Below, piece after piece: positions 1-64,000 of a DNA stretch of 64,000 nt. The stretch spans positions 1,357 to 65,356 of the forward strand of contig CACKGC010000004.1 in assembly GCA_902599655.1 (NCBI GenBank). The letters are read 5' to 3'. The notes beneath the pieces are model-generated. The model searched no databases, had not been told where the DNA came from, and saw nothing but the letters and a program-made list of their open reading frames with translations. This DNA comes from an uncultured Fidelibacterota bacterium. GTDB lineage: Bacteria; Fidelibacterota; Marinisomatia; Marinisomatales; Marinisomataceae. A program made the position numbers and the translations under genes. Position 1 is the stretch's first letter; each line of letters starts with the position of its first letter.

Positions 1-129
1 GGCTATGAAAATGGTACATGGATTATATTAGATTATGTTGATATAGTGGTGCATGTCTTTTTTGAAGAAATGAGGTCATACTATGATTTGGAAAGAATTT
101 GGTTTGATGCAAAGGTAGTTAAAGTATGA
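1..129 (+). CDS. rsfS: Ribosome silencing factor RsfS (iojap family), C-terminal fragment; the gene starts left of the window
   Basis: Frame 1 reads GYENGTWIILDYVDIVVHVFFEEMRSYYDLERIWFDAKVVKV*, the conserved RsfS C-terminal core (LDY.D.VVH.F..E.R.YY.LE..W). Its TGA stop overlaps the argS ATG (ATGA). Confidence 0.75.
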   Translation, partial: GYENGTWIILDYVDIVVHVFFEEMRSYYDLERIWFDAKVVKV

Positions 130-1748
130 AGCTAAAAAAACTCATGCATGATTTTTTACAGGATTATTTAGATCAAAATAAAATTGAGTTTTCGGAATGG
201 AGTGTAAATGTAAACAATCAAGAAGGGTTCGGAGATTATTCTTCTAATATTGCACTTAAGCTAGCAAAGATATTAAAAAAGGCACCTATTGAAATCGCAG
301 AAAATATTGCTATTCATCCAAATGCATCAGAAGATGTTTTTACTTTAAGCTCCTCTCAACCTGGCTTTGTGAACTTTCATATTTCCGATGATTATTATCT
401 TAAAATTTTAAAGCAAATTATTAATGAATCAGAAAATTTTGGTAAAAAGAAAAAATTAAATAAATCAGCCAATGTAGAATTTGTAAGCAGCAACCCTACC
501 GGACCTCTTACAGTGGGTCATGGAAGACAAGCAATCCTTGGTGACATGGTTTCCAATATATTAACATGGAATGGATATAATGTTACAAGAGAATATTACT
601 ATAACGATGCTGGAAAACAAATGAGAGTACTTGCAGAATCTTGCTATGCTAAATATGCTAAACAGGTTGGTAAAGATGTCGAAATGCCTGAGAATGGATA
701 TGTTGGAACATATTTAGATGAAATTGCTGAGAAAATTATCAATGAACATGGAAAAGATTTACAATCTGATAATCCAATTTTTAGAGACTTTACAGAAAAA
801 GAAATTTTTGCCAACATTGAAAATACCCTAGAGAACCTTGGCATTAAATTTGATGTTTTTACCAAAGAAGGAACTTTTTATAAAAACGGCGCGATTGACA
901 ATGTTCTGAAAATCTTAAAAGAAAAAAATCTTTCATATGAAAAAGATGGTGCAGTATGGTTTAAAACATCTAGCCTAAATAAAGAAGAAGATAAAGTATT
1001 GGTAAAGAGTTCAGGAGAACCAACATATAGATTGCCAGATATTGCATATCATGCAGATAAAGTTGATAGGGGTTTCGATTTAATTGTAGATATTTTTGGT
1101 GCTGATCATATTGATACATATCCAGATGTAATTTTAGGGCTTAAATGCCTGGATAAAAAAACCGAACACATAAAAGTTGTTATTCACCAATTTGTAACAA
1201 TTAAAAAAGGTGGAGAAATTGTAAAAATGTCCACTAGAAAAGCAAACTTTATAACTCTTGATGAACTGAAAGATGAGCTTAGCTCAGATATTATAAGATA
1301 TTTCTTTATCATGAGAGGCGCAAACAGTCACCTTGATTTTGACTTAGATCTGGCAAAAGATGAATCTGAAAAAAATCCTGTCTATTATTTACAATATGCT
1401 AACGCAAGAATTTCAAATCTACTAAAAAGATATGATAAAGAAATTTCTTCAGGGAGTAAAATTGATTACTCGCTATTAAAAGAAAAGGATGAAATTGCCC
1501 TAGTAAAGCTATTATCAGAATTCCCTATTAAAATGGAAGATGTTTTACATTCACTAGAGCCAAGAAAAATTGCAACTTATTTAGAAGAAGTCGCTGCAGC
1601 ATATCACAAATTTTATGGTAACCATAAAGTGATTAATCCACAAAACACTGATTTATCTTCAGCTAGAAAAAAATTATGTGAAGCAACAAAAATCATTTTA
1701 ACAAATGGATTATCAATTCTTGGGATAAGTGCCCCTGAAAGAATGTAA
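126..1748 (+). CDS. argS: Arginine--tRNA ligase
   Basis: 540 aa. Class I signature region SSNPTGPLTVGHGRQ, KMSKS-equivalent VKMSTRK, and a DALR anticodon-binding C-terminus (YLQYANARISN). Confidence 0.95.
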   Translation: MKLKKLMHDFLQDYLDQNKIEFSEWSVNVNNQEGFGDYSSNIALKLAKILKKAPIEIAENIAIHPNASEDVFTLSSSQPGFVNFHISDDYYLKILKQIINESENFGKKKKLNKSANVEFVSSNPTGPLTVGHGRQAILGDMVSNILTWNGYNVTREYYYNDAGKQMRVLAESCYAKYAKQVGKDVEMPENGYVGTYLDEIAEKIINEHGKDLQSDNPIFRDFTEKEIFANIENTLENLGIKFDVFTKEGTFYKNGAIDNVLKILKEKNLSYEKDGAVWFKTSSLNKEEDKVLVKSSGEPTYRLPDIAYHADKVDRGFDLIVDIFGADHIDTYPDVILGLKCLDKKTEHIKVVIHQFVTIKKGGEIVKMSTRKANFITLDELKDELSSDIIRYFFIMRGANSHLDFDLDLAKDESEKNPVYYLQYANARISNLLKRYDKEISSGSKIDYSLLKEKDEIALVKLLSEFPIKMEDVLHSLEPRKIATYLEEVAAAYHKFYGNHKVINPQNTDLSSARKKLCEATKIILTNGLSILGISAPERM

Positions 1749-1750
1749 AA

Positions 1751-2959
1751 ATGTCTGATTTTTCAAGACGTGAATTTATTAAAAAAAGTATATTATTATC
1801 TTTAGGTGCATCTTATATCATTTCATGCGATGATAACGATATGATAGATAATGTCAATGAATCAGATAGTAACAATAATAAGAAAGTTATCATCATTGGA
1901 GCAGGGATATCCGGATTAGTAGCAGGGTATGATCTGACAATTGCTGGCTATGATGTAACTATTCTTGAAGCTAGAGATAGAATTGGAGGTCGAGTTTTAA
2001 CAATAAGATCTCCATTTTCAAATAATCATTATGTTGAAGGGGGTGCTGCTAGAATTAAACCTAGCCATGATCTAACTATAGCTTATGCAAACCACTTTAA
2101 TCTTACGCTAGACCCTTTTTATGCTACAACTGGTAACTACGTAGATTTTTCGAATGGAAATAGAACAATAATTGATAATACTACTTATCTAAATACATCA
2201 TACGGTTCTACTATGCGAAAAAATTATCTTAAAATTCGAGGTGGATCAGACCAGCTAACAAATGCATTTGCAAATTCTAGCGAACTTTCAAATAAAATAT
2301 ATTTAAATCATGCGGTTACGTCTATCACTCAAAACAGTGATAATGTAATTGTTGATACAGGTGTGAATCAATTTCAAGCAGATAGAGTTTTATGTACAGT
2401 TCCTTTAACAGTTTTAAATAAAATTAATTTTACTCCTGCGCTTTCATCAGAAAAACAATCCGCAATGAACGGTGGATTTAGATACGCGCCTGCAACTAGA
2501 ATATATATTCAATTTAAAAATAGATTTTGGGAGAACGAGTCGTTAAATGGATGGGGTAATACTGATCTTCCTGAAGAGATATGGCAACCATCATGGGATA
2601 TGTCAGGTAATACTGGTGTACTAATGTCTTATCTGAGATGGTCTGCTGCAGAAGACATGGATACATTAAATGATGATGAACGAAATAATGCTATTCTTAA
2701 TAGATGGGAAAGTATTTTTGAAGGATCAATAAACAATTTTGATAGAGGGGTATCAAAATCTTGGGCACTTGATGAATGGTCCAAAGGTGCATGGGCATCT
2801 CCAACTACATCTCAAAATGAAACTTTAAATGAAAGCATATCACAAATTGAAGGACGTCTTCATTTTGCCGGAGAACATGCCTCAAATGATCGTGGATGGA
2901 TGCAAGGCGCCTTATTTTCAGGATTGCGTGCATCCACAGAAATAAAAAATACTAATTAG
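1751..2959 (+). CDS. Flavin-containing amine oxidase family protein, exported (Tat-type signal with a possible lipobox)
   Basis: N-terminus SRREFIKKSILLSLGASYIISC looks like a twin-arginine signal ending in Cys. FAD dinucleotide fold VIIIGAGISGLVAGYDL...LEARDRIGGR is typical of monoamine, polyamine and L-amino-acid oxidases. Confidence 0.75.
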   Translation: MSDFSRREFIKKSILLSLGASYIISCDDNDMIDNVNESDSNNNKKVIIIGAGISGLVAGYDLTIAGYDVTILEARDRIGGRVLTIRSPFSNNHYVEGGAARIKPSHDLTIAYANHFNLTLDPFYATTGNYVDFSNGNRTIIDNTTYLNTSYGSTMRKNYLKIRGGSDQLTNAFANSSELSNKIYLNHAVTSITQNSDNVIVDTGVNQFQADRVLCTVPLTVLNKINFTPALSSEKQSAMNGGFRYAPATRIYIQFKNRFWENESLNGWGNTDLPEEIWQPSWDMSGNTGVLMSYLRWSAAEDMDTLNDDERNNAILNRWESIFEGSINNFDRGVSKSWALDEWSKGAWASPTTSQNETLNESISQIEGRLHFAGEHASNDRGWMQGALFSGLRASTEIKNTN

Positions 2960-3022
2960 GATCAAAATATTATTACTAAAAAAATAATTTATTTTTATCT
3001 ATTTGTTTTATCTTTAATAATA

Positions 3023-3730
3023 ATGAATCCATGTTCAAATCATAATACATTAAGTATTGGCCATCGAGGAGCAAAAGGATATGTTGCAGAAAACACCTAC
3101 GAATCTATAAGCAAAGCAATTATGTTGGGTGTTGATGGTATTGAAATAGATGTTTTTAAATGCGCAAGTGGCGAACTGGTATTATTTCATGACAAGAATC
3201 TGAAAGAATTAACTGGTGAATCAGGTTTAATAGAAAATTTAACTATTAAAGAGCTTGAACAATTTTTAGTTCTAGGAAAATATAAAATTCCCACATTAAC
3301 AGATGTTTTAACAAGAATTGAGAAGCCACTTTTTGTAAACATAGAACTAAAAGGATTAAATACAGCACAAGCCACATCTAAAATTATTGCAGATATATCT
3401 ACAAGCACTTCATGGAGCTTAGAACACTTTATTGTTTCAAGTTTTAATTGGGATGAGCTTGAACAATTTAGATCCATAGATAAAAATACTCCAGTGGGAG
3501 TACTAGTAAGTAAGTCGATGAGTATAAATGAAGCTATTGAATTTGGTAAAAAAATTAATGCGCAGGCTATACATCCTAATTTTAAACTACTTAATGACAA
3601 AACCGTTAAAAAAATTAAAAATAATGGTTTTAAAATTTATACTTGGACTGTGAATAATGAAGATGATATTAATTTTATGAAAAGATTGAAAGTGGATGGA
3701 ATTATATCAGATTATCCTGATAGAATTTAA
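3023..3730 (+). CDS. Glycerophosphodiester phosphodiesterase (GDPD family)
   Basis: 235 aa. GDPD motif HRGAKGYVAENTYESISKAIMLGVDGIEIDV and the C-terminal GIISDYPD. Confidence 0.85.
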   Translation: MNPCSNHNTLSIGHRGAKGYVAENTYESISKAIMLGVDGIEIDVFKCASGELVLFHDKNLKELTGESGLIENLTIKELEQFLVLGKYKIPTLTDVLTRIEKPLFVNIELKGLNTAQATSKIIADISTSTSWSLEHFIVSSFNWDELEQFRSIDKNTPVGVLVSKSMSINEAIEFGKKINAQAIHPNFKLLNDKTVKKIKNNGFKIYTWTVNNEDDINFMKRLKVDGIISDYPDRI

Positions 3731-3732
3731 AG

Positions 3733-4077
3733 TGGAGGCGGGGAGATTCGAACTCCCGTCCAAAGTAGAGAAAAAGTAGACATCTACATGTTTAGTTTCT
3801 TGATCAAATTTCACTATATGACTGTACAAGAACAAACAGGTATATAGCAATCTTCTAAAGGTTCACTTATTTAACCGAAGCAGGAAAATAGGCTATCTCA
3901 TTTTTATGACACCATTCAGCGAACGATGAGAAACGTCTACTGATGATGGGCTTTAGCAATTAAGCGAAAGCCATTTGGCCATTATCGGCACTTAATATAG
4001 GTTAGAAGTTTTAAGAGGTACTAAGCTCTACATGCAATCTAAGATTCCATTCTAAAATGTCGAAACCGGTCGCCCCC
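3733..4077 (-). ncRNA. ssrA: tmRNA (SsrA), ~345 nt
   Basis: Minus strand begins GGGGGCGACCGGTTTCGACA and ends GGACGGGAGTTCGAATCTCCCCGCCTCCA (tRNA-Ala-like acceptor with G3:U and a T-arm). Internal tag frame GCC GAT AAT GGC CAA ATG GCT TTC GCT TAA gives ADNGQMAFA*. The 3' CCA is not fully encoded (genomic ...TCCACT). Confidence 0.9.
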
Positions 4078-4120
4078 AATTGTCAAATAGTACCGAAGAT
4101 ACAATATATTTTTGAAACAA

Positions 4121-4154
4121 AAAAGGCTCTGCAGCGCCAACCCCAGAGCCTTTT
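4121..4154 (-). terminator. Intrinsic-terminator-like hairpin, best formed on the minus strand, directly upstream of ssrA
   Basis: GGCTCTG-N12-CAGAGCC, extendable by A/T flanks. On the minus strand it is followed by TTTTTTGTTT; on the plus strand only by TTTT. No annotated minus-strand gene lies upstream of it. Confidence 0.4.
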
Positions 4155-4322
4155 CGATTGCTTGTATTTGCTTACAATAATCTAATTTTAGACTCCCTCA
4201 AACTAATATTAATTTTAACAATTGGTCAATATTTTTTATTTCAAATTTGAAAAAAATTTTAAAAAATGACTTTTTAAGAGTATTAATTTAAATTTTCATA
4301 GCTTATATTTTAGCCTAGTTTT

Positions 4323-4394
4323 GCCTCCGTAGCTCAATGGTAGAGCAGGGGCCTTTTAAGCCCTTGGTTGTAGGTTCGAGTCCTTCCGGGGGTA
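4323..4394 (+). tRNA. tRNA-Lys (anticodon UUU)
   Basis: GCCTCCGTAGCTCAATGGTAGAGCAGGGGCCTTTTAAGCCCTTGGTTGTAGGTTCGAGTCCTTCCGGGGGTA folds as a cloverleaf. Features: D-arm GCTC/GAGC, anticodon loop CTTTTAA, T-loop GGTTCGAGTCC. CCA is not encoded. Confidence 0.85.
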
Positions 4395-4420
4395 CTATTT
4401 TTGAGAAATACCTCTTAATT

Positions 4421-7240
4421 ATGTCTGAATTTCACAATAAACATATCGGTCCTTCTCCGAAAGAAATCGAAGAAATGTTGCAATATCTTGATTGCAACAG
4501 TCTCAATGATCTTCTTGACAAGATTGTGCCTAAAAATATTCTTGATATAGATGACATGTCCATTGGAAATGAAGTATTCTCAGAAAATGATATTTTAAAG
4601 CACGTTAAAAATATTGGTACTAATAATAAAGTTCATAGATCTTTAATTGGCCAAGGGTATTATGATACCATTACTCCAAACGTTATTTTAAGAAATATAC
4701 TTGAGAATCCAGGCTGGTATACACAGTATACCCCATATCAACCTGAAATCTCACAAGGTAGATTGGAAGCTCTTTTAAATTATCAAACAATGATTACTCA
4801 AATTACTGCTTTACCAATTGCTAATGCATCCCTTTTAGATGAAGGAACTGCAGCTAGTGAAGCGATGTTAATGCTTTATCGCAAAAATAAATCTGAAAAA
4901 ACGCAATTTTTAGTTGATAGAGAATGTTTTCAACAAACTATAGACGTCATTATTTCAAGAGCTGAGCCATTAAATATTGAAATCATTGTAACAGACTTTA
5001 ACAATTTTGATTTTACCAATGCTTTTGGTTGTATTGTCCAATATCCAAATAAATATGGACACATCTCATCAGACGACGATTATAAACGCATCGTATCTGA
5101 TGCACATAATTCAAATTGTAAGGTCATCTTTGCGAGCGATTTAATGTGCCTCCAGCTTTTTGAAGCTCCGGGTAGTTTAGGAGCTGACATAGCTGTTGGT
5201 AATAGTCAACGATTTGGTGTACCACTTGGCTACGGCGGACCTCATGCGGCATTTATGTCTACAAGCGAAGAATTTAAAAGAGATATCCCAGGAAGAATTG
5301 TTGGCGTATCGCAAGACCGTAGGGGAAATCAAGCTTATAGACTTACACTCCAAACCAGGGAACAGCACATTAGAAGAGAAAAAGCAACATCAAATATTTG
5401 TACAGCTCAAGTATTGCTTGCTATCATTTCAGGAATGTATGCATTATTTCATGGTCCAGAAGATTTAAAAAATATTGCAAGAAGAATTCATAGTCATACA
5501 AAAGAACTTGCTGATAAAATTGCAAAGCTAGGTCATGAGATTGTAACTAATGATAATTCATTTTTTGATACAATAGTAATCAAATTATCGAACATGAGTA
5601 TAGATAGTTTAAAAGATAGGGCGTTAAAGCATAATTTTAATTTAATGTATCACGATAATGGACTTATTGGTATCTCTTTAGATGAGAAAACAGATTTTGG
5701 TGAAGTTGAGGTGCTTGCAAATCTCTTTGATGTGCATAATGATGCTAAAAATTCTTATAATATTTTTAAACCAAATAGAGCAGGAGATATCTTAACTCAT
5801 CCTATTTTTCATAGCATTAATTCTGAAACAGAAATGCTTAGATATATCAATAAGTTAGAAAAAAGAGATCTTTCCTTGAACTATAGTATGATACCATTAG
5901 GGTCTTGTACTATGAAACTGAATGCGACTGTTGAAATGATTCCAATTAGTTGGCCAGAATTCAATTCTATCCACCCTTTTGCACCATTAGGTCAGGCTAA
6001 GGGTTATGAAAAAATCATTAATGAGCTAGAGGAAATGCTATATAAAGTTACTGGATTTGATGCCGTATCATTTCAACCAAATTCTGGTGCTCAAGGAGAG
6101 TATGCTGGATTATTAAGCATTAGAGAATATCATAAAGCAAATAATTCAAAAAGAGATATTTGTCTAATACCTGAATCAGCCCATGGGACAAATCCTGCAA
6201 GTGCAATAATGGCTGGACTTAAAGTTGTGATAGTAAAATGTGATGACCATGGAAATATAGATTTTAAAGATTTAAGCGCAAAAGTTGATGAGGCTAGTGA
6301 CAGGTTGTCATCATTAATGGTTACTTACCCCTCAACCCATGGTGTATTTGAACATAACATTGATGAAATATGTAATTTAATTCACGAAAATGGTGGCTTA
6401 GTCTACATGGATGGAGCCAACTTGAACGCCATGGTTGGTGTATGTAAACCAGGTAAATTTGGAGCTGATGTTATGCACATTAATCTTCATAAAACTTTTT
6501 GTATACCGCATGGTGGAGGGGGTCCAGGTATGGGTCCAATTTGTGTGAATGAAAAATTAAAGCCACATCTTCCAAAACATAGTTTCACTGATGAAGATTT
6601 TTCTTACTCTGTATCGTCATCACCATTTGGTAGCGCAAGTATTCTATTAATTTCTTATATCTACATGAAATTAATGGCAGCAAACGGTTTATTAAAAGCA
6701 TCTCAAGTTGCAATTTTATCTGCCAACTATATGGCTAAGAGACTTGAAAATGATTATAGCATTCTATATCGCGGTAAGAGTGGATTAAATGCGCATGAGT
6801 TCATTGTTGATTGTAGATCATTTAAATCCACTGCGAATATTACTAATGAAGATATTGCTAAAAGATTAATTGATTATGGGTTTCATGCTCCTACTATGTC
6901 TTGGCCTATTCCGGGAACACTAATGATTGAACCAACCGAGAGCGAAACAAAATCTGAACTTGACAAATTTTGCGATGCTATGATTGCAATTAAAAAAGAA
7001 ATTATTGAAATAGAATCAGGTCAAATGCCTCAAGAAGACAATGTTTTAGTTAATGCTCCACATACTGTACACGATATTTGCGATGATTGGAATCACCCTT
7101 ATTCAAAAGAAAGTGCGGTTTTCCCTACCCAATGGAATAAAGAAAATAAGTTTTGGCCACATGTTTCTAGAATAGATAATGCCTTTGGGGATAGAAATTT
7201 TTTCTGTGTATGTCCGGACATAGATTCTTATAAAGAATAA
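4421..7240 (+). CDS. gcvP: Glycine dehydrogenase (decarboxylating), single-chain P protein of the glycine cleavage system
   Basis: 939 aa from MSEFHNKHIGP. PLP-lysine region HINLHKTFCIPHGGGGPGMGPI. The tracked ORF start at 4337 lies inside the tRNA-Lys gene, so I chose the ATG at 4421. Confidence 0.93.
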   Translation: MSEFHNKHIGPSPKEIEEMLQYLDCNSLNDLLDKIVPKNILDIDDMSIGNEVFSENDILKHVKNIGTNNKVHRSLIGQGYYDTITPNVILRNILENPGWYTQYTPYQPEISQGRLEALLNYQTMITQITALPIANASLLDEGTAASEAMLMLYRKNKSEKTQFLVDRECFQQTIDVIISRAEPLNIEIIVTDFNNFDFTNAFGCIVQYPNKYGHISSDDDYKRIVSDAHNSNCKVIFASDLMCLQLFEAPGSLGADIAVGNSQRFGVPLGYGGPHAAFMSTSEEFKRDIPGRIVGVSQDRRGNQAYRLTLQTREQHIRREKATSNICTAQVLLAIISGMYALFHGPEDLKNIARRIHSHTKELADKIAKLGHEIVTNDNSFFDTIVIKLSNMSIDSLKDRALKHNFNLMYHDNGLIGISLDEKTDFGEVEVLANLFDVHNDAKNSYNIFKPNRAGDILTHPIFHSINSETEMLRYINKLEKRDLSLNYSMIPLGSCTMKLNATVEMIPISWPEFNSIHPFAPLGQAKGYEKIINELEEMLYKVTGFDAVSFQPNSGAQGEYAGLLSIREYHKANNSKRDICLIPESAHGTNPASAIMAGLKVVIVKCDDHGNIDFKDLSAKVDEASDRLSSLMVTYPSTHGVFEHNIDEICNLIHENGGLVYMDGANLNAMVGVCKPGKFGADVMHINLHKTFCIPHGGGGPGMGPICVNEKLKPHLPKHSFTDEDFSYSVSSSPFGSASILLISYIYMKLMAANGLLKASQVAILSANYMAKRLENDYSILYRGKSGLNAHEFIVDCRSFKSTANITNEDIAKRLIDYGFHAPTMSWPIPGTLMIEPTESETKSELDKFCDAMIAIKKEIIEIESGQMPQEDNVLVNAPHTVHDICDDWNHPYSKESAVFPTQWNKENKFWPHVSRIDNAFGDRNFFCVCPDIDSYKE

Positions 7241-7245
7241 AAATT

Positions 7246-10200
7246 CTATTTAAAATATTCTTGAAGTGCTTTCACGCTAATTTTGTTCAAATGTTTCATA
7301 GAATCAATAGCGGCTCTTGCCCCTGGGAGCGTAGTAATAGTTAAAATATTTTTCATGACTGACGTCTTTCCAATCGCTTCTTCATCAAATCTTGATTGTG
7401 GCCCTTCAGGTGTATTAATCACTAATTGAATATTATCATTTAAAATTTCATCAACAACATTCGGTCTTCCTTCACCGACTTTAAACATATCATCGCACAA
7501 AATACCTTGTTCATTGAGAAACCTACATGTACCCTTTGTAGCGACAAGGTTAAAGCCTAAACCCATTAAGTTTTTTGCTATTGGAACAAGGCCTGTCCTA
7601 TCTGTTTTATTAACTGATAAAAAAGCTGTGCCTTGTTTGGGAACATTATACCCATCTGACTTCATCGCTTTTAAGAAAGCACTACCTGTGCTCATATCAA
7701 TACCCATTACCTCCCCAGTAGATTTCATTTCAGGGCCTAAAAAGACTTTTTCATCTTTAAATTTTTTAAATGGTAAAACTGCTTTCTTTACAGCATAATG
7801 TTCAAAATTATTTTCTTTCAATTTGAAATCATTTAATGATTTGCCAACTGAAATTTGCGCAGCTATATTTGCCAATGGAACGTTGCTATATTTACTGACA
7901 AAAGGCACTGTACGGCTCGATCTTGGGTTTACCTCTAGAACATATACCTTATCATCTTTTACAGCAAATTGAAGGTTAATTAAACCTACCACTTTAAGCT
8001 CAAGTGCTAATTTGGCTGTAATAGTTTCAATTTCTTTTTTAACGGCATCACTTACTTCGTATGGGGGAATAACACATGAAGAATCTCCAGAATGAACTCC
8101 AGCTTCTTCAATATGTTGCATAATTCCTCCAATAAAAACTTCTTCTCCATCGCAAAGCGCATCCACATCAAACTCAAATGCATTTTCAATAAATTGATCA
8201 ATTAAAATTGGGTGATCACTTGTGGCTTCAGCAGATCTAAATACGTAATCCACCAACTGCTCTTTAGAATAAACAATTTGCATTGCTCTACCACCCAATA
8301 CAAAACTTGGTCTTACTAATACAGGGAAGTTAGCAGTTTCAGCATAACTATAAATGTCATCATAATTTTTGGCTATACAATACTCAGGAGTTAATATGTT
8401 TAGTTTATCAATTACCTTAGCAAATTCTTCTCTGTTTTCAGCAAGATTAATACTGTCGGATGATGTACCATATATTTTGACTCCAGCTGAGGCAAGTTGG
8501 TTAGCAATTTTTAATGGTGTTTGTCCTCCAAATTGCACTAATACGCCATCTGGCTTTTCAAAATTGATAATATTCATAATATCTTCGAATGTTATTGGTT
8601 CAAAATAAAGTCTATCAGCTAAATCAAAATCAGTTGAGACAGTTTCTGGATTGCAATTGACCATTATTGATTTATAGCCAGCTTCTCTCAAACCAAACAC
8701 CGCTTGTACACAACAATAATCAAATTCAATACCTTGACCAATCCTATTTGGCCCACCTCCTAAAATCATAATTTTTTTACCTTCAAGAGGTTGTAAATCA
8801 TTTTCTGATTCATATGTGGAATATGAATAAGGGGTTTCAGCTTCAAATTCCCCAGCACAAGTGTCTACTAATTTATAGACCGGTTTAATCCCTTGATCAA
8901 TTCTCATTTGCTGTACTTCATCTTCGGATAAATTGTTTAAGCGAGCTATTTGTAAATCCGAAAATCCATTCTTTTTTAAAAATTTTAAATTCTCTATTGA
9001 AGAAGACTCTTTTTCAATATTAACTATTTCTTGTATTTCTGTTAAGAACCATGGATCTATACCAGTATTTTTATGAATTTCTTCAATTGAAAATTCCTGC
9101 TTAATAGCTTCTTTGACTTTTAACATCCTAAATGCACTACCATCATTTAAAGATTTAATATCTAGCTCTCTAAATCTTTTAATATCTAAATCTTCATCTC
9201 GCGGATCTTTTGTTTCAAATCCTGGTAAATTAAGCTCTAGAGAGCGGAAAGCTTTTTGAAATGATTCCCGAAATGTCCTTCCAATAGCCATCGCTTCCCC
9301 AACAGACTGCATTTGTACGCCAAGTTTTCCAGAAGCTGATGAAAATTTTTCAAAATCAAATCTTGGCAGTTTTGTCACTATATAATCAATTGTAGGTTCA
9401 AAAGCCGCTAATGTCCTGTTGGTTATATCATTTTTTAATTCATCTAAAGAATATCCAACCGCGAGTTTAGCCGCAATTTTTGCTATAGGAAATCCTGTTG
9501 CTTTGGATGCTAGCGCAGAAGACCTACTCACTCTCGGATTCATTTCAATGATTACCATTCTTCCATCAACTGGGTTAACAGCGAATTGAACATTTGAACC
9601 TCCAGTATCCACACCTATTTTTCTAATACATTTTATAGCTGCATTTCGCATTAACTGAAACTCTTTATCGCTTAATGTCATTGCGGGTGCTATTGTAATA
9701 GAATCGCCAGTATGTATACCCATTGGATCAATATTTTCAATTGAGCAAATGATAATAACATTATCATTTAAGTCTCGTATGAGTTCTAATTCATATTCTT
9801 TCCAACCATTTAAGTATTCCTCAACAAGAACTTGGCCGGTAGGGCTTTCTTTCAAACCTTTATTTACTGATGCTTCAAATTCTTCTTCATTGTATGCAAC
9901 AGAACCGCCTGAACCACCTAAAGTAAATGAAGGTCTGATAATAGCAGGTAAGGAGATTTTATTTAATAATTTTTTAGCCTCATCTAACGATTTAACAGTA
10001 TATCCGTATGGTAAATCAAGACCAATTTCTAACATTGCCTGCTTAAACATTTCTCTGCTTTCAGCAGTTTCAATTGCTTTCCTGTTAGCCCCAATGAGTT
10101 CAACATTATACTTTTTTAGAATTCCTTCTTCATCTAGCTTCATGGCAACATTTAAAGCTGTTTGTCCCCCAACTGTAGGCAAAATAGCGTCAGGTTTTTC

Positions 10201-10440
10201 TTTTTTTATTATTGCTTCAACGTATTCTGCGGAAATAGGCTCAATATAGGTTTTATCAGAAAATTGAGGATCTGTCATGATTGTAGCAGGGTTAGAATTA
10301 ATTAATACAACTCGATAACCTTCTTCTTTTAAAGCTTTAATAGCTTGTGTCCCAGAATAATCAAATTCACAACCCTGGCCAATAACAATAGGTCCAGCAC
10401 CTATTACTAAAATAGTGTTTATATCTTTACGTTTTGGCAT
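7246..10440 (-). CDS. carB: Carbamoyl-phosphate synthase large subunit
   Basis: 1064 aa. Duplicated ATP-grasp halves ([18 protein letters not shown] and [18 protein letters not shown]) and a C-terminal MGS-like domain. Confidence 0.97.
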
Positions 10441-11527
10441 CGTTCTTCATCATATTAAAAAATTCTTTGAAAACATATCTTGAATCATGTGGTCCTGGAC
10501 TGGCTTCAGGATGATATTGAACTGAATATGCTGAAATATCATTGCAGCTTATCCCTGCAACAGTATCATCATTTAAATGTTTATGCGTAACAGTCACATT
10601 TGATGGAAGAGAATCTTCGTCAACAGCAAATCCATGATTTTGGGATGTAATTTCAACTTTGTTTGTAATTAAATTTTTAACTGGCTGATTAATACCTCTA
10701 TGACCAAACTTCATTTTGAAAGTATTAGCGCCTAATGCTAAAGCTAGAATTTGATGCCCAAGACATATTCCAAATATAGGTTTTTTACCCAACAAATTTT
10801 TTACCGTTTCTATTCCATATGTTACAGCAGCAGGGTCTCCGGGTCCATTCGATAAAAAAACACCATCTGGATTAGAAGCAAGTATTTCATCATGGGATAC
10901 ATTTGCTGGAAAGATTTCAACTTCTGCATCGTGTTCAAGCATAATGTCATATATATTGCTTTTCATGCCAAAATCAATTGCCGCAATTTTATAAATAGGA
11001 TTATCAGTATTTGATAAAACCACTTTTTTCTTTCGGGCAACTTTAATTGCTAAGTCTTGACCTTCCATTTTAGGAATATTGTTAATTTTGCTGGCCAAAT
11101 TATGAGTGTCAAAATCTTCTGTTGAAATAATTCCTCTCATTGCACCTTTTTTTCTTATATGAATAGTTAATGCTCTTGTGTCAATATCTTGAATGCCAAC
11201 TATATTATGTTTTATTAAAAAAGATGACAAAGATTCTTCAGACCTCCAATTTGAAGGTTGTATAGATTCGCTCTTAATTATAAAGCCTGTAGCATAAACT
11301 TTTTCAGATTCGGTATCGCTATTATTGGTCCCATAATTTCCTATATGTGGACTACTCATTGCAATAATCTGATTAGAATATGAAGGATCGGTTAATATTT
11401 CTTGATACCCGGTCATTCCAGTGTTGAAGCAAACTTCACCGAAAGTTTCTCCGCTTTTACCAAGACTTTTTCCGATAAAAAAAAAGCCATCCTCTAGAAA
11501 CAGGATAGCCTTTTTTAATTTTTGCAT
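10427..11527 (-). CDS. carA: Carbamoyl-phosphate synthase small (glutaminase) subunit
   Basis: 366 aa. GATase catalytic Cys motif [10 protein letters not shown] and the YHPE region ([13 protein letters not shown]). Overlaps the carB start by 14 nt. Confidence 0.95.
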
Positions 11528-11555
11528 GGCCTATTTTAAATCAATTAAACAAAAA

Positions 11556-12320
11556 TTAAAACCTAATTTTTTTCCCTGTTGACATAAGTACAACTGCCAT
11601 TACTGTTGTTGCAATAGTAAATAGAACTAAAAAGATAGATGCTGCCAGAAATGAAGCATCTGAAACACCAAGCGTTGCTTCACGTAATGCGCTAATTGCA
11701 TAATAGATTGGATTTACTTGGCTTAAAGTCATAGCCCAACCAGGGAGCATTTTAATGGAATAAAATATTCCTCCAAGGAAACTAAACGGTGTAATAACAA
11801 AATTTTGTATGAGCGCAAGCTGATCCCAGGAATCGGATAGCTGTCCAACAAAAAGACCCAGACTTGAAAATGACCATGATACTAAAAGAATAAAAAATAA
11901 TGTAAGGGGTAGGTTTAAAATAGGCATTCCTGCTAGCCAACAAATCAAAAGAATTAAAATTCCATTAACAAATCCTCTAATAGCGCCTCCAATTATAAAT
12001 GATAATGATAATTCAAGGCTGGAAAGTGGAGTAATCAAAAGCTCAGGAAGAGTTTGAAGTAATTTCATTTGCAACATTGACGAGGCAGAATTTGCAACTG
12101 CGTTGGTAATAACGTTCATCATCAATAACCCTGGTAAGATATATATTTTGTATGAAACACCACCTATCTCACTAATTCTATTTTCTAGAGCTACTCCAAA
12201 AACAAAGATATATAATAAAGTAGTAACTATTCCTGGAATTATAGTTTGTCTCCAAACGGAAAAAAAACGCATAATTTCTCTTGAGGAGAGAGTATAAAAA
12301 CCAACCCAATTTTTAATCAT
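11556..12320 (-). CDS. ABC-2 type transporter permease
   Basis: 254 aa with about 6 predicted TM helices. Overlaps the upstream ABC ATPase gene by 8 nt. Confidence 0.75.
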   Translation of the reverse strand: MIKNWVGFYTLSSREIMRFFSVWRQTIIPGIVTTLLYIFVFGVALENRISEIGGVSYKIYILPGLLMMNVITNAVANSASSMLQMKLLQTLPELLITPLSSLELSLSFIIGGAIRGFVNGILILLICWLAGMPILNLPLTLFFILLVSWSFSSLGLFVGQLSDSWDQLALIQNFVITPFSFLGGIFYSIKMLPGWAMTLSQVNPIYYAISALREATLGVSDASFLAASIFLVLFTIATTVMAVVLMSTGKKIRF

Positions 12321-13242
12321 TAATTTTCCTCCCCGTTAAATCTAAAAAAACATCCTCTAAAGATGTTTGAGGAATATGGATATCTTCAATTTTAATATCT
12401 TTTTTAGAAAATTTTAAAATTATTGAAGGTAATTCAAGATTAGGTGTATCTGTAAAAATTTTCAAAGAGTTATTATCAATTTTATAATCATATTCACTTA
12501 AAAAACTTAAATCATTATTATCATTATCTTTTAATTGTATTTCAATGGAAGAGTTTTTGACCATTTTTTTTAAATTAGAAACTGTGTCTTCAACAATTAA
12601 CTTTCCTTTATCTATAATCCCGACTCTCTCACATAAAAGCTCTGCTTCATCTATATAGTGAGTTGTTAACAATATTGTTTTCCCATCTTTATGCAGTTCT
12701 TGTAAATAAAGCCATAGGTCATGCCTTAATTCAACATCAACGCCAGCAGTAGGCTCATCAAGAATGATGATTTCAGGGTCATGTACCAAAGCTTTTGCTA
12801 TTTGCAACCTTCGCTTCATTCCCCCTGAAAGCTCTCGCATTTTTTTTGTTCGATGTTTGGATAAACCTAATTTTTCTAGCAAATATTCAATTCTTTCTTT
12901 TGCGTGAGATCTTGATACTCCATAAAAACCAGCCTGAAAATACAATAATTGTTCTAGAGGGAAAAACCAGTCTGTGCTAACTTCCTGTTGCGCAATTCCA
13001 ACTTGCAATCTAGCAAATCTAAAGTCGTTTTCTATGTTTTTTCCAAAAATTTCAATATCTCCATCTGATGGTTTCACTAAGCTAGTAATTGAATTGATAG
13101 TAGTTGATTTTCCAGCGCCATTAGGACCTAGTAAGCCATAAAACTCACCTTTATTGATTTCCAAATCAATACCTTGTACTGCTTTTACATCATCGTATGA
13201 CTTAAAAAGCTTATTGATTTTTATTGCTAGATTTTTACTCAT
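12313..13242 (-). CDS. ABC transporter ATP-binding protein (ABC-2/DrrA-like exporter subfamily)
   Basis: Walker A GPNGAGKST, signature LSGGMKRRLQIA, Walker B IIILDEPTAGVD. Confidence 0.9.
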   Translation of the reverse strand: MSKNLAIKINKLFKSYDDVKAVQGIDLEINKGEFYGLLGPNGAGKSTTINSITSLVKPSDGDIEIFGKNIENDFRFARLQVGIAQQEVSTDWFFPLEQLLYFQAGFYGVSRSHAKERIEYLLEKLGLSKHRTKKMRELSGGMKRRLQIAKALVHDPEIIILDEPTAGVDVELRHDLWLYLQELHKDGKTILLTTHYIDEAELLCERVGIIDKGKLIVEDTVSNLKKMVKNSSIEIQLKDNDNNDLSFLSEYDYKIDNNSLKIFTDTPNLELPSIILKFSKKDIKIEDIHIPQTSLEDVFLDLTGRKIND

Positions 13243-14404
13243 TTAAAGGTACTATTTTATAAATACTTCCTGAAAATTCCACTATATATAATTCACCATA
13301 TATGTCTTCACCAAAAGATGATATCATACTTTTTTTATTGCCTAATAATTGAGGAGTTAAATCATTGGTCACGCCCTTTAATGGGTTAAGAGACCATATT
13401 TTTCCTGTACAAAAATCTGAAAATAAATATAACCCACTTAAATCATTAATTTTATTCCCACGATATACATATCCTCCCGTAACAGAACATCCGTAGACAT
13501 TTTTTTGATTTATATTCATAAGGCTAAATGCATATGATGCGTCGCTTGGATATTCAAATATAGGCTTAGTTAAACCATCTTGATTGCATACTTCTGTTTC
13601 ATAACAATGGTTTCCTTCCATAATCTTCCATCCAAAGTTAATATCAGATTCATTAGAACTAATTTTATTTATTTCTTCCCACAGGTATTGTCCAACGTCT
13701 CCGATGTAAAGATCGCCATTAAATTTATCAAAACTAAATCTCCATGGATTCCTTAAACCATAAGCCCAGATTTCGTCTAATTTATCCTGTTCGTTTTTAT
13801 AAGGATTAGAATCAGGTATTTTATAACCACTTTCTGTATTTATATCTATTCTTAAAATTTTTCCCAAAAAATTACTCAAATCTTGTGCATTATTTTGTGG
13901 ATCACCTGATGAACCTCCATCTCCAAATCCTAAATATAGATAATTATCTTTGGGACTAAATTCAAGATGCCCTCCGTTATGATTGCCATAAGGTTGTTCA
14001 AAATGAAATAGTTTTCTTTCAGACCAAAGATCTACTTTTTGTTTTTTATTATCATAAAAATAACTGGCTACCACAGAAAAATTATCTTTATCTACATATG
14101 AAACATAAAAAAGTCCATTTGTAACGAAATTCGGGTGAAGTGCCATCCCCAATAATCCTCTTTCGTCTGGAATCGGTCCTGTCATAACTGACTCTGAAAG
14201 ATCTATAAAAGTCGTAGTTTTATTTTTTTCAATTAATTTTATTTTACCGGTTTGTTCAACCACAAACATAGCATTTGTTTCTGGATGAAATCTTACAAGC
14301 AATGGTCGAGAAAACCCATCAGACATTAATTGTGTTTTAAATGATGGACTATTCTCAGCAAAAAGAAAAGTGGTTATTAAAAGCAGTACTAAATTAATCT
14401 TCAT
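13235..14404 (-). CDS. PQQ-dependent sugar (glucose/sorbosone) dehydrogenase-like beta-propeller, secreted
   Basis: Signal peptide MKINLVLLLITTFLFA. Family motifs HNGGHLEF, GDGGSSGDPQNNAQ and YGLRNPWRFSFD. Confidence 0.8.
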   Translation of the reverse strand: MKINLVLLLITTFLFAENSPSFKTQLMSDGFSRPLLVRFHPETNAMFVVEQTGKIKLIEKNKTTTFIDLSESVMTGPIPDERGLLGMALHPNFVTNGLFYVSYVDKDNFSVVASYFYDNKKQKVDLWSERKLFHFEQPYGNHNGGHLEFSPKDNYLYLGFGDGGSSGDPQNNAQDLSNFLGKILRIDINTESGYKIPDSNPYKNEQDKLDEIWAYGLRNPWRFSFDKFNGDLYIGDVGQYLWEEINKISSNESDINFGWKIMEGNHCYETEVCNQDGLTKPIFEYPSDASYAFSLMNINQKNVYGCSVTGGYVYRGNKINDLSGLYLFSDFCTGKIWSLNPLKGVTNDLTPQLLGNKKSMISSFGEDIYGELYIVEFSGSIYKIVPLNE

Positions 14405-16406
14405 CTAAAAACTCAAATAAATCTTTCTCTTCAACAATCTTAATACTTAAATCTTGTGCTTTTGATAATTTTGATCCTGGATTTTTTCCTACAATAACAG
14501 CACTAGTTTTTGAAGAAACAGAAGAGCTAACTGTAGCTCCTAACTTTTCTAATCGAAGCTTTAGATCGCTACGTGACAAACTTTCAAAAGATCCAGTTAT
14601 AACGACTTTGTGATTCAACATCGTCATTTTTGAGGTATCATAAGTAGTTGGTATTATCTCAATACCTAATTGAAGGCAACTTTCAACAATATTTTTATTG
14701 TTATTGTCGTTGAAATACTCTTGTATGGCTATAGCAACTGTTTCACCAATTCCATCTATTTCTATCATTTCTTCAATTGTTAATTCAGTTAATTTTTCTA
14801 AAGATGAATTACAGTATTTATCCATTATCTTGGATATATGTTGACCTACATTTGGGATACCAAGTCCAAATAAAAATCTAGGAAAAGTTGTTTTCTTAGA
14901 TAGATTTATTGAATCAATTAAATTCATTGCAGATTTATTCTTAAAACGATCTAAGTTAATTAAATCTTCATATTTTATTTTGTAAATATCATCAAAACTA
15001 TTTAATAAATCTGCTTCAAATAATTGTTTAACAATTTGGGGACCCATACCTTCAATGTTCATTGCATTCTTTGAGCAAAAATGTTCAAGTATACCCATAA
15101 CTCTTGATTTACAATTTGGATTTATACATCTATATGCTGCTTCTCCTTCAATGCGTTCGATTTTACATTCAGGATCAGGCCATTTATAATCACTAATTGA
15201 GAATTTCTTTGTATTTTTAGGTCTTTTATTTTTTAGAACCTGCGTAATCTTAGGAATAACATCGCCAGACCTTTCGATTAATACAAAATCATTAATTCTA
15301 ATATCTTTTCTATCAATTTCATCTTGATTATGAAGAGTAGCGCTGGATATCATAACACCTGACAATTCGACTTCTTTAATTTTTGCTACTGGAGTTACAA
15401 CACCTGTTCTGCCAACTTGCAAGTCAATTCCTATGATCTCGGATTCTGCTTGCTTTGCTTTAAATTTTGCAGCAATAGCCCATCTTGGAGAACGTGATCT
15501 TAATCCCAAACGTTCTCTTTTTATATAATTATTTACCTTTATTACTGAACCGTCAATTTCATAGTCTATATGATTTCGGTTTGATTCTAAAGTGTGATGA
15601 TATGAAATCATTTCTTCAGCTGATGTAATTTTTTTGGATAGTGGATTTACAGGCAGTCCAACTGTTTTTAGGTAATCAAACATTTCTACTTGATCGCTAA
15701 AATGAATATCTTTACTACCCCCAATTTCATAACAGAAAATGGAAAGATTCCGCGAGGCAGTTATGTTTGGATCTAGCTGCCTAACACTACCCGCTGCTGC
15801 ATTCCTAGCGTTTGCAAAGATTTTTTCATTTAATAATTCTCTAGTTTTGTTTAATTCGTTGAAGTCAGAAATATTCATAAAAATTTCTCCTCTAACTTCC
15901 ATGAAAGACGGGAATTCCCACAATTTTCTTAATTGTAATGGTACGGCGTTAATTGTTCTGACATTGTGTGTAATATCTTCTCCTTTGAATCCATCACCTC
16001 TTGTTAAAGCTCTCTCCAAAATCCCATTTTTATAAATTAAAGAAACTCCTAATCCATCAATTTTTGGTTCCGCTACAAAATCAACTTTAGAATTATTTAA
16101 CCATTTTTTTATGCGTTTATAAAAATCATTAATTTCTTCATCATTTATTGCATTTGATAATGATAACATTGGAACTGCATGATCATAACTTTGTAATCCA
16201 CTACTTACAGGATGACCAACTCTTTGTGTTGGTGATAAATCAGTAACTAAAGAAGGGTGTTCCTTTTCCAGCTTTTCAAGCTCTCTAAAAAGACTATCAT
16301 ACTCCTTATCAGACAACTTAGGGTCATCTAAAACATAATAAGCATAGTTATGATTATTAATTTCTGATATTAAGCTATCTATTCTTTTTTTGATTTTATC
16401 TTCCAT
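14394..16406 (-). CDS. ligA: NAD-dependent DNA ligase
   Basis: 670 aa. Adenylation lysine motif EPKIDG, a four-Cys zinc finger region (C..C...C..C around CKIERIEGEAAYRCINPNC), HhH repeats and a C-terminal BRCT domain. Confidence 0.96.
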   Translation of the reverse strand: MEDKIKKRIDSLISEINNHNYAYYVLDDPKLSDKEYDSLFRELEKLEKEHPSLVTDLSPTQRVGHPVSSGLQSYDHAVPMLSLSNAINDEEINDFYKRIKKWLNNSKVDFVAEPKIDGLGVSLIYKNGILERALTRGDGFKGEDITHNVRTINAVPLQLRKLWEFPSFMEVRGEIFMNISDFNELNKTRELLNEKIFANARNAAAGSVRQLDPNITASRNLSIFCYEIGGSKDIHFSDQVEMFDYLKTVGLPVNPLSKKITSAEEMISYHHTLESNRNHIDYEIDGSVIKVNNYIKRERLGLRSRSPRWAIAAKFKAKQAESEIIGIDLQVGRTGVVTPVAKIKEVELSGVMISSATLHNQDEIDRKDIRINDFVLIERSGDVIPKITQVLKNKRPKNTKKFSISDYKWPDPECKIERIEGEAAYRCINPNCKSRVMGILEHFCSKNAMNIEGMGPQIVKQLFEADLLNSFDDIYKIKYEDLINLDRFKNKSAMNLIDSINLSKKTTFPRFLFGLGIPNVGQHISKIMDKYCNSSLEKLTELTIEEMIEIDGIGETVAIAIQEYFNDNNNKNIVESCLQLGIEIIPTTYDTSKMTMLNHKVVITGSFESLSRSDLKLRLEKLGATVSSSVSSKTSAVIVGKNPGSKLSKAQDLSIKIVEEKDLFEFLDED

Positions 16407-17344
16407 ATAAATCCTATAAAAGCTAGTAAAATTATTAGTAACAATAATTGTAATGATAAGTTATTAATAACAATTGAATGTGCATACATATTGAAGTGGC
16501 TAGTTGCTATATCATTAAAATCAAACTCCCAATAAATAGTGTTATCGAGTTCACTTATAAATGTAGCATTGGTGTTTCTCAAATCTCCTGGAATAGCAAC
16601 ACTGAAAGTGAAACCGTCTAACATTAAATTGGTATTTTTTTCAAATTCTTTTTCTAAATCATCTATAATTATTGTCATATCTGAAAAAAAATTTTTTGGT
16701 AATCGACGCTTCATTGGTGACAAGGCATCAATAAATATTTCAGAAGATTTTCTGCTAAATTCTTTTTCATAATCTTTTTCTTCTATATATGAGATATATG
16801 AATCAATCTGATTATCTATTCTATCAAAAATAATTTTATCAATCGTATTATTTTCTTGGAATACTTTTATGCTTTCAGAAAAAATATATCTCTTTGCGGG
16901 TACTAACCACGATAAATCATCTTCATCTATATCTAAATAGTTTACTATTTCTGGATATTTTAAATCAATTTCTAGATCTTTGATATTTGATTGAAATGTA
17001 TATAAATCCCAAAAAAAATATGAATTTCTGGAAACGTCTATATCATATTGAAGGTTAGAAGAATTAGTGAAAGTTAATTTTTTTCTAGTTGGTGAGGATA
17101 AAATGGTTTCTTTTTCCCATATATTCTCTGTACCACTTTCATTTGTTTGACGTAATGAAGTTATCCAGTTATGTTTATCATTACTTGTAGGGTGTATAAA
17201 GTCACTATCAAGCAAATCATTCTTATGGCCTATAGAGTTATATTTTACTGAAAAGCTTCCATTATCAAAAATTTGTATATGGACTAAGTTTTCAACACAA
17301 GAGACCAAAAAAAATCCTAGAAAAAATAAAATTTTTCTAGGCAT
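16379..17344 (-). CDS. Hypothetical protein with an N-terminal lipoprotein-type signal and a C-terminal TM anchor
   Basis: N-terminus MPRKILFFLGFFLVSC (lipobox-like) and C-terminus LLLLIILLAFIGFIWKIKSKKE. I recognise no family motif. The 3' end overlaps the ligA start by 28 nt. Confidence 0.5.
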   Translation of the reverse strand: MPRKILFFLGFFLVSCVENLVHIQIFDNGSFSVKYNSIGHKNDLLDSDFIHPTSNDKHNWITSLRQTNESGTENIWEKETILSSPTRKKLTFTNSSNLQYDIDVSRNSYFFWDLYTFQSNIKDLEIDLKYPEIVNYLDIDEDDLSWLVPAKRYIFSESIKVFQENNTIDKIIFDRIDNQIDSYISYIEEKDYEKEFSRKSSEIFIDALSPMKRRLPKNFFSDMTIIIDDLEKEFEKNTNLMLDGFTFSVAIPGDLRNTNATFISELDNTIYWEFDFNDIATSHFNMYAHSIVINNLSLQLLLLIILLAFIGFIWKIKSKKE

Positions 17345-18432
17345 TATGAAATTACTTGAAATTCTTTAGAAGTTTTATTGAGGATTTCAGCTCCATTTTT
17401 TGTAACGATAATGTCATCTTCAATTCTTACACCACCAATATCTGGTACATAAATTCCCGGCTCAACAGTCATTACGTAGTTTTCTTCAAGAACATCTTCA
17501 CTTACTTTGCTAAACCTTGGGTCTTCGTGAATTTCCAACCCTAAAGAATGTCCTAGGCCATGATCAAAAAATTTACTATATCCTGCATTTGCTATATAAT
17601 CTCTTGCAATAGAATCAATAGACTTACAAGACATTCCAGATTTTATTCCTTCAATACTTTTAACTTGGGCATTTAAAACAATATCATAAATTGATTTTTG
17701 CTCATCTGAATATCCTTTTGTTGCGAATGATCTAGTCATATCAGCGTGATATCCTGCAAACTTTGCACCTGAATCAATAACTAACAATTCACCTGGTCCA
17801 ATTTTTCTATCTGTCGGCTTATGGTGAGGCTTAGCTGAATTTGGCCCTGAACCCACTATAGCAGCAAATGCGTCGGAATCAGAGTCTCCATACTTTCTAT
17901 ATAAAAATGATAATTGATTTGCTATGACTTTTTCTTCAACTCCAATTTTTACCATTGGCAACACTTCAGCAAACGCCTTATCTGTAATTTCAACAGCCGT
18001 TCTAATTGCTTCTAACTCTTTTTCATCCTTTGACATAGCCATTTTTTCTATAATTCCAGTAATATTTTTCAGATTTATATCATACAAAGCTTTTGACAAT
18101 TGCTGGTAGCCCTGGTGACTTACATTATTTCCATCAAAACCTATACGTTGACCGCTATTTAATAGATTTTGTTTTTTAATAACCTCATAGTGAGGGATAC
18201 TGTCTATGATAACTTTTGCTCCCTTGACTTCTTTTTCTGATTGCACAACGTATCTTCCATCCGTAATAAAATGTACTTGATCTGCTGTAATTAATAATGT
18301 TGCGCTTGATCCAGTAAAACCACATAAATACCTAATGTGCGTTAAATTAGTTACAATCATTCCATCAAGATTTTCCTTTGCAAGCTTATCAATTAATATT
18401 TGTTGTCTTCTTTGAAAATATTCAATGCTCAT
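17344..18432 (-). CDS. pepP: Xaa-Pro aminopeptidase / M24 family metallopeptidase
   Basis: 362 aa. Creatinase-like N-domain plus M24 metal-ligand motifs (DSGAKFAGYHADMTR, HGLGHSLGLEIHEDP, EPGIY). Confidence 0.85.
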   Translation of the reverse strand: MSIEYFQRRQQILIDKLAKENLDGMIVTNLTHIRYLCGFTGSSATLLITADQVHFITDGRYVVQSEKEVKGAKVIIDSIPHYEVIKKQNLLNSGQRIGFDGNNVSHQGYQQLSKALYDINLKNITGIIEKMAMSKDEKELEAIRTAVEITDKAFAEVLPMVKIGVEEKVIANQLSFLYRKYGDSDSDAFAAIVGSGPNSAKPHHKPTDRKIGPGELLVIDSGAKFAGYHADMTRSFATKGYSDEQKSIYDIVLNAQVKSIEGIKSGMSCKSIDSIARDYIANAGYSKFFDHGLGHSLGLEIHEDPRFSKVSEDVLEENYVMTVEPGIYVPDIGGVRIEDDIIVTKNGAEILNKTSKEFQVIS

Positions 18433-18440
18433 TTTAACCC

Positions 18441-18851
18441 CTACAAATTGTCTAGTATGTTTTGTGCTTTATTTTGCTCATTCTTATTTTTTGAATGACT
18501 AATTATCAAACGAAGGTTTTTCTTTGCCTGCGTTTTTTTCCCTTGAGAAATCATAAGCTTGATTAGAGAAAGTGTGACTAATTCAGGTTTTTTAGAAACT
18601 CTTTTTTTAGCACTTACTACAGGCTTATGCTTTATTGATAAATCTGGATCAAGCCTTTTTAATTCTTTATAAATGATATTTTTCTTTTTTGAATTTGTCT
18701 TATCATAGATTTCATAAAGCATCAAGTATGCAGATAAAAAATCTTTATCATGTTTTATAACTTCATTAAGTAGATTTTTAGATTCTGTGAATTGTGAAAT
18801 ATCAAAAGCTTTTTTTGCTTTAATAAATGTATTGGTAATGTTTGATATCAT
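18441..18851 (-). CDS. Hypothetical basic protein, possibly TPR-like and helical
   Basis: 136 aa, Lys-rich, no recognisable motif. Its start overlaps the stop of the upstream B12-binding protein gene by 4 nt. Confidence 0.4.
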   Translation of the reverse strand: MISNITNTFIKAKKAFDISQFTESKNLLNEVIKHDKDFLSAYLMLYEIYDKTNSKKKNIIYKELKRLDPDLSIKHKPVVSAKKRVSKKPELVTLSLIKLMISQGKKTQAKKNLRLIISHSKNKNEQNKAQNILDNL

Positions 18852-19258
18852 CTTCTATGCTCTTTGACCCAACTTTCAATATAGTCAAGTGACTCTTTTA
18901 CAGGAGTACCTGGACCGAAGAGCTTCCCAACTCCTAAACTAGATAATTCCTCAGCATCTTCCTCTGGTATAATTCCACCACCTGTTACTAAAACGTTATT
19001 CAAATTATTTTCTTTTATAAGCTCCATCACTTTTGAAAAAATTGTCATATGTGCACCTGAAAGTATTGAAAGAGCAATTACATCAACACCTTCTTGAATT
19101 GCAACTTTGACAACGCTTTCTGGTGTTTGTCTAAGTCCTAGATAGATGACATCCATACCTGCATCTCTGTAAGCAGCCGCAAGGACTTTAATTCCGCGGT
19201 CATGACCATCTAGTCCTGGTTTTGCCATTAATATTCTAATTGGTGGATTTATTTTCAT
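18848..19258 (-). CDS. Cobalamin (B12)-binding domain protein, methylmalonyl-CoA mutase small-subunit type
   Basis: 136 aa. AKPGLDGHDRGIKVLAAAYRDAGMDVIYLG carries the DxHxxG B12-binding motif, followed by ILSGAH and GGGIIP. Confidence 0.85.
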   Translation of the reverse strand: MKINPPIRILMAKPGLDGHDRGIKVLAAAYRDAGMDVIYLGLRQTPESVVKVAIQEGVDVIALSILSGAHMTIFSKVMELIKENNLNNVLVTGGGIIPEEDAEELSSLGVGKLFGPGTPVKESLDYIESWVKEHRR

Positions 19259-19268
19259 ACCTTACAAT

Positions 19269-22200
19269 TTAATCAATCCAAACGTTTGATTCCCCTAATA
19301 AATCTCTTAATAAAATTAAAAATTGATTGTTATTTGATACCTTAATCTTCTTTGAAATAATTTTTCTTTCCTGGCCGTTTTCTCCTGGAATATGCACTAC
19401 AAAAGAATGATCTCCTTTATTTTGATTTGCTAACTCAACAATATCGTTCATTAAATCTTTTGATGAATTTTTTGGCAATCTGATATTTACCTCATTTAAT
19501 TTTAAAACCTTCTTGGCGTGATTGATGGGAACGACTTCATCGACAATTAATTTTAGATCAGCAAAGTCGTTTTGTGTAGAAGTATGACCTACTAAAAATA
19601 CTATGTTATTATCTTTGATAATTTCTTTATACTTATCAAAAGCATCATGAAATATAATTGCCTCAGCTTGTCCTCCTAGACAATCTAAATTAAAAAAAGC
19701 CATCTGCTGATTCTTTTTATCAAAGTGTAGTTTAAAGTTTGTTATAGCACCACCAATTTTTACAACAGAATTCTCTTTTAATATTCTTTCTTCAGAAAAA
19801 TCGTAATTACTTAATTCTTCAATGGTATCTGCGTATTTAATTAATGGGTTTCCTGAAACATAAATTCCAAGTACTTCTTTTTCTTTTGATAGCTTCTCTT
19901 GATTCTCCCAATCTTCAATGATTGGCAAATCAGGTACTTTAATTAATTCTTCTTGATCGCCAAATAAATTAATTTGGTTTTTATTAGATTGTTTATCTAC
20001 TTGGTTACCATAGTTTATTGCTAAATCTACTGCTTCAAATAATTGTGCACGATTTTTGTTCAACGAATCAAATGCCCCAGCAAGAATTAAGCTTTCTAAT
20101 ACTTTTTTATTTACAAGCCTTTGGTCTACCTTAGAAATAAAATCAAAAATAGATTTAAATTCCCCATGCTTAATTCTCACTTCGATACACTGCTCTAGTG
20201 CTTTTACTCCAACATTTTTTACTGCATTTAATCCGAATGAGATTTCTTTATCATTTAATGGTTCAAAATTAATTCCAGATTTGTTGATATCAGGCGCATG
20301 AACCTTAATATTTAATTTTCGGCACTCATTGATTAAGACAACGACTTTATTTGTGTTATTCATCTCGCTTGTTAAGTTTGCTGACATAAATTCTGCAGTA
20401 TAATGTGTTTTCAGCCATCCTGTTTGATAGGCTATGTATGAATATGCCACAGAATGGCTTTTGTTAAAACCGTATTGAGCAAATTTATCTATTAATTCAA
20501 AAATTTGTTTTGCTTTCGCTTTTGATAAACCATTTTTTACAGCACCTTTTACAAACTTATCAGCCATTTTATCCATTAATGAGCGAATCTTTTTACCAAT
20601 TGCACGCCTCATTTCATCCGCTTCAGATAACGTAAATCCTGCGATAATATTCGCAATCTGCATTACCTGCTCTTGATAAACTATAATTCCATATGTTTCT
20701 TTTAATGCTTCCTCTAATAATGGATGAACATATTCAACTTTTTCTTTTCCATGTGCGCGTTTAATATATCGATCAATGTTTTGCATTGGACCTGGTCTAT
20801 ACAATGCATTCATTGCAATTAAACCATCTATACTTTTTGGTTGTAGTTTCTTAAGAAATTCTCTCATACCTGCTGATTCAAATTGAAAAATTCCTACTGT
20901 AAGACCTTTTGCGAATAGCTTGTAGACTTTCGGATCTTCCATATCAATTTTGTCTATATCTATATCTTCGTTAAATCTTTTTTTGATTAAATCTATTGTT
21001 TTATCAATTACTGTTAAATTTCTTAAGCCAAGAAAATCCATTTTTAGCAACCCAATCGATTCAAGCTCCTTCATATCATACTGAGTGGTTACATCGCCCT
21101 GAGAAGATCTGTAAAGGGGAACAAAGTCCGTTAAATCTCCAGGTGCAACTACAACACCAGCAGCGTGGATAGAGGCATGTCTTGTCATACCTTCTAAAAC
21201 TTTAGCATTATCAATTAATTCTTTATAATTGGTTTGTGAAACAGTTCTTAAATCCGAATTTTGTTTTAGTGCTTGATCTAGAGTTACTTTTGGACCTTCA
21301 GGAATCATTTTAGCTATCTTATCAACTTCTGAATATGAATAGCTCATAACTCTTCCTACATCTCTTATTACCGCACGAGCATTCATTTTTCCAAAAGTAA
21401 TAATTTGAGTTACAGAGTCCTCGCCATAAATACTTTTTAAATAATCTATAACCTGTCCTCTTCTTTCAACACAAAAGTCTATGTCAATATCAGGCATGCT
21501 GATTCTGTCTGGGTTTAAAAATCTTTCAAAAATCAAATTATGTTTTAAAGGATCAATATTAGTGATGCCAAGAGCATAAGATACTATACTTCCTGGAGCA
21601 GACCCTCTACCAGGTCCTACAGGTATTTTATTCTTTTTAGCATACTCCACAAAATCTGCTGTAATTAAGAAGTAGCTTGCAAATCCCATTTTTTTTATGA
21701 CTGATAACTCATAATCGAGCCTCTTATTTATCTCGCCATTGATATCTTCATATTTATCTTTCAATCCCGTAGAGCAAAGTGTCTTTAGATATTCATCAAT
21801 ATCTTTCGATTTTTTATCTCCAGGAATAGAATACCATGGTAGGTGATAGTCTTCCATGGGAATTTGGAGATCTACTGAATCAGTTAAAGCTCTTGTATTC
21901 TCTAAGGCTTCAGGAAATTGTTTAAATAATGAGAACATTTCATCTTGAGATTTAAAATAAAATTCATGTCCGGGATACTTTAATCTATTTTTATCAGATA
22001 AGTGCTTACCTGTACCAATACATATATGCACATCATGTGCTTTATAATGTTCTTTTTTTGCATAATGAGCATCATTCGTGGCAACAATTGGCAAATTCAT
22101 TTCTTTTGCAAGCTTTGTAGCTAGTTGAATGTTTTGCAACTCTTCTGGAATACCATGATTTTGAAGTTCTATGTAATATCTACCAGGGAAAATACTGGAA

Positions 22201-22691
22201 TATTCTTCGGCAACCTGTTTTCCTGCTTCAAGACCATTATAAATTAATGTTTCTGGTAAAATTCCCTTTAAACATGCAGAAAGACATATAATGCCTTCGT
22301 TATATTTTTTTAAAATCTCAGTATCTACTCTTGGCTTATAATAAAATCCTTCTAAATAACCGTGTGTTACAATCTTCATTAGATTTTTATAGCCCTGATA
22401 GTTTTGTGCAATTAGAACTAGGTGGTTATATTGTCCCATACCGCTAGATCTATCTTTTTGAAAACGACTTCCTTTGGCTACATATACTTCACAACCAATA
22501 ATTGGCTTAATATTTTTATCTTTAGCTTTTTTATAAAATGAAACGGCACCAAATAAATTTCCATGCTCAGTTAAAGCAACAGAGTCCATTCCAAGATCCG
22601 TAATGGTTTCAAGAACAGAAGGAATGTTTTGAGCGCCATCAAGCAAGCTGTTGTCAGAGTGATTATGTAAATGGATAAATTCGCTTTTCAT
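19269..22691 (-). CDS. dnaE: DNA polymerase III alpha subunit
   Basis: 1140 aa. N-terminal PHP domain (FIHLHNHSDNSLLDGA), polymerase core (PDIDIDF) and a C-terminal OB fold. Confidence 0.97.
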   Translation of the reverse strand: MKSEFIHLHNHSDNSLLDGAQNIPSVLETITDLGMDSVALTEHGNLFGAVSFYKKAKDKNIKPIIGCEVYVAKGSRFQKDRSSGMGQYNHLVLIAQNYQGYKNLMKIVTHGYLEGFYYKPRVDTEILKKYNEGIICLSACLKGILPETLIYNGLEAGKQVAEEYSSIFPGRYYIELQNHGIPEELQNIQLATKLAKEMNLPIVATNDAHYAKKEHYKAHDVHICIGTGKHLSDKNRLKYPGHEFYFKSQDEMFSLFKQFPEALENTRALTDSVDLQIPMEDYHLPWYSIPGDKKSKDIDEYLKTLCSTGLKDKYEDINGEINKRLDYELSVIKKMGFASYFLITADFVEYAKKNKIPVGPGRGSAPGSIVSYALGITNIDPLKHNLIFERFLNPDRISMPDIDIDFCVERRGQVIDYLKSIYGEDSVTQIITFGKMNARAVIRDVGRVMSYSYSEVDKIAKMIPEGPKVTLDQALKQNSDLRTVSQTNYKELIDNAKVLEGMTRHASIHAAGVVVAPGDLTDFVPLYRSSQGDVTTQYDMKELESIGLLKMDFLGLRNLTVIDKTIDLIKKRFNEDIDIDKIDMEDPKVYKLFAKGLTVGIFQFESAGMREFLKKLQPKSIDGLIAMNALYRPGPMQNIDRYIKRAHGKEKVEYVHPLLEEALKETYGIIVYQEQVMQIANIIAGFTLSEADEMRRAIGKKIRSLMDKMADKFVKGAVKNGLSKAKAKQIFELIDKFAQYGFNKSHSVAYSYIAYQTGWLKTHYTAEFMSANLTSEMNNTNKVVVLINECRKLNIKVHAPDINKSGINFEPLNDKEISFGLNAVKNVGVKALEQCIEVRIKHGEFKSIFDFISKVDQRLVNKKVLESLILAGAFDSLNKNRAQLFEAVDLAINYGNQVDKQSNKNQINLFGDQEELIKVPDLPIIEDWENQEKLSKEKEVLGIYVSGNPLIKYADTIEELSNYDFSEERILKENSVVKIGGAITNFKLHFDKKNQQMAFFNLDCLGGQAEAIIFHDAFDKYKEIIKDNNIVFLVGHTSTQNDFADLKLIVDEVVPINHAKKVLKLNEVNIRLPKNSSKDLMNDIVELANQNKGDHSFVVHIPGENGQERKIISKKIKVSNNNQFLILLRDLLGESNVWID

Positions 22692-22697
22692 ACACCC

Positions 22698-23537
22698 TTA
22701 ATATATCTTAATTACTCTATTTTTTCCTTCTAAATCTTTGTAAAAAAGGGATTTATTAGCATTGAAATTTTTATTAATTGAAATAATATCATCGGTAACA
22801 GTTGAAAAGGGAATTTCTAATAACATGATACCATTTTTTTTAACAAGCTTATTAAAATTTGATATTAAGTACTTATAAAATGACGTACCGTTCTTGAAAT
22901 CCGTAAGTGCACTTAATGGGTCATAGTCTCGCACTGATTGCTCTAGACTGTCTATCTCATGTTTTGCTAAATAGGGGGGATTGCACAATAATAAATCAGC
23001 TTTTGATTTATTATACTCAAAAATATCTTGATTGAAAAATTGTACATTTTTTAAACCTAGTGATTTCCTATTTTTTTCGGCTGTTTTGATAGCAAGTTCG
23101 GATTTATCTAAACCTATGTATTCATGATTTGGAAATTTCTTTGCAATGCTCAATAAAATACATCCGCTGCCTGTACAAAAATCAATAATTTTCAAACTAT
23201 CTTTGCTTTTAGATAAAAATTCAACTGCACAATCTACTAATAGTTCGGTTTCAGGTCGGGGTATGAAAACTCCAGGTGGAGTTAAAAACTTATCATTATA
23301 AAAAAAAGTTTCACCGGTAATATATTGAACTGGTTTATTCTGGAAAAGCTGAGCAAACATACTATCTAGATGTGTTATATCTTTCGCAGATAATGGTATA
23401 TCCTTAATATGTAAATCAGCTTTTGATATTTTGAAATAATTCTGGACGAGAATGTTACTCTTTGCTTGAATCTCTTGAACGTTTGTGCCCTCTAATTTTA
23501 AAATCTGCGATTTTAAGTATTCTTTTAAAAGGGTCAT
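22698..23537 (-). CDS. prmC: Peptide chain release factor N5-glutamine methyltransferase
   Basis: 279 aa. SAM-binding DFCTGSGCI and catalytic NPPY (LLCNPPYL). Lies immediately downstream of prfA. Confidence 0.88.
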   Translation of the reverse strand: MTLLKEYLKSQILKLEGTNVQEIQAKSNILVQNYFKISKADLHIKDIPLSAKDITHLDSMFAQLFQNKPVQYITGETFFYNDKFLTPPGVFIPRPETELLVDCAVEFLSKSKDSLKIIDFCTGSGCILLSIAKKFPNHEYIGLDKSELAIKTAEKNRKSLGLKNVQFFNQDIFEYNKSKADLLLCNPPYLAKHEIDSLEQSVRDYDPLSALTDFKNGTSFYKYLISNFNKLVKKNGIMLLEIPFSTVTDDIISINKNFNANKSLFYKDLEGKNRVIKIY

Positions 23538-23546
23538 ATTATCGTT

Positions 23547-24602
23547 TTATTCTATTTTAGCGCTATCTTCAGCAAGTTTTAACTGCTCAATTAAATGATC
23601 TAACTCGCCTTCAAGCGTAACTTGCAGCTTGTGTGTTGTATAGTTGATTCGATGGTCTGTAATTCTTCCCTGTGGGAAATTATAAGTTCTAATTTTGGCA
23701 GAACGATCACCAGTAGAAACAAGGCTTTTTCTCATTTCATCTCTATCTTTATTTAATTTTTCCTGCTCTAATGCAAAGAGTCTAGATCTCAAAACTTTCA
23801 TAGCTGAAGCTTTATTTTTATGTTGAGAACTTTCGTCCTGACAAGTGACAACTAGCCCTGTTGGTATATGAGTTAATCTAATTGCAGATTCTGTCTTATT
23901 AACATGCTGTCCACCAGCTCCGCTAGCTCTATATGTATCAATTTTTATGTCAGAATCATTTATCTCAACTTCGGCGGTTTCAGCTTCTGGCAAAACAGCT
24001 ACAGTTGCAGCTGAGGTATGAACTCTTCCCCCTGATTCAGTTTTGGGAATTCGTTGAACCCTGTGCACACCGCCTTCATATTTGTATACACCATATGCTT
24101 TTGGACCTTCGATACTAAAAGTTGCCGATTTTAATCCACCAACTCCAGTTTCATGTATATCCATAATTTTTACTTTCAAATTATTGTTTTCTGCATACCT
24201 AGAGTACATTCTCATTAAATCTGAAGCAAACAATCCTGCTTCATCACCTCCAGTACCCGCTCTAATTTCAATAATTGCATTTTTATTGTCATTAGGGTCA
24301 TCTGAAATTAAAATTTTCTTTAATTGTTCTTCTACAGATACAAGATTGTTGTTTACTTCAATAGATTCTTCCTTTGCTAATTCTTCATATTCTTTATCAT
24401 TCTTCATTTCATCCAATTCAGCTAGCTGATTTTTTAAATCTATATATTGTTTACAAAGTTGATATGATTCATCAAGTGCACTTTTTTGTCTTGATAATGA
24501 AGTCATTTTTTCTTGATTGAGCATAATATCGCTATCCATCATTTGCTGCATGATCTGATCATATTCTGAAACGATGCTATTAGCCTTTGATAAAATATCC
24601 AT
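23547..24602 (-). CDS. prfA: Peptide chain release factor 1
   Basis: 351 aa. GGQ motif (SGAGGQHVNKTESA) and an RF1-type PxT tripeptide region (RIPKTESGGRVHTS). Confidence 0.95.
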   Translation of the reverse strand: MDILSKANSIVSEYDQIMQQMMDSDIMLNQEKMTSLSRQKSALDESYQLCKQYIDLKNQLAELDEMKNDKEYEELAKEESIEVNNNLVSVEEQLKKILISDDPNDNKNAIIEIRAGTGGDEAGLFASDLMRMYSRYAENNNLKVKIMDIHETGVGGLKSATFSIEGPKAYGVYKYEGGVHRVQRIPKTESGGRVHTSAATVAVLPEAETAEVEINDSDIKIDTYRASGAGGQHVNKTESAIRLTHIPTGLVVTCQDESSQHKNKASAMKVLRSRLFALEQEKLNKDRDEMRKSLVSTGDRSAKIRTYNFPQGRITDHRINYTTHKLQVTLEGELDHLIEQLKLAEDSAKIE

Positions 24603-24632
24603 TAGTTAAATAAATTATTAAAAAAAGAGTCT

Positions 24633-24887
24633 TTAAGAATCTTTTTTATTGTATTTGCGGTTGAATTTTTCAATTCTTCCAGCAGTATCAACAAGGGTTC
24701 TCTGGCCGGTATAGTATGGATGTGATTTGTCTGAAATATCCAATTTGAACAAGGGATATTCATTACCATCTTCCCATTTGACAGTTTTATCAGTTTTGAC
24801 AGTAGATCGAGTAAGAAAGGAATAATTGCAAGAACTATCCTCAAAAACTACCAATCTATAATCTTTTGAATGTGTATCTTTTTTCAT
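24633..24887 (-). CDS. rpmE: 50S ribosomal protein L31, type B (no zinc ribbon)
   Basis: 84 aa. [17 protein letters not shown]....[27 protein letters not shown] matches L31. The CxxC pair of type A is absent. Confidence 0.85.
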
Positions 24888-26080
24888 TTAAGCTTTTTTA
24901 AACTATTTTTTATTCTTTGTATGCCATTTAATATTGTTTCTGTGTTCGTAGCAAATGAAAACCTTAAGTATCCGCCTGCTCCAAAACCATCACCAGCTAC
25001 AGTAACAACTTTAGCATCGGCGAGAATATAATCAGAAAGGTCGAAAGTGTCTTGTAAAATTTTTCCACCCTCTTTTTTTTTATTTAAGTAATATGAGAAG
25101 TCAGGAAACATATAAAAGGCTCCTCCAGGCATATCGCAATGTACATTATCAATTCCGTTCAGCTCATTATACATAACTGTTCTACGATGTCTAAATTTTT
25201 CTTTCATTTGTTTTACAGGTTCTTGATCACCCAACAAAGCAGCTACTGATGCTTTTTGACCAATAGCATTTGGGCATGAAGTGGTTTGCCCTTGAATTTT
25301 TGACATTGCTTTGACAATTTCCTCGTTTGCTGTTGTATATCCAATTCGCCATCCTGTCATAGCATATGTTTTTGACATACTTCTAATTGTTACAATTTCA
25401 CAACCAAAACTATCTAAAGTTTCGATAGCTTTAAATTCATTATCATAAACCAACTCTTCATACGTTTCATCTGATATAACAATCCAATCTTTTTCTTTGC
25501 TTAATTTTAGCAGTTTAGATATTGCATCATCAGACCAAACGCCACCAGTGGGATTGCTTGGTGAATTAATTATAACTCCTTTAACTGAATCGTCAATTTT
25601 GGAAATCAAATCATCAAAATCTGGTTCAAATTGCTTATCTGAGATTGTATTTACAAGCAAAGGTTCTGCACCAGCTATTCGTACAAACTCTGGAAATGAA
25701 ACCCAATAAGGTGAAAAAACTACAACTTTATCGCCTTTATCAAACAGCGCTTGACAAACAACTGATAATGATTGTTTTCCGCCATTTGAAACAATAATAT
25801 TTTCAGGATCGTAGTTTATACCTGTTAAGTTTTTAAGCTTTGTTTGAATTGCTTCTTTTAACTCTAACATTCCTGATCCTGGCGTATATTTTGTGTAACC
25901 ATCCACCATAGCTTGTTTTCCAGCCTCTATGATGTGCTGAGGCGTATTAAAATCAGGCTCTCCAACGCCAAAATTAATTACATCCTCTCCTTGAGATCTG
26001 AGCTCTGCAGCTCTGGCAGTCATTTGGAGAGTAAAAGAAGGTTTGATTTTCTTTACTAAACTAGAAAATTCTTTTGACAT
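24884..26080 (-). CDS. Aspartate/aromatic aminotransferase (PLP fold type I)
   Basis: 398 aa. PLP-lysine motif [15 protein letters not shown] and NPSNPTG ([10 protein letters not shown]). Confidence 0.88.
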
Positions 26081-26081
26081 T

Positions 26082-27368
26082 TTACTGGCTCATTAAATCT
26101 AAGAATTCTTGATTTGTTTTGGTCCTACGCATTCTGTCCGTCATAAACTGCATAGCCTGCTCTGTAGACATTTCTCCTAACATTTTTCTCAATATCCACA
26201 TCCTTGATAAATGTTGATCTGACAATAAAAGCTCCTCTTTACGAGTACCTGACTTTACGATATTAAATGCAGGATAAATACGTCTATCACTCAATTCTCG
26301 ATCTAGAACCAATTCCATATTACCTGTTCCTTTAAATTCTTCGAAAATCACTCCATCCATTTTACTTCCGGTATCAATTAAAGCAGTAGCAATAATAGAC
26401 AAACTTCCGCCTTCCTCTGTATTTCTAGCTGCTCCAAAGAATTTTTTTGGTTTTCTTAGCGCATTTGAATCAACACCTCCAGATAATATTTTACCACTAT
26501 GTGGGATTACGGCATTGTGTGCACGTCCTAACCTGGTAATACTATCTAACAGAATAACAACATCCTTACCACATTCAACTAATCTCTGTGCTTTAGCAAG
26601 GGCCATATCAGATACTTGCACATGTCTTTCTGGTCCTTCATCAAATGTGGATGCAATAACTTCTGCATCAACACTTCTTTTCATATCTGTAACTTCCTCA
26701 GGCCTTTCATCAATCAGAAGAATGATAAGGACAGTATTAGGGTGATTTCTTCTAATTGCATTTGCAATCTTTGAAATTAAAATAGTTTTACCGGTTTTAG
26801 GCTGAGCTACAATTAAGCCACGTTGACCTTTACCAATTGGAGCTACCATATCCATTATTCTCATTGACATATCGCTTGTATTGGAAAGATTAAATTTTTC
26901 ATTGGGATGGAGTGGAGTAAACTTATCAAACTTTCTTTGATCTTTAATTTTCTCCGGATTCACATCGTTGACTTTTGTTAATTGTAAAAGTGCGTGAAAT
27001 CTTTCTTTAGATTTAGGAGCTCGAGTAGTTCCTTCTACAAAATGACCTGTTTTTAACTTAAATCTCTTAATTTGTGATGGGCTAACATAAATATCCTCAG
27101 GCCCTGGTAAATAATTATCATTTACACTTCTTAAAAATCCGTATCCATCAGGTAAAATTTCTAAAACTCCGGCTGCCATTTTATCGCTTTTGTTGTTGTC
27201 GTTATTAGCAGAAGGTTTATTTGCCTCTTGTTTCTCTGAAGTGTCTGTAGCAGAAATGGCTTTAATAAGATCATCTTTAGACATATATGATGATTTTTCA
27301 ATTTCCATTTGCTTTGCTATTTCTTTTAATTCGGTTAGTTTTTTGTCTTTTAAATCAGTTAGTTTCAT
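26082..27368 (-). CDS. rho: Transcription termination factor Rho
   Basis: 428 aa. N-terminal Rho_N plus cold-shock-like RNA-binding domain ([14 protein letters not shown]) and Walker A AQPKTGKT. Confidence 0.96.
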
Positions 27369-27426
27369 AATTCCTCGATTGTTGTGAAAATTCTTAGGGG
27401 AGAGTCACCTTGAAATACAAATTACA

Positions 27427-28674
27427 CTATATATTACCTTTGTCAAAGGAAAAATCAAAAAATTTATAGACGTATTTTGCAATATAATGGCTTCCAAATA
27501 TAACTTTTGGTCCATCAAATTTTTTATTTTTTAATAATTCTAAAGCATCATTTAGGTTTTCTATAAATTGGTAATTACTTAAGCTTTTTGTCGATTTGAT
27601 ATCATTTTTTGACAGAATGTCTTTTGAAGGAATAGTTGATATGATTAGCTCTTTGAAAGCATTTTCGAACAAACTAATAATTTCAGGTCTTATTTTGTCA
27701 TTTTTCATTACGACCAACCCCATTGGTTTTTGATTGTATATATCAAATAAATCTGAGGTTAGGATATTTACTCCTGAACTATTGTGAGCTACATCATAAA
27801 ATATATTTTTTCCCATTTGTTGCATTCTACCTGGCCAGAACCATTGATTTAACCCATCTTGAATTTGAATATCGGTAATATTTTTAAATTCATTTTTTAT
27901 TGTTTCGATAGCTAGCACTACATTTTCTGCCTGAAATGATCCCGCTTGAGGTAAGATGTAACTTGAATCATTATAATTGAGACAAAGTTTGTTTGTTTTA
28001 TGTTCAACTATATTAATCAGAGCTTTATTAATATAATTTGTTTTGGTGTTTTGTTTCGTTGAAAATTTATCTATGACTTCAGCTATATTTCTTTTGGTGT
28101 TAATTGTTGTATTAGGAATAGAATTTTTTATAATACCACATTTTTCTGCAGTTATTTCTTCAACGGTCTCACCCAAAAGGTGGGTGTGATCAAAGTCAAT
28201 TTCAGTAATGATAGTATGAATAGGTGATAAAACATTTGTAGAATCTAATCTTCCTCCGAGCCCGGTTTCTACTATTGCAATATCAATCTTGTTTTTTCTA
28301 AAATAGTCAAATGCCATTGCAGTGGTAGCTTCGAAGAATGTAATTGAGTGTTTTTCAAAAAAATCCCTGTATGTTTTTGTAAAATTTACTATATCGCTAT
28401 CGTCAATTGGTACTCCGTTAATTCTGATTCTTTCATTAAAATTAATTAGATGAGGCGATGTGTAAAGCCCAACCTTTTGTCCTGCATTTTGTAAAATTTT
28501 TGCAATTATAGAGGCTGTTGATCCTTTACCGTTAGTTCCAGCTAAATGAATCGATTTAAATTCATCATGGGGGTTATTGCATTCATGAAGCATTTTATTA
28601 ATATTTTCTAAACCTAACTTTATTCCTCTATTATGCAATTGGTATAAATATTTTAATGTAGAATCAATCATCAT
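27427..28674 (-). CDS. folC: Folylpolyglutamate synthase / dihydrofolate synthase
   Basis: 415 aa. Mur ligase P-loop HLAGTNGKGST and the ETGLGGRLDSTN motif. Confidence 0.88.
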   Translation of the reverse strand: MMIDSTLKYLYQLHNRGIKLGLENINKMLHECNNPHDEFKSIHLAGTNGKGSTASIIAKILQNAGQKVGLYTSPHLINFNERIRINGVPIDDSDIVNFTKTYRDFFEKHSITFFEATTAMAFDYFRKNKIDIAIVETGLGGRLDSTNVLSPIHTIITEIDFDHTHLLGETVEEITAEKCGIIKNSIPNTTINTKRNIAEVIDKFSTKQNTKTNYINKALINIVEHKTNKLCLNYNDSSYILPQAGSFQAENVVLAIETIKNEFKNITDIQIQDGLNQWFWPGRMQQMGKNIFYDVAHNSSGVNILTSDLFDIYNQKPMGLVVMKNDKIRPEIISLFENAFKELIISTIPSKDILSKNDIKSTKSLSNYQFIENLNDALELLKNKKFDGPKVIFGSHYIAKYVYKFFDFSFDKGNI

Positions 28675-29829
28675 TTATAAAGTTTTTTGGTACTCTTCAA
28701 CAGCTCGATAAATTGCTGTCGCCAACTGATCTCGATATTGAGGACTTCGCAATTTTTTTTCTTCCGATGGATTAGAAATAAATCCTAGCTCTACTAAAAC
28801 ATTTGGCATTGATGCCCCCATAAGTACATAAAACCCGGCCTGTTTAACACCTCTATCCCGACTTTGCACTCTTTTTTTAATTTCTTTCTGTACCATGGAT
28901 GCAAACTGTTCGCTTTTAGATGCAAAGGCACTTTGCGCGATTGTTGCTTGAATCAAATCTTCATTTGTTAATTTTTTACCAGTTGTTCCCTCAAGTTCTA
29001 GCACTGCGTTTTCCCTAGCAGCAACTCTTACTGCCGCTTCGTTTTTATTTGGACCAATTAAAAAGGTTTCAAATCCACTTGCCCTTCTGTCTTCTGCAGC
29101 GTTTGTATGAATACTTATAAATAAATTGCCGTTACTTTCGTTTGCAATTTTAGTTCTCTCGCTTAATCTCAAAAACACATCTTCATCTCTAGTCATGATT
29201 ATTTTAACGTTCATATTTTTAGATAATTTTTTTTCCAACCTCTTAGCAACATCCAATGCGATATCTTTTTCTTTGGTACCTCTATATCCTACCGCACCAG
29301 GATCTTTACCTCCATGACCAGCATCAATAACAATGGTTTTAAATTCCCATTTTTCCTTTTCGCTGCGAAGATCTAAATTTTTTGTAATTATTTTTTTATC
29401 TTGAGAAATAGATGTAAATCTAATTTCATTGTTTGTGTATTTTATTGACGAAGAATTAGACAAATTTTGAATGATTCTAAAGAATGATTCAGTAGGCAGA
29501 TAATAAATACCGTTTTCATTTATTACTTCTGAAGAAAGCTGAAAAAGGGTGTCTTCAATTTCAATAAATGTAATTTGGTTGCTAATTTTTATTTTTTTGT
29601 CACCTACATAAAAAACAGCTTTTTGTGTTTTATTGTTTATAAACTTTTTTGAATTAGTTATTTGAATGAAATCGTTTACAGAAAAAAGCTTTTTATTTTG
29701 AATGGTATTTATCTCGCCAATAAGTAAATCATTATCAAAAACCTTTATCTTGGATTCGGTTTTTGCACATAAATGTGAGAATAAAAAAATAGTCAAAAAA
29801 AGCTGGAAGCATGTTCTCAATAATTTCAC
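28675..29829 (-). CDS. N-acetylmuramoyl-L-alanine amidase (Amidase_3), secreted
   Basis: Signal peptide, then catalytic domain VIDAGHGGKDPGAVG...SIHTNA...GFYVL. Confidence 0.88.
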   Translation of the reverse strand: MKLLRTCFQLFLTIFLFSHLCAKTESKIKVFDNDLLIGEINTIQNKKLFSVNDFIQITNSKKFINNKTQKAVFYVGDKKIKISNQITFIEIEDTLFQLSSEVINENGIYYLPTESFFRIIQNLSNSSSIKYTNNEIRFTSISQDKKIITKNLDLRSEKEKWEFKTIVIDAGHGGKDPGAVGYRGTKEKDIALDVAKRLEKKLSKNMNVKIIMTRDEDVFLRLSERTKIANESNGNLFISIHTNAAEDRRASGFETFLIGPNKNEAAVRVAARENAVLELEGTTGKKLTNEDLIQATIAQSAFASKSEQFASMVQKEIKKRVQSRDRGVKQAGFYVLMGASMPNVLVELGFISNPSEEKKLRSPQYRDQLATAIYRAVEEYQKTL

Positions 29830-29855
29830 TATTTAAATTATTATAAAAATAATAC

Positions 29856-29883
29856 AAAAGGGCTCAAAATTTGAGCCCTTTTT
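29856..29883 (-). terminator. Strong hairpin terminator downstream of the small-membrane-protein gene pair
   Basis: AAAAGGGCTCA-loop-TGAGCCCTTTT with A and T runs on both sides. Lies between the stop at 29912 and the amidase start at 29829. Confidence 0.7.
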
Positions 29884-29911
29884 ATATCAATCAATATGGT
29901 AGAAAATAAAA

Positions 29912-30124
29912 TTATTTTTTCATCCACATTGCAACAATCATAACTGCTACTAAACCGGCAACTCCGCCATCTCCAATTGCGCTTACTGCATTACCAATGC
30001 CCGCAATAACACCAAAGACGTCATCATAAAGTATACCAATAATAGTACCAGCAACAATCAAGTTCATTAATAGGCCTGTTGTCATGCCTAAAAAATCATT
30101 GATTTGTTTAATCACATTTTTCAT
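29912..30124 (-). CDS. Small two-helix glycine-zipper membrane protein, paralogue 2 of a tandem pair; function unknown
   Basis: 70 aa with several GxxxG motifs (GMTTG, GTIIG, GVIAG, GGVAG). SD GGAG sits 8 nt before the ATG. Similar to the upstream 68-aa protein (AG.I.GIL[YF]D...G.I.G). Confidence 0.65.
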   Translation of the reverse strand: MKNVIKQINDFLGMTTGLLMNLIVAGTIIGILYDDVFGVIAGIGNAVSAIGDGGVAGLVAVMIVAMWMKK

Positions 30125-30146
30125 TGTGTTTTCTCCTTCGAGCTTT

Positions 30147-30173
30147 TAGAGCTCCTCTTATTGAGGAGCTCTA
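30147..30173 (-). promoter_or_regulatory. Perfect 11-bp intercistronic stem-loop between the two small membrane protein genes
   Basis: TAGAGCTCCTC-TTATT-GAGGAGCTCTA. No T-run follows on the minus strand, so it is more likely an mRNA processing or stability element than a full terminator. Confidence 0.45.
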
Positions 30174-30194
30174 TTTATTAGTAAATACTGATCT

Positions 30195-30401
30195 TTATAA
30201 TAGTGATAAAAATACTACCAGAACTAGAAGTCCTGTTAGTCCACCATTAAGAAAAGTATCTACAAAACCCATTATACCACCTAGTGCATCAACTGGTGTG
30301 TCGAAAAGTATGCCTGCAAAAACAAAAAAGATAATTGCAGCCTTAACTACACCTGTTAGACCATTTAAAGCACCATTTAACATTGAATCCCATGAAGCCA
30401 T
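30195..30401 (-). CDS. Small two-helix glycine-zipper membrane protein, paralogue 1 of a tandem pair; function unknown
   Basis: 68 aa with GxxxG motifs (GALNG, GGIMG, GGLTG). Strong SD AAGGAGGA sits 6-7 nt upstream of the ATG. Confidence 0.65.
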   Translation of the reverse strand: MASWDSMLNGALNGLTGVVKAAIIFFVFAGILFDTPVDALGGIMGFVDTFLNGGLTGLLVLVVFLSLL

Positions 30402-30433
30402 GTTATTCCTCCTTGATTAGTTAATAACTAGTT

Positions 30434-30475
30434 AAAAAAAAGGCAAAAACCCTATAAACTTATAGTTTTTTTGCC
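30434..30475 (-). terminator. Terminator-like hairpin plus T8 inside the 5' leader of the small-protein operon (candidate attenuator)
   Basis: Minus strand reads GGCAAAAAAACTATAAGTTTATAGGGTTTTTGCC followed by TTTTTTTT. It ends about 30 nt before the SD of the 30401 gene. Confidence 0.45.
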
Positions 30476-30542
30476 CCCATCATTAATCATGTCAATATGA
30501 TTAAATTCTCTAAAAAGTTGCCAAAAATTCATCTTATTTATA

Positions 30543-30571
30543 ATTATAGTCTCTTTTTTTGGGGTAATCAA
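30543..30571 (-). promoter_or_regulatory. Candidate sigma70-type promoter for the small-protein operon
   Basis: Minus strand reads TTGATT-N17-TATAAT (-35 at 30571..30566, -10 at 30548..30543). Confidence 0.4.
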
Positions 30572-30693
30572 CCTTTTTTGAGCATTATCTGTTAAATAAA
30601 TAATGTGCAATTTCTGTTCATTTTGTTGATTTATGCATGAATAATGTTGAATTCTGTTATTTCATATGAAAATTATAGACATTAACTTTTTTC

Positions 30694-31977
30694 ATGGAAA
30701 AAACACTCAAACCAGTAATCGAGAAGGTTCATGCTAGAGAGATTTTAGACTCGAGGGGATTTCCAACAGTTGAAGTGGAAATTACAGCATCGGGTCATAA
30801 AAGTATATCTGCTGTTCCTTCAGGAGCATCTACAGGAGAATTTGAAGCTCTAGAACTAAGAGATGGAGATACCAAAAGATTTCACGGTAAAGGTGTTTTA
30901 AAAGCTGTGGATCACGTTATCAACAATTTTGGACCAGCGTTGATTGGTAAAGATGCAAGCAATCAAAAAGAAATTGATGATCTGCTTATTAATATTGACG
31001 GCTCTTCAAATAAAAGTACGTTTGGTGCAAATGCAAGCTTAGGAATATCAATGGCTTGTTCAGTTGTTAGTGCTACTTTCTATAATAAATCATTATATCA
31101 CTACTTAAACCCTAATAGTAATATAATGCCTGTACCAATGATCAACGTCCTCAACGGCGGAATGCACGCAGACCAAGGTTCTGATCTACAAGAAATTATG
31201 TTATTCCCACATGGCGCAAAAAACTTTAAGCATTCTCTTCAAATGGGCTCTGAAGTATTTCATTGTTTAAAAAAGGAGTTAAAAAAACAAGGACTAGGAA
31301 CAACAGTGGGGGATGAAGGCGGATTTGCTCCGGCATTAAAATCAAATGACCACGCAATTGAGCTCCTTCTTAATTCTATTGAAAAAGCTGGGTTTAATAT
31401 TGGAAATGATATTTCTTTAGCTTTAGACGTGGCAGCATCAAGTTTTTATAAAAATCATAAATACCATTTAAAGGTTGATGGAAGCGTTTTAGATACTGAT
31501 GGAATGATTGGTTTTTATGAAGATTTAATTAAAAAATACCCAATTGTTTCGATTGAAGATGGTCTAGATGAAAACGATTGGGAGGGTTGGGCTAGCATGA
31601 ACAATGCACTTGGTTCAAAGATTCAAATTGTAGGTGATGATTTAACTGTAACCAACCCAAAAAAACTAAAAAGGGCAATTGAGCAAAAATCAATGAATTC
31701 TATATTAATCAAATTGAATCAAATTGGAACTGTTTCAGAGACAATCAAGGCCATAGAAATGGCTAAGAAAAATAATATGAATTATATCATTTCACATAGA
31801 TCAGGTGAAACGGAAGATACTTTTATATCTGATCTGTCAGTTGCGATGAATGGCGGACAAATTAAAACAGGTTCAGTGTGTCGATCTGATAGAACAGCAA
31901 AATATAATCGACTTCTAAGAATTGAAGAACAGCTCCAAAACTCAAAATTGTGTAATTCTTTAAGCTTTATTAAATGA
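30694..31977 (+). CDS. eno: Enolase
   Basis: 427 aa. HAREILDSRGFPTVEVE N-terminus and the SHRSGETEDTFISDLSVA motif. Confidence 0.97.
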   Translation: MEKTLKPVIEKVHAREILDSRGFPTVEVEITASGHKSISAVPSGASTGEFEALELRDGDTKRFHGKGVLKAVDHVINNFGPALIGKDASNQKEIDDLLINIDGSSNKSTFGANASLGISMACSVVSATFYNKSLYHYLNPNSNIMPVPMINVLNGGMHADQGSDLQEIMLFPHGAKNFKHSLQMGSEVFHCLKKELKKQGLGTTVGDEGGFAPALKSNDHAIELLLNSIEKAGFNIGNDISLALDVAASSFYKNHKYHLKVDGSVLDTDGMIGFYEDLIKKYPIVSIEDGLDENDWEGWASMNNALGSKIQIVGDDLTVTNPKKLKRAIEQKSMNSILIKLNQIGTVSETIKAIEMAKKNNMNYIISHRSGETEDTFISDLSVAMNGGQIKTGSVCRSDRTAKYNRLLRIEEQLQNSKLCNSLSFIK

Positions 31978-32267
31978 AGTCATTTTTCTCATTAACAAAC
32001 CTCTTAATGGTCACAATTGTTATTGGCTGCATTTCTCTGCTTCTGTTTAGCGACAGGGGATTAATTAATTTATGGTCACTTAAAAAAGAAAAATTAGAAA
32101 TTCAAAATGAAATCAATGATTTAAGAAATCAAATTGCTATGCTTGAAAAAGAAGAAGAGAAGTTAAAATTTGACGAAAAATACATTGAAAAAATTGCTCG
32201 TGAAAAATTTAAAATGGTTAAACCTGGAGAAAGAGTTTTTAAAGTAACGGATGGGGAATCTAACTAA
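31974..32267 (+). CDS. ftsB: Cell division protein FtsB/DivIC (septum formation initiator)
   Basis: 97 aa. One N-terminal TM helix, a coiled coil, and YIEKIAREKFKMVKPGERVF. Shows the conserved eno-ftsB linkage with a 4-nt overlap. Confidence 0.8.
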   Translation: MKSFFSLTNLLMVTIVIGCISLLLFSDRGLINLWSLKKEKLEIQNEINDLRNQIAMLEKEEEKLKFDEKYIEKIAREKFKMVKPGERVFKVTDGESN

Positions 32268-32934
32268 ATAAATCTTTTGCAACCTTAAATGACTTTACAT
32301 CTGGAAAGTGATATCTTACCAGCTCTGACATAAATCTAGTCATTATTTTTCTTTCATAATTAGGCATATTTTTTGATTTATGCATTACATTAAGATCTAA
32401 ATCAAATATTAAATTTAAATCGTCTAATAAATTTGGATTTTTTTGCTGAAAACGTAAGATTATTGGATGTTTTTTTGCGCTTAAAATGTCATACCCACTG
32501 TTTTTAAGAAAATGCAATATAAAGTAATAAAAAGCGTTATTAAGATTTTTGTTATTATGGTCAAAATAAAGCATTACAGATTGTAATGTATCATATGTCT
32601 TTGTGTCCGGAATTTCTTCATCATAGCTTTTATCAATTATTTCTAGCATAGATGTACAAAGCACTGTTTTTTTTAAGTCTGCACATATATTTTCCCAGTC
32701 GTTTACAAGTTTTACGCTATAAACTGGATGTATTTGTTTTTTGGGGTGGTGCGTATAATTAATCTCGACCTCATTTAACTGTTGATATATCGCCTTATTA
32801 GGTGACTTTTGCCTCATTGCAGCTTTTACAATGTATGTAGACTTGCCCTTTTCTCGCGTAAATAGCCTAATTATTAAACTTGACTCCTTAAAGATTGTTG
32901 TTTTTAGTACAAGTGCGTGAGATTTAATTTTCAT
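32260..32934 (-). CDS. recO: DNA repair protein RecO (probable)
   Basis: 224 aa. N-terminal OB-fold pattern (ALVLKTTIFKESSLIIRLFTREKGKSTYIVKAA). Size fits RecO, but similarity is weak by eye. Confidence 0.55.
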   Translation of the reverse strand: MKIKSHALVLKTTIFKESSLIIRLFTREKGKSTYIVKAAMRQKSPNKAIYQQLNEVEINYTHHPKKQIHPVYSVKLVNDWENICADLKKTVLCTSMLEIIDKSYDEEIPDTKTYDTLQSVMLYFDHNNKNLNNAFYYFILHFLKNSGYDILSAKKHPIILRFQQKNPNLLDDLNLIFDLDLNVMHKSKNMPNYERKIMTRFMSELVRYHFPDVKSFKVAKDLFS

Positions 32935-33995
32935 TGTGGAATTTCTATTTTCCCCCAGCCTGCGTGAGTTAGGCTTCCAAAATATAAATTATTTTCATAT
33001 TGCTTCACGCTTGTAATAGGAGAGTAAGCTTCATCTGCTTTGTATTGTAAGTTATAGACTACTTTACCTCCTTCATCTAATCCAAGAACATAAGAATGAT
33101 TAATTGGTTGAGGCTGCAATGATTCAGGAAGTCTTAAAACCATTTTTCTCAAAAATGGATTATTGGACGACATTTCAATAAAGTCGTTCCTCGGATTAAA
33201 TAACGCAACCCAAAAAATACCCTCCTCATTTGATGAAACGTTGTCTGGGAAACCAGGTAAGTTTTCTATAAAAATTTCTGAGGTTCCAGCTTTATCTCCT
33301 TTTAACCAATATTTTTGTATTCTGTACATAAATGTTTCGTTAACCAAAACAAATGACTCGTCACTGCTCAGCGCTACTCCGTTTGCAAAGTATAAGTCTT
33401 TTAGGAGGGTCGTTGTTTTTTGGGTAACTGGATCATAAACCAACAATCTACCGTTAGCAGAATGTTCTAAGAGCTCTAACCTGTCATTTCCATATCCATA
33501 TTTGCTCGATGCATCCGAAAAATAAATTTTACCGTCACTTGCAATGTCTAGGTCGTCAACAAACTTGAAGGGTATATTGTCTGAATCAGATTTGATCGAT
33601 AAGGAGGTAACCTCACCGCTATCATCAATTGAAATAAGTCCTTGAATAGCATCTGCAACAACTAAGTTATCATTAGAATCAAATGCCATACCGAGTGGTC
33701 TACCCTTAGTATCTGCAAAAATACCATCAACATTCATTATTACGCCACTGTCATAACCTACATAAATTTCATCATTTTTAAGCACAATGTCCTCTGGTCC
33801 AACATATCCATCATTAATCCAAAATATCTTGATATCTTTAAGTTTTTGATTCAAAGAAAACATAGGGTCCGTTCTACTGTCTTTTGGGCTTTCCCATGCG
33901 GCTGGTTCAATAGGAACTGGCCAAAACAAAAGATAGATTATGGCTGTGGTTAATAGAAGTGAAATTATATTTGAAATATTATTAATTTTTTTCAC
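32931..33995 (-). CDS. Strictosidine synthase-like / SMP-30-gluconolactonase-type beta-propeller, membrane anchored
   Basis: 354 aa. N-terminal TM helix, then propeller repeats with GRPLGMAFD, YFSDAS and ANGVALS patterns typical of the Str_synth/SGL family. Confidence 0.65.
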   Translation of the reverse strand: MKKINNISNIISLLLTTAIIYLLFWPVPIEPAAWESPKDSRTDPMFSLNQKLKDIKIFWINDGYVGPEDIVLKNDEIYVGYDSGVIMNVDGIFADTKGRPLGMAFDSNDNLVVADAIQGLISIDDSGEVTSLSIKSDSDNIPFKFVDDLDIASDGKIYFSDASSKYGYGNDRLELLEHSANGRLLVYDPVTQKTTTLLKDLYFANGVALSSDESFVLVNETFMYRIQKYWLKGDKAGTSEIFIENLPGFPDNVSSNEEGIFWVALFNPRNDFIEMSSNNPFLRKMVLRLPESLQPQPINHSYVLGLDEGGKVVYNLQYKADEAYSPITSVKQYENNLYFGSLTHAGWGKIEIPQ

Positions 33996-33999
33996 TTCA

Positions 34000-35460
34000 C
34001 TAGTAAGCCTTAGCGAAAACTACCAAATGTTTAGCAGTTTCCCCTGAAAAAATACACTTATTGGAGGGGTCTTCGTTATCTTCAACTATGCAGCGGATTG
34101 TTGCTTTAGTTTTTTCTTTTATTTTCAGTTCGGTTTCATCTGTTCCATCCCAATATGCTTTGATGAATTGGTTATTTTTAGATAGCGTATCTGTAAAATC
34201 AGCAAAAGTGCTTACTGTGCATGTATTGTTATCCATAAAGGTTTTTGCGTCATTAAAAAGATTATCTTGAATGCTTTGTAAAATAGTTGGTATTTCGTCA
34301 ATTTTATCGATTTGGACTTGCTGTTTTTCTGAATTATCTCTTCGACAAACAGTAACCTCCATATTCTCAAACTCTTTTAAGCCGATTTCAATTCTTATTG
34401 GCACGCCTTTAAGCTCCCATTTATTAAATTTAAATCCTGGGCTTTCATCGAGATCATCAATATGTGTTCTTATGTTTAGGTGAGTTAATTTTTCTTCCAC
34501 TTTCATTACAAAACTAGAAAATTCTTCAGACTTTTCTTTTTTTGGATTAATTGGGACAATAACAACTTGCGTAGGTGCAATTTTAGGTGGAATTTTTAGA
34601 CCTTTATCATCTCCATGAACCATTATCAGCGCTCCAACCATCCTTGTGCTAACACCCCAACTGGTTGCATAAACCGGGTGCTCTTTGTTGTCTTTACTTT
34701 GAAATTTTACATCAAATGCTGATCCAAAGTTAGTCCCAAGATAATGTGAGGTACCTGCTTGCAAAGCTTTCTTATCTCTCATCATTGTCTCAATTGAGAA
34801 TGTTTCATCTGCTCCAGCAAATCTTTCAAGATTTGATTTCCTACCTATAATTGTTGGAATTGCTAGATAGTCCTCAAACAATATTCGATAAATTTCTACA
34901 ATTTCGAGCGTCTCTTCCATTGCTTCTTCTTTTGTAGCATGTGCAGTATGGCCTTCTTGCCATAAAAACTCAGAAGTTCTTAAAAATAGTCTTGTGCGCA
35001 TTTCCCAGCGTACAACATTAGCCCACTGGTTTACTTTTAGCGGTAGATCTCTGTATGATGTAATCCATTTTTTAAACATGTGCCAAATGATTGTTTCTGA
35101 TGTTGGTCTAACAATGATTTCTTCTTCAAGTTTAGAGTCGGGATCTACCGTTAAAGATCCTTCTTCAGAAATAAGTTTTGAGTGAGTTACAACAGCACAC
35201 TCCTTGGCAAAGCCTTCAACGTGTTTAGCTTCTTTTTCTAAAAAACTTTTAGGTATGAATAATGGAAAATATGCATTATCGTGACCACTGTCTTCAATCA
35301 TTTTATTTAAGGAGTCTCTGATGTTTGTCCAAAGTGAAAAGCCATAAGGCTTTACAACCATTGTACCTTTAACAGGGCCATAGTCAGCTAAATCAGCGTC
35401 TAGAATAACGTCTGTATACCATTTGGAAAAATTATCGCTCTGTTTTGTAATTTTGGCCAT
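34000..35460 (-). CDS. proS: Proline--tRNA ligase, archaeal/eukaryotic-like type (no INS editing domain)
   Basis: 486 aa. Class II motifs (FRDE-like RTRLFLRTSEFLWQEGHT; WGVSTRMVGALIMVHGDD), an anticodon-binding domain, and the type-specific C-terminal domain ending in Tyr (...FAKAY). Confidence 0.92.
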   Translation of the reverse strand: MAKITKQSDNFSKWYTDVILDADLADYGPVKGTMVVKPYGFSLWTNIRDSLNKMIEDSGHDNAYFPLFIPKSFLEKEAKHVEGFAKECAVVTHSKLISEEGSLTVDPDSKLEEEIIVRPTSETIIWHMFKKWITSYRDLPLKVNQWANVVRWEMRTRLFLRTSEFLWQEGHTAHATKEEAMEETLEIVEIYRILFEDYLAIPTIIGRKSNLERFAGADETFSIETMMRDKKALQAGTSHYLGTNFGSAFDVKFQSKDNKEHPVYATSWGVSTRMVGALIMVHGDDKGLKIPPKIAPTQVVIVPINPKKEKSEEFSSFVMKVEEKLTHLNIRTHIDDLDESPGFKFNKWELKGVPIRIEIGLKEFENMEVTVCRRDNSEKQQVQIDKIDEIPTILQSIQDNLFNDAKTFMDNNTCTVSTFADFTDTLSKNNQFIKAYWDGTDETELKIKEKTKATIRCIVEDNEDPSNKCIFSGETAKHLVVFAKAY

Positions 35461-35516
35461 TTACTATCGCTTTAATATATTATAAAGTAGAGTTAATTTA
35501 TAGAAAATCCAATACA

Positions 35517-36887
35517 ATGAAAAAAGCTATCTTTTCAACTGAAATCAACCTGCTAAGAAGCACTATGCAACGCCTTTTAAGGAGAAGCGCTCACACTAAC
35601 ATTACTAAAATATTAAGAAAAACGCACCAAGCAGATGTTGCGCTTATCATGAGAAATTTAAATCAATATGATCAAAACACAATTTTTAGTCTATGTCCTA
35701 CTGCACTGCACAAAGCAAGGCTCTTAGAAGAGCTCGATGAAGCACTAATTGAAAAAGTGCTAGAAAATGAAAGCTCAAAGACAATTTCAAAGATTTTTAG
35801 ATATCTTGATACAAATGACCAGGCAACAATTATTAGTATGTTTTCCGAGGACAAACAAAAAGAAATCTTAAAAATAATTGAAGTTGATGATAAAGAGGAG
35901 GTTGAAGAGATAATGTCATATCCAGATGATAGTGCTGGAAGTATAATGACAAAAGAAACTTTTACGCTTGATCAAAATACCTCTGTTAAAGATAGTATTA
36001 AAAAACTTCAGTCGTTCCCTGAAAACGATAAAATATTTTACTTATATGTGTTAGATAAAAAAGAAAAACTTGTTGGTGTGGTATCTTTAAGAACCCTGGT
36101 AACTTCGAAAAACACTAAAAAACTAAAAGATATTATGATTAAGGATATTCAAGCAGCAACTACAGACACTGATCAGGAAGAAGTAGCAAAAAAAGTGGCT
36201 CAATATAATTACCTTGCTTTGCCTGTGGTCAACAGACAAAACAGATTTCTTGGTATTGTTACTATAGATGATGTCGTTGATATTATAAGGGAAGAGGCTT
36301 CTGAAGATTTTTTACAAATGGCTGGTGTGGGAAAAGACAGAGAAATTCTCTTAAAATCTCCCTTTGAGAATGCACAGTCTCGAGCACCCTGGATCCTTGC
36401 AAGCCTCATAGGAGGTATTTGTGCTGCTGCTATTATTAGTTACTTCAATAATCTGTTAGAACAAATAATTGTTTTAGCTGCATTTATACCAGTGATAATT
36501 GGAATTGGTGGCAATGTAGGTACGCAATCCTCAACCATTGTAGTTAGAGGACTAGCCACCGGAAGAGTAGATGTCACAAACACCTTTCCATTAATTTTAA
36601 AAGAAGTGGTTGTAGGAAGCTTGTTGGGAGCAACATACGGCTTGTTGGTGGGTCTAGCCTCAGAATATATAACGGGAACCTCAATGAACAACCTAGGTCT
36701 TGTAATAGGATTAAGTATATTTTGCTCGATGACTATTGCAACCGCAGTAGGGGCTAGCGTCCCTATTATTCTGAAAAAACTTGATTTTGATCCTGCAATA
36801 TCCACAGGTCCATTTGTAACCACAGCAATAGATATTATAGGGGTTGCTTTATATTTTTTAATTGCTTCAACCGTTCTAATAAATTGA
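35517..36887 (+). CDS. mgtE: Magnesium transporter MgtE
   Basis: 456 aa. MgtE_N, a CBS pair and a TM domain with GIGGNVGTQSSTIVVRGLATG. Confidence 0.93.
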   Translation: MKKAIFSTEINLLRSTMQRLLRRSAHTNITKILRKTHQADVALIMRNLNQYDQNTIFSLCPTALHKARLLEELDEALIEKVLENESSKTISKIFRYLDTNDQATIISMFSEDKQKEILKIIEVDDKEEVEEIMSYPDDSAGSIMTKETFTLDQNTSVKDSIKKLQSFPENDKIFYLYVLDKKEKLVGVVSLRTLVTSKNTKKLKDIMIKDIQAATTDTDQEEVAKKVAQYNYLALPVVNRQNRFLGIVTIDDVVDIIREEASEDFLQMAGVGKDREILLKSPFENAQSRAPWILASLIGGICAAAIISYFNNLLEQIIVLAAFIPVIIGIGGNVGTQSSTIVVRGLATGRVDVTNTFPLILKEVVVGSLLGATYGLLVGLASEYITGTSMNNLGLVIGLSIFCSMTIATAVGASVPIILKKLDFDPAISTGPFVTTAIDIIGVALYFLIASTVLIN

Positions 36888-37429
36888 TAAGAATTGTTTA
36901 CATTATAGCTTTCGCTTTCTCTCAACTTTTTGCTAACAATGAGATAGAATACAATATTTCATTTGAATATTGGCTTAATGAAGACCTAAGAATTTTTACA
37001 GTTGATAATGTGATTACGCTAGAAGTGGAAGATGATGCAATTTATTTATCATCTAATAACTGGTTTGGTGAAACATTATTAGATGAAGAGATTGAATATG
37101 ATAATCAGCCTTTACTAGAAAATAGTATTTTTAATAAAATTTTATTTGATAAGACTATTCCAGAAGAAGATTCATGGATTGAGGGGTATAGCTTGCTTGA
37201 TGATAAAAAAATCAAGGTAAGATATCTATTTAGCACTATGAAAGATAATTTAAGGTTGTATCGCATGGATATTAAAGCATTAAATAAAGATAATGATGAT
37301 AATAAAGTAAATAATGTAATTTTAGATAATGATATCATTATGATATGGACTAATTTGGACAAAGATATCAAAAAAATTAGTTTGCGATATAATGGTGCAA
37401 CTTATGTGTTAAAATTCAATGAAGAATAG
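36884..37429 (+). CDS. Hypothetical secreted protein
   Basis: 181 aa. Signal peptide MIRIVYIIAFAFSQLFA and no recognisable motif. Overlaps mgtE by 4 nt and the M23 peptidase gene by 11 nt. Confidence 0.45.
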   Translation: MIRIVYIIAFAFSQLFANNEIEYNISFEYWLNEDLRIFTVDNVITLEVEDDAIYLSSNNWFGETLLDEEIEYDNQPLLENSIFNKILFDKTIPEEDSWIEGYSLLDDKKIKVRYLFSTMKDNLRLYRMDIKALNKDNDDNKVNNVILDNDIIMIWTNLDKDIKKISLRYNGATYVLKFNEE

Positions 37430-38141
37430 AAATTTATATATATTAAGCGCTTTATTTTTAGGCGCATGTGCAGCTCCAACCTCTAGCCTTGAGCGTTCAA
37501 GTAACCAAATTGATAAAACAGGGTATTTATTCTATCAAAATAGCGATATAAACCTTCATATAACTGAACTCAAAAATAAATTAGTACTTCCAGCAGAAGA
37601 ATATGGGGTACCTGATTATATCAACTTGCTACCAAATGCTAAAAGAGATTATAGATCTGGTTATCATATGGGAGTAGATTTTTCTTCTCCTATGAATTAT
37701 CCTATTAGAGCAGCATTTGATGGAGTGGTTGTAAGGAGCAATGCCCATCAGCAAGATGTTGACATCGATACATATAATTACTTTTTAAGTCTATCGTCAC
37801 AAGTAGGAAAAACACCAGATGATATTTACAATTTTATTCTTCTTGGTAAATCGGTTGTTATTGATCACGGATATAACATCACAGATAAATATAGAGCTAT
37901 TACTGTCTATTCACACCTTTCCTCAATTACAGAAGGAATGATGGCAGGTGATGTGGTTCAGGCCGGTGATATCATTGGGCTATCTGGCAATACTGGAACC
38001 TCATCTGGAGCGCTACAAAATGATAAAGGTGCACACTTGCACTGGGAATTGTTTTTTGATGATAAATCTGGAAGATATTTTCTAGGACAAAATATTCCTT
38101 CTGATTTATTAAAAATTAATATAGAACAACTATTTCAATAG
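37419..38141 (+). CDS. M23 family metallopeptidase lipoprotein
   Basis: Lipobox LFLGAC. M23 zinc motifs HMGVDF (HxxxD) and AHLHWELF (HxH). Confidence 0.85.
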   Translation: MKNRNLYILSALFLGACAAPTSSLERSSNQIDKTGYLFYQNSDINLHITELKNKLVLPAEEYGVPDYINLLPNAKRDYRSGYHMGVDFSSPMNYPIRAAFDGVVVRSNAHQQDVDIDTYNYFLSLSSQVGKTPDDIYNFILLGKSVVIDHGYNITDKYRAITVYSHLSSITEGMMAGDVVQAGDIIGLSGNTGTSSGALQNDKGAHLHWELFFDDKSGRYFLGQNIPSDLLKINIEQLFQ

Positions 38142-38150
38142 TATAAAGAA

Positions 38151-38174
38151 AAAGGGCTCATTTCTGAGCCCTTT
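38151..38174. terminator. Bidirectional hairpin terminator between convergent genes
   Basis: AAAGGGCTCA-TTTC-TGAGCCCTTT, between the M23 stop (38141) and the barrel-gene stop (38208). The arms are identical to those of the hairpin at 29856-29883. Confidence 0.7.
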
Positions 38175-38207
38175 AACTATTTCATTTTCTAAACTATGTG
38201 AACAGTT

Positions 38208-39263
38208 TTAGAAATCAAATGTAACCTGCATAGTACTATGATCATCAAAGTACTCGTTTGCAGTTCTCATAGCGTATGAAACATGCATCATGTAGTCACC
38301 TACAGGAACAGATACTCCAGCACCCATTGATAGGCCCCAGAATGTTCCACTCCATTCATCCCAGTCAGCATCTGAAAGACCGGTTGGCTTCTCATCGTCG
38401 CCAATAGTCATTGTAGTTGCTGCACCAAACCATGATGAACCTAACACATATTTAGCTCCAAGAGCCATTGTGTTGGTTTGGTATGAGTGATTAGTGAAAG
38501 TTGCACTTACATCTAAATTGTTCAATAAAGAGTAAGTAGCAGAAAGATCTAGACTTGTTGGTAACGCGAAGTTATCAGCAACTATTCTAAATGTTTCTGA
38601 TGATGATCCTGACTCAGAATCTACTGGCACCATGTCCATATCTAAGTTAATACCATCATAATGCATTCTACTTCCAACATTTTTCATTGCTACACCAAAT
38701 GTTAATGGTTGGTTTGGAAAACGATATTGTACACCAACATCCAATGCCATACCTGTAGCAGTTGTTTCTTCAATAGTTTCAGAAACTAATTTCCCTGCAA
38801 AACCAACATTTACACGATCAGAAAATGCTCGTGCAAATCCAGCAGTTGCGGTGAAGAAACTTGGGGAGAATGTTTGTCCGTCACCTTCAGGTGCGAAAGC
38901 AGTAGTTTTTGGAATGTCACCAAAATCTAAAGATTTGATTGTCATACCAAATGTTCCTGTTTCTCCCATTGCTACAACCATTCCTGCATACATTACGTCA
39001 ATGTCAGCAATATATGAGGTGGTTGAAACTGTTCCTTGTATCCCAGAGTTGTGTCTAGCTAGACCAGCAACATTAGTAAATAATGCGTCTACTCCAGCTA
39101 CTGTACCAACGTTTGTTCCGCTTAGTGCAACTGTTTCAGTACCGACTGGAATTAGTAGCTGTGAGGCACCAGCAGTACCTTGTGATCTTACTGTACCAGC
39201 GGTTAATGCTGAAACTAACACTGCGCATCCAAGGAAGATTTTAAATGTATTTTTCATTTTCAT
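38208..39263 (-). CDS. Outer-membrane beta-barrel, PorV/FadL-like
   Basis: 351 aa. Signal peptide, then N-terminal signature GASQLLIPVGTETVALSGTNVGTVAGVDALFTNVAGLA, which fits the PorV/PorQ and FadL pattern G.a..l......a.a.gg......d....NPAGLA. Alternating beta-strand pattern and an OMP terminus (...QVTFDF). Confidence 0.6.
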   Translation of the reverse strand: MKMKNTFKIFLGCAVLVSALTAGTVRSQGTAGASQLLIPVGTETVALSGTNVGTVAGVDALFTNVAGLARHNSGIQGTVSTTSYIADIDVMYAGMVVAMGETGTFGMTIKSLDFGDIPKTTAFAPEGDGQTFSPSFFTATAGFARAFSDRVNVGFAGKLVSETIEETTATGMALDVGVQYRFPNQPLTFGVAMKNVGSRMHYDGINLDMDMVPVDSESGSSSETFRIVADNFALPTSLDLSATYSLLNNLDVSATFTNHSYQTNTMALGAKYVLGSSWFGAATTMTIGDDEKPTGLSDADWDEWSGTFWGLSMGAGVSVPVGDYMMHVSYAMRTANEYFDDHSTMQVTFDF

Positions 39264-39275
39264 ATTCTCCTTATC

Positions 39276-42200
39276 CTAGTAAACGTCGAGACGTTGTTCT
39301 GGTTGAATTACAGCTAACTTAAGGATTTTATCTCCTCTGTTAGTCTCTACGTGCGCTACGTACATTCCACTAGCAACTGGAAGCTCGAAGTTGTTCTTCA
39401 TGTCCCAATATGTATGCTGTGAACCTGTATCGTTATGCTTAATTGTTCTTACTAGAGTACCGTCTAGAGCAAAGATTCTAATTGTTGCAGGACCTTCTGT
39501 TGGAAGGTGACTGAACATAACTCTTCTATCTAGAGCATCTCTTTCTTCAGGATTATATCCATAATATGGATTTGGCCATACAGTGATTCTGTCTGGGTCA
39601 TAATCGTTTGAAACCATTTCTAAACCAGCTGTTGAGAAGGTAAATGTATCAGCTGAAGAATTTGGTTTACTCATTTCCCAAACGACAGAACTAGCTGTTG
39701 AATAGCCACTACCCCATGCTGCGTGTCCAGCTTGTGTAGGTAGCACATTAGACCCTAAGTAGTCAGTGAATAATGTTGCTGTCATGTATGGATATGTAAT
39801 CGCTGCACCACTTGTTGTTGTGGCGTCAGATCCACCGAAAGCCCAACCAACACCACCAGATGTAATTAAATCATCATCTGCGATGTACTGTGCTTCTTTA
39901 CTTGGATCATATGGAGTAGCAACCATACCTACAAAGCAGTAGATTGGCTCCCATGCTGGCGCACCATAAACTGGTCCTGCCCAATCTCCATTAGCAAAAC
40001 TACCTTCATAGTCTAGGTCACGGTCATAATCCCAGTATCCTGCATACATTTGCTCTTTTTGACCAGTAGCAAAATTATGTCTGTATGCAGAGAAAGGAAC
40101 ATAACTGTTCACCCACTCATAAATGTAGTCCCATCCAAGCGATGGAGTACTAAAGTCAAGTTCTACATCGTCTGACTCCCAATAGTTAAACCTATCAAAG
40201 TCACGATTGTAAGGAGCTGAATAGTGTAAACCAGCTCTATTTTCAATAATATAACCTGTACGACCTAAACTAGCCCATGGTACATATGAAACCGCAGGGT
40301 CTCTTAATACACCATTTTCTTTCCAGCCGTGGTCCCACTCACTTACAGATAATAGATCTTCTTGAGGTCCATTAACCTGTACTTGGAAACCGTGTACAAC
40401 CGGAGTACCACCAGGTCCAACTTCTAAACCAGTAGCAGTATTAACACCACCAACAACAGGGTTGTTAGATACTAATACTTCACCAGTAGTTACGTTGGTT
40501 AGTGTCCAGTTAACAGCTACTGTTCCATCAGGCATCACATCATCAAAAGTAACAGAATAATCATCTCCTGTTAATTGTGAAGGATCTACAACAACCATAT
40601 CCACAGAACCCTGTGAAGGACCGTCGTGTGCTGCTGATACAACGTCACCAGCAGAAGCAGTTGCGTCACCTGCTGACATTGTGTTTGGAACTTCAGGTCT
40701 TACAGTTAAAAATATTGGACTACTTTCCAAAGTCTTTGGAATACCGTCCGCATTATAACCGTATGCTGTAACAGCATAGTAATATGCTCTGTTTGTAATC
40801 AGTTTTGAATTACCATTTAATCCATCTGTAGTAATTGAGTGGAATTGTGATAATCCGCTGTCTGAACCAAACTGTGTTCTAATATTAATATTCTCACCAA
40901 GCTCAGCATTAAATACGGTATCATAAATTTCAGTAACACCATTTACAATGTCGTATGTAGCCAATCTTTTCTTCGCACCAGCACCAGATGCAGTTTCATA
41001 TTGATACACATTGTAACCTTCAAACACAAAGCTTGTTGGGTTACCGTTTGCATCAAGATCAACTTCACTAGTTGCTACGTAATCTTCAGCTGTATCATCC
41101 CAAACCAAAATAACTTGGTCTGCAAACGCGCTAGCTGTTACGTTTGGTGAAGGTGGAGAGTCTGGCAATGCAAAGTCAATGTCATATGCTGTTTGAGCAA
41201 GAGCATCAACTTCTTTTAAATATGCCACAGATGATAAAGCGTCACCACCGGCTGCGTGGAAAATACCAAACACAACCTCTTGTGAGTCGCCTGCTGCCAT
41301 AGTAAATGGACCAACACTCATTAGGAAACGTCTGTCAGCAGATGCTGCATAGTTACCATCAATAGGGTTAGCCGTACTGTGACCCGCAGAATCATTTGGA
41401 TCCCCATAGAAACAGAATCTCTGATTATATAGGTCTCCAGCGATTTCAACTGGGTAAGCACTACCATCTTTTCTTAAACCTTGTAAGTAAAAATACCCTT
41501 CTGTTTCGTCAGACGGGTCAGTGTAAGTCGCATCACCATTAATGTAGAATGCGAAAGATGACATTTTAAGGTTTTTCATACCTGGATGACGAGTACCAAA
41601 CATTTTAGCACCCTCAGTTGGACAAACCTCTTCTGAGTCGCCATCTTCACAAGGAACCATTGGTCCTTGGAAGAAGTCATATCCAGCAGCAGGAGTTCCA
41701 ATATCTAATGTAGAGTACTGTGAGTCGTCTCCGTCATTCCATACATATCCCATACCTAATGCAACGTCACAACCAACAAAGTCGTCACCAGCATATCCTA
41801 AGTCGGGGTCTGACCATAGTCCCATATATGTGTCAACTAGGTCATCATCACCTTTATTGATAACAAGCTGTTTTAAAAACACCATGTCACCAAAAACGTC
41901 AGGTCTGTCAAATCCAAACATAGTTGTTTGAATTTCTACATTCATAGGAGATGTACCAAAATTAAGTTTATACGCAGGGTCACCATCGTTACTTACGAAC
42001 CAAAGTACTTGGTCACCTAAGAACTCAGGATGGTCTGTACCACCTGGAAGTGGAGTATAAACCCCATCTCCATCTACATCAACCCAAGGAGCACCAAACT
42101 CTACTGGCCACTCTTGGAAGTCAGCAAAGTCTAAAGGTGAAGCAAGCATGCTTTTTTCTACTTTGTAGATTCTGTGAACCGCAGCAAGCGGATCACCACC

Positions 42201-42539
42201 CCATGGACCAGGACCCATATCTTGTGTATAATCTCCAACGATTGTTCGAATTGAACCGTTCACTGTTGCTCCCATCCACAATGCAGATTGGAAGATTGAG
42301 TGAACACCTGTGCCTTTTGGCCATTCTAGCGCTGAATCACCAGAAACGTGATAATCCAGGAAGAGACCATTGTTAGCTACATCGGCATAGATTTTGTTCC
42401 CATCGAACGTACCAGTGGAATCCACAAGGTTAGATGAGCTGCTGAAGTTTGAAATATTTTTATCTCTCGCCTCAAGAACAGTAGAAACTGACAGCAACAT
42501 CACCATTGTGAATACGGTAATATTCTTTAAGATTTTCAT
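39276..42539 (-). CDS. Large secreted protein of unknown function with a T9SS type-A C-terminal sorting domain
   Basis: 1087 aa. Signal peptide MKILKNITVFTMVMLLSVSTVLEA. D/G/W/Y-rich body with no catalytic motif I recognise. The C-terminal ~90 aa (VWPNPYY...ATIRIFALDGTLVRTIKH...LPVASGMYVAHVETNRGDKILKLAVIQ) fit the Por_Secre_tail pattern. Confidence 0.7.
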   Translation of the reverse strand: MKILKNITVFTMVMLLSVSTVLEARDKNISNFSSSSNLVDSTGTFDGNKIYADVANNGLFLDYHVSGDSALEWPKGTGVHSIFQSALWMGATVNGSIRTIVGDYTQDMGPGPWGGDPLAAVHRIYKVEKSMLASPLDFADFQEWPVEFGAPWVDVDGDGVYTPLPGGTDHPEFLGDQVLWFVSNDGDPAYKLNFGTSPMNVEIQTTMFGFDRPDVFGDMVFLKQLVINKGDDDLVDTYMGLWSDPDLGYAGDDFVGCDVALGMGYVWNDGDDSQYSTLDIGTPAAGYDFFQGPMVPCEDGDSEEVCPTEGAKMFGTRHPGMKNLKMSSFAFYINGDATYTDPSDETEGYFYLQGLRKDGSAYPVEIAGDLYNQRFCFYGDPNDSAGHSTANPIDGNYAASADRRFLMSVGPFTMAAGDSQEVVFGIFHAAGGDALSSVAYLKEVDALAQTAYDIDFALPDSPPSPNVTASAFADQVILVWDDTAEDYVATSEVDLDANGNPTSFVFEGYNVYQYETASGAGAKKRLATYDIVNGVTEIYDTVFNAELGENINIRTQFGSDSGLSQFHSITTDGLNGNSKLITNRAYYYAVTAYGYNADGIPKTLESSPIFLTVRPEVPNTMSAGDATASAGDVVSAAHDGPSQGSVDMVVVDPSQLTGDDYSVTFDDVMPDGTVAVNWTLTNVTTGEVLVSNNPVVGGVNTATGLEVGPGGTPVVHGFQVQVNGPQEDLLSVSEWDHGWKENGVLRDPAVSYVPWASLGRTGYIIENRAGLHYSAPYNRDFDRFNYWESDDVELDFSTPSLGWDYIYEWVNSYVPFSAYRHNFATGQKEQMYAGYWDYDRDLDYEGSFANGDWAGPVYGAPAWEPIYCFVGMVATPYDPSKEAQYIADDDLITSGGVGWAFGGSDATTTSGAAITYPYMTATLFTDYLGSNVLPTQAGHAAWGSGYSTASSVVWEMSKPNSSADTFTFSTAGLEMVSNDYDPDRITVWPNPYYGYNPEERDALDRRVMFSHLPTEGPATIRIFALDGTLVRTIKHNDTGSQHTYWDMKNNFELPVASGMYVAHVETNRGDKILKLAVIQPEQRLDVY

Positions 42540-42565
42540 ATCTACCTCTTTACCTTCTTATTTAA

Positions 42566-45500
42566 TTAAAAACTAATGTTTAAACCAACCCTTACAGTGC
42601 GTGGTCTGTTCCATCTACCAGGAAACGCTAAGTTATCCTCGTACATAGCTGCCGCATCAACATCAGGATTGACAGATAATCTATTGGCAAGCCATTGCTG
42701 CCCACTTTCAGTAGCAACCCAGCCGTCTTCAGCTACGTTACCAGTACCATGATAAACATCATTTACCTGCTCTGAATCTAGCGCATTGAATACAGATATA
42801 TATGCGTTGGCAGTTAAGCCGCCTAAGCTAATAGCTCTATCAACACGAAGGTCTAGATTAGAGTATGCAGGTAATGTACCTGAGTTTACTGGTCCTTCTG
42901 GGAACTCCCAGCGATTCTCAAAAACTGTACTATAGATTTGAGATGGTGTGTAGCGAGTACCACTACCAAAGCTCATAACAGCATTAAATCCTGTGTTTGC
43001 TAAAGCACCTGTAGCATCAGGAGATCTCCAGTCAAGGATTACGTTTGCAGTGTGAGTTTGGTCATAGTCTAATAAGTTCATCGCTTTTGGATAACCATCA
43101 TCTGTACCAATCCAAGTAATGTAGAAGTTCTGTCCACCATATGAACCAGTACCTCTAGCTTCTGAGTAAGTATAGTTAGCTTGTGCGTACAAACCTCTAG
43201 TTCTGCGCATTTCAAAGTTTGTTGTCAAACCTTGAGATACCATAACGTCACCGTTTTGATATTGTGCCCAGTTTTGCTGAGTATCAGCACCACCAGTGTT
43301 GGTGAACGCATCTGTACGATTAGCTAACGTTAAGTAGTCTTTACTTTCTTTATAGAATCCTTCAACCTTTAATGAAGCAAATGCTCCGATACGTTGCTCA
43401 ATACCAATTTCGTACTGAGTTGATCTTTCAGGTTTTAATGCAGGATTCTCAGATGCAGTAGCATTACCAGCTAAGATGTCAGCTGATAGCTGTGAATCTG
43501 AAAGATATAAATAAGACATAGGTACTGATTGCCAGTGTGTACCATAGTTCGCACGGAATACTGTACGATCAGACACTGGGAATGAAACACCTATTCTAGG
43601 GTGAGTAGCGGTTTCTTTTTGTACTTTTTTCCATACGTAGTTACCGTTACCGTCACCGTTTCTGTTTACACGTTGTCTGTTAAAGTATAGGTTGTTAAAC
43701 CCGTCAGAGTCTCCATATCCGTCACCATCTGAGTCAGGAGCCATTGCACCTGTGTCAATAGTTTCAAATGAAAGACCTAACTGAACAACTACATCTTTAA
43801 ACTCAAGTTTGTCTTGAACGTAGAAACGTGATTGTGTTGGTTCTGCTGGAGCTAACATATGATCATCTTGATTATATGTACCGTTCCACTCATCACCATA
43901 AATATTGTATCCTAGATTTGTAACATACAATGATCTATAGTTAATAAATCTCCAGTCTGCTGGATCACTTCCTGCTGCAATAATTTCTTCGTTTGTTGCC
44001 ACTCCATCGAAGTTAGCATCAACCTGAGAAATTGCTCTTGCAACACCAGACGCGCTTAAGCCGTATCTAGTGATTTCATGGTTATCTATAGAAGCACCTA
44101 GTTTAAACTCGTTATAACCAATTTGGTTTGTGTAGTCAAAACTAATAGTGTTTGTTGTTGTTTTTCTAGTATCAAAAGATGTGTACTGTGATCCATAACC
44201 TACTACACCAAAAAATTCGTCTGGTGAAAGCGGGTTAAATCCTGTACCGTCTCTTTTATAATAGTTTGGAGAGCCAAAAGTTTTGGTTCTTCTACCATAT
44301 GCTTCAATATCGTTTAAGTAGTTCTCATTACCTGAAGTAGTTTCATATGTCTGTTGTGACAATGAAGCTTTAATATAAGATAATGGACTAATTGTATATC
44401 TAGCATTTAAATATCCCATAGTGAAATCTGACTCATTAATAAATGAACCGTCTGTTCCACCGTATACTCTACTCCAACTATAGCTATGTCCTTCATAGTC
44501 ATATGCCTGAGTACCGAGTTTTAAACGTAAAGGACCAAAGTCCATGGTCATATTACCATTGATGGTAATTCTTTCATTATCATCTTGTGGTTGTTGACCA
44601 TACATACGTCTATAATTACTGTAAACAACATAAGTGGTATCATAAGCAGCGACGCCCGCAGCTAATAATGCTGGGTCTGTCTGATTGTCTCTAATTACAG
44701 TTTCAATGTGATGAATTTTGTTTCCGCTTTCATCGGTTCCATACGCTAAGCCATCTGTTCCATCGCTGTAATAGTCAGCTGGTGGAGCATCTGTCATAGG
44801 CGTAGCATCCATCATTGGATAATAACTGTAAGAAACGTCTCCGCCTTTTTCTCTACTTTCAACAGATAAGTACACTTTAATGTTATCGCTAATTGGACCA
44901 CCAAAATCGAAGTTTACATTTTGGTATCCGTCTGTATAAAGCTTGTCAGGATCTGTACTTGGGTCTGCACCTAAAGAAGTTTCTACACCAACTCTAGAAG
45001 ACCAATCAGATCCACCAGTTTTAGTAGTGATGTTTACGATACCACCATTAGCACCACCATATTCTGCAGAGAAACCACCAGTTTGAACTGAAATTTCTTG
45101 CAGGGCTGCTTGTGAGTTACCGTTTAGAAGGTTTCCACCGCCATAAACATCTTTTACTGGAACACCGTCAACATAGTAACGACTGTCTCCACTTCTACTT
45201 CCACGGAAATATCCATTAACAACACCTGTTTGTAGGTTCACAATATTGCTAACCCCTCTAACAGCAAATGCATCAATCAACTCTTTGTCGACAACACGAG
45301 TTGTGTTAGTAGCATTCGGGTTAATTAATGGTCTTTCTCTAGTTACTGTAACTGCCTGACCGGCTACAGCTGCAACATCAAGGTTAAAGTCAACAGTGGT
45401 TGTAAAACCAACTGAAGTTCTAACTCCTGCCTCTACAACAGTAGTGTAACCAATATACTCGGCTCTTAGGTCATAAGTACCTACAGGAACGTCAAGAATA

Positions 45501-45682
45501 TAGTATCTACCTAATTCATCGGTAGCTGCACCAAGGTTTGATCCTTCAACCACAACGTTTGCTCCAACTAATGGATTACCATCAGCATCTGCTACAACCC
45601 CTGCCAATTTCGCAGTTGTTGATTGTGCAAACATCATTGTTGGTAGGAGAACTAGTGCAATTAACATACGTAGTTTTCTCAT
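42566..45682 (-). CDS. TonB-dependent outer-membrane receptor (SusC/RagA-like, with a CarboxypepD_reg N-domain)
   Basis: Start chosen at MRKLRMLIALVLLPTMMFAQ, which has a GGAGGT SD 8 nt upstream. CarboxypepD_reg-like AKLAGVVADADGNPLVGANVVVEG..YDLRAEYIGY, plug (YVDGVPV, GGFSAEYGGANGGIVNITTKTGG), a long barrel, and terminal ...VGLNISF. Confidence 0.85.
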   Translation of the reverse strand: MRKLRMLIALVLLPTMMFAQSTTAKLAGVVADADGNPLVGANVVVEGSNLGAATDELGRYYILDVPVGTYDLRAEYIGYTTVVEAGVRTSVGFTTTVDFNLDVAAVAGQAVTVTRERPLINPNATNTTRVVDKELIDAFAVRGVSNIVNLQTGVVNGYFRGSRSGDSRYYVDGVPVKDVYGGGNLLNGNSQAALQEISVQTGGFSAEYGGANGGIVNITTKTGGSDWSSRVGVETSLGADPSTDPDKLYTDGYQNVNFDFGGPISDNIKVYLSVESREKGGDVSYSYYPMMDATPMTDAPPADYYSDGTDGLAYGTDESGNKIHHIETVIRDNQTDPALLAAGVAAYDTTYVVYSNYRRMYGQQPQDDNERITINGNMTMDFGPLRLKLGTQAYDYEGHSYSWSRVYGGTDGSFINESDFTMGYLNARYTISPLSYIKASLSQQTYETTSGNENYLNDIEAYGRRTKTFGSPNYYKRDGTGFNPLSPDEFFGVVGYGSQYTSFDTRKTTTNTISFDYTNQIGYNEFKLGASIDNHEITRYGLSASGVARAISQVDANFDGVATNEEIIAAGSDPADWRFINYRSLYVTNLGYNIYGDEWNGTYNQDDHMLAPAEPTQSRFYVQDKLEFKDVVVQLGLSFETIDTGAMAPDSDGDGYGDSDGFNNLYFNRQRVNRNGDGNGNYVWKKVQKETATHPRIGVSFPVSDRTVFRANYGTHWQSVPMSYLYLSDSQLSADILAGNATASENPALKPERSTQYEIGIEQRIGAFASLKVEGFYKESKDYLTLANRTDAFTNTGGADTQQNWAQYQNGDVMVSQGLTTNFEMRRTRGLYAQANYTYSEARGTGSYGGQNFYITWIGTDDGYPKAMNLLDYDQTHTANVILDWRSPDATGALANTGFNAVMSFGSGTRYTPSQIYSTVFENRWEFPEGPVNSGTLPAYSNLDLRVDRAISLGGLTANAYISVFNALDSEQVNDVYHGTGNVAEDGWVATESGQQWLANRLSVNPDVDAAAMYEDNLAFPGRWNRPRTVRVGLNISF

Positions 45683-45929
45683 TATTCTACCTCCAAATGA
45701 GTATTTATATACAAATTTTTGTTTATTATTTATTGTCATTTTTTATTCTTACCCTATTATATATATGTGTAAAAAGCTACAATATATACACAGCCTCCAA
45801 AGGGTTCGTGCCCTTTCAGAAGCTAATTTCACCTAAATTGATGATTGTTTCCGTAGATGTCAATACATTTTTTGTACTTTTTTTTTGGTTCTCGTCGAGA
45901 AAAAACAGTTTTATCGACGGAGAGCGGTG

Positions 45930-47171
45930 TTAGGGGTGTGTATTATAAATTACTTGATTATTATAAGTGTCGTTGTTCTTGATGTTGAACGGCTGGCCTT
46001 TTAAAGAATAATTAAAAAAATCCAATACAGTTTTATCCATAACTTGATCCACTATTTTTTTGTCAACCTCTCCAAGACTGTCTAGCGGTAAAGCAAACGG
46101 TGCATTTTGATTATATATTAATTTCATATCTGTGTATGAGTAGTGTAAACTGTTTTTAATATATACTCCATAGCTTTCTTTATTGGTCGCTAAAATTGTA
46201 TTATAAATATCAAAATTTCTTTTTCCATCTTTTGAGAAGTTGATGTCTCCCTCAATGTCTTTATCAAGAAACTGTTCTTGTCCTATGTGCAAAAATGGTT
46301 TTTTTGTATTTGTTTGTGCGTCTTCATTTAGCAGTCCAAAAAACCAACCATCAAGAGCAACTCCTGCTTTGACTTCACTATTTTTGAGCATTGCAATGTA
46401 GGTTGTTCCGCCCCCCATTGAATGTCCCATTGCTCCCACGTTTTCAAAATCAATGTTGTTTTTAAATGGATTTACAGAGCCGTCATTTAGATTGTTTTGT
46501 TTTAACGTTTGTAATAAAAAGGCTAGATCTTGATACCTATAATTAATAAGAAGGTTGGTATAATATTTTTTATGGTATTGTGCTTGTTCGTTCCAGCTTA
46601 CGTTTTGTTTATATGGAATAGGGTTACCATCTTTATCAAATGTAATGCTTGCATTATAAGTGTGGTTACAGGCAATTACTATATATCCGTTACTTACCAG
46701 CTCTTCAACTTGAGATGTGTTTTGGGTTAAAAGCCCTCCGTCTCCATGTGAAAAAAGGATTAATGGGAATTTTTCATTTTGAATTGGAGAAAGCCCAAAA
46801 ACGCTGTTTGAAACTAGTTGGGTTCCATGGTTCCCAAAGCTTGCGGGCAAACCGGCTGTTTTTGCAATACTAGAAATTGATTTTTTTGGAAAAGTAACAT
46901 GTGGCGCTCTTTGATAGTTTTCTCCCCCTTCTGCAGGATACCATATTTGAACCATGAGCTCCCTGTAATCTGTGGGATCGGTGGTATAAACCTCACCTCT
47001 AGAGCTGTCTGTCCAAAAGTATACCTGTGTTCCAATATTATATTTTCCTTTTGGTGGATCAATAGACTCAAGGGGGACTAGCACGGAACCGACTACAGCA
47101 CACCCTTGCAGCGCCGCACAAACAAAAAATATGAATATTTTTAAAGTATTCTTTTGGTATAAAAAACTCAC
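45930..47171 (-). CDS. Alpha/beta hydrolase lipoprotein, platelet-activating-factor acetylhydrolase-like lipase/esterase
   Basis: Lipobox AALQGC. PLILFSHGDGGLLTQNTSQVEELVSNGYIVIACNH resembles the PAF-AH family. Nucleophile elbow GHSMGG. Confidence 0.65.
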   Translation of the reverse strand: MSFLYQKNTLKIFIFFVCAALQGCAVVGSVLVPLESIDPPKGKYNIGTQVYFWTDSSRGEVYTTDPTDYRELMVQIWYPAEGGENYQRAPHVTFPKKSISSIAKTAGLPASFGNHGTQLVSNSVFGLSPIQNEKFPLILFSHGDGGLLTQNTSQVEELVSNGYIVIACNHTYNASITFDKDGNPIPYKQNVSWNEQAQYHKKYYTNLLINYRYQDLAFLLQTLKQNNLNDGSVNPFKNNIDFENVGAMGHSMGGGTTYIAMLKNSEVKAGVALDGWFFGLLNEDAQTNTKKPFLHIGQEQFLDKDIEGDINFSKDGKRNFDIYNTILATNKESYGVYIKNSLHYSYTDMKLIYNQNAPFALPLDSLGEVDKKIVDQVMDKTVLDFFNYSLKGQPFNIKNNDTYNNQVIYNTHP

Positions 47172-47178
47172 GCCATAA

Positions 47179-48491
<1,313 letters not shown>

Positions 48492-48492
<1 letters not shown>

Positions 48493-50822
48493 TGCTAGAT
48501 AAGCTTGCTAGTTGGGACACGATCGATTTTTCTTCTAGCTCGGATGCAGAAATCACAAAAATTCTTAAAGAGTTAAATATTGCGCTAAGCGTTGACGAGG
48601 TAAAAAAAATTCAATTTTCGTTTCTTGACAGGCCAGCCACTTTAACAGAGCTTGTTCTGTTTTCTATACAAGGATCAGAGCACAGTTCATATAAAAGCAG
48701 CAAAAATCACATAAAACACTTTTTAACAGATGGGGATCATGTAATCTTGGGCGCTAAAGATGATGCGGGTGTTGTTTCGTTATCTGTAGATGATAATGGA
48801 AACAGGTATGGTCTTGTTGTAAGTCATGAATCACATAATCATCCCAGCCAAATTGTGCCTTATGAGGGTGCTGCTACTGGAGTAGGAGGAAACGTAAGAG
48901 ATGTTTGCTGTATGGGAGCAGAGGTGATGTCTTTGGGTGATAGTTTAAGGTTCGGAGATATCGATAGAAATAAAACAAAATGGATTGGTGATGGTGTTGT
49001 ATCTGGTATCGCGGGTTATGGTAATCCGCTTGGAATACCAAATGTTTGTGGTGACTTGTATTTTGACAAAGAATACAATGAAAATTGTTTGGTTACTGTA
49101 TTAACAGCCGGCGTAGTTAAAGAAAAAAATGTAATCAGGTCAAAGGCGCCTAAAAATTCTGTTAACTATGATTTAATATTGGTTGGAAAACCTACAGATA
49201 ATAGTGGGTTTGGGGGAGCAAGTTTTGCATCGCTAGAGCTTGAAGAAGAAAAAGAGCAGCAAAACAAGGGGGCTGTCCAGGAACCAAACGCATTTCTTGA
49301 AAGGCATATTCTAAAATCTACTTATGCCCTTTTTGACTATTTAGAAGAAAACAATTTAATAAATAGGGTTGGTTTTAAAGATTTGGGCGCTGGTGGTGTT
49401 GCTTGTGCAAGCATTGAGCTTGCGGACGCCGCTGGGCTGGGCGCTGAGGTTTGGGTAGATAAAATTCATACCAGCATGCCGGAGCTTGATGGTCACATTA
49501 TCCTTTGTTCAGAAACACAGGAGCGCTTTATGTGGGCATGTCCAAAAGATTTAACACAAACCATTTTAGACCATTACAATAAGGTGTTTGATTTTCCAAA
49601 TGTTTCAGTTGGTGCAATGGCAAGCGTTGTAGGAAAAATTATAAATGAAAAGCATTATACTGTTTTTTATAAAGATAAAAAACTTGTCGACGGTCCAATA
49701 GAAAAAATAAATGAGGGTTTTGTTTATAGTCGTCCAATGTCTGAAAAGAAAACCCAATTAGAAAACGATCCTCTGCCAGAAAAAATTGACTATAACGATT
49801 TAATGTTAAAAATTTTGTCTCACGAAAACGTGGCTTCGCGCGCGCCTGTTTATGAGTCTTATGATAAAAATGTTCAAGGAAGAGTTGTCAATGAGAGAGG
49901 GAAAACAAACGCTGGTGTGGTTGCCCCTTTTGACTCAAAAAAATTTCCAAAAGAAATTAAAGATGATTGTTTTTCTGCTGCCCTTGCTCACAACCCTTCA
50001 ATTGGTAAAATTGACCCATATCTTGTTGCGCAGCACGCTGTTATAGAGGCTTGTGCAAAAACTGTTTCTGTGGGCGCCTCCCCGCTTGCACTTACTGACT
50101 GTTTGTGTTTTGGAAATCCTGAAAAACCTGAACAAATGTGGCAATTTTCGCAAAGCTGCATTGCCATTAGGGAGACTTGTAGCCTTTTACATTTTAATGA
50201 AACAGACAATCTGCCAATAGTAGCAGGGAACGTAAGCTTTTATAACCAAAGCGGAGATCAATCTATTCCAGCAAGCCCAATGATAGGTTGTTTTGGAAGG
50301 GTTTCCAAAGAACAGGTTTTAATGAACGGGTTTAAGTCTGGCGATGCAAACATATATTTGTTGGGCGAAACTCCTGCCTTTATTGGTGGAAGTATCATTG
50401 TAGATGTTTTAAATATAGATAACACAAAGGTTAAAAAAATTGACGTACAAAAATATAACAACATGTTAAACTGTGTTTTAAAATCTAATTCAGAGGGTCT
50501 TATAAGCTCTTGTGGTTATGTTGGCCTTGGCGGTCTAGCAACATGTCTTTTTAAAATGAGCTTTGTAAACAACGTGGGGTGTTCTATTGAAAAAGATATA
50601 GACAAAAACCTGTTATTTAGCGAGAACTTTGCATTTGTTGTAGAGGTGTCGGAAGAAAGCTCTTCTTCTTTTGAGGGCATATTAAATAAAAGCAAGTGTG
50701 CCTATAAGCTAATTGGTAAAACTAATAAATCCAGTAAAATTGTTGTTAAAAATTTCATAGACTTGGATGTGGCTGAAACAAAAAAAACCTGGGAAAACGC
50801 TCTTAGAGAAAAACTTCAATAA
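48492..50822 (+). CDS. purL: Phosphoribosylformylglycinamidine synthase subunit PurL (small-type FGAM synthase II)
   Basis: 776 aa. Duplicated AIR-synthase-like domains (ESHNHPS, GAATGVGGNVRD). The start overlaps the purA stop (TAATG). Confidence 0.93.
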
Positions 50823-51865
50823 TGAATAAAAAAATTACCTATAAAGATGCCGGTGTTGATATAAAAAAAGCTGATGAAGCGATTGAAATGTCAAAGAAGG
50901 AAATTAGTAGCACTTTTAGTAAACATGTTTTGTCTTCGATTGGAGGCTTCGGTTCCATGTATTCGCTGAAAGACATATTTAATAATTATCGTGATCCAGT
51001 TCTGGTTCAAAGTATTGATGGTGTTGGAACCAAAATGTCTGTTGCTATGGCGGCGAACAACTTTCAGTTTATTGGTCACGACCTAGTAAATGCGTGTTGT
51101 AATGACGTTGCGGCTACTGGAGCTGTGCCTTTGACTTTTTTAGATTATGTGGCAGGTAGCGATCTTGATAAAAGCATTATTTCAAATATAATAAAAAGTG
51201 TTGCACAGGAGTGCAAGGAACATGGTGTTTCTTTGGTTGGTGGAGAAACTGCTGAAATGCCTGGGACCTATCACAAAAATGAATATGATTTAGTTGGGGT
51301 GGCTACTGGCATTATTGAAAAAAACAACATTATTGATGGGGCAAGCGTACAAGCGGGAGATGTGGCAGTTGGAGTTTTTTCAAACGGCCTTCATACCAAC
51401 GGCTACTCTTTGGCCAGGAAGCTTATTTTTGATACACTAGGGCTTTCAACGTCTGACACCCTGCCAGGGCACAACGTATCAGTAGGAGACTGCTTGTTGG
51501 CTCCACACACAAACTATAGTTCTTTAATCGGGCAAGTTCTTAATAAGGGAATTAATATTAAAAGTATTTCTCATATTACAGGCGGTGGCTTGGTTGATAA
51601 TGTTCCTCGCGTTATTCCTAAAGATGTCTCTTTGGAGGTCGATATTAACTCCTGGAATAAAATACCAATATTTGATTTCTTAAAAAATAACCTAGATATT
51701 GAAACAAAAGACCTATATCAAACTTTTAATATGGGGGTTGGCCTTGTGTTCATTGTAGAACAATCGGAAAAAGATAGATTGATTTCATTAATAGGTAAAA
51801 ATAGTTGTAGTGAAATTGGTGTTGTTGTTAAAGATAGCGTTAATGCGGTGCATCTTTATGGCTAA
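50822..51865 (+). CDS. purM: Phosphoribosylformylglycinamidine cyclo-ligase (AIR synthetase)
   Basis: 347 aa. YKDAGVDI N-terminus, DGVGTK, and GGETAEMPG. Confidence 0.95.
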   Translation: MNKKITYKDAGVDIKKADEAIEMSKKEISSTFSKHVLSSIGGFGSMYSLKDIFNNYRDPVLVQSIDGVGTKMSVAMAANNFQFIGHDLVNACCNDVAATGAVPLTFLDYVAGSDLDKSIISNIIKSVAQECKEHGVSLVGGETAEMPGTYHKNEYDLVGVATGIIEKNNIIDGASVQAGDVAVGVFSNGLHTNGYSLARKLIFDTLGLSTSDTLPGHNVSVGDCLLAPHTNYSSLIGQVLNKGINIKSISHITGGGLVDNVPRVIPKDVSLEVDINSWNKIPIFDFLKNNLDIETKDLYQTFNMGVGLVFIVEQSEKDRLISLIGKNSCSEIGVVVKDSVNAVHLYG

Positions 51866-53108
51866 AAAGAAAATAGCCTATATTCAGTTTCCTGGTTCCA
51901 ACACAGAAAATGAAACAAAAAACATTTTACAAAAACATGGTATGTTGCCGTTTGGGCACTTTTGGAATGACCCTTCTGAGCTGTTAAACGATTTTGATGG
52001 TTTTATAATTTTAGGTGGATTTTCTTTTGAAGATAGGTCTAGATCAGGGATTATTGCATCTCTTGAGCCGGTTGTTAATGAACTAAAAAAACAAGCTTTG
52101 CTTGGTAAGCCTGTTTTAGGGGTTTGTAATGGTGCTCAAATTTTAGTGGAATCTGGTCTAGTTCCGGGGAATAAAGAGTTTGACACCCTTGTTTCTTTAA
52201 CTGACAATAAAAGAACAGTAGGCAGTCGCATTGTTGGAACAGGATATTTTAACAAGTGGTGTTATATAAAGCCTTGCGAAAACGCAAAATCGGCTTTTAT
52301 TAAAAAAGACGGAAAACCAATGAGGGTCCCTATTGCACATGCCGAAGGTCGTTTTTTATTTAACGATGACCTTGGGGCTGAAATATTAAAAAACAATCTA
52401 ATTACCTATAAATATTGTGACTCAAGGGGAAACCTTTCCGATGACTTTCCAACCAACCCCAACGGCTCGCTTCATAGCGCTGCCGCCCTAAGCAACCCAA
52501 CAGGAAATGTAATGGCGATAATGCCTCACCCTGAACGAACACTAAAAAACGAAGCTGATGATCTTTTTGACAGCATGAAAAACTATGTTGAGTCTGATTC
52601 TCCCTTTAGCTATAAAGCCTTAAATTTTAAATCAAAAAAAATAGATATTCAGAAATTTAAAAAACCATCAAAAGGCAGCGAACTTCTTATTTCTACAATT
52701 ATCGCCGACAACGAAGCTGCATCGGTCGAAAAATGTATTCACAACCTGGGTGTAGACGCTAAGGTAAAAAAATATGTTCATTTTGAAATTGATACAACCG
52801 AGGGTTTTGATGTTGATAAAATTATCTCAACCGACGTATTGTTTAACTCTAGCAAAGAATATATAGCTGAAACAAAAGAAGAAACGGGGGCGTACAGGTT
52901 CTTGGTTCGTAACAAAGACGACATTGTTGGACAAAGCCTTGCTCAAACTCTGCGAGACCGCTTTGAATTGTCAGATTTGAAATCTATAAAAAGAGGTATT
53001 GTTTGGGAGGTTAAAATTAATTCACGTTCAACAAAAAAAGACGTGGATTTAATATTAAATAGTCATATTTTTTCTAATCCCATTTCACAGGAATGTCATG
53101 AATATTGA
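51858..53108 (+). CDS. purQ: FGAM synthase glutaminase PurQ fused to two tandem PurS-like modules
   Basis: Start taken at MAKKKIAYIQFPGSN (ATGGCTAA overlap with the purM stop). GATase Cys LGVCNGAQIL and His IMPHPER. The C-terminal ~170 aa contain two ~75-aa segments resembling PurS (second copy: YRFLVRNKDDIVGQSLAQTLRDRF...SIKRGIVWEVKI...ILNSHIFSNPISQECHEY). Confidence 0.8.
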   Translation: MAKKKIAYIQFPGSNTENETKNILQKHGMLPFGHFWNDPSELLNDFDGFIILGGFSFEDRSRSGIIASLEPVVNELKKQALLGKPVLGVCNGAQILVESGLVPGNKEFDTLVSLTDNKRTVGSRIVGTGYFNKWCYIKPCENAKSAFIKKDGKPMRVPIAHAEGRFLFNDDLGAEILKNNLITYKYCDSRGNLSDDFPTNPNGSLHSAAALSNPTGNVMAIMPHPERTLKNEADDLFDSMKNYVESDSPFSYKALNFKSKKIDIQKFKKPSKGSELLISTIIADNEAASVEKCIHNLGVDAKVKKYVHFEIDTTEGFDVDKIISTDVLFNSSKEYIAETKEETGAYRFLVRNKDDIVGQSLAQTLRDRFELSDLKSIKRGIVWEVKINSRSTKKDVDLILNSHIFSNPISQECHEY

Positions 53109-54072
53109 CAAAAAATATTATCAGGAAATTAACGACAACCTGACTAATACAATTCAGGATACCAACATTGACGCCCCCAATAAAAAAGTTGGAAAAGTTA
53201 GGGATGCTTATTTTTTAGACGACAAGGTGGTAATGATTTCTACCGATAGGCAAAGTGCTTTTGATCGCGTTTTAGCTGCTATTCCATACAAGGGCGCTGT
53301 TTTAAACTCTGTCAGTGCGTGGTGGTTTAAAAAAACTGAACACTTATTTCCCAACCACCTTGTTTCTACCCCAGATCCAAATGTTTCTATAGTAGAAAAA
53401 TGTACTGTCTTTCCGGTCGAGTTTGTTGTGAGGGGCTATATCACAGGAACAACGGACACCTCCCTGTGGACCGTCTATAACAATGGAGATCGAGAGTATT
53501 GTGGAAACACTCTTCCTGAGGGGCTAAAGAAAAACGACAAACTTAACGCTCCCATGCTAACACCGACAACCAAAGACAAGGTTCATGATAGGCCTGTTTC
53601 TAGAGAAGAAATAATTGATCTTGGGTTAATGTCTGCAGAAGATTACGACATAGCTGCCAAAATGAGTTTAGATCTTTTTGCTTTTGGACAAGAAACAGCA
53701 AAGAAAAATGGTCTAATTCTGGTAGACACAAAATATGAAATTGGTACAGACTCTTCAGGAAAAATTAAATTTGTCGATGAAATACACACTCCTGATAGTA
53801 GTAGATTTTGGATAAGTGGTTCATATAAAGAAAGAATTAATGCGGGTCAGGAACCTGAAAATATCGATAAAGAATTTTTAAGGCTTTGGTTTGCAAAAAA
53901 TTGTGATCCCTATAATGATGAAGTTTTACCAGACGCTCCAGACGATCTCGTTGCAGAGCTTTCTGCTAGATACATTTTATTATATGAACTAATTACCGGA
54001 GAAAAATTTGTTTTTCCAAACCTTAATAATATAAACAAACGAATTACTGAAAACATAAAGGAACTATTATGA
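53098..54072 (+). CDS. purC: SAICAR synthetase (long form)
   Basis: 324 aa. GKVRDAY...STDRQSAFD and LVDTKYEIG motifs. Confidence 0.9.
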   Translation: MNIDKKYYQEINDNLTNTIQDTNIDAPNKKVGKVRDAYFLDDKVVMISTDRQSAFDRVLAAIPYKGAVLNSVSAWWFKKTEHLFPNHLVSTPDPNVSIVEKCTVFPVEFVVRGYITGTTDTSLWTVYNNGDREYCGNTLPEGLKKNDKLNAPMLTPTTKDKVHDRPVSREEIIDLGLMSAEDYDIAAKMSLDLFAFGQETAKKNGLILVDTKYEIGTDSSGKIKFVDEIHTPDSSRFWISGSYKERINAGQEPENIDKEFLRLWFAKNCDPYNDEVLPDAPDDLVAELSARYILLYELITGEKFVFPNLNNINKRITENIKELL

Positions 54073-54464
54073 AAGCTGTATTAATTATGGGTTCAACCTC
54101 AGATCAGCCGCATGCAGACAAAATTACTAGCACTCTTGATACGCTTGGAATCAAACACGAGGTTCATGCTGCTTCAGCCCACAAAAACCCTGAAAGGGTA
54201 TTAGAAATTATAAGGTCTTTTGGAGAAAAAGATGCTGTTGTTTTTGTTACAATAGCTGGAAGGTCAAACGCTCTTTCTGGTTTTGTCGGTGCAAACTGCG
54301 ACAAACCAACCATAGCTTGTCCTCCTTTCAAAGATAAGGTAGATATGAGCATTAACATTCACTCAACGCTTCAGATGCCAAGCAAAACGCCTGTGCTTAC
54401 AGTGCTTGATCCTGGAAACTGTGCTATTGCAGTACACAGAATATTAAACATCGGTTCAATGTGA
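54069..54464 (+). CDS. purE: AIR carboxylase, class II PurE-like (short, 131 aa)
   Basis: IMGSTSD, then ASAHKNP (class II SAHK rather than class I SAHRTP), and AGRSNALSG...ACPP (class II AGRSNGLGP...SCPP pattern rather than class I AGGAAHLPG). Confidence 0.8.
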   Translation: MKAVLIMGSTSDQPHADKITSTLDTLGIKHEVHAASAHKNPERVLEIIRSFGEKDAVVFVTIAGRSNALSGFVGANCDKPTIACPPFKDKVDMSINIHSTLQMPSKTPVLTVLDPGNCAIAVHRILNIGSM

Positions 54465-55810
54465 GCAACATTTCTCCAATAGACGGGAGATATAAAAAAA
54501 ACGTCTCTGAACTAGAAACATTTTTTTCAGAGCAGGCACTAATGCGCCATCGTGTAATGGTTGAAGTCGAGTATCTGCTGGCCCTGACTGAACATAAGTC
54601 TTTTCAAAAAACCCGCACCTTAAGCAAAAAAGCTTTTAACTCGTTGAAAGGTTTGTACGTTGAATTTTCATCAACTCATTTTAAGGAAATAAAAAAAATT
54701 GAGAAAAAAACAAACCATGATGTAAACGCTGTTGTTGTGTTTGTGTCTGAAAAGTTAAAAAAAATCGGTCGAGATGATTTAGTGCCGTTTGTTCACTTTG
54801 GGCTTACATCTGAGGACATTAATAACATTTCATACTCTTTAATGACGCGGGGTGCTGTTGATAATGTAATGATCCCCTCTGTAAAGGGTGTTCTAAAAGA
54901 GTTAAAAACTCTTTCAAAAAAAACTAAATCTTTGTCTTTGTTGTCTTTAACCCATGGACAGCCTGCCACCACCACAACCCTTGGAAAAGAGCTTGCTGTT
55001 TTTGTTTCTAGGGTAGAAAGAGAAATTGCTTTGATTAAAAAAATGAAGTTGTTAGCAAAGCTTTCGGGGGCTACGGGATCTTATGCAGCTCACAAGGTTG
55101 CATTCCCAGACCTTAACTGGCCTTTGTTCTCAAAGAGGTTTATTAAAAAACTAGGCCTTGAGCAATCCCCGATTTCTACACAAATTGAACCGGGGGATTC
55201 TCTTGCGGAGTTGCTACACTCTTTTGTTAGAATTAATAATATATTTTCTGATTTTTCTTTAGATATGTGGTTGTATATAAGTAGAAATATTTTTGTTCAA
55301 AAAAATATAGTTGGCGAGGTTGGTTCAAGCACTATGCCTCATAAAATTAATCCAATCTTTTTCGAAAACGCTGAAGGAAATTTAGACATTGCAAACAACA
55401 ACTTCTCTTTCTTGGCGTCTAGAATTACAAGATCTAGGCTTCAAAGGGATCTGAGCGGTAGCACTGTTTTTAGAAACATCGGTGTTGGTTTTGCTCACTC
55501 GCTTATTTCATATAAAAACCTAATTAAGGGCGTTTTAAGGGTGTCTCCAAACAGAACACAAATGAAAAAAGAGTTGGATGAAAATTGGAGTATTCTTGCA
55601 GAAGCCGTACAAACGGTTTTACGGAAATCTGGAGATGCTTCCGCTTATGACAAAATTAAAAAGCTAACTAGAGGAAAACCGCTAACAAAAGAATCTTATT
55701 TACAGCTGGTTAACAGCCTTGATGTTGCTGAAAAAGATAGGGTTGCCCTTCTTGAATTAACCCCACATACATATCTGGGTGAAATAAATAAAGTTTTGGA
55801 GAATCTATAA
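54461..55810 (+). CDS. purB: Adenylosuccinate lyase
   Basis: 449 aa with a GTG start overlapping the purE stop. Fumarate-lyase signature GSSTMPHKINP. Confidence 0.94.
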   Translation: MSNISPIDGRYKKNVSELETFFSEQALMRHRVMVEVEYLLALTEHKSFQKTRTLSKKAFNSLKGLYVEFSSTHFKEIKKIEKKTNHDVNAVVVFVSEKLKKIGRDDLVPFVHFGLTSEDINNISYSLMTRGAVDNVMIPSVKGVLKELKTLSKKTKSLSLLSLTHGQPATTTTLGKELAVFVSRVEREIALIKKMKLLAKLSGATGSYAAHKVAFPDLNWPLFSKRFIKKLGLEQSPISTQIEPGDSLAELLHSFVRINNIFSDFSLDMWLYISRNIFVQKNIVGEVGSSTMPHKINPIFFENAEGNLDIANNNFSFLASRITRSRLQRDLSGSTVFRNIGVGFAHSLISYKNLIKGVLRVSPNRTQMKKELDENWSILAEAVQTVLRKSGDASAYDKIKKLTRGKPLTKESYLQLVNSLDVAEKDRVALLELTPHTYLGEINKVLENL

Positions 55811-55811
55811 G

Positions 55812-57263
55812 GTGTGCGGAATAATTGGTTTATACCACCCAACAGAAAATGTTTCTGGTGAAATTTATGATGCCCTGATTCAAGTTCAGCACAGAGGTCA
55901 AGATGCCGCCGGAATCGCAACCTGGGACAGCAAAAAACTTTCTCTTCATAAAGAGCTTGGTGTTGTTACTGAGGTTTTTAAAACAAATGAGTCTCTTGGT
56001 TTGGAAGGTAATGTAGGAATAGGTCATGTGCGTTACCCCACCGCTGGCTGTTCTGACGTTTCAGAGGCACAACCATTTCATTCTTCTAATCCTGTGAATA
56101 TCTGTCTTGCGCACAACGGAACTTTAACTAATAGCGATGAAATGAAAAAATTTCTTCTGGACACCCACTTCTGTCAGTTTAACACCCAGTCTGATTCTGA
56201 AGTATTATTAAATCTTTTTGCATATGAATTGTCTAAAACAAACTTTGATGTTTTACAAAATAAGCACGTTTTTGAGGCTCTAAAAAAAGTATATGAAAGA
56301 TGTGAGGGTGGCTTTGCTGTGACAATGATTGTTGGGGGTGTTGGTTTGGTTGCCTTTAGAGATGCAAACGGAATTCGACCACTTGTTGTGGGTAAAAAAG
56401 ATGATGAATCTTTTATGGTTGCTTCAGAAAGCTCTGCTCTTAGTGCTTTGGGTTATGAATTTGAGTATGACGTTGATCCTGGAGCAGCTGTCATTATATC
56501 TGAAAGCGGTGTTGTAGAAAAAAGCGTTTGTGCTGAATCTGTATCACACTCTCCTTGTCTTTTTGAGTTTGTATACTTTTCGCGTCCCGACTCAGTTATA
56601 GACTCTATATCAGTTCATAAGTCTCGGCTTAGAATGGGAGATTTTTTGGGAGATAAAATTCTTAAAGATTATTCTCATCTAAAAATAGACGCAGTAATAC
56701 CCGTTCCAGACACAAGCAGAACATCTGCGATGCAGGTTGCATACAAGCTTGGCGTTAAATACAGAGAAGGATTTATTAAAAACAGATATATAGGCAGAAC
56801 GTTTATTATGCCGGGGCAAAGCATTAGAAAAAGGTCTGTTGCTCACAAGCTAAGCCCAATAGAAATTGAGTTTAAAAATAAAAACGTTTTGCTGGTTGAT
56901 GACTCAATTGTGCGAGGAAATACTTCAAAAAAAATTGTTGAAATGGTTAGAAAACAGGGTGCAAAAAATGTATACTTTGCTTCTGCCGCTCCTCCGGTGC
57001 GCTATCAAAACGTTTATGGTATTGACATGCCCGCAACCAAAGAACTGGTTGCCCACGGAAAAACAGTTGAAGAAATAAGACTCTTCATTGGAGCAGACGA
57101 ACTCATTTATCAAGACATTGAAGACTTAAGAATGGCCGCGCACATTGGAAATACAAACATTACAAGCTTTGAAGACTCGGTTTTTACGGGCAAGTATCGT
57201 GCCGGGGAAATTTCTGAAGAATATTTATCACAGCTTGAAAACAACCGATCTTCCAAAGAATGA
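55812..57263 (+). CDS. purF: Amidophosphoribosyltransferase
   Basis: 483 aa with a GTG start. Ntn nucleophile MCGIIG and PRTase motif VLLVDDSIVRGNTS. Confidence 0.95.
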   Translation: MCGIIGLYHPTENVSGEIYDALIQVQHRGQDAAGIATWDSKKLSLHKELGVVTEVFKTNESLGLEGNVGIGHVRYPTAGCSDVSEAQPFHSSNPVNICLAHNGTLTNSDEMKKFLLDTHFCQFNTQSDSEVLLNLFAYELSKTNFDVLQNKHVFEALKKVYERCEGGFAVTMIVGGVGLVAFRDANGIRPLVVGKKDDESFMVASESSALSALGYEFEYDVDPGAAVIISESGVVEKSVCAESVSHSPCLFEFVYFSRPDSVIDSISVHKSRLRMGDFLGDKILKDYSHLKIDAVIPVPDTSRTSAMQVAYKLGVKYREGFIKNRYIGRTFIMPGQSIRKRSVAHKLSPIEIEFKNKNVLLVDDSIVRGNTSKKIVEMVRKQGAKNVYFASAAPPVRYQNVYGIDMPATKELVAHGKTVEEIRLFIGADELIYQDIEDLRMAAHIGNTNITSFEDSVFTGKYRAGEISEEYLSQLENNRSSKE

Positions 57264-58567
57264 AAAATATTTTGGTGGTGGGGTCTGGGGCAAGAGAGGT
57301 TGCAATTGCTAGATGTATTTCACAAAGCTCAATAAAAAATTCTCTTTTTTGCGTATCAAAAGATATAAATCCACAGATTTTCGATCTTTGCAAAGACTAC
57401 TTTGTTACCGATCTTTCGAACATATCTGATATTGTGTCATATAGCAAAAAAACTGGGGTTGACTTTGCAATAATTGGGCCAGAAAACCCGCTTGCTAACG
57501 GTATTGTCAATGAGCTTGAAAATGTTGGGGTTGGGTGTGTTGGGCCCAAAAAAGAAGTTGCACTAATTGAAACTAGCAAGGCTTTTGCAAGAAAAATAAT
57601 TGATCTTTGCTGTCCAGAAAAAAATCCACAAAGAAAAGAGTTTAGCTCAATAGAAGGGGTTGAAAGCTTTATCAAACAGTTGGGTGGAGAGTACGTAATA
57701 AAGTTTGATGGTCTTATGGGCGGAAAGGGGGTTCGTGTTTCTGGTGAGCACCTAAAAAACATCGATGAGGGCGTTGCCTACGCTAACGAAATTATTAACA
57801 TTGGCGGAAATTTTTTAATTGAAGAAAAGTTGGTTGGGGAAGAGTTTTCTTTAATGAGCTTTGTTGATGGTAAGGTTTGCAAACACATGCCCGTTGTTCA
57901 GGATCATAAAAGAGCATATGAAGGCGACACCGGTCCTAACACCGGGGGGATGGGCACCTACTCTTTTGGAAATCATTCTCTTCCCTTTTTAAGCAAAGAA
58001 GACATTAATGAGGCTCAAAAAACCAATGAGCTTATAGCCAAACAACTTTTTGAAGAAACGGGCACTCCCTATGTTGGCATACTATATGGCGGCTTTATGT
58101 TAACAGGGGGCGGTGTAAAGGTCATTGAATACAACGCTCGTTTCGGTGACCCTGAGGCAATGAATGTATTGTCTATACTGGAGTCAGACTTCTTGTCAAT
58201 TTGTATTTCTATGATTGATGGAACCCTAAAGAACCAAGACGTCTCTTTCGAAAAACTTGCTACTGTTTGTAAATATGTTGTTCCGGTGGGCTACCCAGAC
58301 AAACCCGAAAAAAACTTTGAAGTATTTTGTGATCAAAATGACCGCTCCCTTTTTCTTGCATCTGTTATGTTAAAAGATCAAAAGCTTATAGCCTGTGGCT
58401 CAAGAACCGCTGCGGTAGTTGGTAAAAACAAAGACATTTTTCGGGCTGAGCTGTTTGCTGAAACCGGCATAGCAAACATATCCGGAAACCTCTTTCACAG
58501 AAAAGACATTGGCACAAAGAAGTTGATTGACTCTAGAGTTAAAAGAATGAAAGAGCTGTTGCAATGA
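57260..58567 (+). CDS. purD: Phosphoribosylamine--glycine ligase
   Basis: 435 aa. ATP-grasp with KFDGLMGGKGV and EYNARFGDPE. Confidence 0.94.
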   Translation: MKNILVVGSGAREVAIARCISQSSIKNSLFCVSKDINPQIFDLCKDYFVTDLSNISDIVSYSKKTGVDFAIIGPENPLANGIVNELENVGVGCVGPKKEVALIETSKAFARKIIDLCCPEKNPQRKEFSSIEGVESFIKQLGGEYVIKFDGLMGGKGVRVSGEHLKNIDEGVAYANEIINIGGNFLIEEKLVGEEFSLMSFVDGKVCKHMPVVQDHKRAYEGDTGPNTGGMGTYSFGNHSLPFLSKEDINEAQKTNELIAKQLFEETGTPYVGILYGGFMLTGGGVKVIEYNARFGDPEAMNVLSILESDFLSICISMIDGTLKNQDVSFEKLATVCKYVVPVGYPDKPEKNFEVFCDQNDRSLFLASVMLKDQKLIACGSRTAAVVGKNKDIFRAELFAETGIANISGNLFHRKDIGTKKLIDSRVKRMKELLQ

Positions 58568-59136
58568 GGTTGGCTGTTATTGGATCAACCAACGGCACGG
58601 ACCTTGTTCCTATTGTTAGCGCTATAAGCTCCGGAGAGCTTTTGGCCAGCGTAGAGGTTATCATTTCAAACAACGAGCTTTCTGGGATTCTAAAAAAGGC
58701 TAGTGCTTATGGTATAGAGGGTCATTTTATTTGTCATAAAAATAAAAAACGTGATGTTTTTGACTTAGAAATGTCACAAATTTTAGAAGGCAAAAAAATT
58801 GATTTGATTTTGCTTATTGGGTTTATGAGAATTCTTTCATCAGAGTTTGTTGAAAGGTGGTGTGGAAAAATAATTAACGTCCACCCCTCTCTGCTGCCAA
58901 AATATGCTGGTGGAATGAACAACGATGTTCATGAAAGCGTCTTGGCTGCGGGCGACAAAGAAAGCGGGTGCACAATTCATCTTGTAACCAAAGATGTTGA
59001 TTGTGGTCCTATTTTATTACAAAAATCGTGCCCTGTTTATGAAAATGACTCTGTTGAATCTCTTCGAGAAAGAGTTCAAAAGCTCGAGGGGGAGTCTTTT
59101 ATAGAGGTAATTAATAACTGGAGGAGTTATGAATAA
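58564..59136 (+). CDS. purN: Phosphoribosylglycinamide formyltransferase
   Basis: 190 aa. GFMRIL, NVHPSLLPKYAG, and the HLV..D.D.GPI motif. Confidence 0.92.
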   Translation: MRLAVIGSTNGTDLVPIVSAISSGELLASVEVIISNNELSGILKKASAYGIEGHFICHKNKKRDVFDLEMSQILEGKKIDLILLIGFMRILSSEFVERWCGKIINVHPSLLPKYAGGMNNDVHESVLAAGDKESGCTIHLVTKDVDCGPILLQKSCPVYENDSVESLRERVQKLEGESFIEVINNWRSYE

Positions 59137-59524
59137 CAAACTGTTTTTTGACTTTATTTCTGTTGTTGAAAAAGTTCTGCATTTAATCATACTGGGTATG
59201 GTGATATTCCTTTGCTTTGAAGAGGTTATGTCTGCTGTAAACGGTGGAGGAGTTAGGGTAGAGAGCGTTTTAATGCTGTTTATTTATCTAGAAATCATGC
59301 AAATGGTAAACATATTTTTTTCCACTGGAAAAATTCCAATAAGGTATCCTTTATATATTGGCATGTTTGCTTTGGCAAGACATATATCTTTTGAAGATAT
59401 AAAAGGTATTGAGTCTTTGTATCTTTCTGCCTCAGTGGCGCTATTGTCTTTAGCTCTTGTTGGTTTGGCGTATAGAAACAAAATAATGAATAAAAGCGTT
59501 CCAGAACTTCCAGAGAACGAATGA
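59129..59524 (+). CDS. PsiE-like (phosphate-starvation-inducible E family) membrane protein
   Basis: 131 aa with 4 TM helices. FIYLEIMQMVNIFFSTGKIPIRYPLYIGMFALARHI aligns by eye to the E. coli PsiE core [37 protein letters not shown]. Overlaps purN by 8 nt and purH by 4 nt. Confidence 0.65.
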   Translation: MNNKLFFDFISVVEKVLHLIILGMVIFLCFEEVMSAVNGGGVRVESVLMLFIYLEIMQMVNIFFSTGKIPIRYPLYIGMFALARHISFEDIKGIESLYLSASVALLSLALVGLAYRNKIMNKSVPELPENE

Positions 59525-61020
59525 CGAACAAGGTCTTACCTAAAACCGCACTAATATCAGTTTCTAACAAATCTGGTGTTGTAACGTTTGCTAAGTTGCT
59601 TCAAAAAAGTGGTGTAAAAATATTTGCAACCGGAGGTACAGCCTCGGCTTTAAAGGACGCTGGAATAAAAGTGTCAAAAGTGTCTTCAATTTCTCGCTTC
59701 CCTGAAATCTTTGGAGGAAGGGTTAAAACTCTTAGTCCGTATATTTCTGGCGGGATTCTAGGGCAAAGAGATAAAGATGAAGCTGAAGCAAAAAAAAACA
59801 ACATTACTTGGATTGATCTCGTTGTTTGCAACCTATATCCTTTTTCTGATGTTGCTAAAAACACCAACTCCACAATGAATGAAAAAATAGAAAATATTGA
59901 CATTGGTGGACCAACCATGATTAGGGCAGCAGCAAAAAATTTTAGGTGGGTTAGTGTTATTGTAAGCCCAAAAGACTACCGCTCTGTTGGTACGGCTATT
60001 TCTAGTGGGGGCCTTACAGAAAAAAGGCGTTTTAGCCTTGCTAAAAAAGCCTTTGGTCATTGTGCTGAATATGATCAAACCATCTTTGAAACACTATCAG
60101 AAAAAACACCTGAACATGATTCTTTGCGCTATGGTGAAAATCCTCACCAACAAGCTTTTGTTTTGAAAGGAGACATGCCCTCCTCTCTTGGTATTCCACA
60201 GGCAAAACAACACCAGGGCAAAGCTCTTTCATATAATAATTTTTTAGATGGGGACGCTGCCTTACAATGTCTATCGGAGTTTAAAAGGTCTCCTGCGTGT
60301 GTTATAGTAAAACACAACTCTCCTTGCGGTGTCGGAGTGGGAAAAAACGTAAGCGAGGCATTTTCTGGGGCGCTCAATGTCGACAGTCTGTCTGCTTTTG
60401 GCGGGGTGGTTGCAATGAACAGGAAATGCACCGTTGATCTGGCAAAAAAAATAGATAAAATATTCTTTGAAATCATAGTTGCTCCTTCTTTTGACGCTGG
60501 CTCATTAAAAATATTTTCAAAGAAAAAAAATCTGCGTGTTTTAAGCCTCAAAAAATATTTGTCTCCAGAATTTTCGATCAAAACAATTGGTGGTGGAAGC
60601 TTGAGTCAAGAGCGAGACGATTCAAACCTGCTCAAAAAACACCTTGTTGTTCCAACTAAGAAGAGGTTGACTCCAAACCAACTTTCTACCGGCTTGTTTG
60701 CTTGGAAGGTGGTCAAACATACAAAGTCAAATGCAATAGTTGTAGCCAAGAACAATAAAATTATAAGCATATCTGGCGGTCAGACAAGCAGGGTCGATGC
60801 CACGAAAATAGCTTTTGAAAAAACAAAAATACCCAAAGGGTGTGTCGTCGCTTCTGACGCTTTTTTCCCTTTTAAAGACTCAATAGAAAAAATGGCACAA
60901 TATAAAATTGCTGCCATAATCCAGCCCGGTGGGTCTATAAGAGACCGCGAGGTTGTTGAGTCGTGTAACAAAAATAAAATTGCTATGGCCTTTACCGGCT
61001 TTAGAGTGTTTAAACACTAG
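59521..61020 (+). CDS. purH: Bifunctional AICAR transformylase / IMP cyclohydrolase
   Basis: 499 aa. MGS-like N-domain (ALISVSNKSGVV...ATGGTA) and C-terminal AICARFT (IIQPGGSIRD). Confidence 0.94.
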   Translation: MTNKVLPKTALISVSNKSGVVTFAKLLQKSGVKIFATGGTASALKDAGIKVSKVSSISRFPEIFGGRVKTLSPYISGGILGQRDKDEAEAKKNNITWIDLVVCNLYPFSDVAKNTNSTMNEKIENIDIGGPTMIRAAAKNFRWVSVIVSPKDYRSVGTAISSGGLTEKRRFSLAKKAFGHCAEYDQTIFETLSEKTPEHDSLRYGENPHQQAFVLKGDMPSSLGIPQAKQHQGKALSYNNFLDGDAALQCLSEFKRSPACVIVKHNSPCGVGVGKNVSEAFSGALNVDSLSAFGGVVAMNRKCTVDLAKKIDKIFFEIIVAPSFDAGSLKIFSKKKNLRVLSLKKYLSPEFSIKTIGGGSLSQERDDSNLLKKHLVVPTKKRLTPNQLSTGLFAWKVVKHTKSNAIVVAKNNKIISISGGQTSRVDATKIAFEKTKIPKGCVVASDAFFPFKDSIEKMAQYKIAAIIQPGGSIRDREVVESCNKNKIAMAFTGFRVFKH

Positions 61021-61028
61021 GAGGGTTT

Positions 61029-62030
61029 ATGAAAGCTATTATTTGTAAAAAATTTGCTCCGGTTTCAGAGCTGGTTTGGGAAGAGGTTGCTGATCCTGTT
61101 GCGGGACCAGGAGAAATTGTCATCGATGTAAAAGCAGCTGGGCTAAATTATCCAGACAATCTTATTGTTCAGGGTTTATATCAATTTCAACCAGAAAGAC
61201 CCTTTTCTCCCGGACATGAGGGCTCTGGTGTTGTTTCTTCAGTTGGGCCTGATGTTAAAATGCACAGCGTTGGAGACAACGTTGCGTTTTTTAAAGGCTT
61301 CGGTGCTTTTGCAGAAAAAATTGTAGTGTCTGAAAGAATGGCTTTTCCTATCCCTAAAAGTTTTCCTCACAAGATAGCAGCTGGCGTTTTTATGGTTTAT
61401 GGCACAAGCTATCATGGCCTTGTTCAAAGAGCAAAAATTAAGAAGGAAGACGAGGTGTTGGTTTTGGGTGCCGCTGGCGGTGTTGGTTTAGCTGCCGTAG
61501 ACATTGCAAAGTCTTTTGGTGCAAGGGTTGTGGCCGCAGTCTCTACCAAAGAAAAAGCTGAGGTGTGTAAGGGTTACGGAGTGGATGATGTTGTTATATA
61601 CGGCGAAGAAAAACTTGATAAGGAGGGGCAGAAAGCGCTTACAAAAGAATTAAAGTCAAAAAGTGTGCGTGGTGGGTTTTCTATTATTTATGATCCAATA
61701 GGTGATTGTTTTGCTGAGCCGGCGTTAAGGTCTATTAGTTGGGGAGGAACCTATCTTGTGGTTGGCTTTGCTGCGGGAAAGATCCCGCTCTTTCCGACAA
61801 ACCTAATGCTTTTAAAGGGTTGTGCTGTTTCTGGTGTTTTTATTGGAAGGTTTCAACAAGAAGAGCCTCAACAAAATACTCAAAACTTGAAAGAAATTGG
61901 TGAACTCCTTAGCTCTGGTAAGCTAACCCCTTTTATATCAGAAACCATACCCATGTCCGATTCGGTTGAGGCAATTGAACGAATTGCTAAACGCGGAGTT
62001 CTTGGCAAGGTGGTTTTTATTAACGACTAA
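61029..62030 (+). CDS. NADPH:quinone oxidoreductase / zeta-crystallin-like MDR family protein
   Basis: 333 aa. GHEGSGVV and Rossmann LGAAGGVGLAAVDIAK. GGAGGG SD sits directly after the purH stop. Confidence 0.85.
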   Translation: MKAIICKKFAPVSELVWEEVADPVAGPGEIVIDVKAAGLNYPDNLIVQGLYQFQPERPFSPGHEGSGVVSSVGPDVKMHSVGDNVAFFKGFGAFAEKIVVSERMAFPIPKSFPHKIAAGVFMVYGTSYHGLVQRAKIKKEDEVLVLGAAGGVGLAAVDIAKSFGARVVAAVSTKEKAEVCKGYGVDDVVIYGEEKLDKEGQKALTKELKSKSVRGGFSIIYDPIGDCFAEPALRSISWGGTYLVVGFAAGKIPLFPTNLMLLKGCAVSGVFIGRFQQEEPQQNTQNLKEIGELLSSGKLTPFISETIPMSDSVEAIERIAKRGVLGKVVFIND

Positions 62031-62362
62031 CCAAAATAAAGCAGTGCTAGGCAAAGCGACATTAGTGTCACGGACGGTATAGCTTTTCTAAAACTGCTCT
62101 TTACTCTGACATGTGTAAGTATTGCAAGCGCCATTAATACTATAATACCTTTTAACCCTAGGTTGTTCAGTTCTGGGTTTGTGCTTAACAGCATTACAGC
62201 ACAAGAAAGCTTGGTGATGCCAGTAAGATCTCTTAGCCAGTCTGGGTAGTTGTAGTCTTTTCTAAACTCTGTAATAATGTTGTCATATCTTACAACCCAC
62301 ACAAAAAAAAGGGTTGTTGAAATAACAATTTTAAGCACTGTTGTCAATAGTTCTATGTTCAT
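62027..62362 (-). CDS. Small integral membrane protein, DoxX-like (tentative)
   Basis: 111 aa with 3-4 TM helices. Its stop codon overlaps the stop of the convergent oxidoreductase gene. Confidence 0.45.
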   Translation of the reverse strand: MNIELLTTVLKIVISTTLFFVWVVRYDNIITEFRKDYNYPDWLRDLTGITKLSCAVMLLSTNPELNNLGLKGIIVLMALAILTHVRVKSSFRKAIPSVTLMSLCLALLYFG

Positions 62363-62377
62363 TATATCTCTCTTTTT

Positions 62378-62995
62378 TTAATAGTCTTCAGGTAATAATT
62401 TTTTTATCTCTTTCATTGTTAGTGCGGTTATGTCGTCAATATTATCTCCGCTCTTTGTAAATATAGGGCTTCCAAAAACAACCTTCACGCTTTCTCTTTT
62501 CAAGGATGCTATTTTTTCTAAAATTCCTTTAGTTCCTATTACGGCAGTTGGGATGATTGGTATCTCATTTTTAATTGCAAAATAGGCTACACCTCTTTTT
62601 CCCTCTTTAAGACCCTCCCCCTTCACGGTTCCTTCTGGAAAAATGCAGATTCTCTCGTTTTTTTGTATCTGCTTTTGGATATTTTTAATTGTAGAAATTT
62701 GAAGGTTTGATCTATTTACTAGCGTAACACCATATGACCACGGCCCCCATGCTTTATACCAAGGAAGTTCTATTTGGTCTTCAGCCATCAGATATGTAAT
62801 AGGCTTAACAACTGCTGCTGTTATTGGTGCGGGGTCAACGTCGTCAATGTGGTTTGGTGCAAGTATATATGGCCCTGAGGGTGGTAAATTTTTTTTACCC
62901 TCAACGGAAAATTTTGTGAGAACGCTGCACAGCAAAAGCGAAAACACCCCAATAACATACCTTATCAGCCAGCTTCTTGGGTGCGGTTCTTTCAT
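62378..62995 (-). CDS. plsC: 1-acyl-sn-glycerol-3-phosphate acyltransferase
   Basis: 205 aa. Acyltransferase HX4D motif (APNHIDDVD) and FPEGT (IFPEGTVKG). Confidence 0.85.
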   Translation of the reverse strand: MKEPHPRSWLIRYVIGVFSLLLCSVLTKFSVEGKKNLPPSGPYILAPNHIDDVDPAPITAAVVKPITYLMAEDQIELPWYKAWGPWSYGVTLVNRSNLQISTIKNIQKQIQKNERICIFPEGTVKGEGLKEGKRGVAYFAIKNEIPIIPTAVIGTKGILEKIASLKRESVKVVFGSPIFTKSGDNIDDITALTMKEIKKLLPEDY

Positions 62996-62998
62996 TTT

Positions 62999-63442
62999 TT
63001 AAAAAGGCAGGTCGTCGTCTTCTACTGTTTGATCTAGGTTCTCTTTTTTTACGGGCTCCTGGTTCATTCCGGACGAGGAATCAAGACTGTTTTCTCCTCC
63101 GCCCAAAATTTGGACACCGCCATAATTGTTAGCAACAACGCCTGTTGAATATCTTTCGTTTCCTTCTTTGTCTTGCCACTTGTCTGTCTTCAAAGATCCC
63201 TCTATATAAACCAAGGTTCCTTTTTTTACATATGGTTGAACATATTTTTCTGCGGTTGAGCCAAACACGGTTACCTTTGTCCACTCTGTTCTTTCTTGCG
63301 TTTCGCCGTCTTTGCTTTTCCACGACTCGTTTGTGGCAACGCTAAAACTGGCTACAGCCGCACCGTCTCCGGTAAACCTTATTTCAGGATCTTGTCCAAG
63401 CCTGCCTATTAGTGTTACTTTGTTTACTGTTCCCTTTGCCAT
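62999..63442 (-). CDS. ssb: Single-stranded DNA-binding protein
   Basis: 147 aa. OB fold (VNKVTLIGRLGQDPEIRF), a Gly-rich linker and an acidic tip DDDLPF. Confidence 0.95.
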   Translation of the reverse strand: MAKGTVNKVTLIGRLGQDPEIRFTGDGAAVASFSVATNESWKSKDGETQERTEWTKVTVFGSTAEKYVQPYVKKGTLVYIEGSLKTDKWQDKEGNERYSTGVVANNYGGVQILGGGENSLDSSSGMNQEPVKKENLDQTVEDDDLPF

Positions 63443-63452
63443 TTTTTTTCCT

Positions 63453-64000
63453 TTAACTAAGATTTAGTTCGTTATAAATAATATCTACTCTTCTTTTAAA
63501 TTTATCGTCATTTTTTAATAGTTCTGAGACCTTTTTATGTGCGTGCATAATTGTTGTGTGGTCTCTTCCCCCTAGGTGTACCCCTATTTCGCTCAAAGGC
63601 ATGTCTAAAACCTCTCTCGCCAAATATGCTGCAACCTGTCTTGCCTCTGCAATGTTTTTTCTTCTAGACTGGCCCACCATTTCTTCTTGGGAAACAGAAA
63701 AAATGCTACAAACTCCGCTGACAACATCCTGCATATTAACCTGTCCGTACCCCTGGTCTCCGAGCCTTTCCCTTATTATAGACTCTACAAGCGCTTCATT
63801 AATTTTGTCTCCAGAAAGGGTGGCGTGTGCAAATATTTTTGTTACACAGCTTTCTAGGTCTCTTATATTTGTCCTAACGTGTGATGCTATCTTTTCTAGG
63901 TGGCTTCCTTCAATTTTCATATTATTTTGTTTGGCTTTTGTTGAGAGTATGGCAACCCTTGTTTCAAAGTCTGGTGGTTGAATATCTGCATGAAGCCCAG
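63453..64000 (-). CDS. dnaA: Chromosomal replication initiator DnaA, C-terminal part (domain III end plus domain IV); the gene continues past the right edge
   Basis: The frame stays open to position 64000 (GLHADIQPPDFETRVAILSTKAKQNNMKIEG...). Domain IV DNA-binding motif LGGRDHTTIMHAHKKV. Confidence 0.9.
   Translation of the reverse strand, partial: GLHADIQPPDFETRVAILSTKAKQNNMKIEGSHLEKIASHVRTNIRDLESCVTKIFAHATLSGDKINEALVESIIRERLGDQGYGQVNMQDVVSGVCSIFSVSQEEMVGQSRRKNIAEARQVAAYLAREVLDMPLSEIGVHLGGRDHTTIMHAHKKVSELLKNDDKFKRRVDIIYNELNLS

Follow-up and report, generated by a model that had tools for sequence, protein, structure and literature searches.

Related systems

In the Porphyromonas gingivalis type IX secretion system (T9SS) attachment complex, the PorQ-PorZ and PorV-PorU pairs each place a large protein of the cell surface, bearing a T9SS-type C-terminal domain (CTD), on a barrel of the PorV/PorQ family, and PorZ and PorU are reported to be anchored via PorQ and PorV (PMC12365241). 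Type-B cargo and PorP/SprF-like carriers, such as SprB-SprF of Flavobacterium johnsoniae, likewise pair a cargo, which stays bound, with a dedicated carrier or anchor barrel adjacent to it (PMC12618676, PMC9143113, PMC10994853); the cognate carriers are encoded alongside the cargo (PMC12618676, PMC9143113), and carrier loops are bound by the substrate CTDs (PMC10994853). In the SusC/SusD and RagA/RagB nutrient-import pairs of Bacteroidota, a TonB-dependent barrel whose N-terminal domain is of the CarboxypepD_reg type is encoded directly upstream of a surface-exposed partner, with capture by the partner and import by the barrel. Oar, a Myxococcus xanthus TonB-dependent transporter required for PopC secretion, has a CarboxypepD_reg extension, plug and barrel (PMC6434023). 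Finally, in the Bacteroidota BAM complex the FadL-like BamG, which holds the surface lipoprotein BamH, gives a structural precedent for a 14-strand FadL-family barrel packed on a larger barrel (BamA), with extracellular loops binding a surface protein (PMC12578637).

The locus described here, a trio of genes within a 64,000-nt window (the whole stretch of DNA that was analysed), resembles and departs from each of these systems. Its host belongs to the Marinimicrobia (SAR406), which are abundant ocean bacteria, and not to the Bacteroidota, in whose terms the initial annotation had framed it. The order of a large CTD protein followed by a barrel presumably mirrors porU-porV, but the body of the large protein is unrelated to PorZ and PorU, without the beta-propellers of the former or the C25 peptidase domain of the latter, and the pair is joined in an operon with a TonB-dependent receptor, in Marinimicrobia. 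Unlike type-B systems, the trio has a type-A-like CTD (TIGR04183), a PorV/PorQ-family rather than a PorP/SprF-like barrel, and a receptor gene as part of the unit. The same split between capture and import is proposed here as for SusC/SusD and RagA/RagB, although the partner has no SusD domain, is not a lipoprotein and would be anchored by its CTD and a separate barrel, the product of a third gene. The likeness to Oar is one of architecture only, Oar having no reported CTD cargo or PorQ-like barrel, and that to BAM is structural: BAM functions in barrel assembly, and lipoproteins take the place of CTD proteins at its surface.

Organisation and control of the locus

The three co-oriented minus-strand genes encode a TonB-dependent receptor, a large protein of an unannotated family and an outer-membrane barrel (Table 1). 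The tight block recognised in the initial annotation was verified, the intergenic gaps being exactly 26 nt and then 12 nt, and because both gaps contain their own Shine-Dalgarno-like motif, and there is one promoter-like region and one terminator, the trio is read as one unit. The strong terminator predicted at its end was likewise found, a 10-bp stem and then a T-run, and is common to the trio and a convergent M23 peptidase gene. The TATAAT that had been proposed as an upstream element, however, falls within the last part of the gene upstream or just beside it, and the element conserved in relatives is instead TTGACA with a leader hairpin. The upstream region is kept in nine relatives with flanks that are 20-30% different, including a conserved leader (AGGGTAAG / AAAATTTGT / GGAGG), and has a fold z-score of -2.7, with 6 of 20 predicted pairs still pairing after two-sided changes. 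No Rfam family was matched by this region, which probably combines a promoter with a 5' UTR roughly 145 nt long.

Table 1. Features of the three-gene locus; coordinates are positions in the window, residues are those of the large protein
Feature	Residues	Coordinates	Strand	Remarks
TonB-dependent receptor		42566..45682	-	1038 aa from ATG 45682; ORF open back to 45739
Large protein, unannotated family		39276..42539	-	1087 aa; secreted, acidic, all-beta
Large protein, signal peptide	1-24			
Large protein, N-domain	40-465	41145..42422	-	Conserved beta-sandwich; AF2 pLDDT 96.3
Large protein, FN3-like domain	466-620			
Large protein, beta-sandwich	621-745			
Large protein, variable region	746-985			
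Large protein, CTD	986-1087	39279..39584	-	
Outer-membrane barrel, PorV/PorQ (FadL-like) family		38208..39263	-	351 aa; NF033709 match
Hairpin terminator		38151..38174	.	AAAGGGCTCA-GAAA-TGAGCCCTTT; 10-bp stem, T-run on minus strand
Conserved upstream region		45683..45863	-	TTGACA, stem-loops, leader
TTGACA		45858-45863	-	
Stem-loop		45791-45825	-	About 30 nt after TTGACA
Second, AT-rich hairpin		45758-45790	-	

The block had also been described by eye as GC-richer, with more C-ending codons, and both properties were measurable. The trio has a GC content of 0.40-0.42, where the genes on its left have about 0.31-0.35. The increase lies in the first two codon positions, with 0.47-0.49 compared with about 0.39, and GC3 is ordinary; the rise thus reflects amino-acid composition. 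C-ending NNY codons make up 0.42-0.45 in the trio, compared with 0.25 +/- 0.09 in the other genes of the window (about 2 SD above), so that the two explanations offered, expression and composition, both contribute. Very high expression of the trio is suggested by this codon bias together with the general abundance of Marinisoma/Marinimicrobia TonB receptors in metatranscriptomes and metaproteomes (PMC13096325, PMC5776962).

Conservation of the three genes

In a survey of 80 metagenome loci the receptor gene lay directly upstream of the large-protein gene in 71 of the 72 with enough flank under an automatic rule, or in all 72 if L084 is counted by inspection, and the barrel gene lay directly downstream in 59 of the 61 with enough flank on that side. 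The order is kept around homologues of 30-40% identity, down to about 30%, and the trio is intact in 24/24 genome loci as far as the contigs reach. The large protein, receptor and barrel diverge in parallel, for example to 43/44/47% and 33/30/36% identity. Between strains the trio differs as a single cassette, with boundaries near 45.9 kb and 38.2 kb: in L012 and L020 the flanks are 93-97% nucleotide-identical and the trio 61-90%, whereas in L001 and L003 flanks of 70-85% identity surround a trio of 88-98%. The three genes are thus conserved neighbours in relatives. The idea that the large protein replaces SusD was not supported, since in one relative, L025, a SusC/SusD-like pair adjoins the trio and the two arrangements coexist.

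Tandem paralogues without a receptor occur in L080. Three related loci have a prolyl oligopeptidase gene downstream, and one has a gene for a PTR2 peptide transporter upstream; coming from one or two lineages only, these are weak hints to the substrate.

The receptor

Translation of the receptor most likely begins at the ATG directly after GGAGG, which yields a protein with a signal peptide. Matches to CarboxypepD_reg (PF13620, 62.8 bits), Plug (PF07715, 27.6 bits) and the TonB barrel (PF00593, 73.7 bits) all exceed the Pfam cutoffs, in keeping with the domains named in the initial annotation, and by its predicted architecture the receptor is Oar-type, with a signal peptide, CarboxypepD_reg extension, plug and 22-strand-type barrel. 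The accompanying label of SusC-like is not sustained, as the score against the SusC/RagA model TIGR04056 is 34.6 bits and the cutoff 368. Among solved structures the receptor-family profile found generic relatives only (the Cir plug, the PhuR barrel and the RagA N-terminal domain). A TonB-box-like stretch, AVTVT, lies C-terminal to the N-terminal domain and, with the plug and the TonB-dependent barrel, is the reason for proposing the direction of import.

The barrel and the C-terminal domain

The barrel exceeds the cutoff of the PorV/PorQ family model NF033709 (116.8 bits, cutoff 90), in agreement with the PorV/FadL-type assignment made earlier, and its family profile matches PorV of F. johnsoniae (6h3i_F) at E=1.3e-16. 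It scores nearer to PorQ (82.5 bits) than to PorV (40.1 bits), as do 24/24 orthologues, but lies under both equivalog cutoffs, so that the likeness to PorQ is relative and not one of membership; the barrel is best regarded as a predicted PorQ-like member of the 14-strand family. The PorV/PorQ family is reportedly also present in bacteria without a T9SS.

The 'clear' type-A CTD of the initial annotation stands at the level of the family, in which 26 of 27 CTDs match Por_Secre_tail, but not for the lone sequence, which scores 17.5 bits against TIGR04183 (cutoff 23 bits) as a whole protein and 23.7 bits when the last 110 aa are isolated. All 27 family CTDs matched the PorZ model in its CTD portion (best 8e-13), and 19 of 27 matched PorU; the PorZ model, whose cutoff is 260 bits, reached 13.6-18 bits, over the CTD alone. 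A profile searched against the PDB found the PorZ CTD at E=0.06, the top Foldseek match was PorZ (5m11), and there is a conserved extra tail, QPEQRLDVY, with an aromatic residue at the end. On profile and model comparisons the domain resembles a T9SS type-A beta-sandwich, closest to the CTDs of PorZ and PorU. No domain of the family is better conserved: among distant members the CTD stands at 45%, the N-domain at 38% and the variable region at 16%, and between strains the CTD is still 96-97% identical when the protein's middle has fallen to 45-70%. The suggestion that the small barrel anchors the cargo gains specific support from this conservation, from the best matches of the CTD being to PorZ and PorU, and from the barrel scoring higher with PorQ than with PorV.

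Several reviews confine the T9SS to Bacteroidota, and no T9SS core gene was found within the window. The trio might be pictured as a self-contained export-and-display device, in which the PorQ-like barrel holds, by its CTD, a protein exported with no separate T9SS core, and something other than import is the main task. The Oar architecture of the receptor would suit such a role (PMC6434023), as would a window without core genes and the lack of any literature report of a Marinimicrobia T9SS core that we could find; strict and deep linkage of three genes is what a dedicated exporter, cargo and anchor would show, and the tight linkage of the receptor in particular is also predicted if it exports. 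We nevertheless hold this to be very unlikely. The Oar architecture is generic, being found in 28% of TonB-dependent transporters, most of them presumed importers (PMC6434023), no precedent is known for passage of a 115-kDa protein, folded or unfolded, through a plugged 22-strand barrel, PopC being far smaller, and the T9SS uses both this kind of CTD and this kind of barrel. In addition, many other Por-CTD proteins have been reported in SAR406 genomes, which implies a general T9SS (PMC5596340).

The body of the large protein

The large protein is richer in Asp, Gly, Trp and Tyr (9.6, 9.9, 2.2 and 5.6%) than the flanking genes (6.5, 6.6, 1.0 and 3.8%), confirming the composition noted at the outset. 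At E<=1e-3 its family counts 6936 clusters, and the stricter E<=1e-30 leaves 1789 50%-identity clusters, every source name retrieved being 'hypothetical protein'. A Pfam search gave no family match, no catalytic family was matched in Pfam or NCBIfam, and no close solved fold was found for the AF2 model (pLDDT 87.9, pTM 0.77). The invariant positions are occupied by Asp, Gly, Pro, Trp, Asn and Lys, and none by Cys, His or Ser; together with the all-beta prediction and the lack of a catalytic family match this suggests a body that is binding rather than catalytic. In the N-domain the invariant residues D244, G248, D253 and D272 lie within an acidic WxDPDLG..DD.VGCD stretch. No ligand site was recognisable in this domain, and its best Foldseek matches in the PDB, with a TM of only 0.3-0.42, were to beta-sandwiches that form non-catalytic N-terminal parts of dextran dextrinase and of GH94 and GH116 enzymes; it is probably a ligand- or partner-binding module. 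The N-terminal module is also found in cadherin-repeat adhesin-like proteins, the first ~300 residues recurring fused to cadherin/Big_9 repeats in P0146.

The invariant aspartates could alternatively belong to a new hydrolase or lyase, possibly with Ca2+, that is anchored in the same way and releases polymer fragments to enter the receptor. T9SS-displayed enzymes are commonly encoded beside TonB receptors in the polysaccharide utilisation loci of Bacteroidota, D244, D253 and D272 do fall in a conserved acidic stretch, and the sole structural neighbours, though remote, are domains of carbohydrate-active enzymes. Those GH94, GH116 and GH15-type domains are, however, the non-catalytic sandwiches at low TM noted above, no catalytic family was matched, and, judged by sequence alone, the acidic motif suggests a metal-binding loop more than it does a catalytic pair. 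An enzymatic N-domain thus seems unlikely to us.

A structural role is also conceivable, with the large protein mainly forming an abundant surface layer or adhesin of variable antigenicity on the PorQ-like barrel and the receptor co-transcribed solely for high outer-membrane levels. Arrays of Ig/FN3-like beta-sandwiches, a hypervariable middle with a conserved anchor, allelic cassette replacement like that of surface-antigen loci, and relatives with cadherin repeats or in receptor-less tandem (L080) are all compatible with this, and Foldseek also matched S-layer proteins, but with a TM of about 0.1. Moreover, outside the anchor, conservation is highest in the N-domain, whose 420 aa include invariant acidic residues and are not a repetitive lattice module, and co-expression alone leaves unexplained both the retention of the receptor in essentially every locus to 30% identity and the co-divergence. 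We therefore give little weight to a purely structural coat.

Proposed function

We moderately favour the reading in which the barrel permanently anchors the surface protein via its CTD, as PorQ does PorZ, and substrate is captured by the protein for the receptor; import, dependence on a T9SS core and this capture role are all inferred. The large protein would cross the inner membrane by Sec and the outer membrane by the type IX pathway, with the barrel encoded adjacent to it as dedicated carrier. The CTD would then be kept, bound to the extracellular loops of the barrel in the manner of PorZ on PorQ and of type-B cargo on PorP/SprF-like carriers, and with the CTD so retained the protein would be permanently displayed on the cell. 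Positioned beside or over the receptor, its acidic N-terminal beta-sandwich may capture, and possibly trim, a high-molecular-weight organic substrate, with peptides and glycans as candidates, and pass it to the receptor for TonB-powered import. The variable middle domains would form the exposed face, their fast divergence probably being under phage or grazer pressure. The large protein would thus be a functional analogue, and not a relative, of SusD and surface glycan-binding proteins.

Of the interpretation first offered for this locus, the conserved unit, the barrel family and the T9SS-type CTD remain, and the Bacteroidota/SusC framing and the replacement of SusD do not. We propose that the three gene products form an outer-membrane assembly, present in Marinimicrobia and related lineages, that looks like an undescribed nutrient-capture machine.

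C-terminal domain and barrel

Of the results on the gene trio of receptor, large protein and 351-aa barrel, the most telling is that a PorZ/PorU-like C-terminal domain (CTD; residues 986-1087 of the 1087-aa large protein) is paired with a PorQ-like barrel. The initial annotation described the CTD as a clear T9SS type-A sorting domain, which is borne out by the family more than by the single protein: with the TIGR04183/PF18962 model, for which the cutoff is 23, the whole protein reaches just 17.5 bits and its isolated last 110 aa 23.7 bits, whereas 26 of 27 family CTDs match the type-A model at E ≤ 0.01 (best 9e-8). The part of the PorZ model that covers the CTD is matched by all 27 family members (best 8e-13), the PorU CTD by 19 of them, and the CTDs of PorZ and PorU are the sole matches of the large-protein family profile in the PDB. 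PorZ and PorU entries also head the Foldseek results for the full model of the large protein, the top match, PorZ, being driven by the CTD; the match to 5m11 has a TM score of 0.10-0.14. Identity as a PorZ or PorU orthologue was considered and rejected, since the match is confined to the CTD; with NF052228 the score is 13.6 bits against 260, and model positions 697-754 (the CTD) alone are matched. The domain carries the motifs PNPY…TIRIF.L.G..V…W.…N…PVASG.Y…K.LK and a conserved tail of 8-9 residues, ending in Tyr or Phe, which is absent from ordinary type-A CTDs. No other part of the family is as well conserved: in distant members the CTD has 45% identity to the window protein, compared with 38% for the N-domain (residues 40-465) and 16% for the variable region. 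Two paralogues without an adjacent barrel, at the metagenome locus L080, are missing the last six residues of the tail.

The suggestion that the small barrel is PorV-like holds at the level of the PorV/PorQ family (NF033709, 116.8 bits, cutoff 90), the model of which is matched by all 24 barrel orthologues (best 5e-54), and the orthologue profile finds Flavobacterium johnsoniae PorV (6h3i_F, E = 1.3e-16). The barrel scores higher with the PorQ model (NF033711, 82.5 bits, cutoff 220) than with the PorV model (NF033710, 40.1 bits, cutoff 250), under the equivalog cutoff in both cases, and the 24 orthologues all behave alike. Type-B cargo proteins are exported and anchored by cognate PorP/SprF-like carriers encoded alongside them (PMC12618676, PMC9143113), and in the translocon, substrate CTDs attach to the extracellular loops of the carrier (PMC10994853). 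Because of these precedents and the pairing of CTD and barrel, the barrel is proposed to serve the large protein as its own carrier and as its permanent anchor. A structural precedent is the Bacteroidota BAM complex, in which a FadL-family barrel packs on a larger barrel and holds a surface protein with its loops (PMC12578637).

Receptor and proposed export

The receptor is a TonB-dependent receptor of Oar-type architecture, with CarboxypepD_reg, Plug and TonB-barrel domains all over their Pfam cutoffs. PF07715 (27.6 bits, cutoff 23.9) and PF00593 (73.7 bits, cutoff 27) identify the generic class, and PF13620 (62.8 bits) and PF13715 (53.8 bits) at residues 45-132, before the plug, the Oar subclass, an architecture found in 28% of TonB-dependent transporters (PMC6434023). 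Past the N-terminal domain, an AVTVT stretch resembles a TonB box. Neither the earlier SusC-like label nor a SusC/SusD-type pair survives these searches: TIGR04056 (SusC/RagA) gives 34.6 bits against a cutoff of 368.25, with the N-terminal domain alone matching, and the 1087-aa protein has no SusD Pfam domain and a signal peptide without a lipobox cysteine. Solved relatives found with the receptor family profile in the PDB cover generic receptor parts only, and PDB sequence searches with each of the three proteins singly gave no match. Abundant transcripts at the deep chlorophyll maximum are reported to include those of Marinisoma TonB receptors (PMC13096325), and TonB transporters of Marinimicrobia are reported from Atlantic metaproteomes (PMC5776962), neither paper identifying this specific gene.

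The large protein would be exported by a T9SS and retained at the surface through its CTD. No T9SS core component (SprA/Sov, PorK/L/M/N, PorU, PorT, PorW) was found among the window genes scanned, which outside the trio are all housekeeping genes (for example argS, gcvP, carAB, ligA, dnaE, prfA, rho, eno, proS, mgtE, a pur operon, ssb and a dnaA fragment). It is improbable that the receptor itself exports the large protein, in the manner of Oar/PopC and with no T9SS required; the description of T9SS in reviews as confined to Bacteroidota leaves some room for such a route, whereas the many Por-CTD proteins reported in SAR406 genomes (PMC5596340) speak against it. A related idea, to which we give an equally low probability, is that of an autonomous outer-membrane machine, in which the Oar-type, TonB-energised barrel translocates the CTD protein and the PorQ-like barrel receives and holds it, with no separate T9SS core.

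Body and N-domain of the large protein

A Pfam search of the 1087-aa protein returned no family, and all source names retrieved for it and its relatives are 'hypothetical protein'. The family is very large: after clustering at 50% identity, it comprises 6936 cluster representatives with E ≤ 1e-3, and 1789 with E ≤ 1e-30. The 150 best-scoring ones align mostly via the N-terminal ~700 residues. AlphaFold2, run with a 66-sequence alignment, gave a confident all-beta multi-domain model (pLDDT 87.9), and the N-domain modelled separately reached a pLDDT of 96.3. In the PDB the N-domain comes closest, at TM scores of only 0.3-0.42, to N-terminal beta-sandwiches of dextran dextrinase, GH94 phosphorylases and GH116, none of them catalytic; the domain is therefore without a close solved relative and gives no sign of an enzyme. 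Across the family, invariance is confined to Asp, Gly, Pro, Trp, Asn and Lys residues, among them D244, D253 and D272 inside an acidic WxDPDLG..DD.VGCD stretch, and extends to no Cys, His or Ser. That the N-domain is a new surface enzyme is considered unlikely. Its first ~300 residues are also found at the start of much longer proteins (1263-2107 aa; P0146, P0141, P0149, P0183), which suggests that it is a portable binding module. In P0146 (L026 5776-12099), the N-module is followed by cadherin/Big_9/PKD repeats, and another giant repeat protein adjoins.

Operon organisation and genomic context

The open reading frames of the trio span 38208-45739, all on the minus strand. The receptor frame is open back to 45739, and the ATG at 45682 lies just after a GGAGG and opens a typical signal peptide (MRKLRMLIALVLLPTMMFAQ), so that the receptor is most likely the 1038-aa protein of the initial annotation. 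Gaps of 26 nt (TAA ttaaataagaaggtaaagaggtagat ATG) between receptor and large protein and of 12 nt (TAG gataaggagaat ATG) between large protein and barrel each contain a ribosome-binding motif. The upstream region of the receptor, with its TTGACA, stem-loop, second hairpin and leader, is conserved as a whole in relatives that differ by 20-30% in their flanks, and may form a leader that stabilises or regulates the mRNA. A riboswitch was sought there as a clue to the substrate, and no Rfam match was obtained at the gathering threshold or at E ≤ 1. The higher GC content and C-ending codons of the block had been read as a possible sign of very high expression or of amino-acid composition, and both contribute. 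The GC rise sits at codon positions 1 and 2 (0.47-0.49 vs ~0.39), with ordinary GC3, and reflects a Gly/Ala/Asp-rich composition; a horizontal origin of the high GC was rejected on this ground. The frequency of C-ending NNY codons (0.42-0.45 vs 0.25 ± 0.09 in other genes) fits translational selection.

Features of the trio and its surroundings (window coordinates)
Feature	Position	Strand	Remarks
tmRNA gene	3730-4077	-	
tRNA gene	4323-4394	+	overlaps first codons of the mechanically called gcvP ORF (4337-7240)
Terminator hairpin	38151-38174		10-bp GC-rich stem and T-run; ends the trio; common to the convergent M23 peptidase gene
Barrel gene	38208-39263	-	351 aa
Large-protein gene	39276-42539	-	1087 aa
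CTD extra tail	39279-39305	-	last 9 codons of the large protein, QPEQRLDVY; QRNQVVQYY and IPEERLRQY in relatives (alignment A4)
Receptor gene	42566-45682	-	
Second AT-rich hairpin, then conserved leader	within 45758-45863 (hairpins)	-	past the stem-loop
Stem-loop	45791-45825	-	~30 nt past TTGACA; compensatory base changes among relatives
TTGACA	45858-45863	-	kept among relatives with flanks 20-30% different
PAF-acetylhydrolase/PETase-like alpha/beta hydrolase gene	45930-47171	-	immediately upstream of the trio
dnaA 3' fragment and ssb	62999-63920		

The PAF-acetylhydrolase/PETase-like gene holds its position in nearly all close genome relatives, L009 being rearranged, and a hairpin and the conserved promoter region lie between it and the trio. 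Elsewhere in the window, third-position GC is ~0.17-0.28 in genes left of the trio and ~0.27-0.40 in those to the right. The minimum of the cumulative GC skew falls near 46-47 kb, at a switch in gene orientation (minus for the PAF-acetylhydrolase-like gene, plus for purA), and no enrichment of DnaA boxes was found near this turn. Since a tRNA gene overlaps its called start, gcvP probably begins further downstream.

Conservation and distribution

The three genes form a conserved unit. A search with one degenerate peptide pattern yielded at least 549 relatives in metagenome contigs, from which 80 loci were kept. Of the 72 loci with room for a receptor, 71 have it directly upstream, and the remaining one, L084, which seemed to lack it, has it on inspection; the barrel is directly downstream in 59 of 61. 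Homologues at 30-41% identity show the same order of receptor, large protein and ~350-aa barrel, all three orthologous to those of the window. One exception, L073, is a truncated contig. L080 (1-7600), the only clear exception among the 80 loci, carries three large-protein paralogues in tandem, uninterrupted by receptor or barrel; a barrel is missing there and the tail is shortened. The P0146 fusion to cadherin/Big_9 repeats also departs from the usual arrangement.

The Bacteroidota setting in which the trio was first placed proved wrong: in species-representative genomes, nearly every close relative of the 1087-aa protein comes under the title Marinimicrobia, Neomarinimicrobiota or Fidelibacterota (SAR406), with the same flanking genes as in the window. 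Marinimicrobia and Bacteroidota belong to one superphylum. Many of the seemingly distant loci are flanked by M23 peptidase, aroQ and mgtE genes in the Marinimicrobia manner; the surroundings of others differ greatly, with for example a SusC/SusD-like pair (L025) or, in five loci, a gene for a GWxTD domain, and the trio is therefore probably not limited to one lineage. The GWxTD-domain gene lies directly downstream of the barrel on the same strand (L029, L082, L094, L096, L103). A prolyl oligopeptidase (S9) gene is found downstream in three related loci (L076, L088, L098) and a PTR2-type peptide transporter gene upstream in one (the JGI contig of protein P0191). Contigs titled as Nitrosomonadales, Hyphomicrobiales and Cryomorphaceae MAGs (L011, L014 and L024) carry the trio with full Marinimicrobia synteny, the flanking genes of L024 being up to 99% identical to those of the window; these contigs are probably mis-binned.

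Exchange between strains

The trio is an allelic cassette that has been exchanged between lineages. In L012 and L020, where flank proteins are 95-99% identical to those of the window, identity is 94% for the receptor and 90-91% for the barrel but only 73-74% for the large protein, whereas in L001-L003 the flanks are 46-91% identical (mostly 80-90%) and the trio 93-98%. The same is seen at the nucleotide level (L001-L003, L012, L013, L020): flanks of 93-97% identity accompany a trio of 61-90%, and flanks of 70-85% a trio of 88-98%. Identity switches sharply at ~45.9 kb and ~38.2 kb, which coincide with the promoter region and the terminator. These sharp switches and contrasting identities imply that strain differences affect the three genes as a unit. 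In the large protein, identity between strains drops to 45-70% over residues 450-1000 but is 96-97% in the CTD; two patches of the receptor, residues ~351-400 and ~551-600, fall to 76-78%. The variable patches of both proteins are presumably extracellular, and the pattern fits co-adapted partners with diversifying pressure on exposed parts. A large protein that is mainly a variable coat or adhesin, with a receptor merely co-expressed, would be a different reading of such variation, and one that we regard as unlikely. The reading preferred here is that the displayed large protein would serve the TonB-dependent receptor, because of its near-universal linkage to, and co-divergence with, that receptor.

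Proposed role and significance

The most likely role of the large protein would be substrate capture via the conserved N-domain, in presumed contact with a receptor that would act as an importer. It would thus be a functional analogue of SusD and of surface glycan-binding proteins, to which it is unrelated. The prolyl oligopeptidase and PTR2 neighbours, each present in a single lineage, hint faintly at a peptide substrate. Every kind of component is already known; in the full-text literature searched, coverage of which is incomplete, no description was found of the trio, of its fixed combination of Oar-type receptor, unannotated family with PorZ-like CTD and PorQ-like barrel, or of a T9SS in Marinimicrobia, nor any account of the prevalence of this combination in SAR406.

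Few uncultured bacterial groups of the ocean interior match SAR406/Marinimicrobia in abundance, and TonB-dependent receptors are among their most abundant reported transcripts and proteins. With its strong conservation, optimised codons and hypervariable surface-facing parts, the trio is a concrete candidate for their feeding machinery, and draws its central component from a very large family in which all retrieved names are 'hypothetical protein'. It would extend the TonB-importer paradigm to a partner outside both the SusD-like proteins and the lipoproteins, and anchoring of a CTD on a barrel, of the PorZ-PorQ type, could mount accessory proteins beside a transporter outside Bacteroidota. 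Should the three proteins instead constitute an autonomous machine, they would be related to T9SS export and attachment, in minimal or ancestral form, in a phylum without a described T9SS, and TonB-dependent barrels would widely export large proteins in nature. Moreover, the replacement of whole cassettes between strains suggests that the locus is likely to be under pressure from phages or grazers, a point of relevance to models of how diversity arises in populations of marine bacteria.
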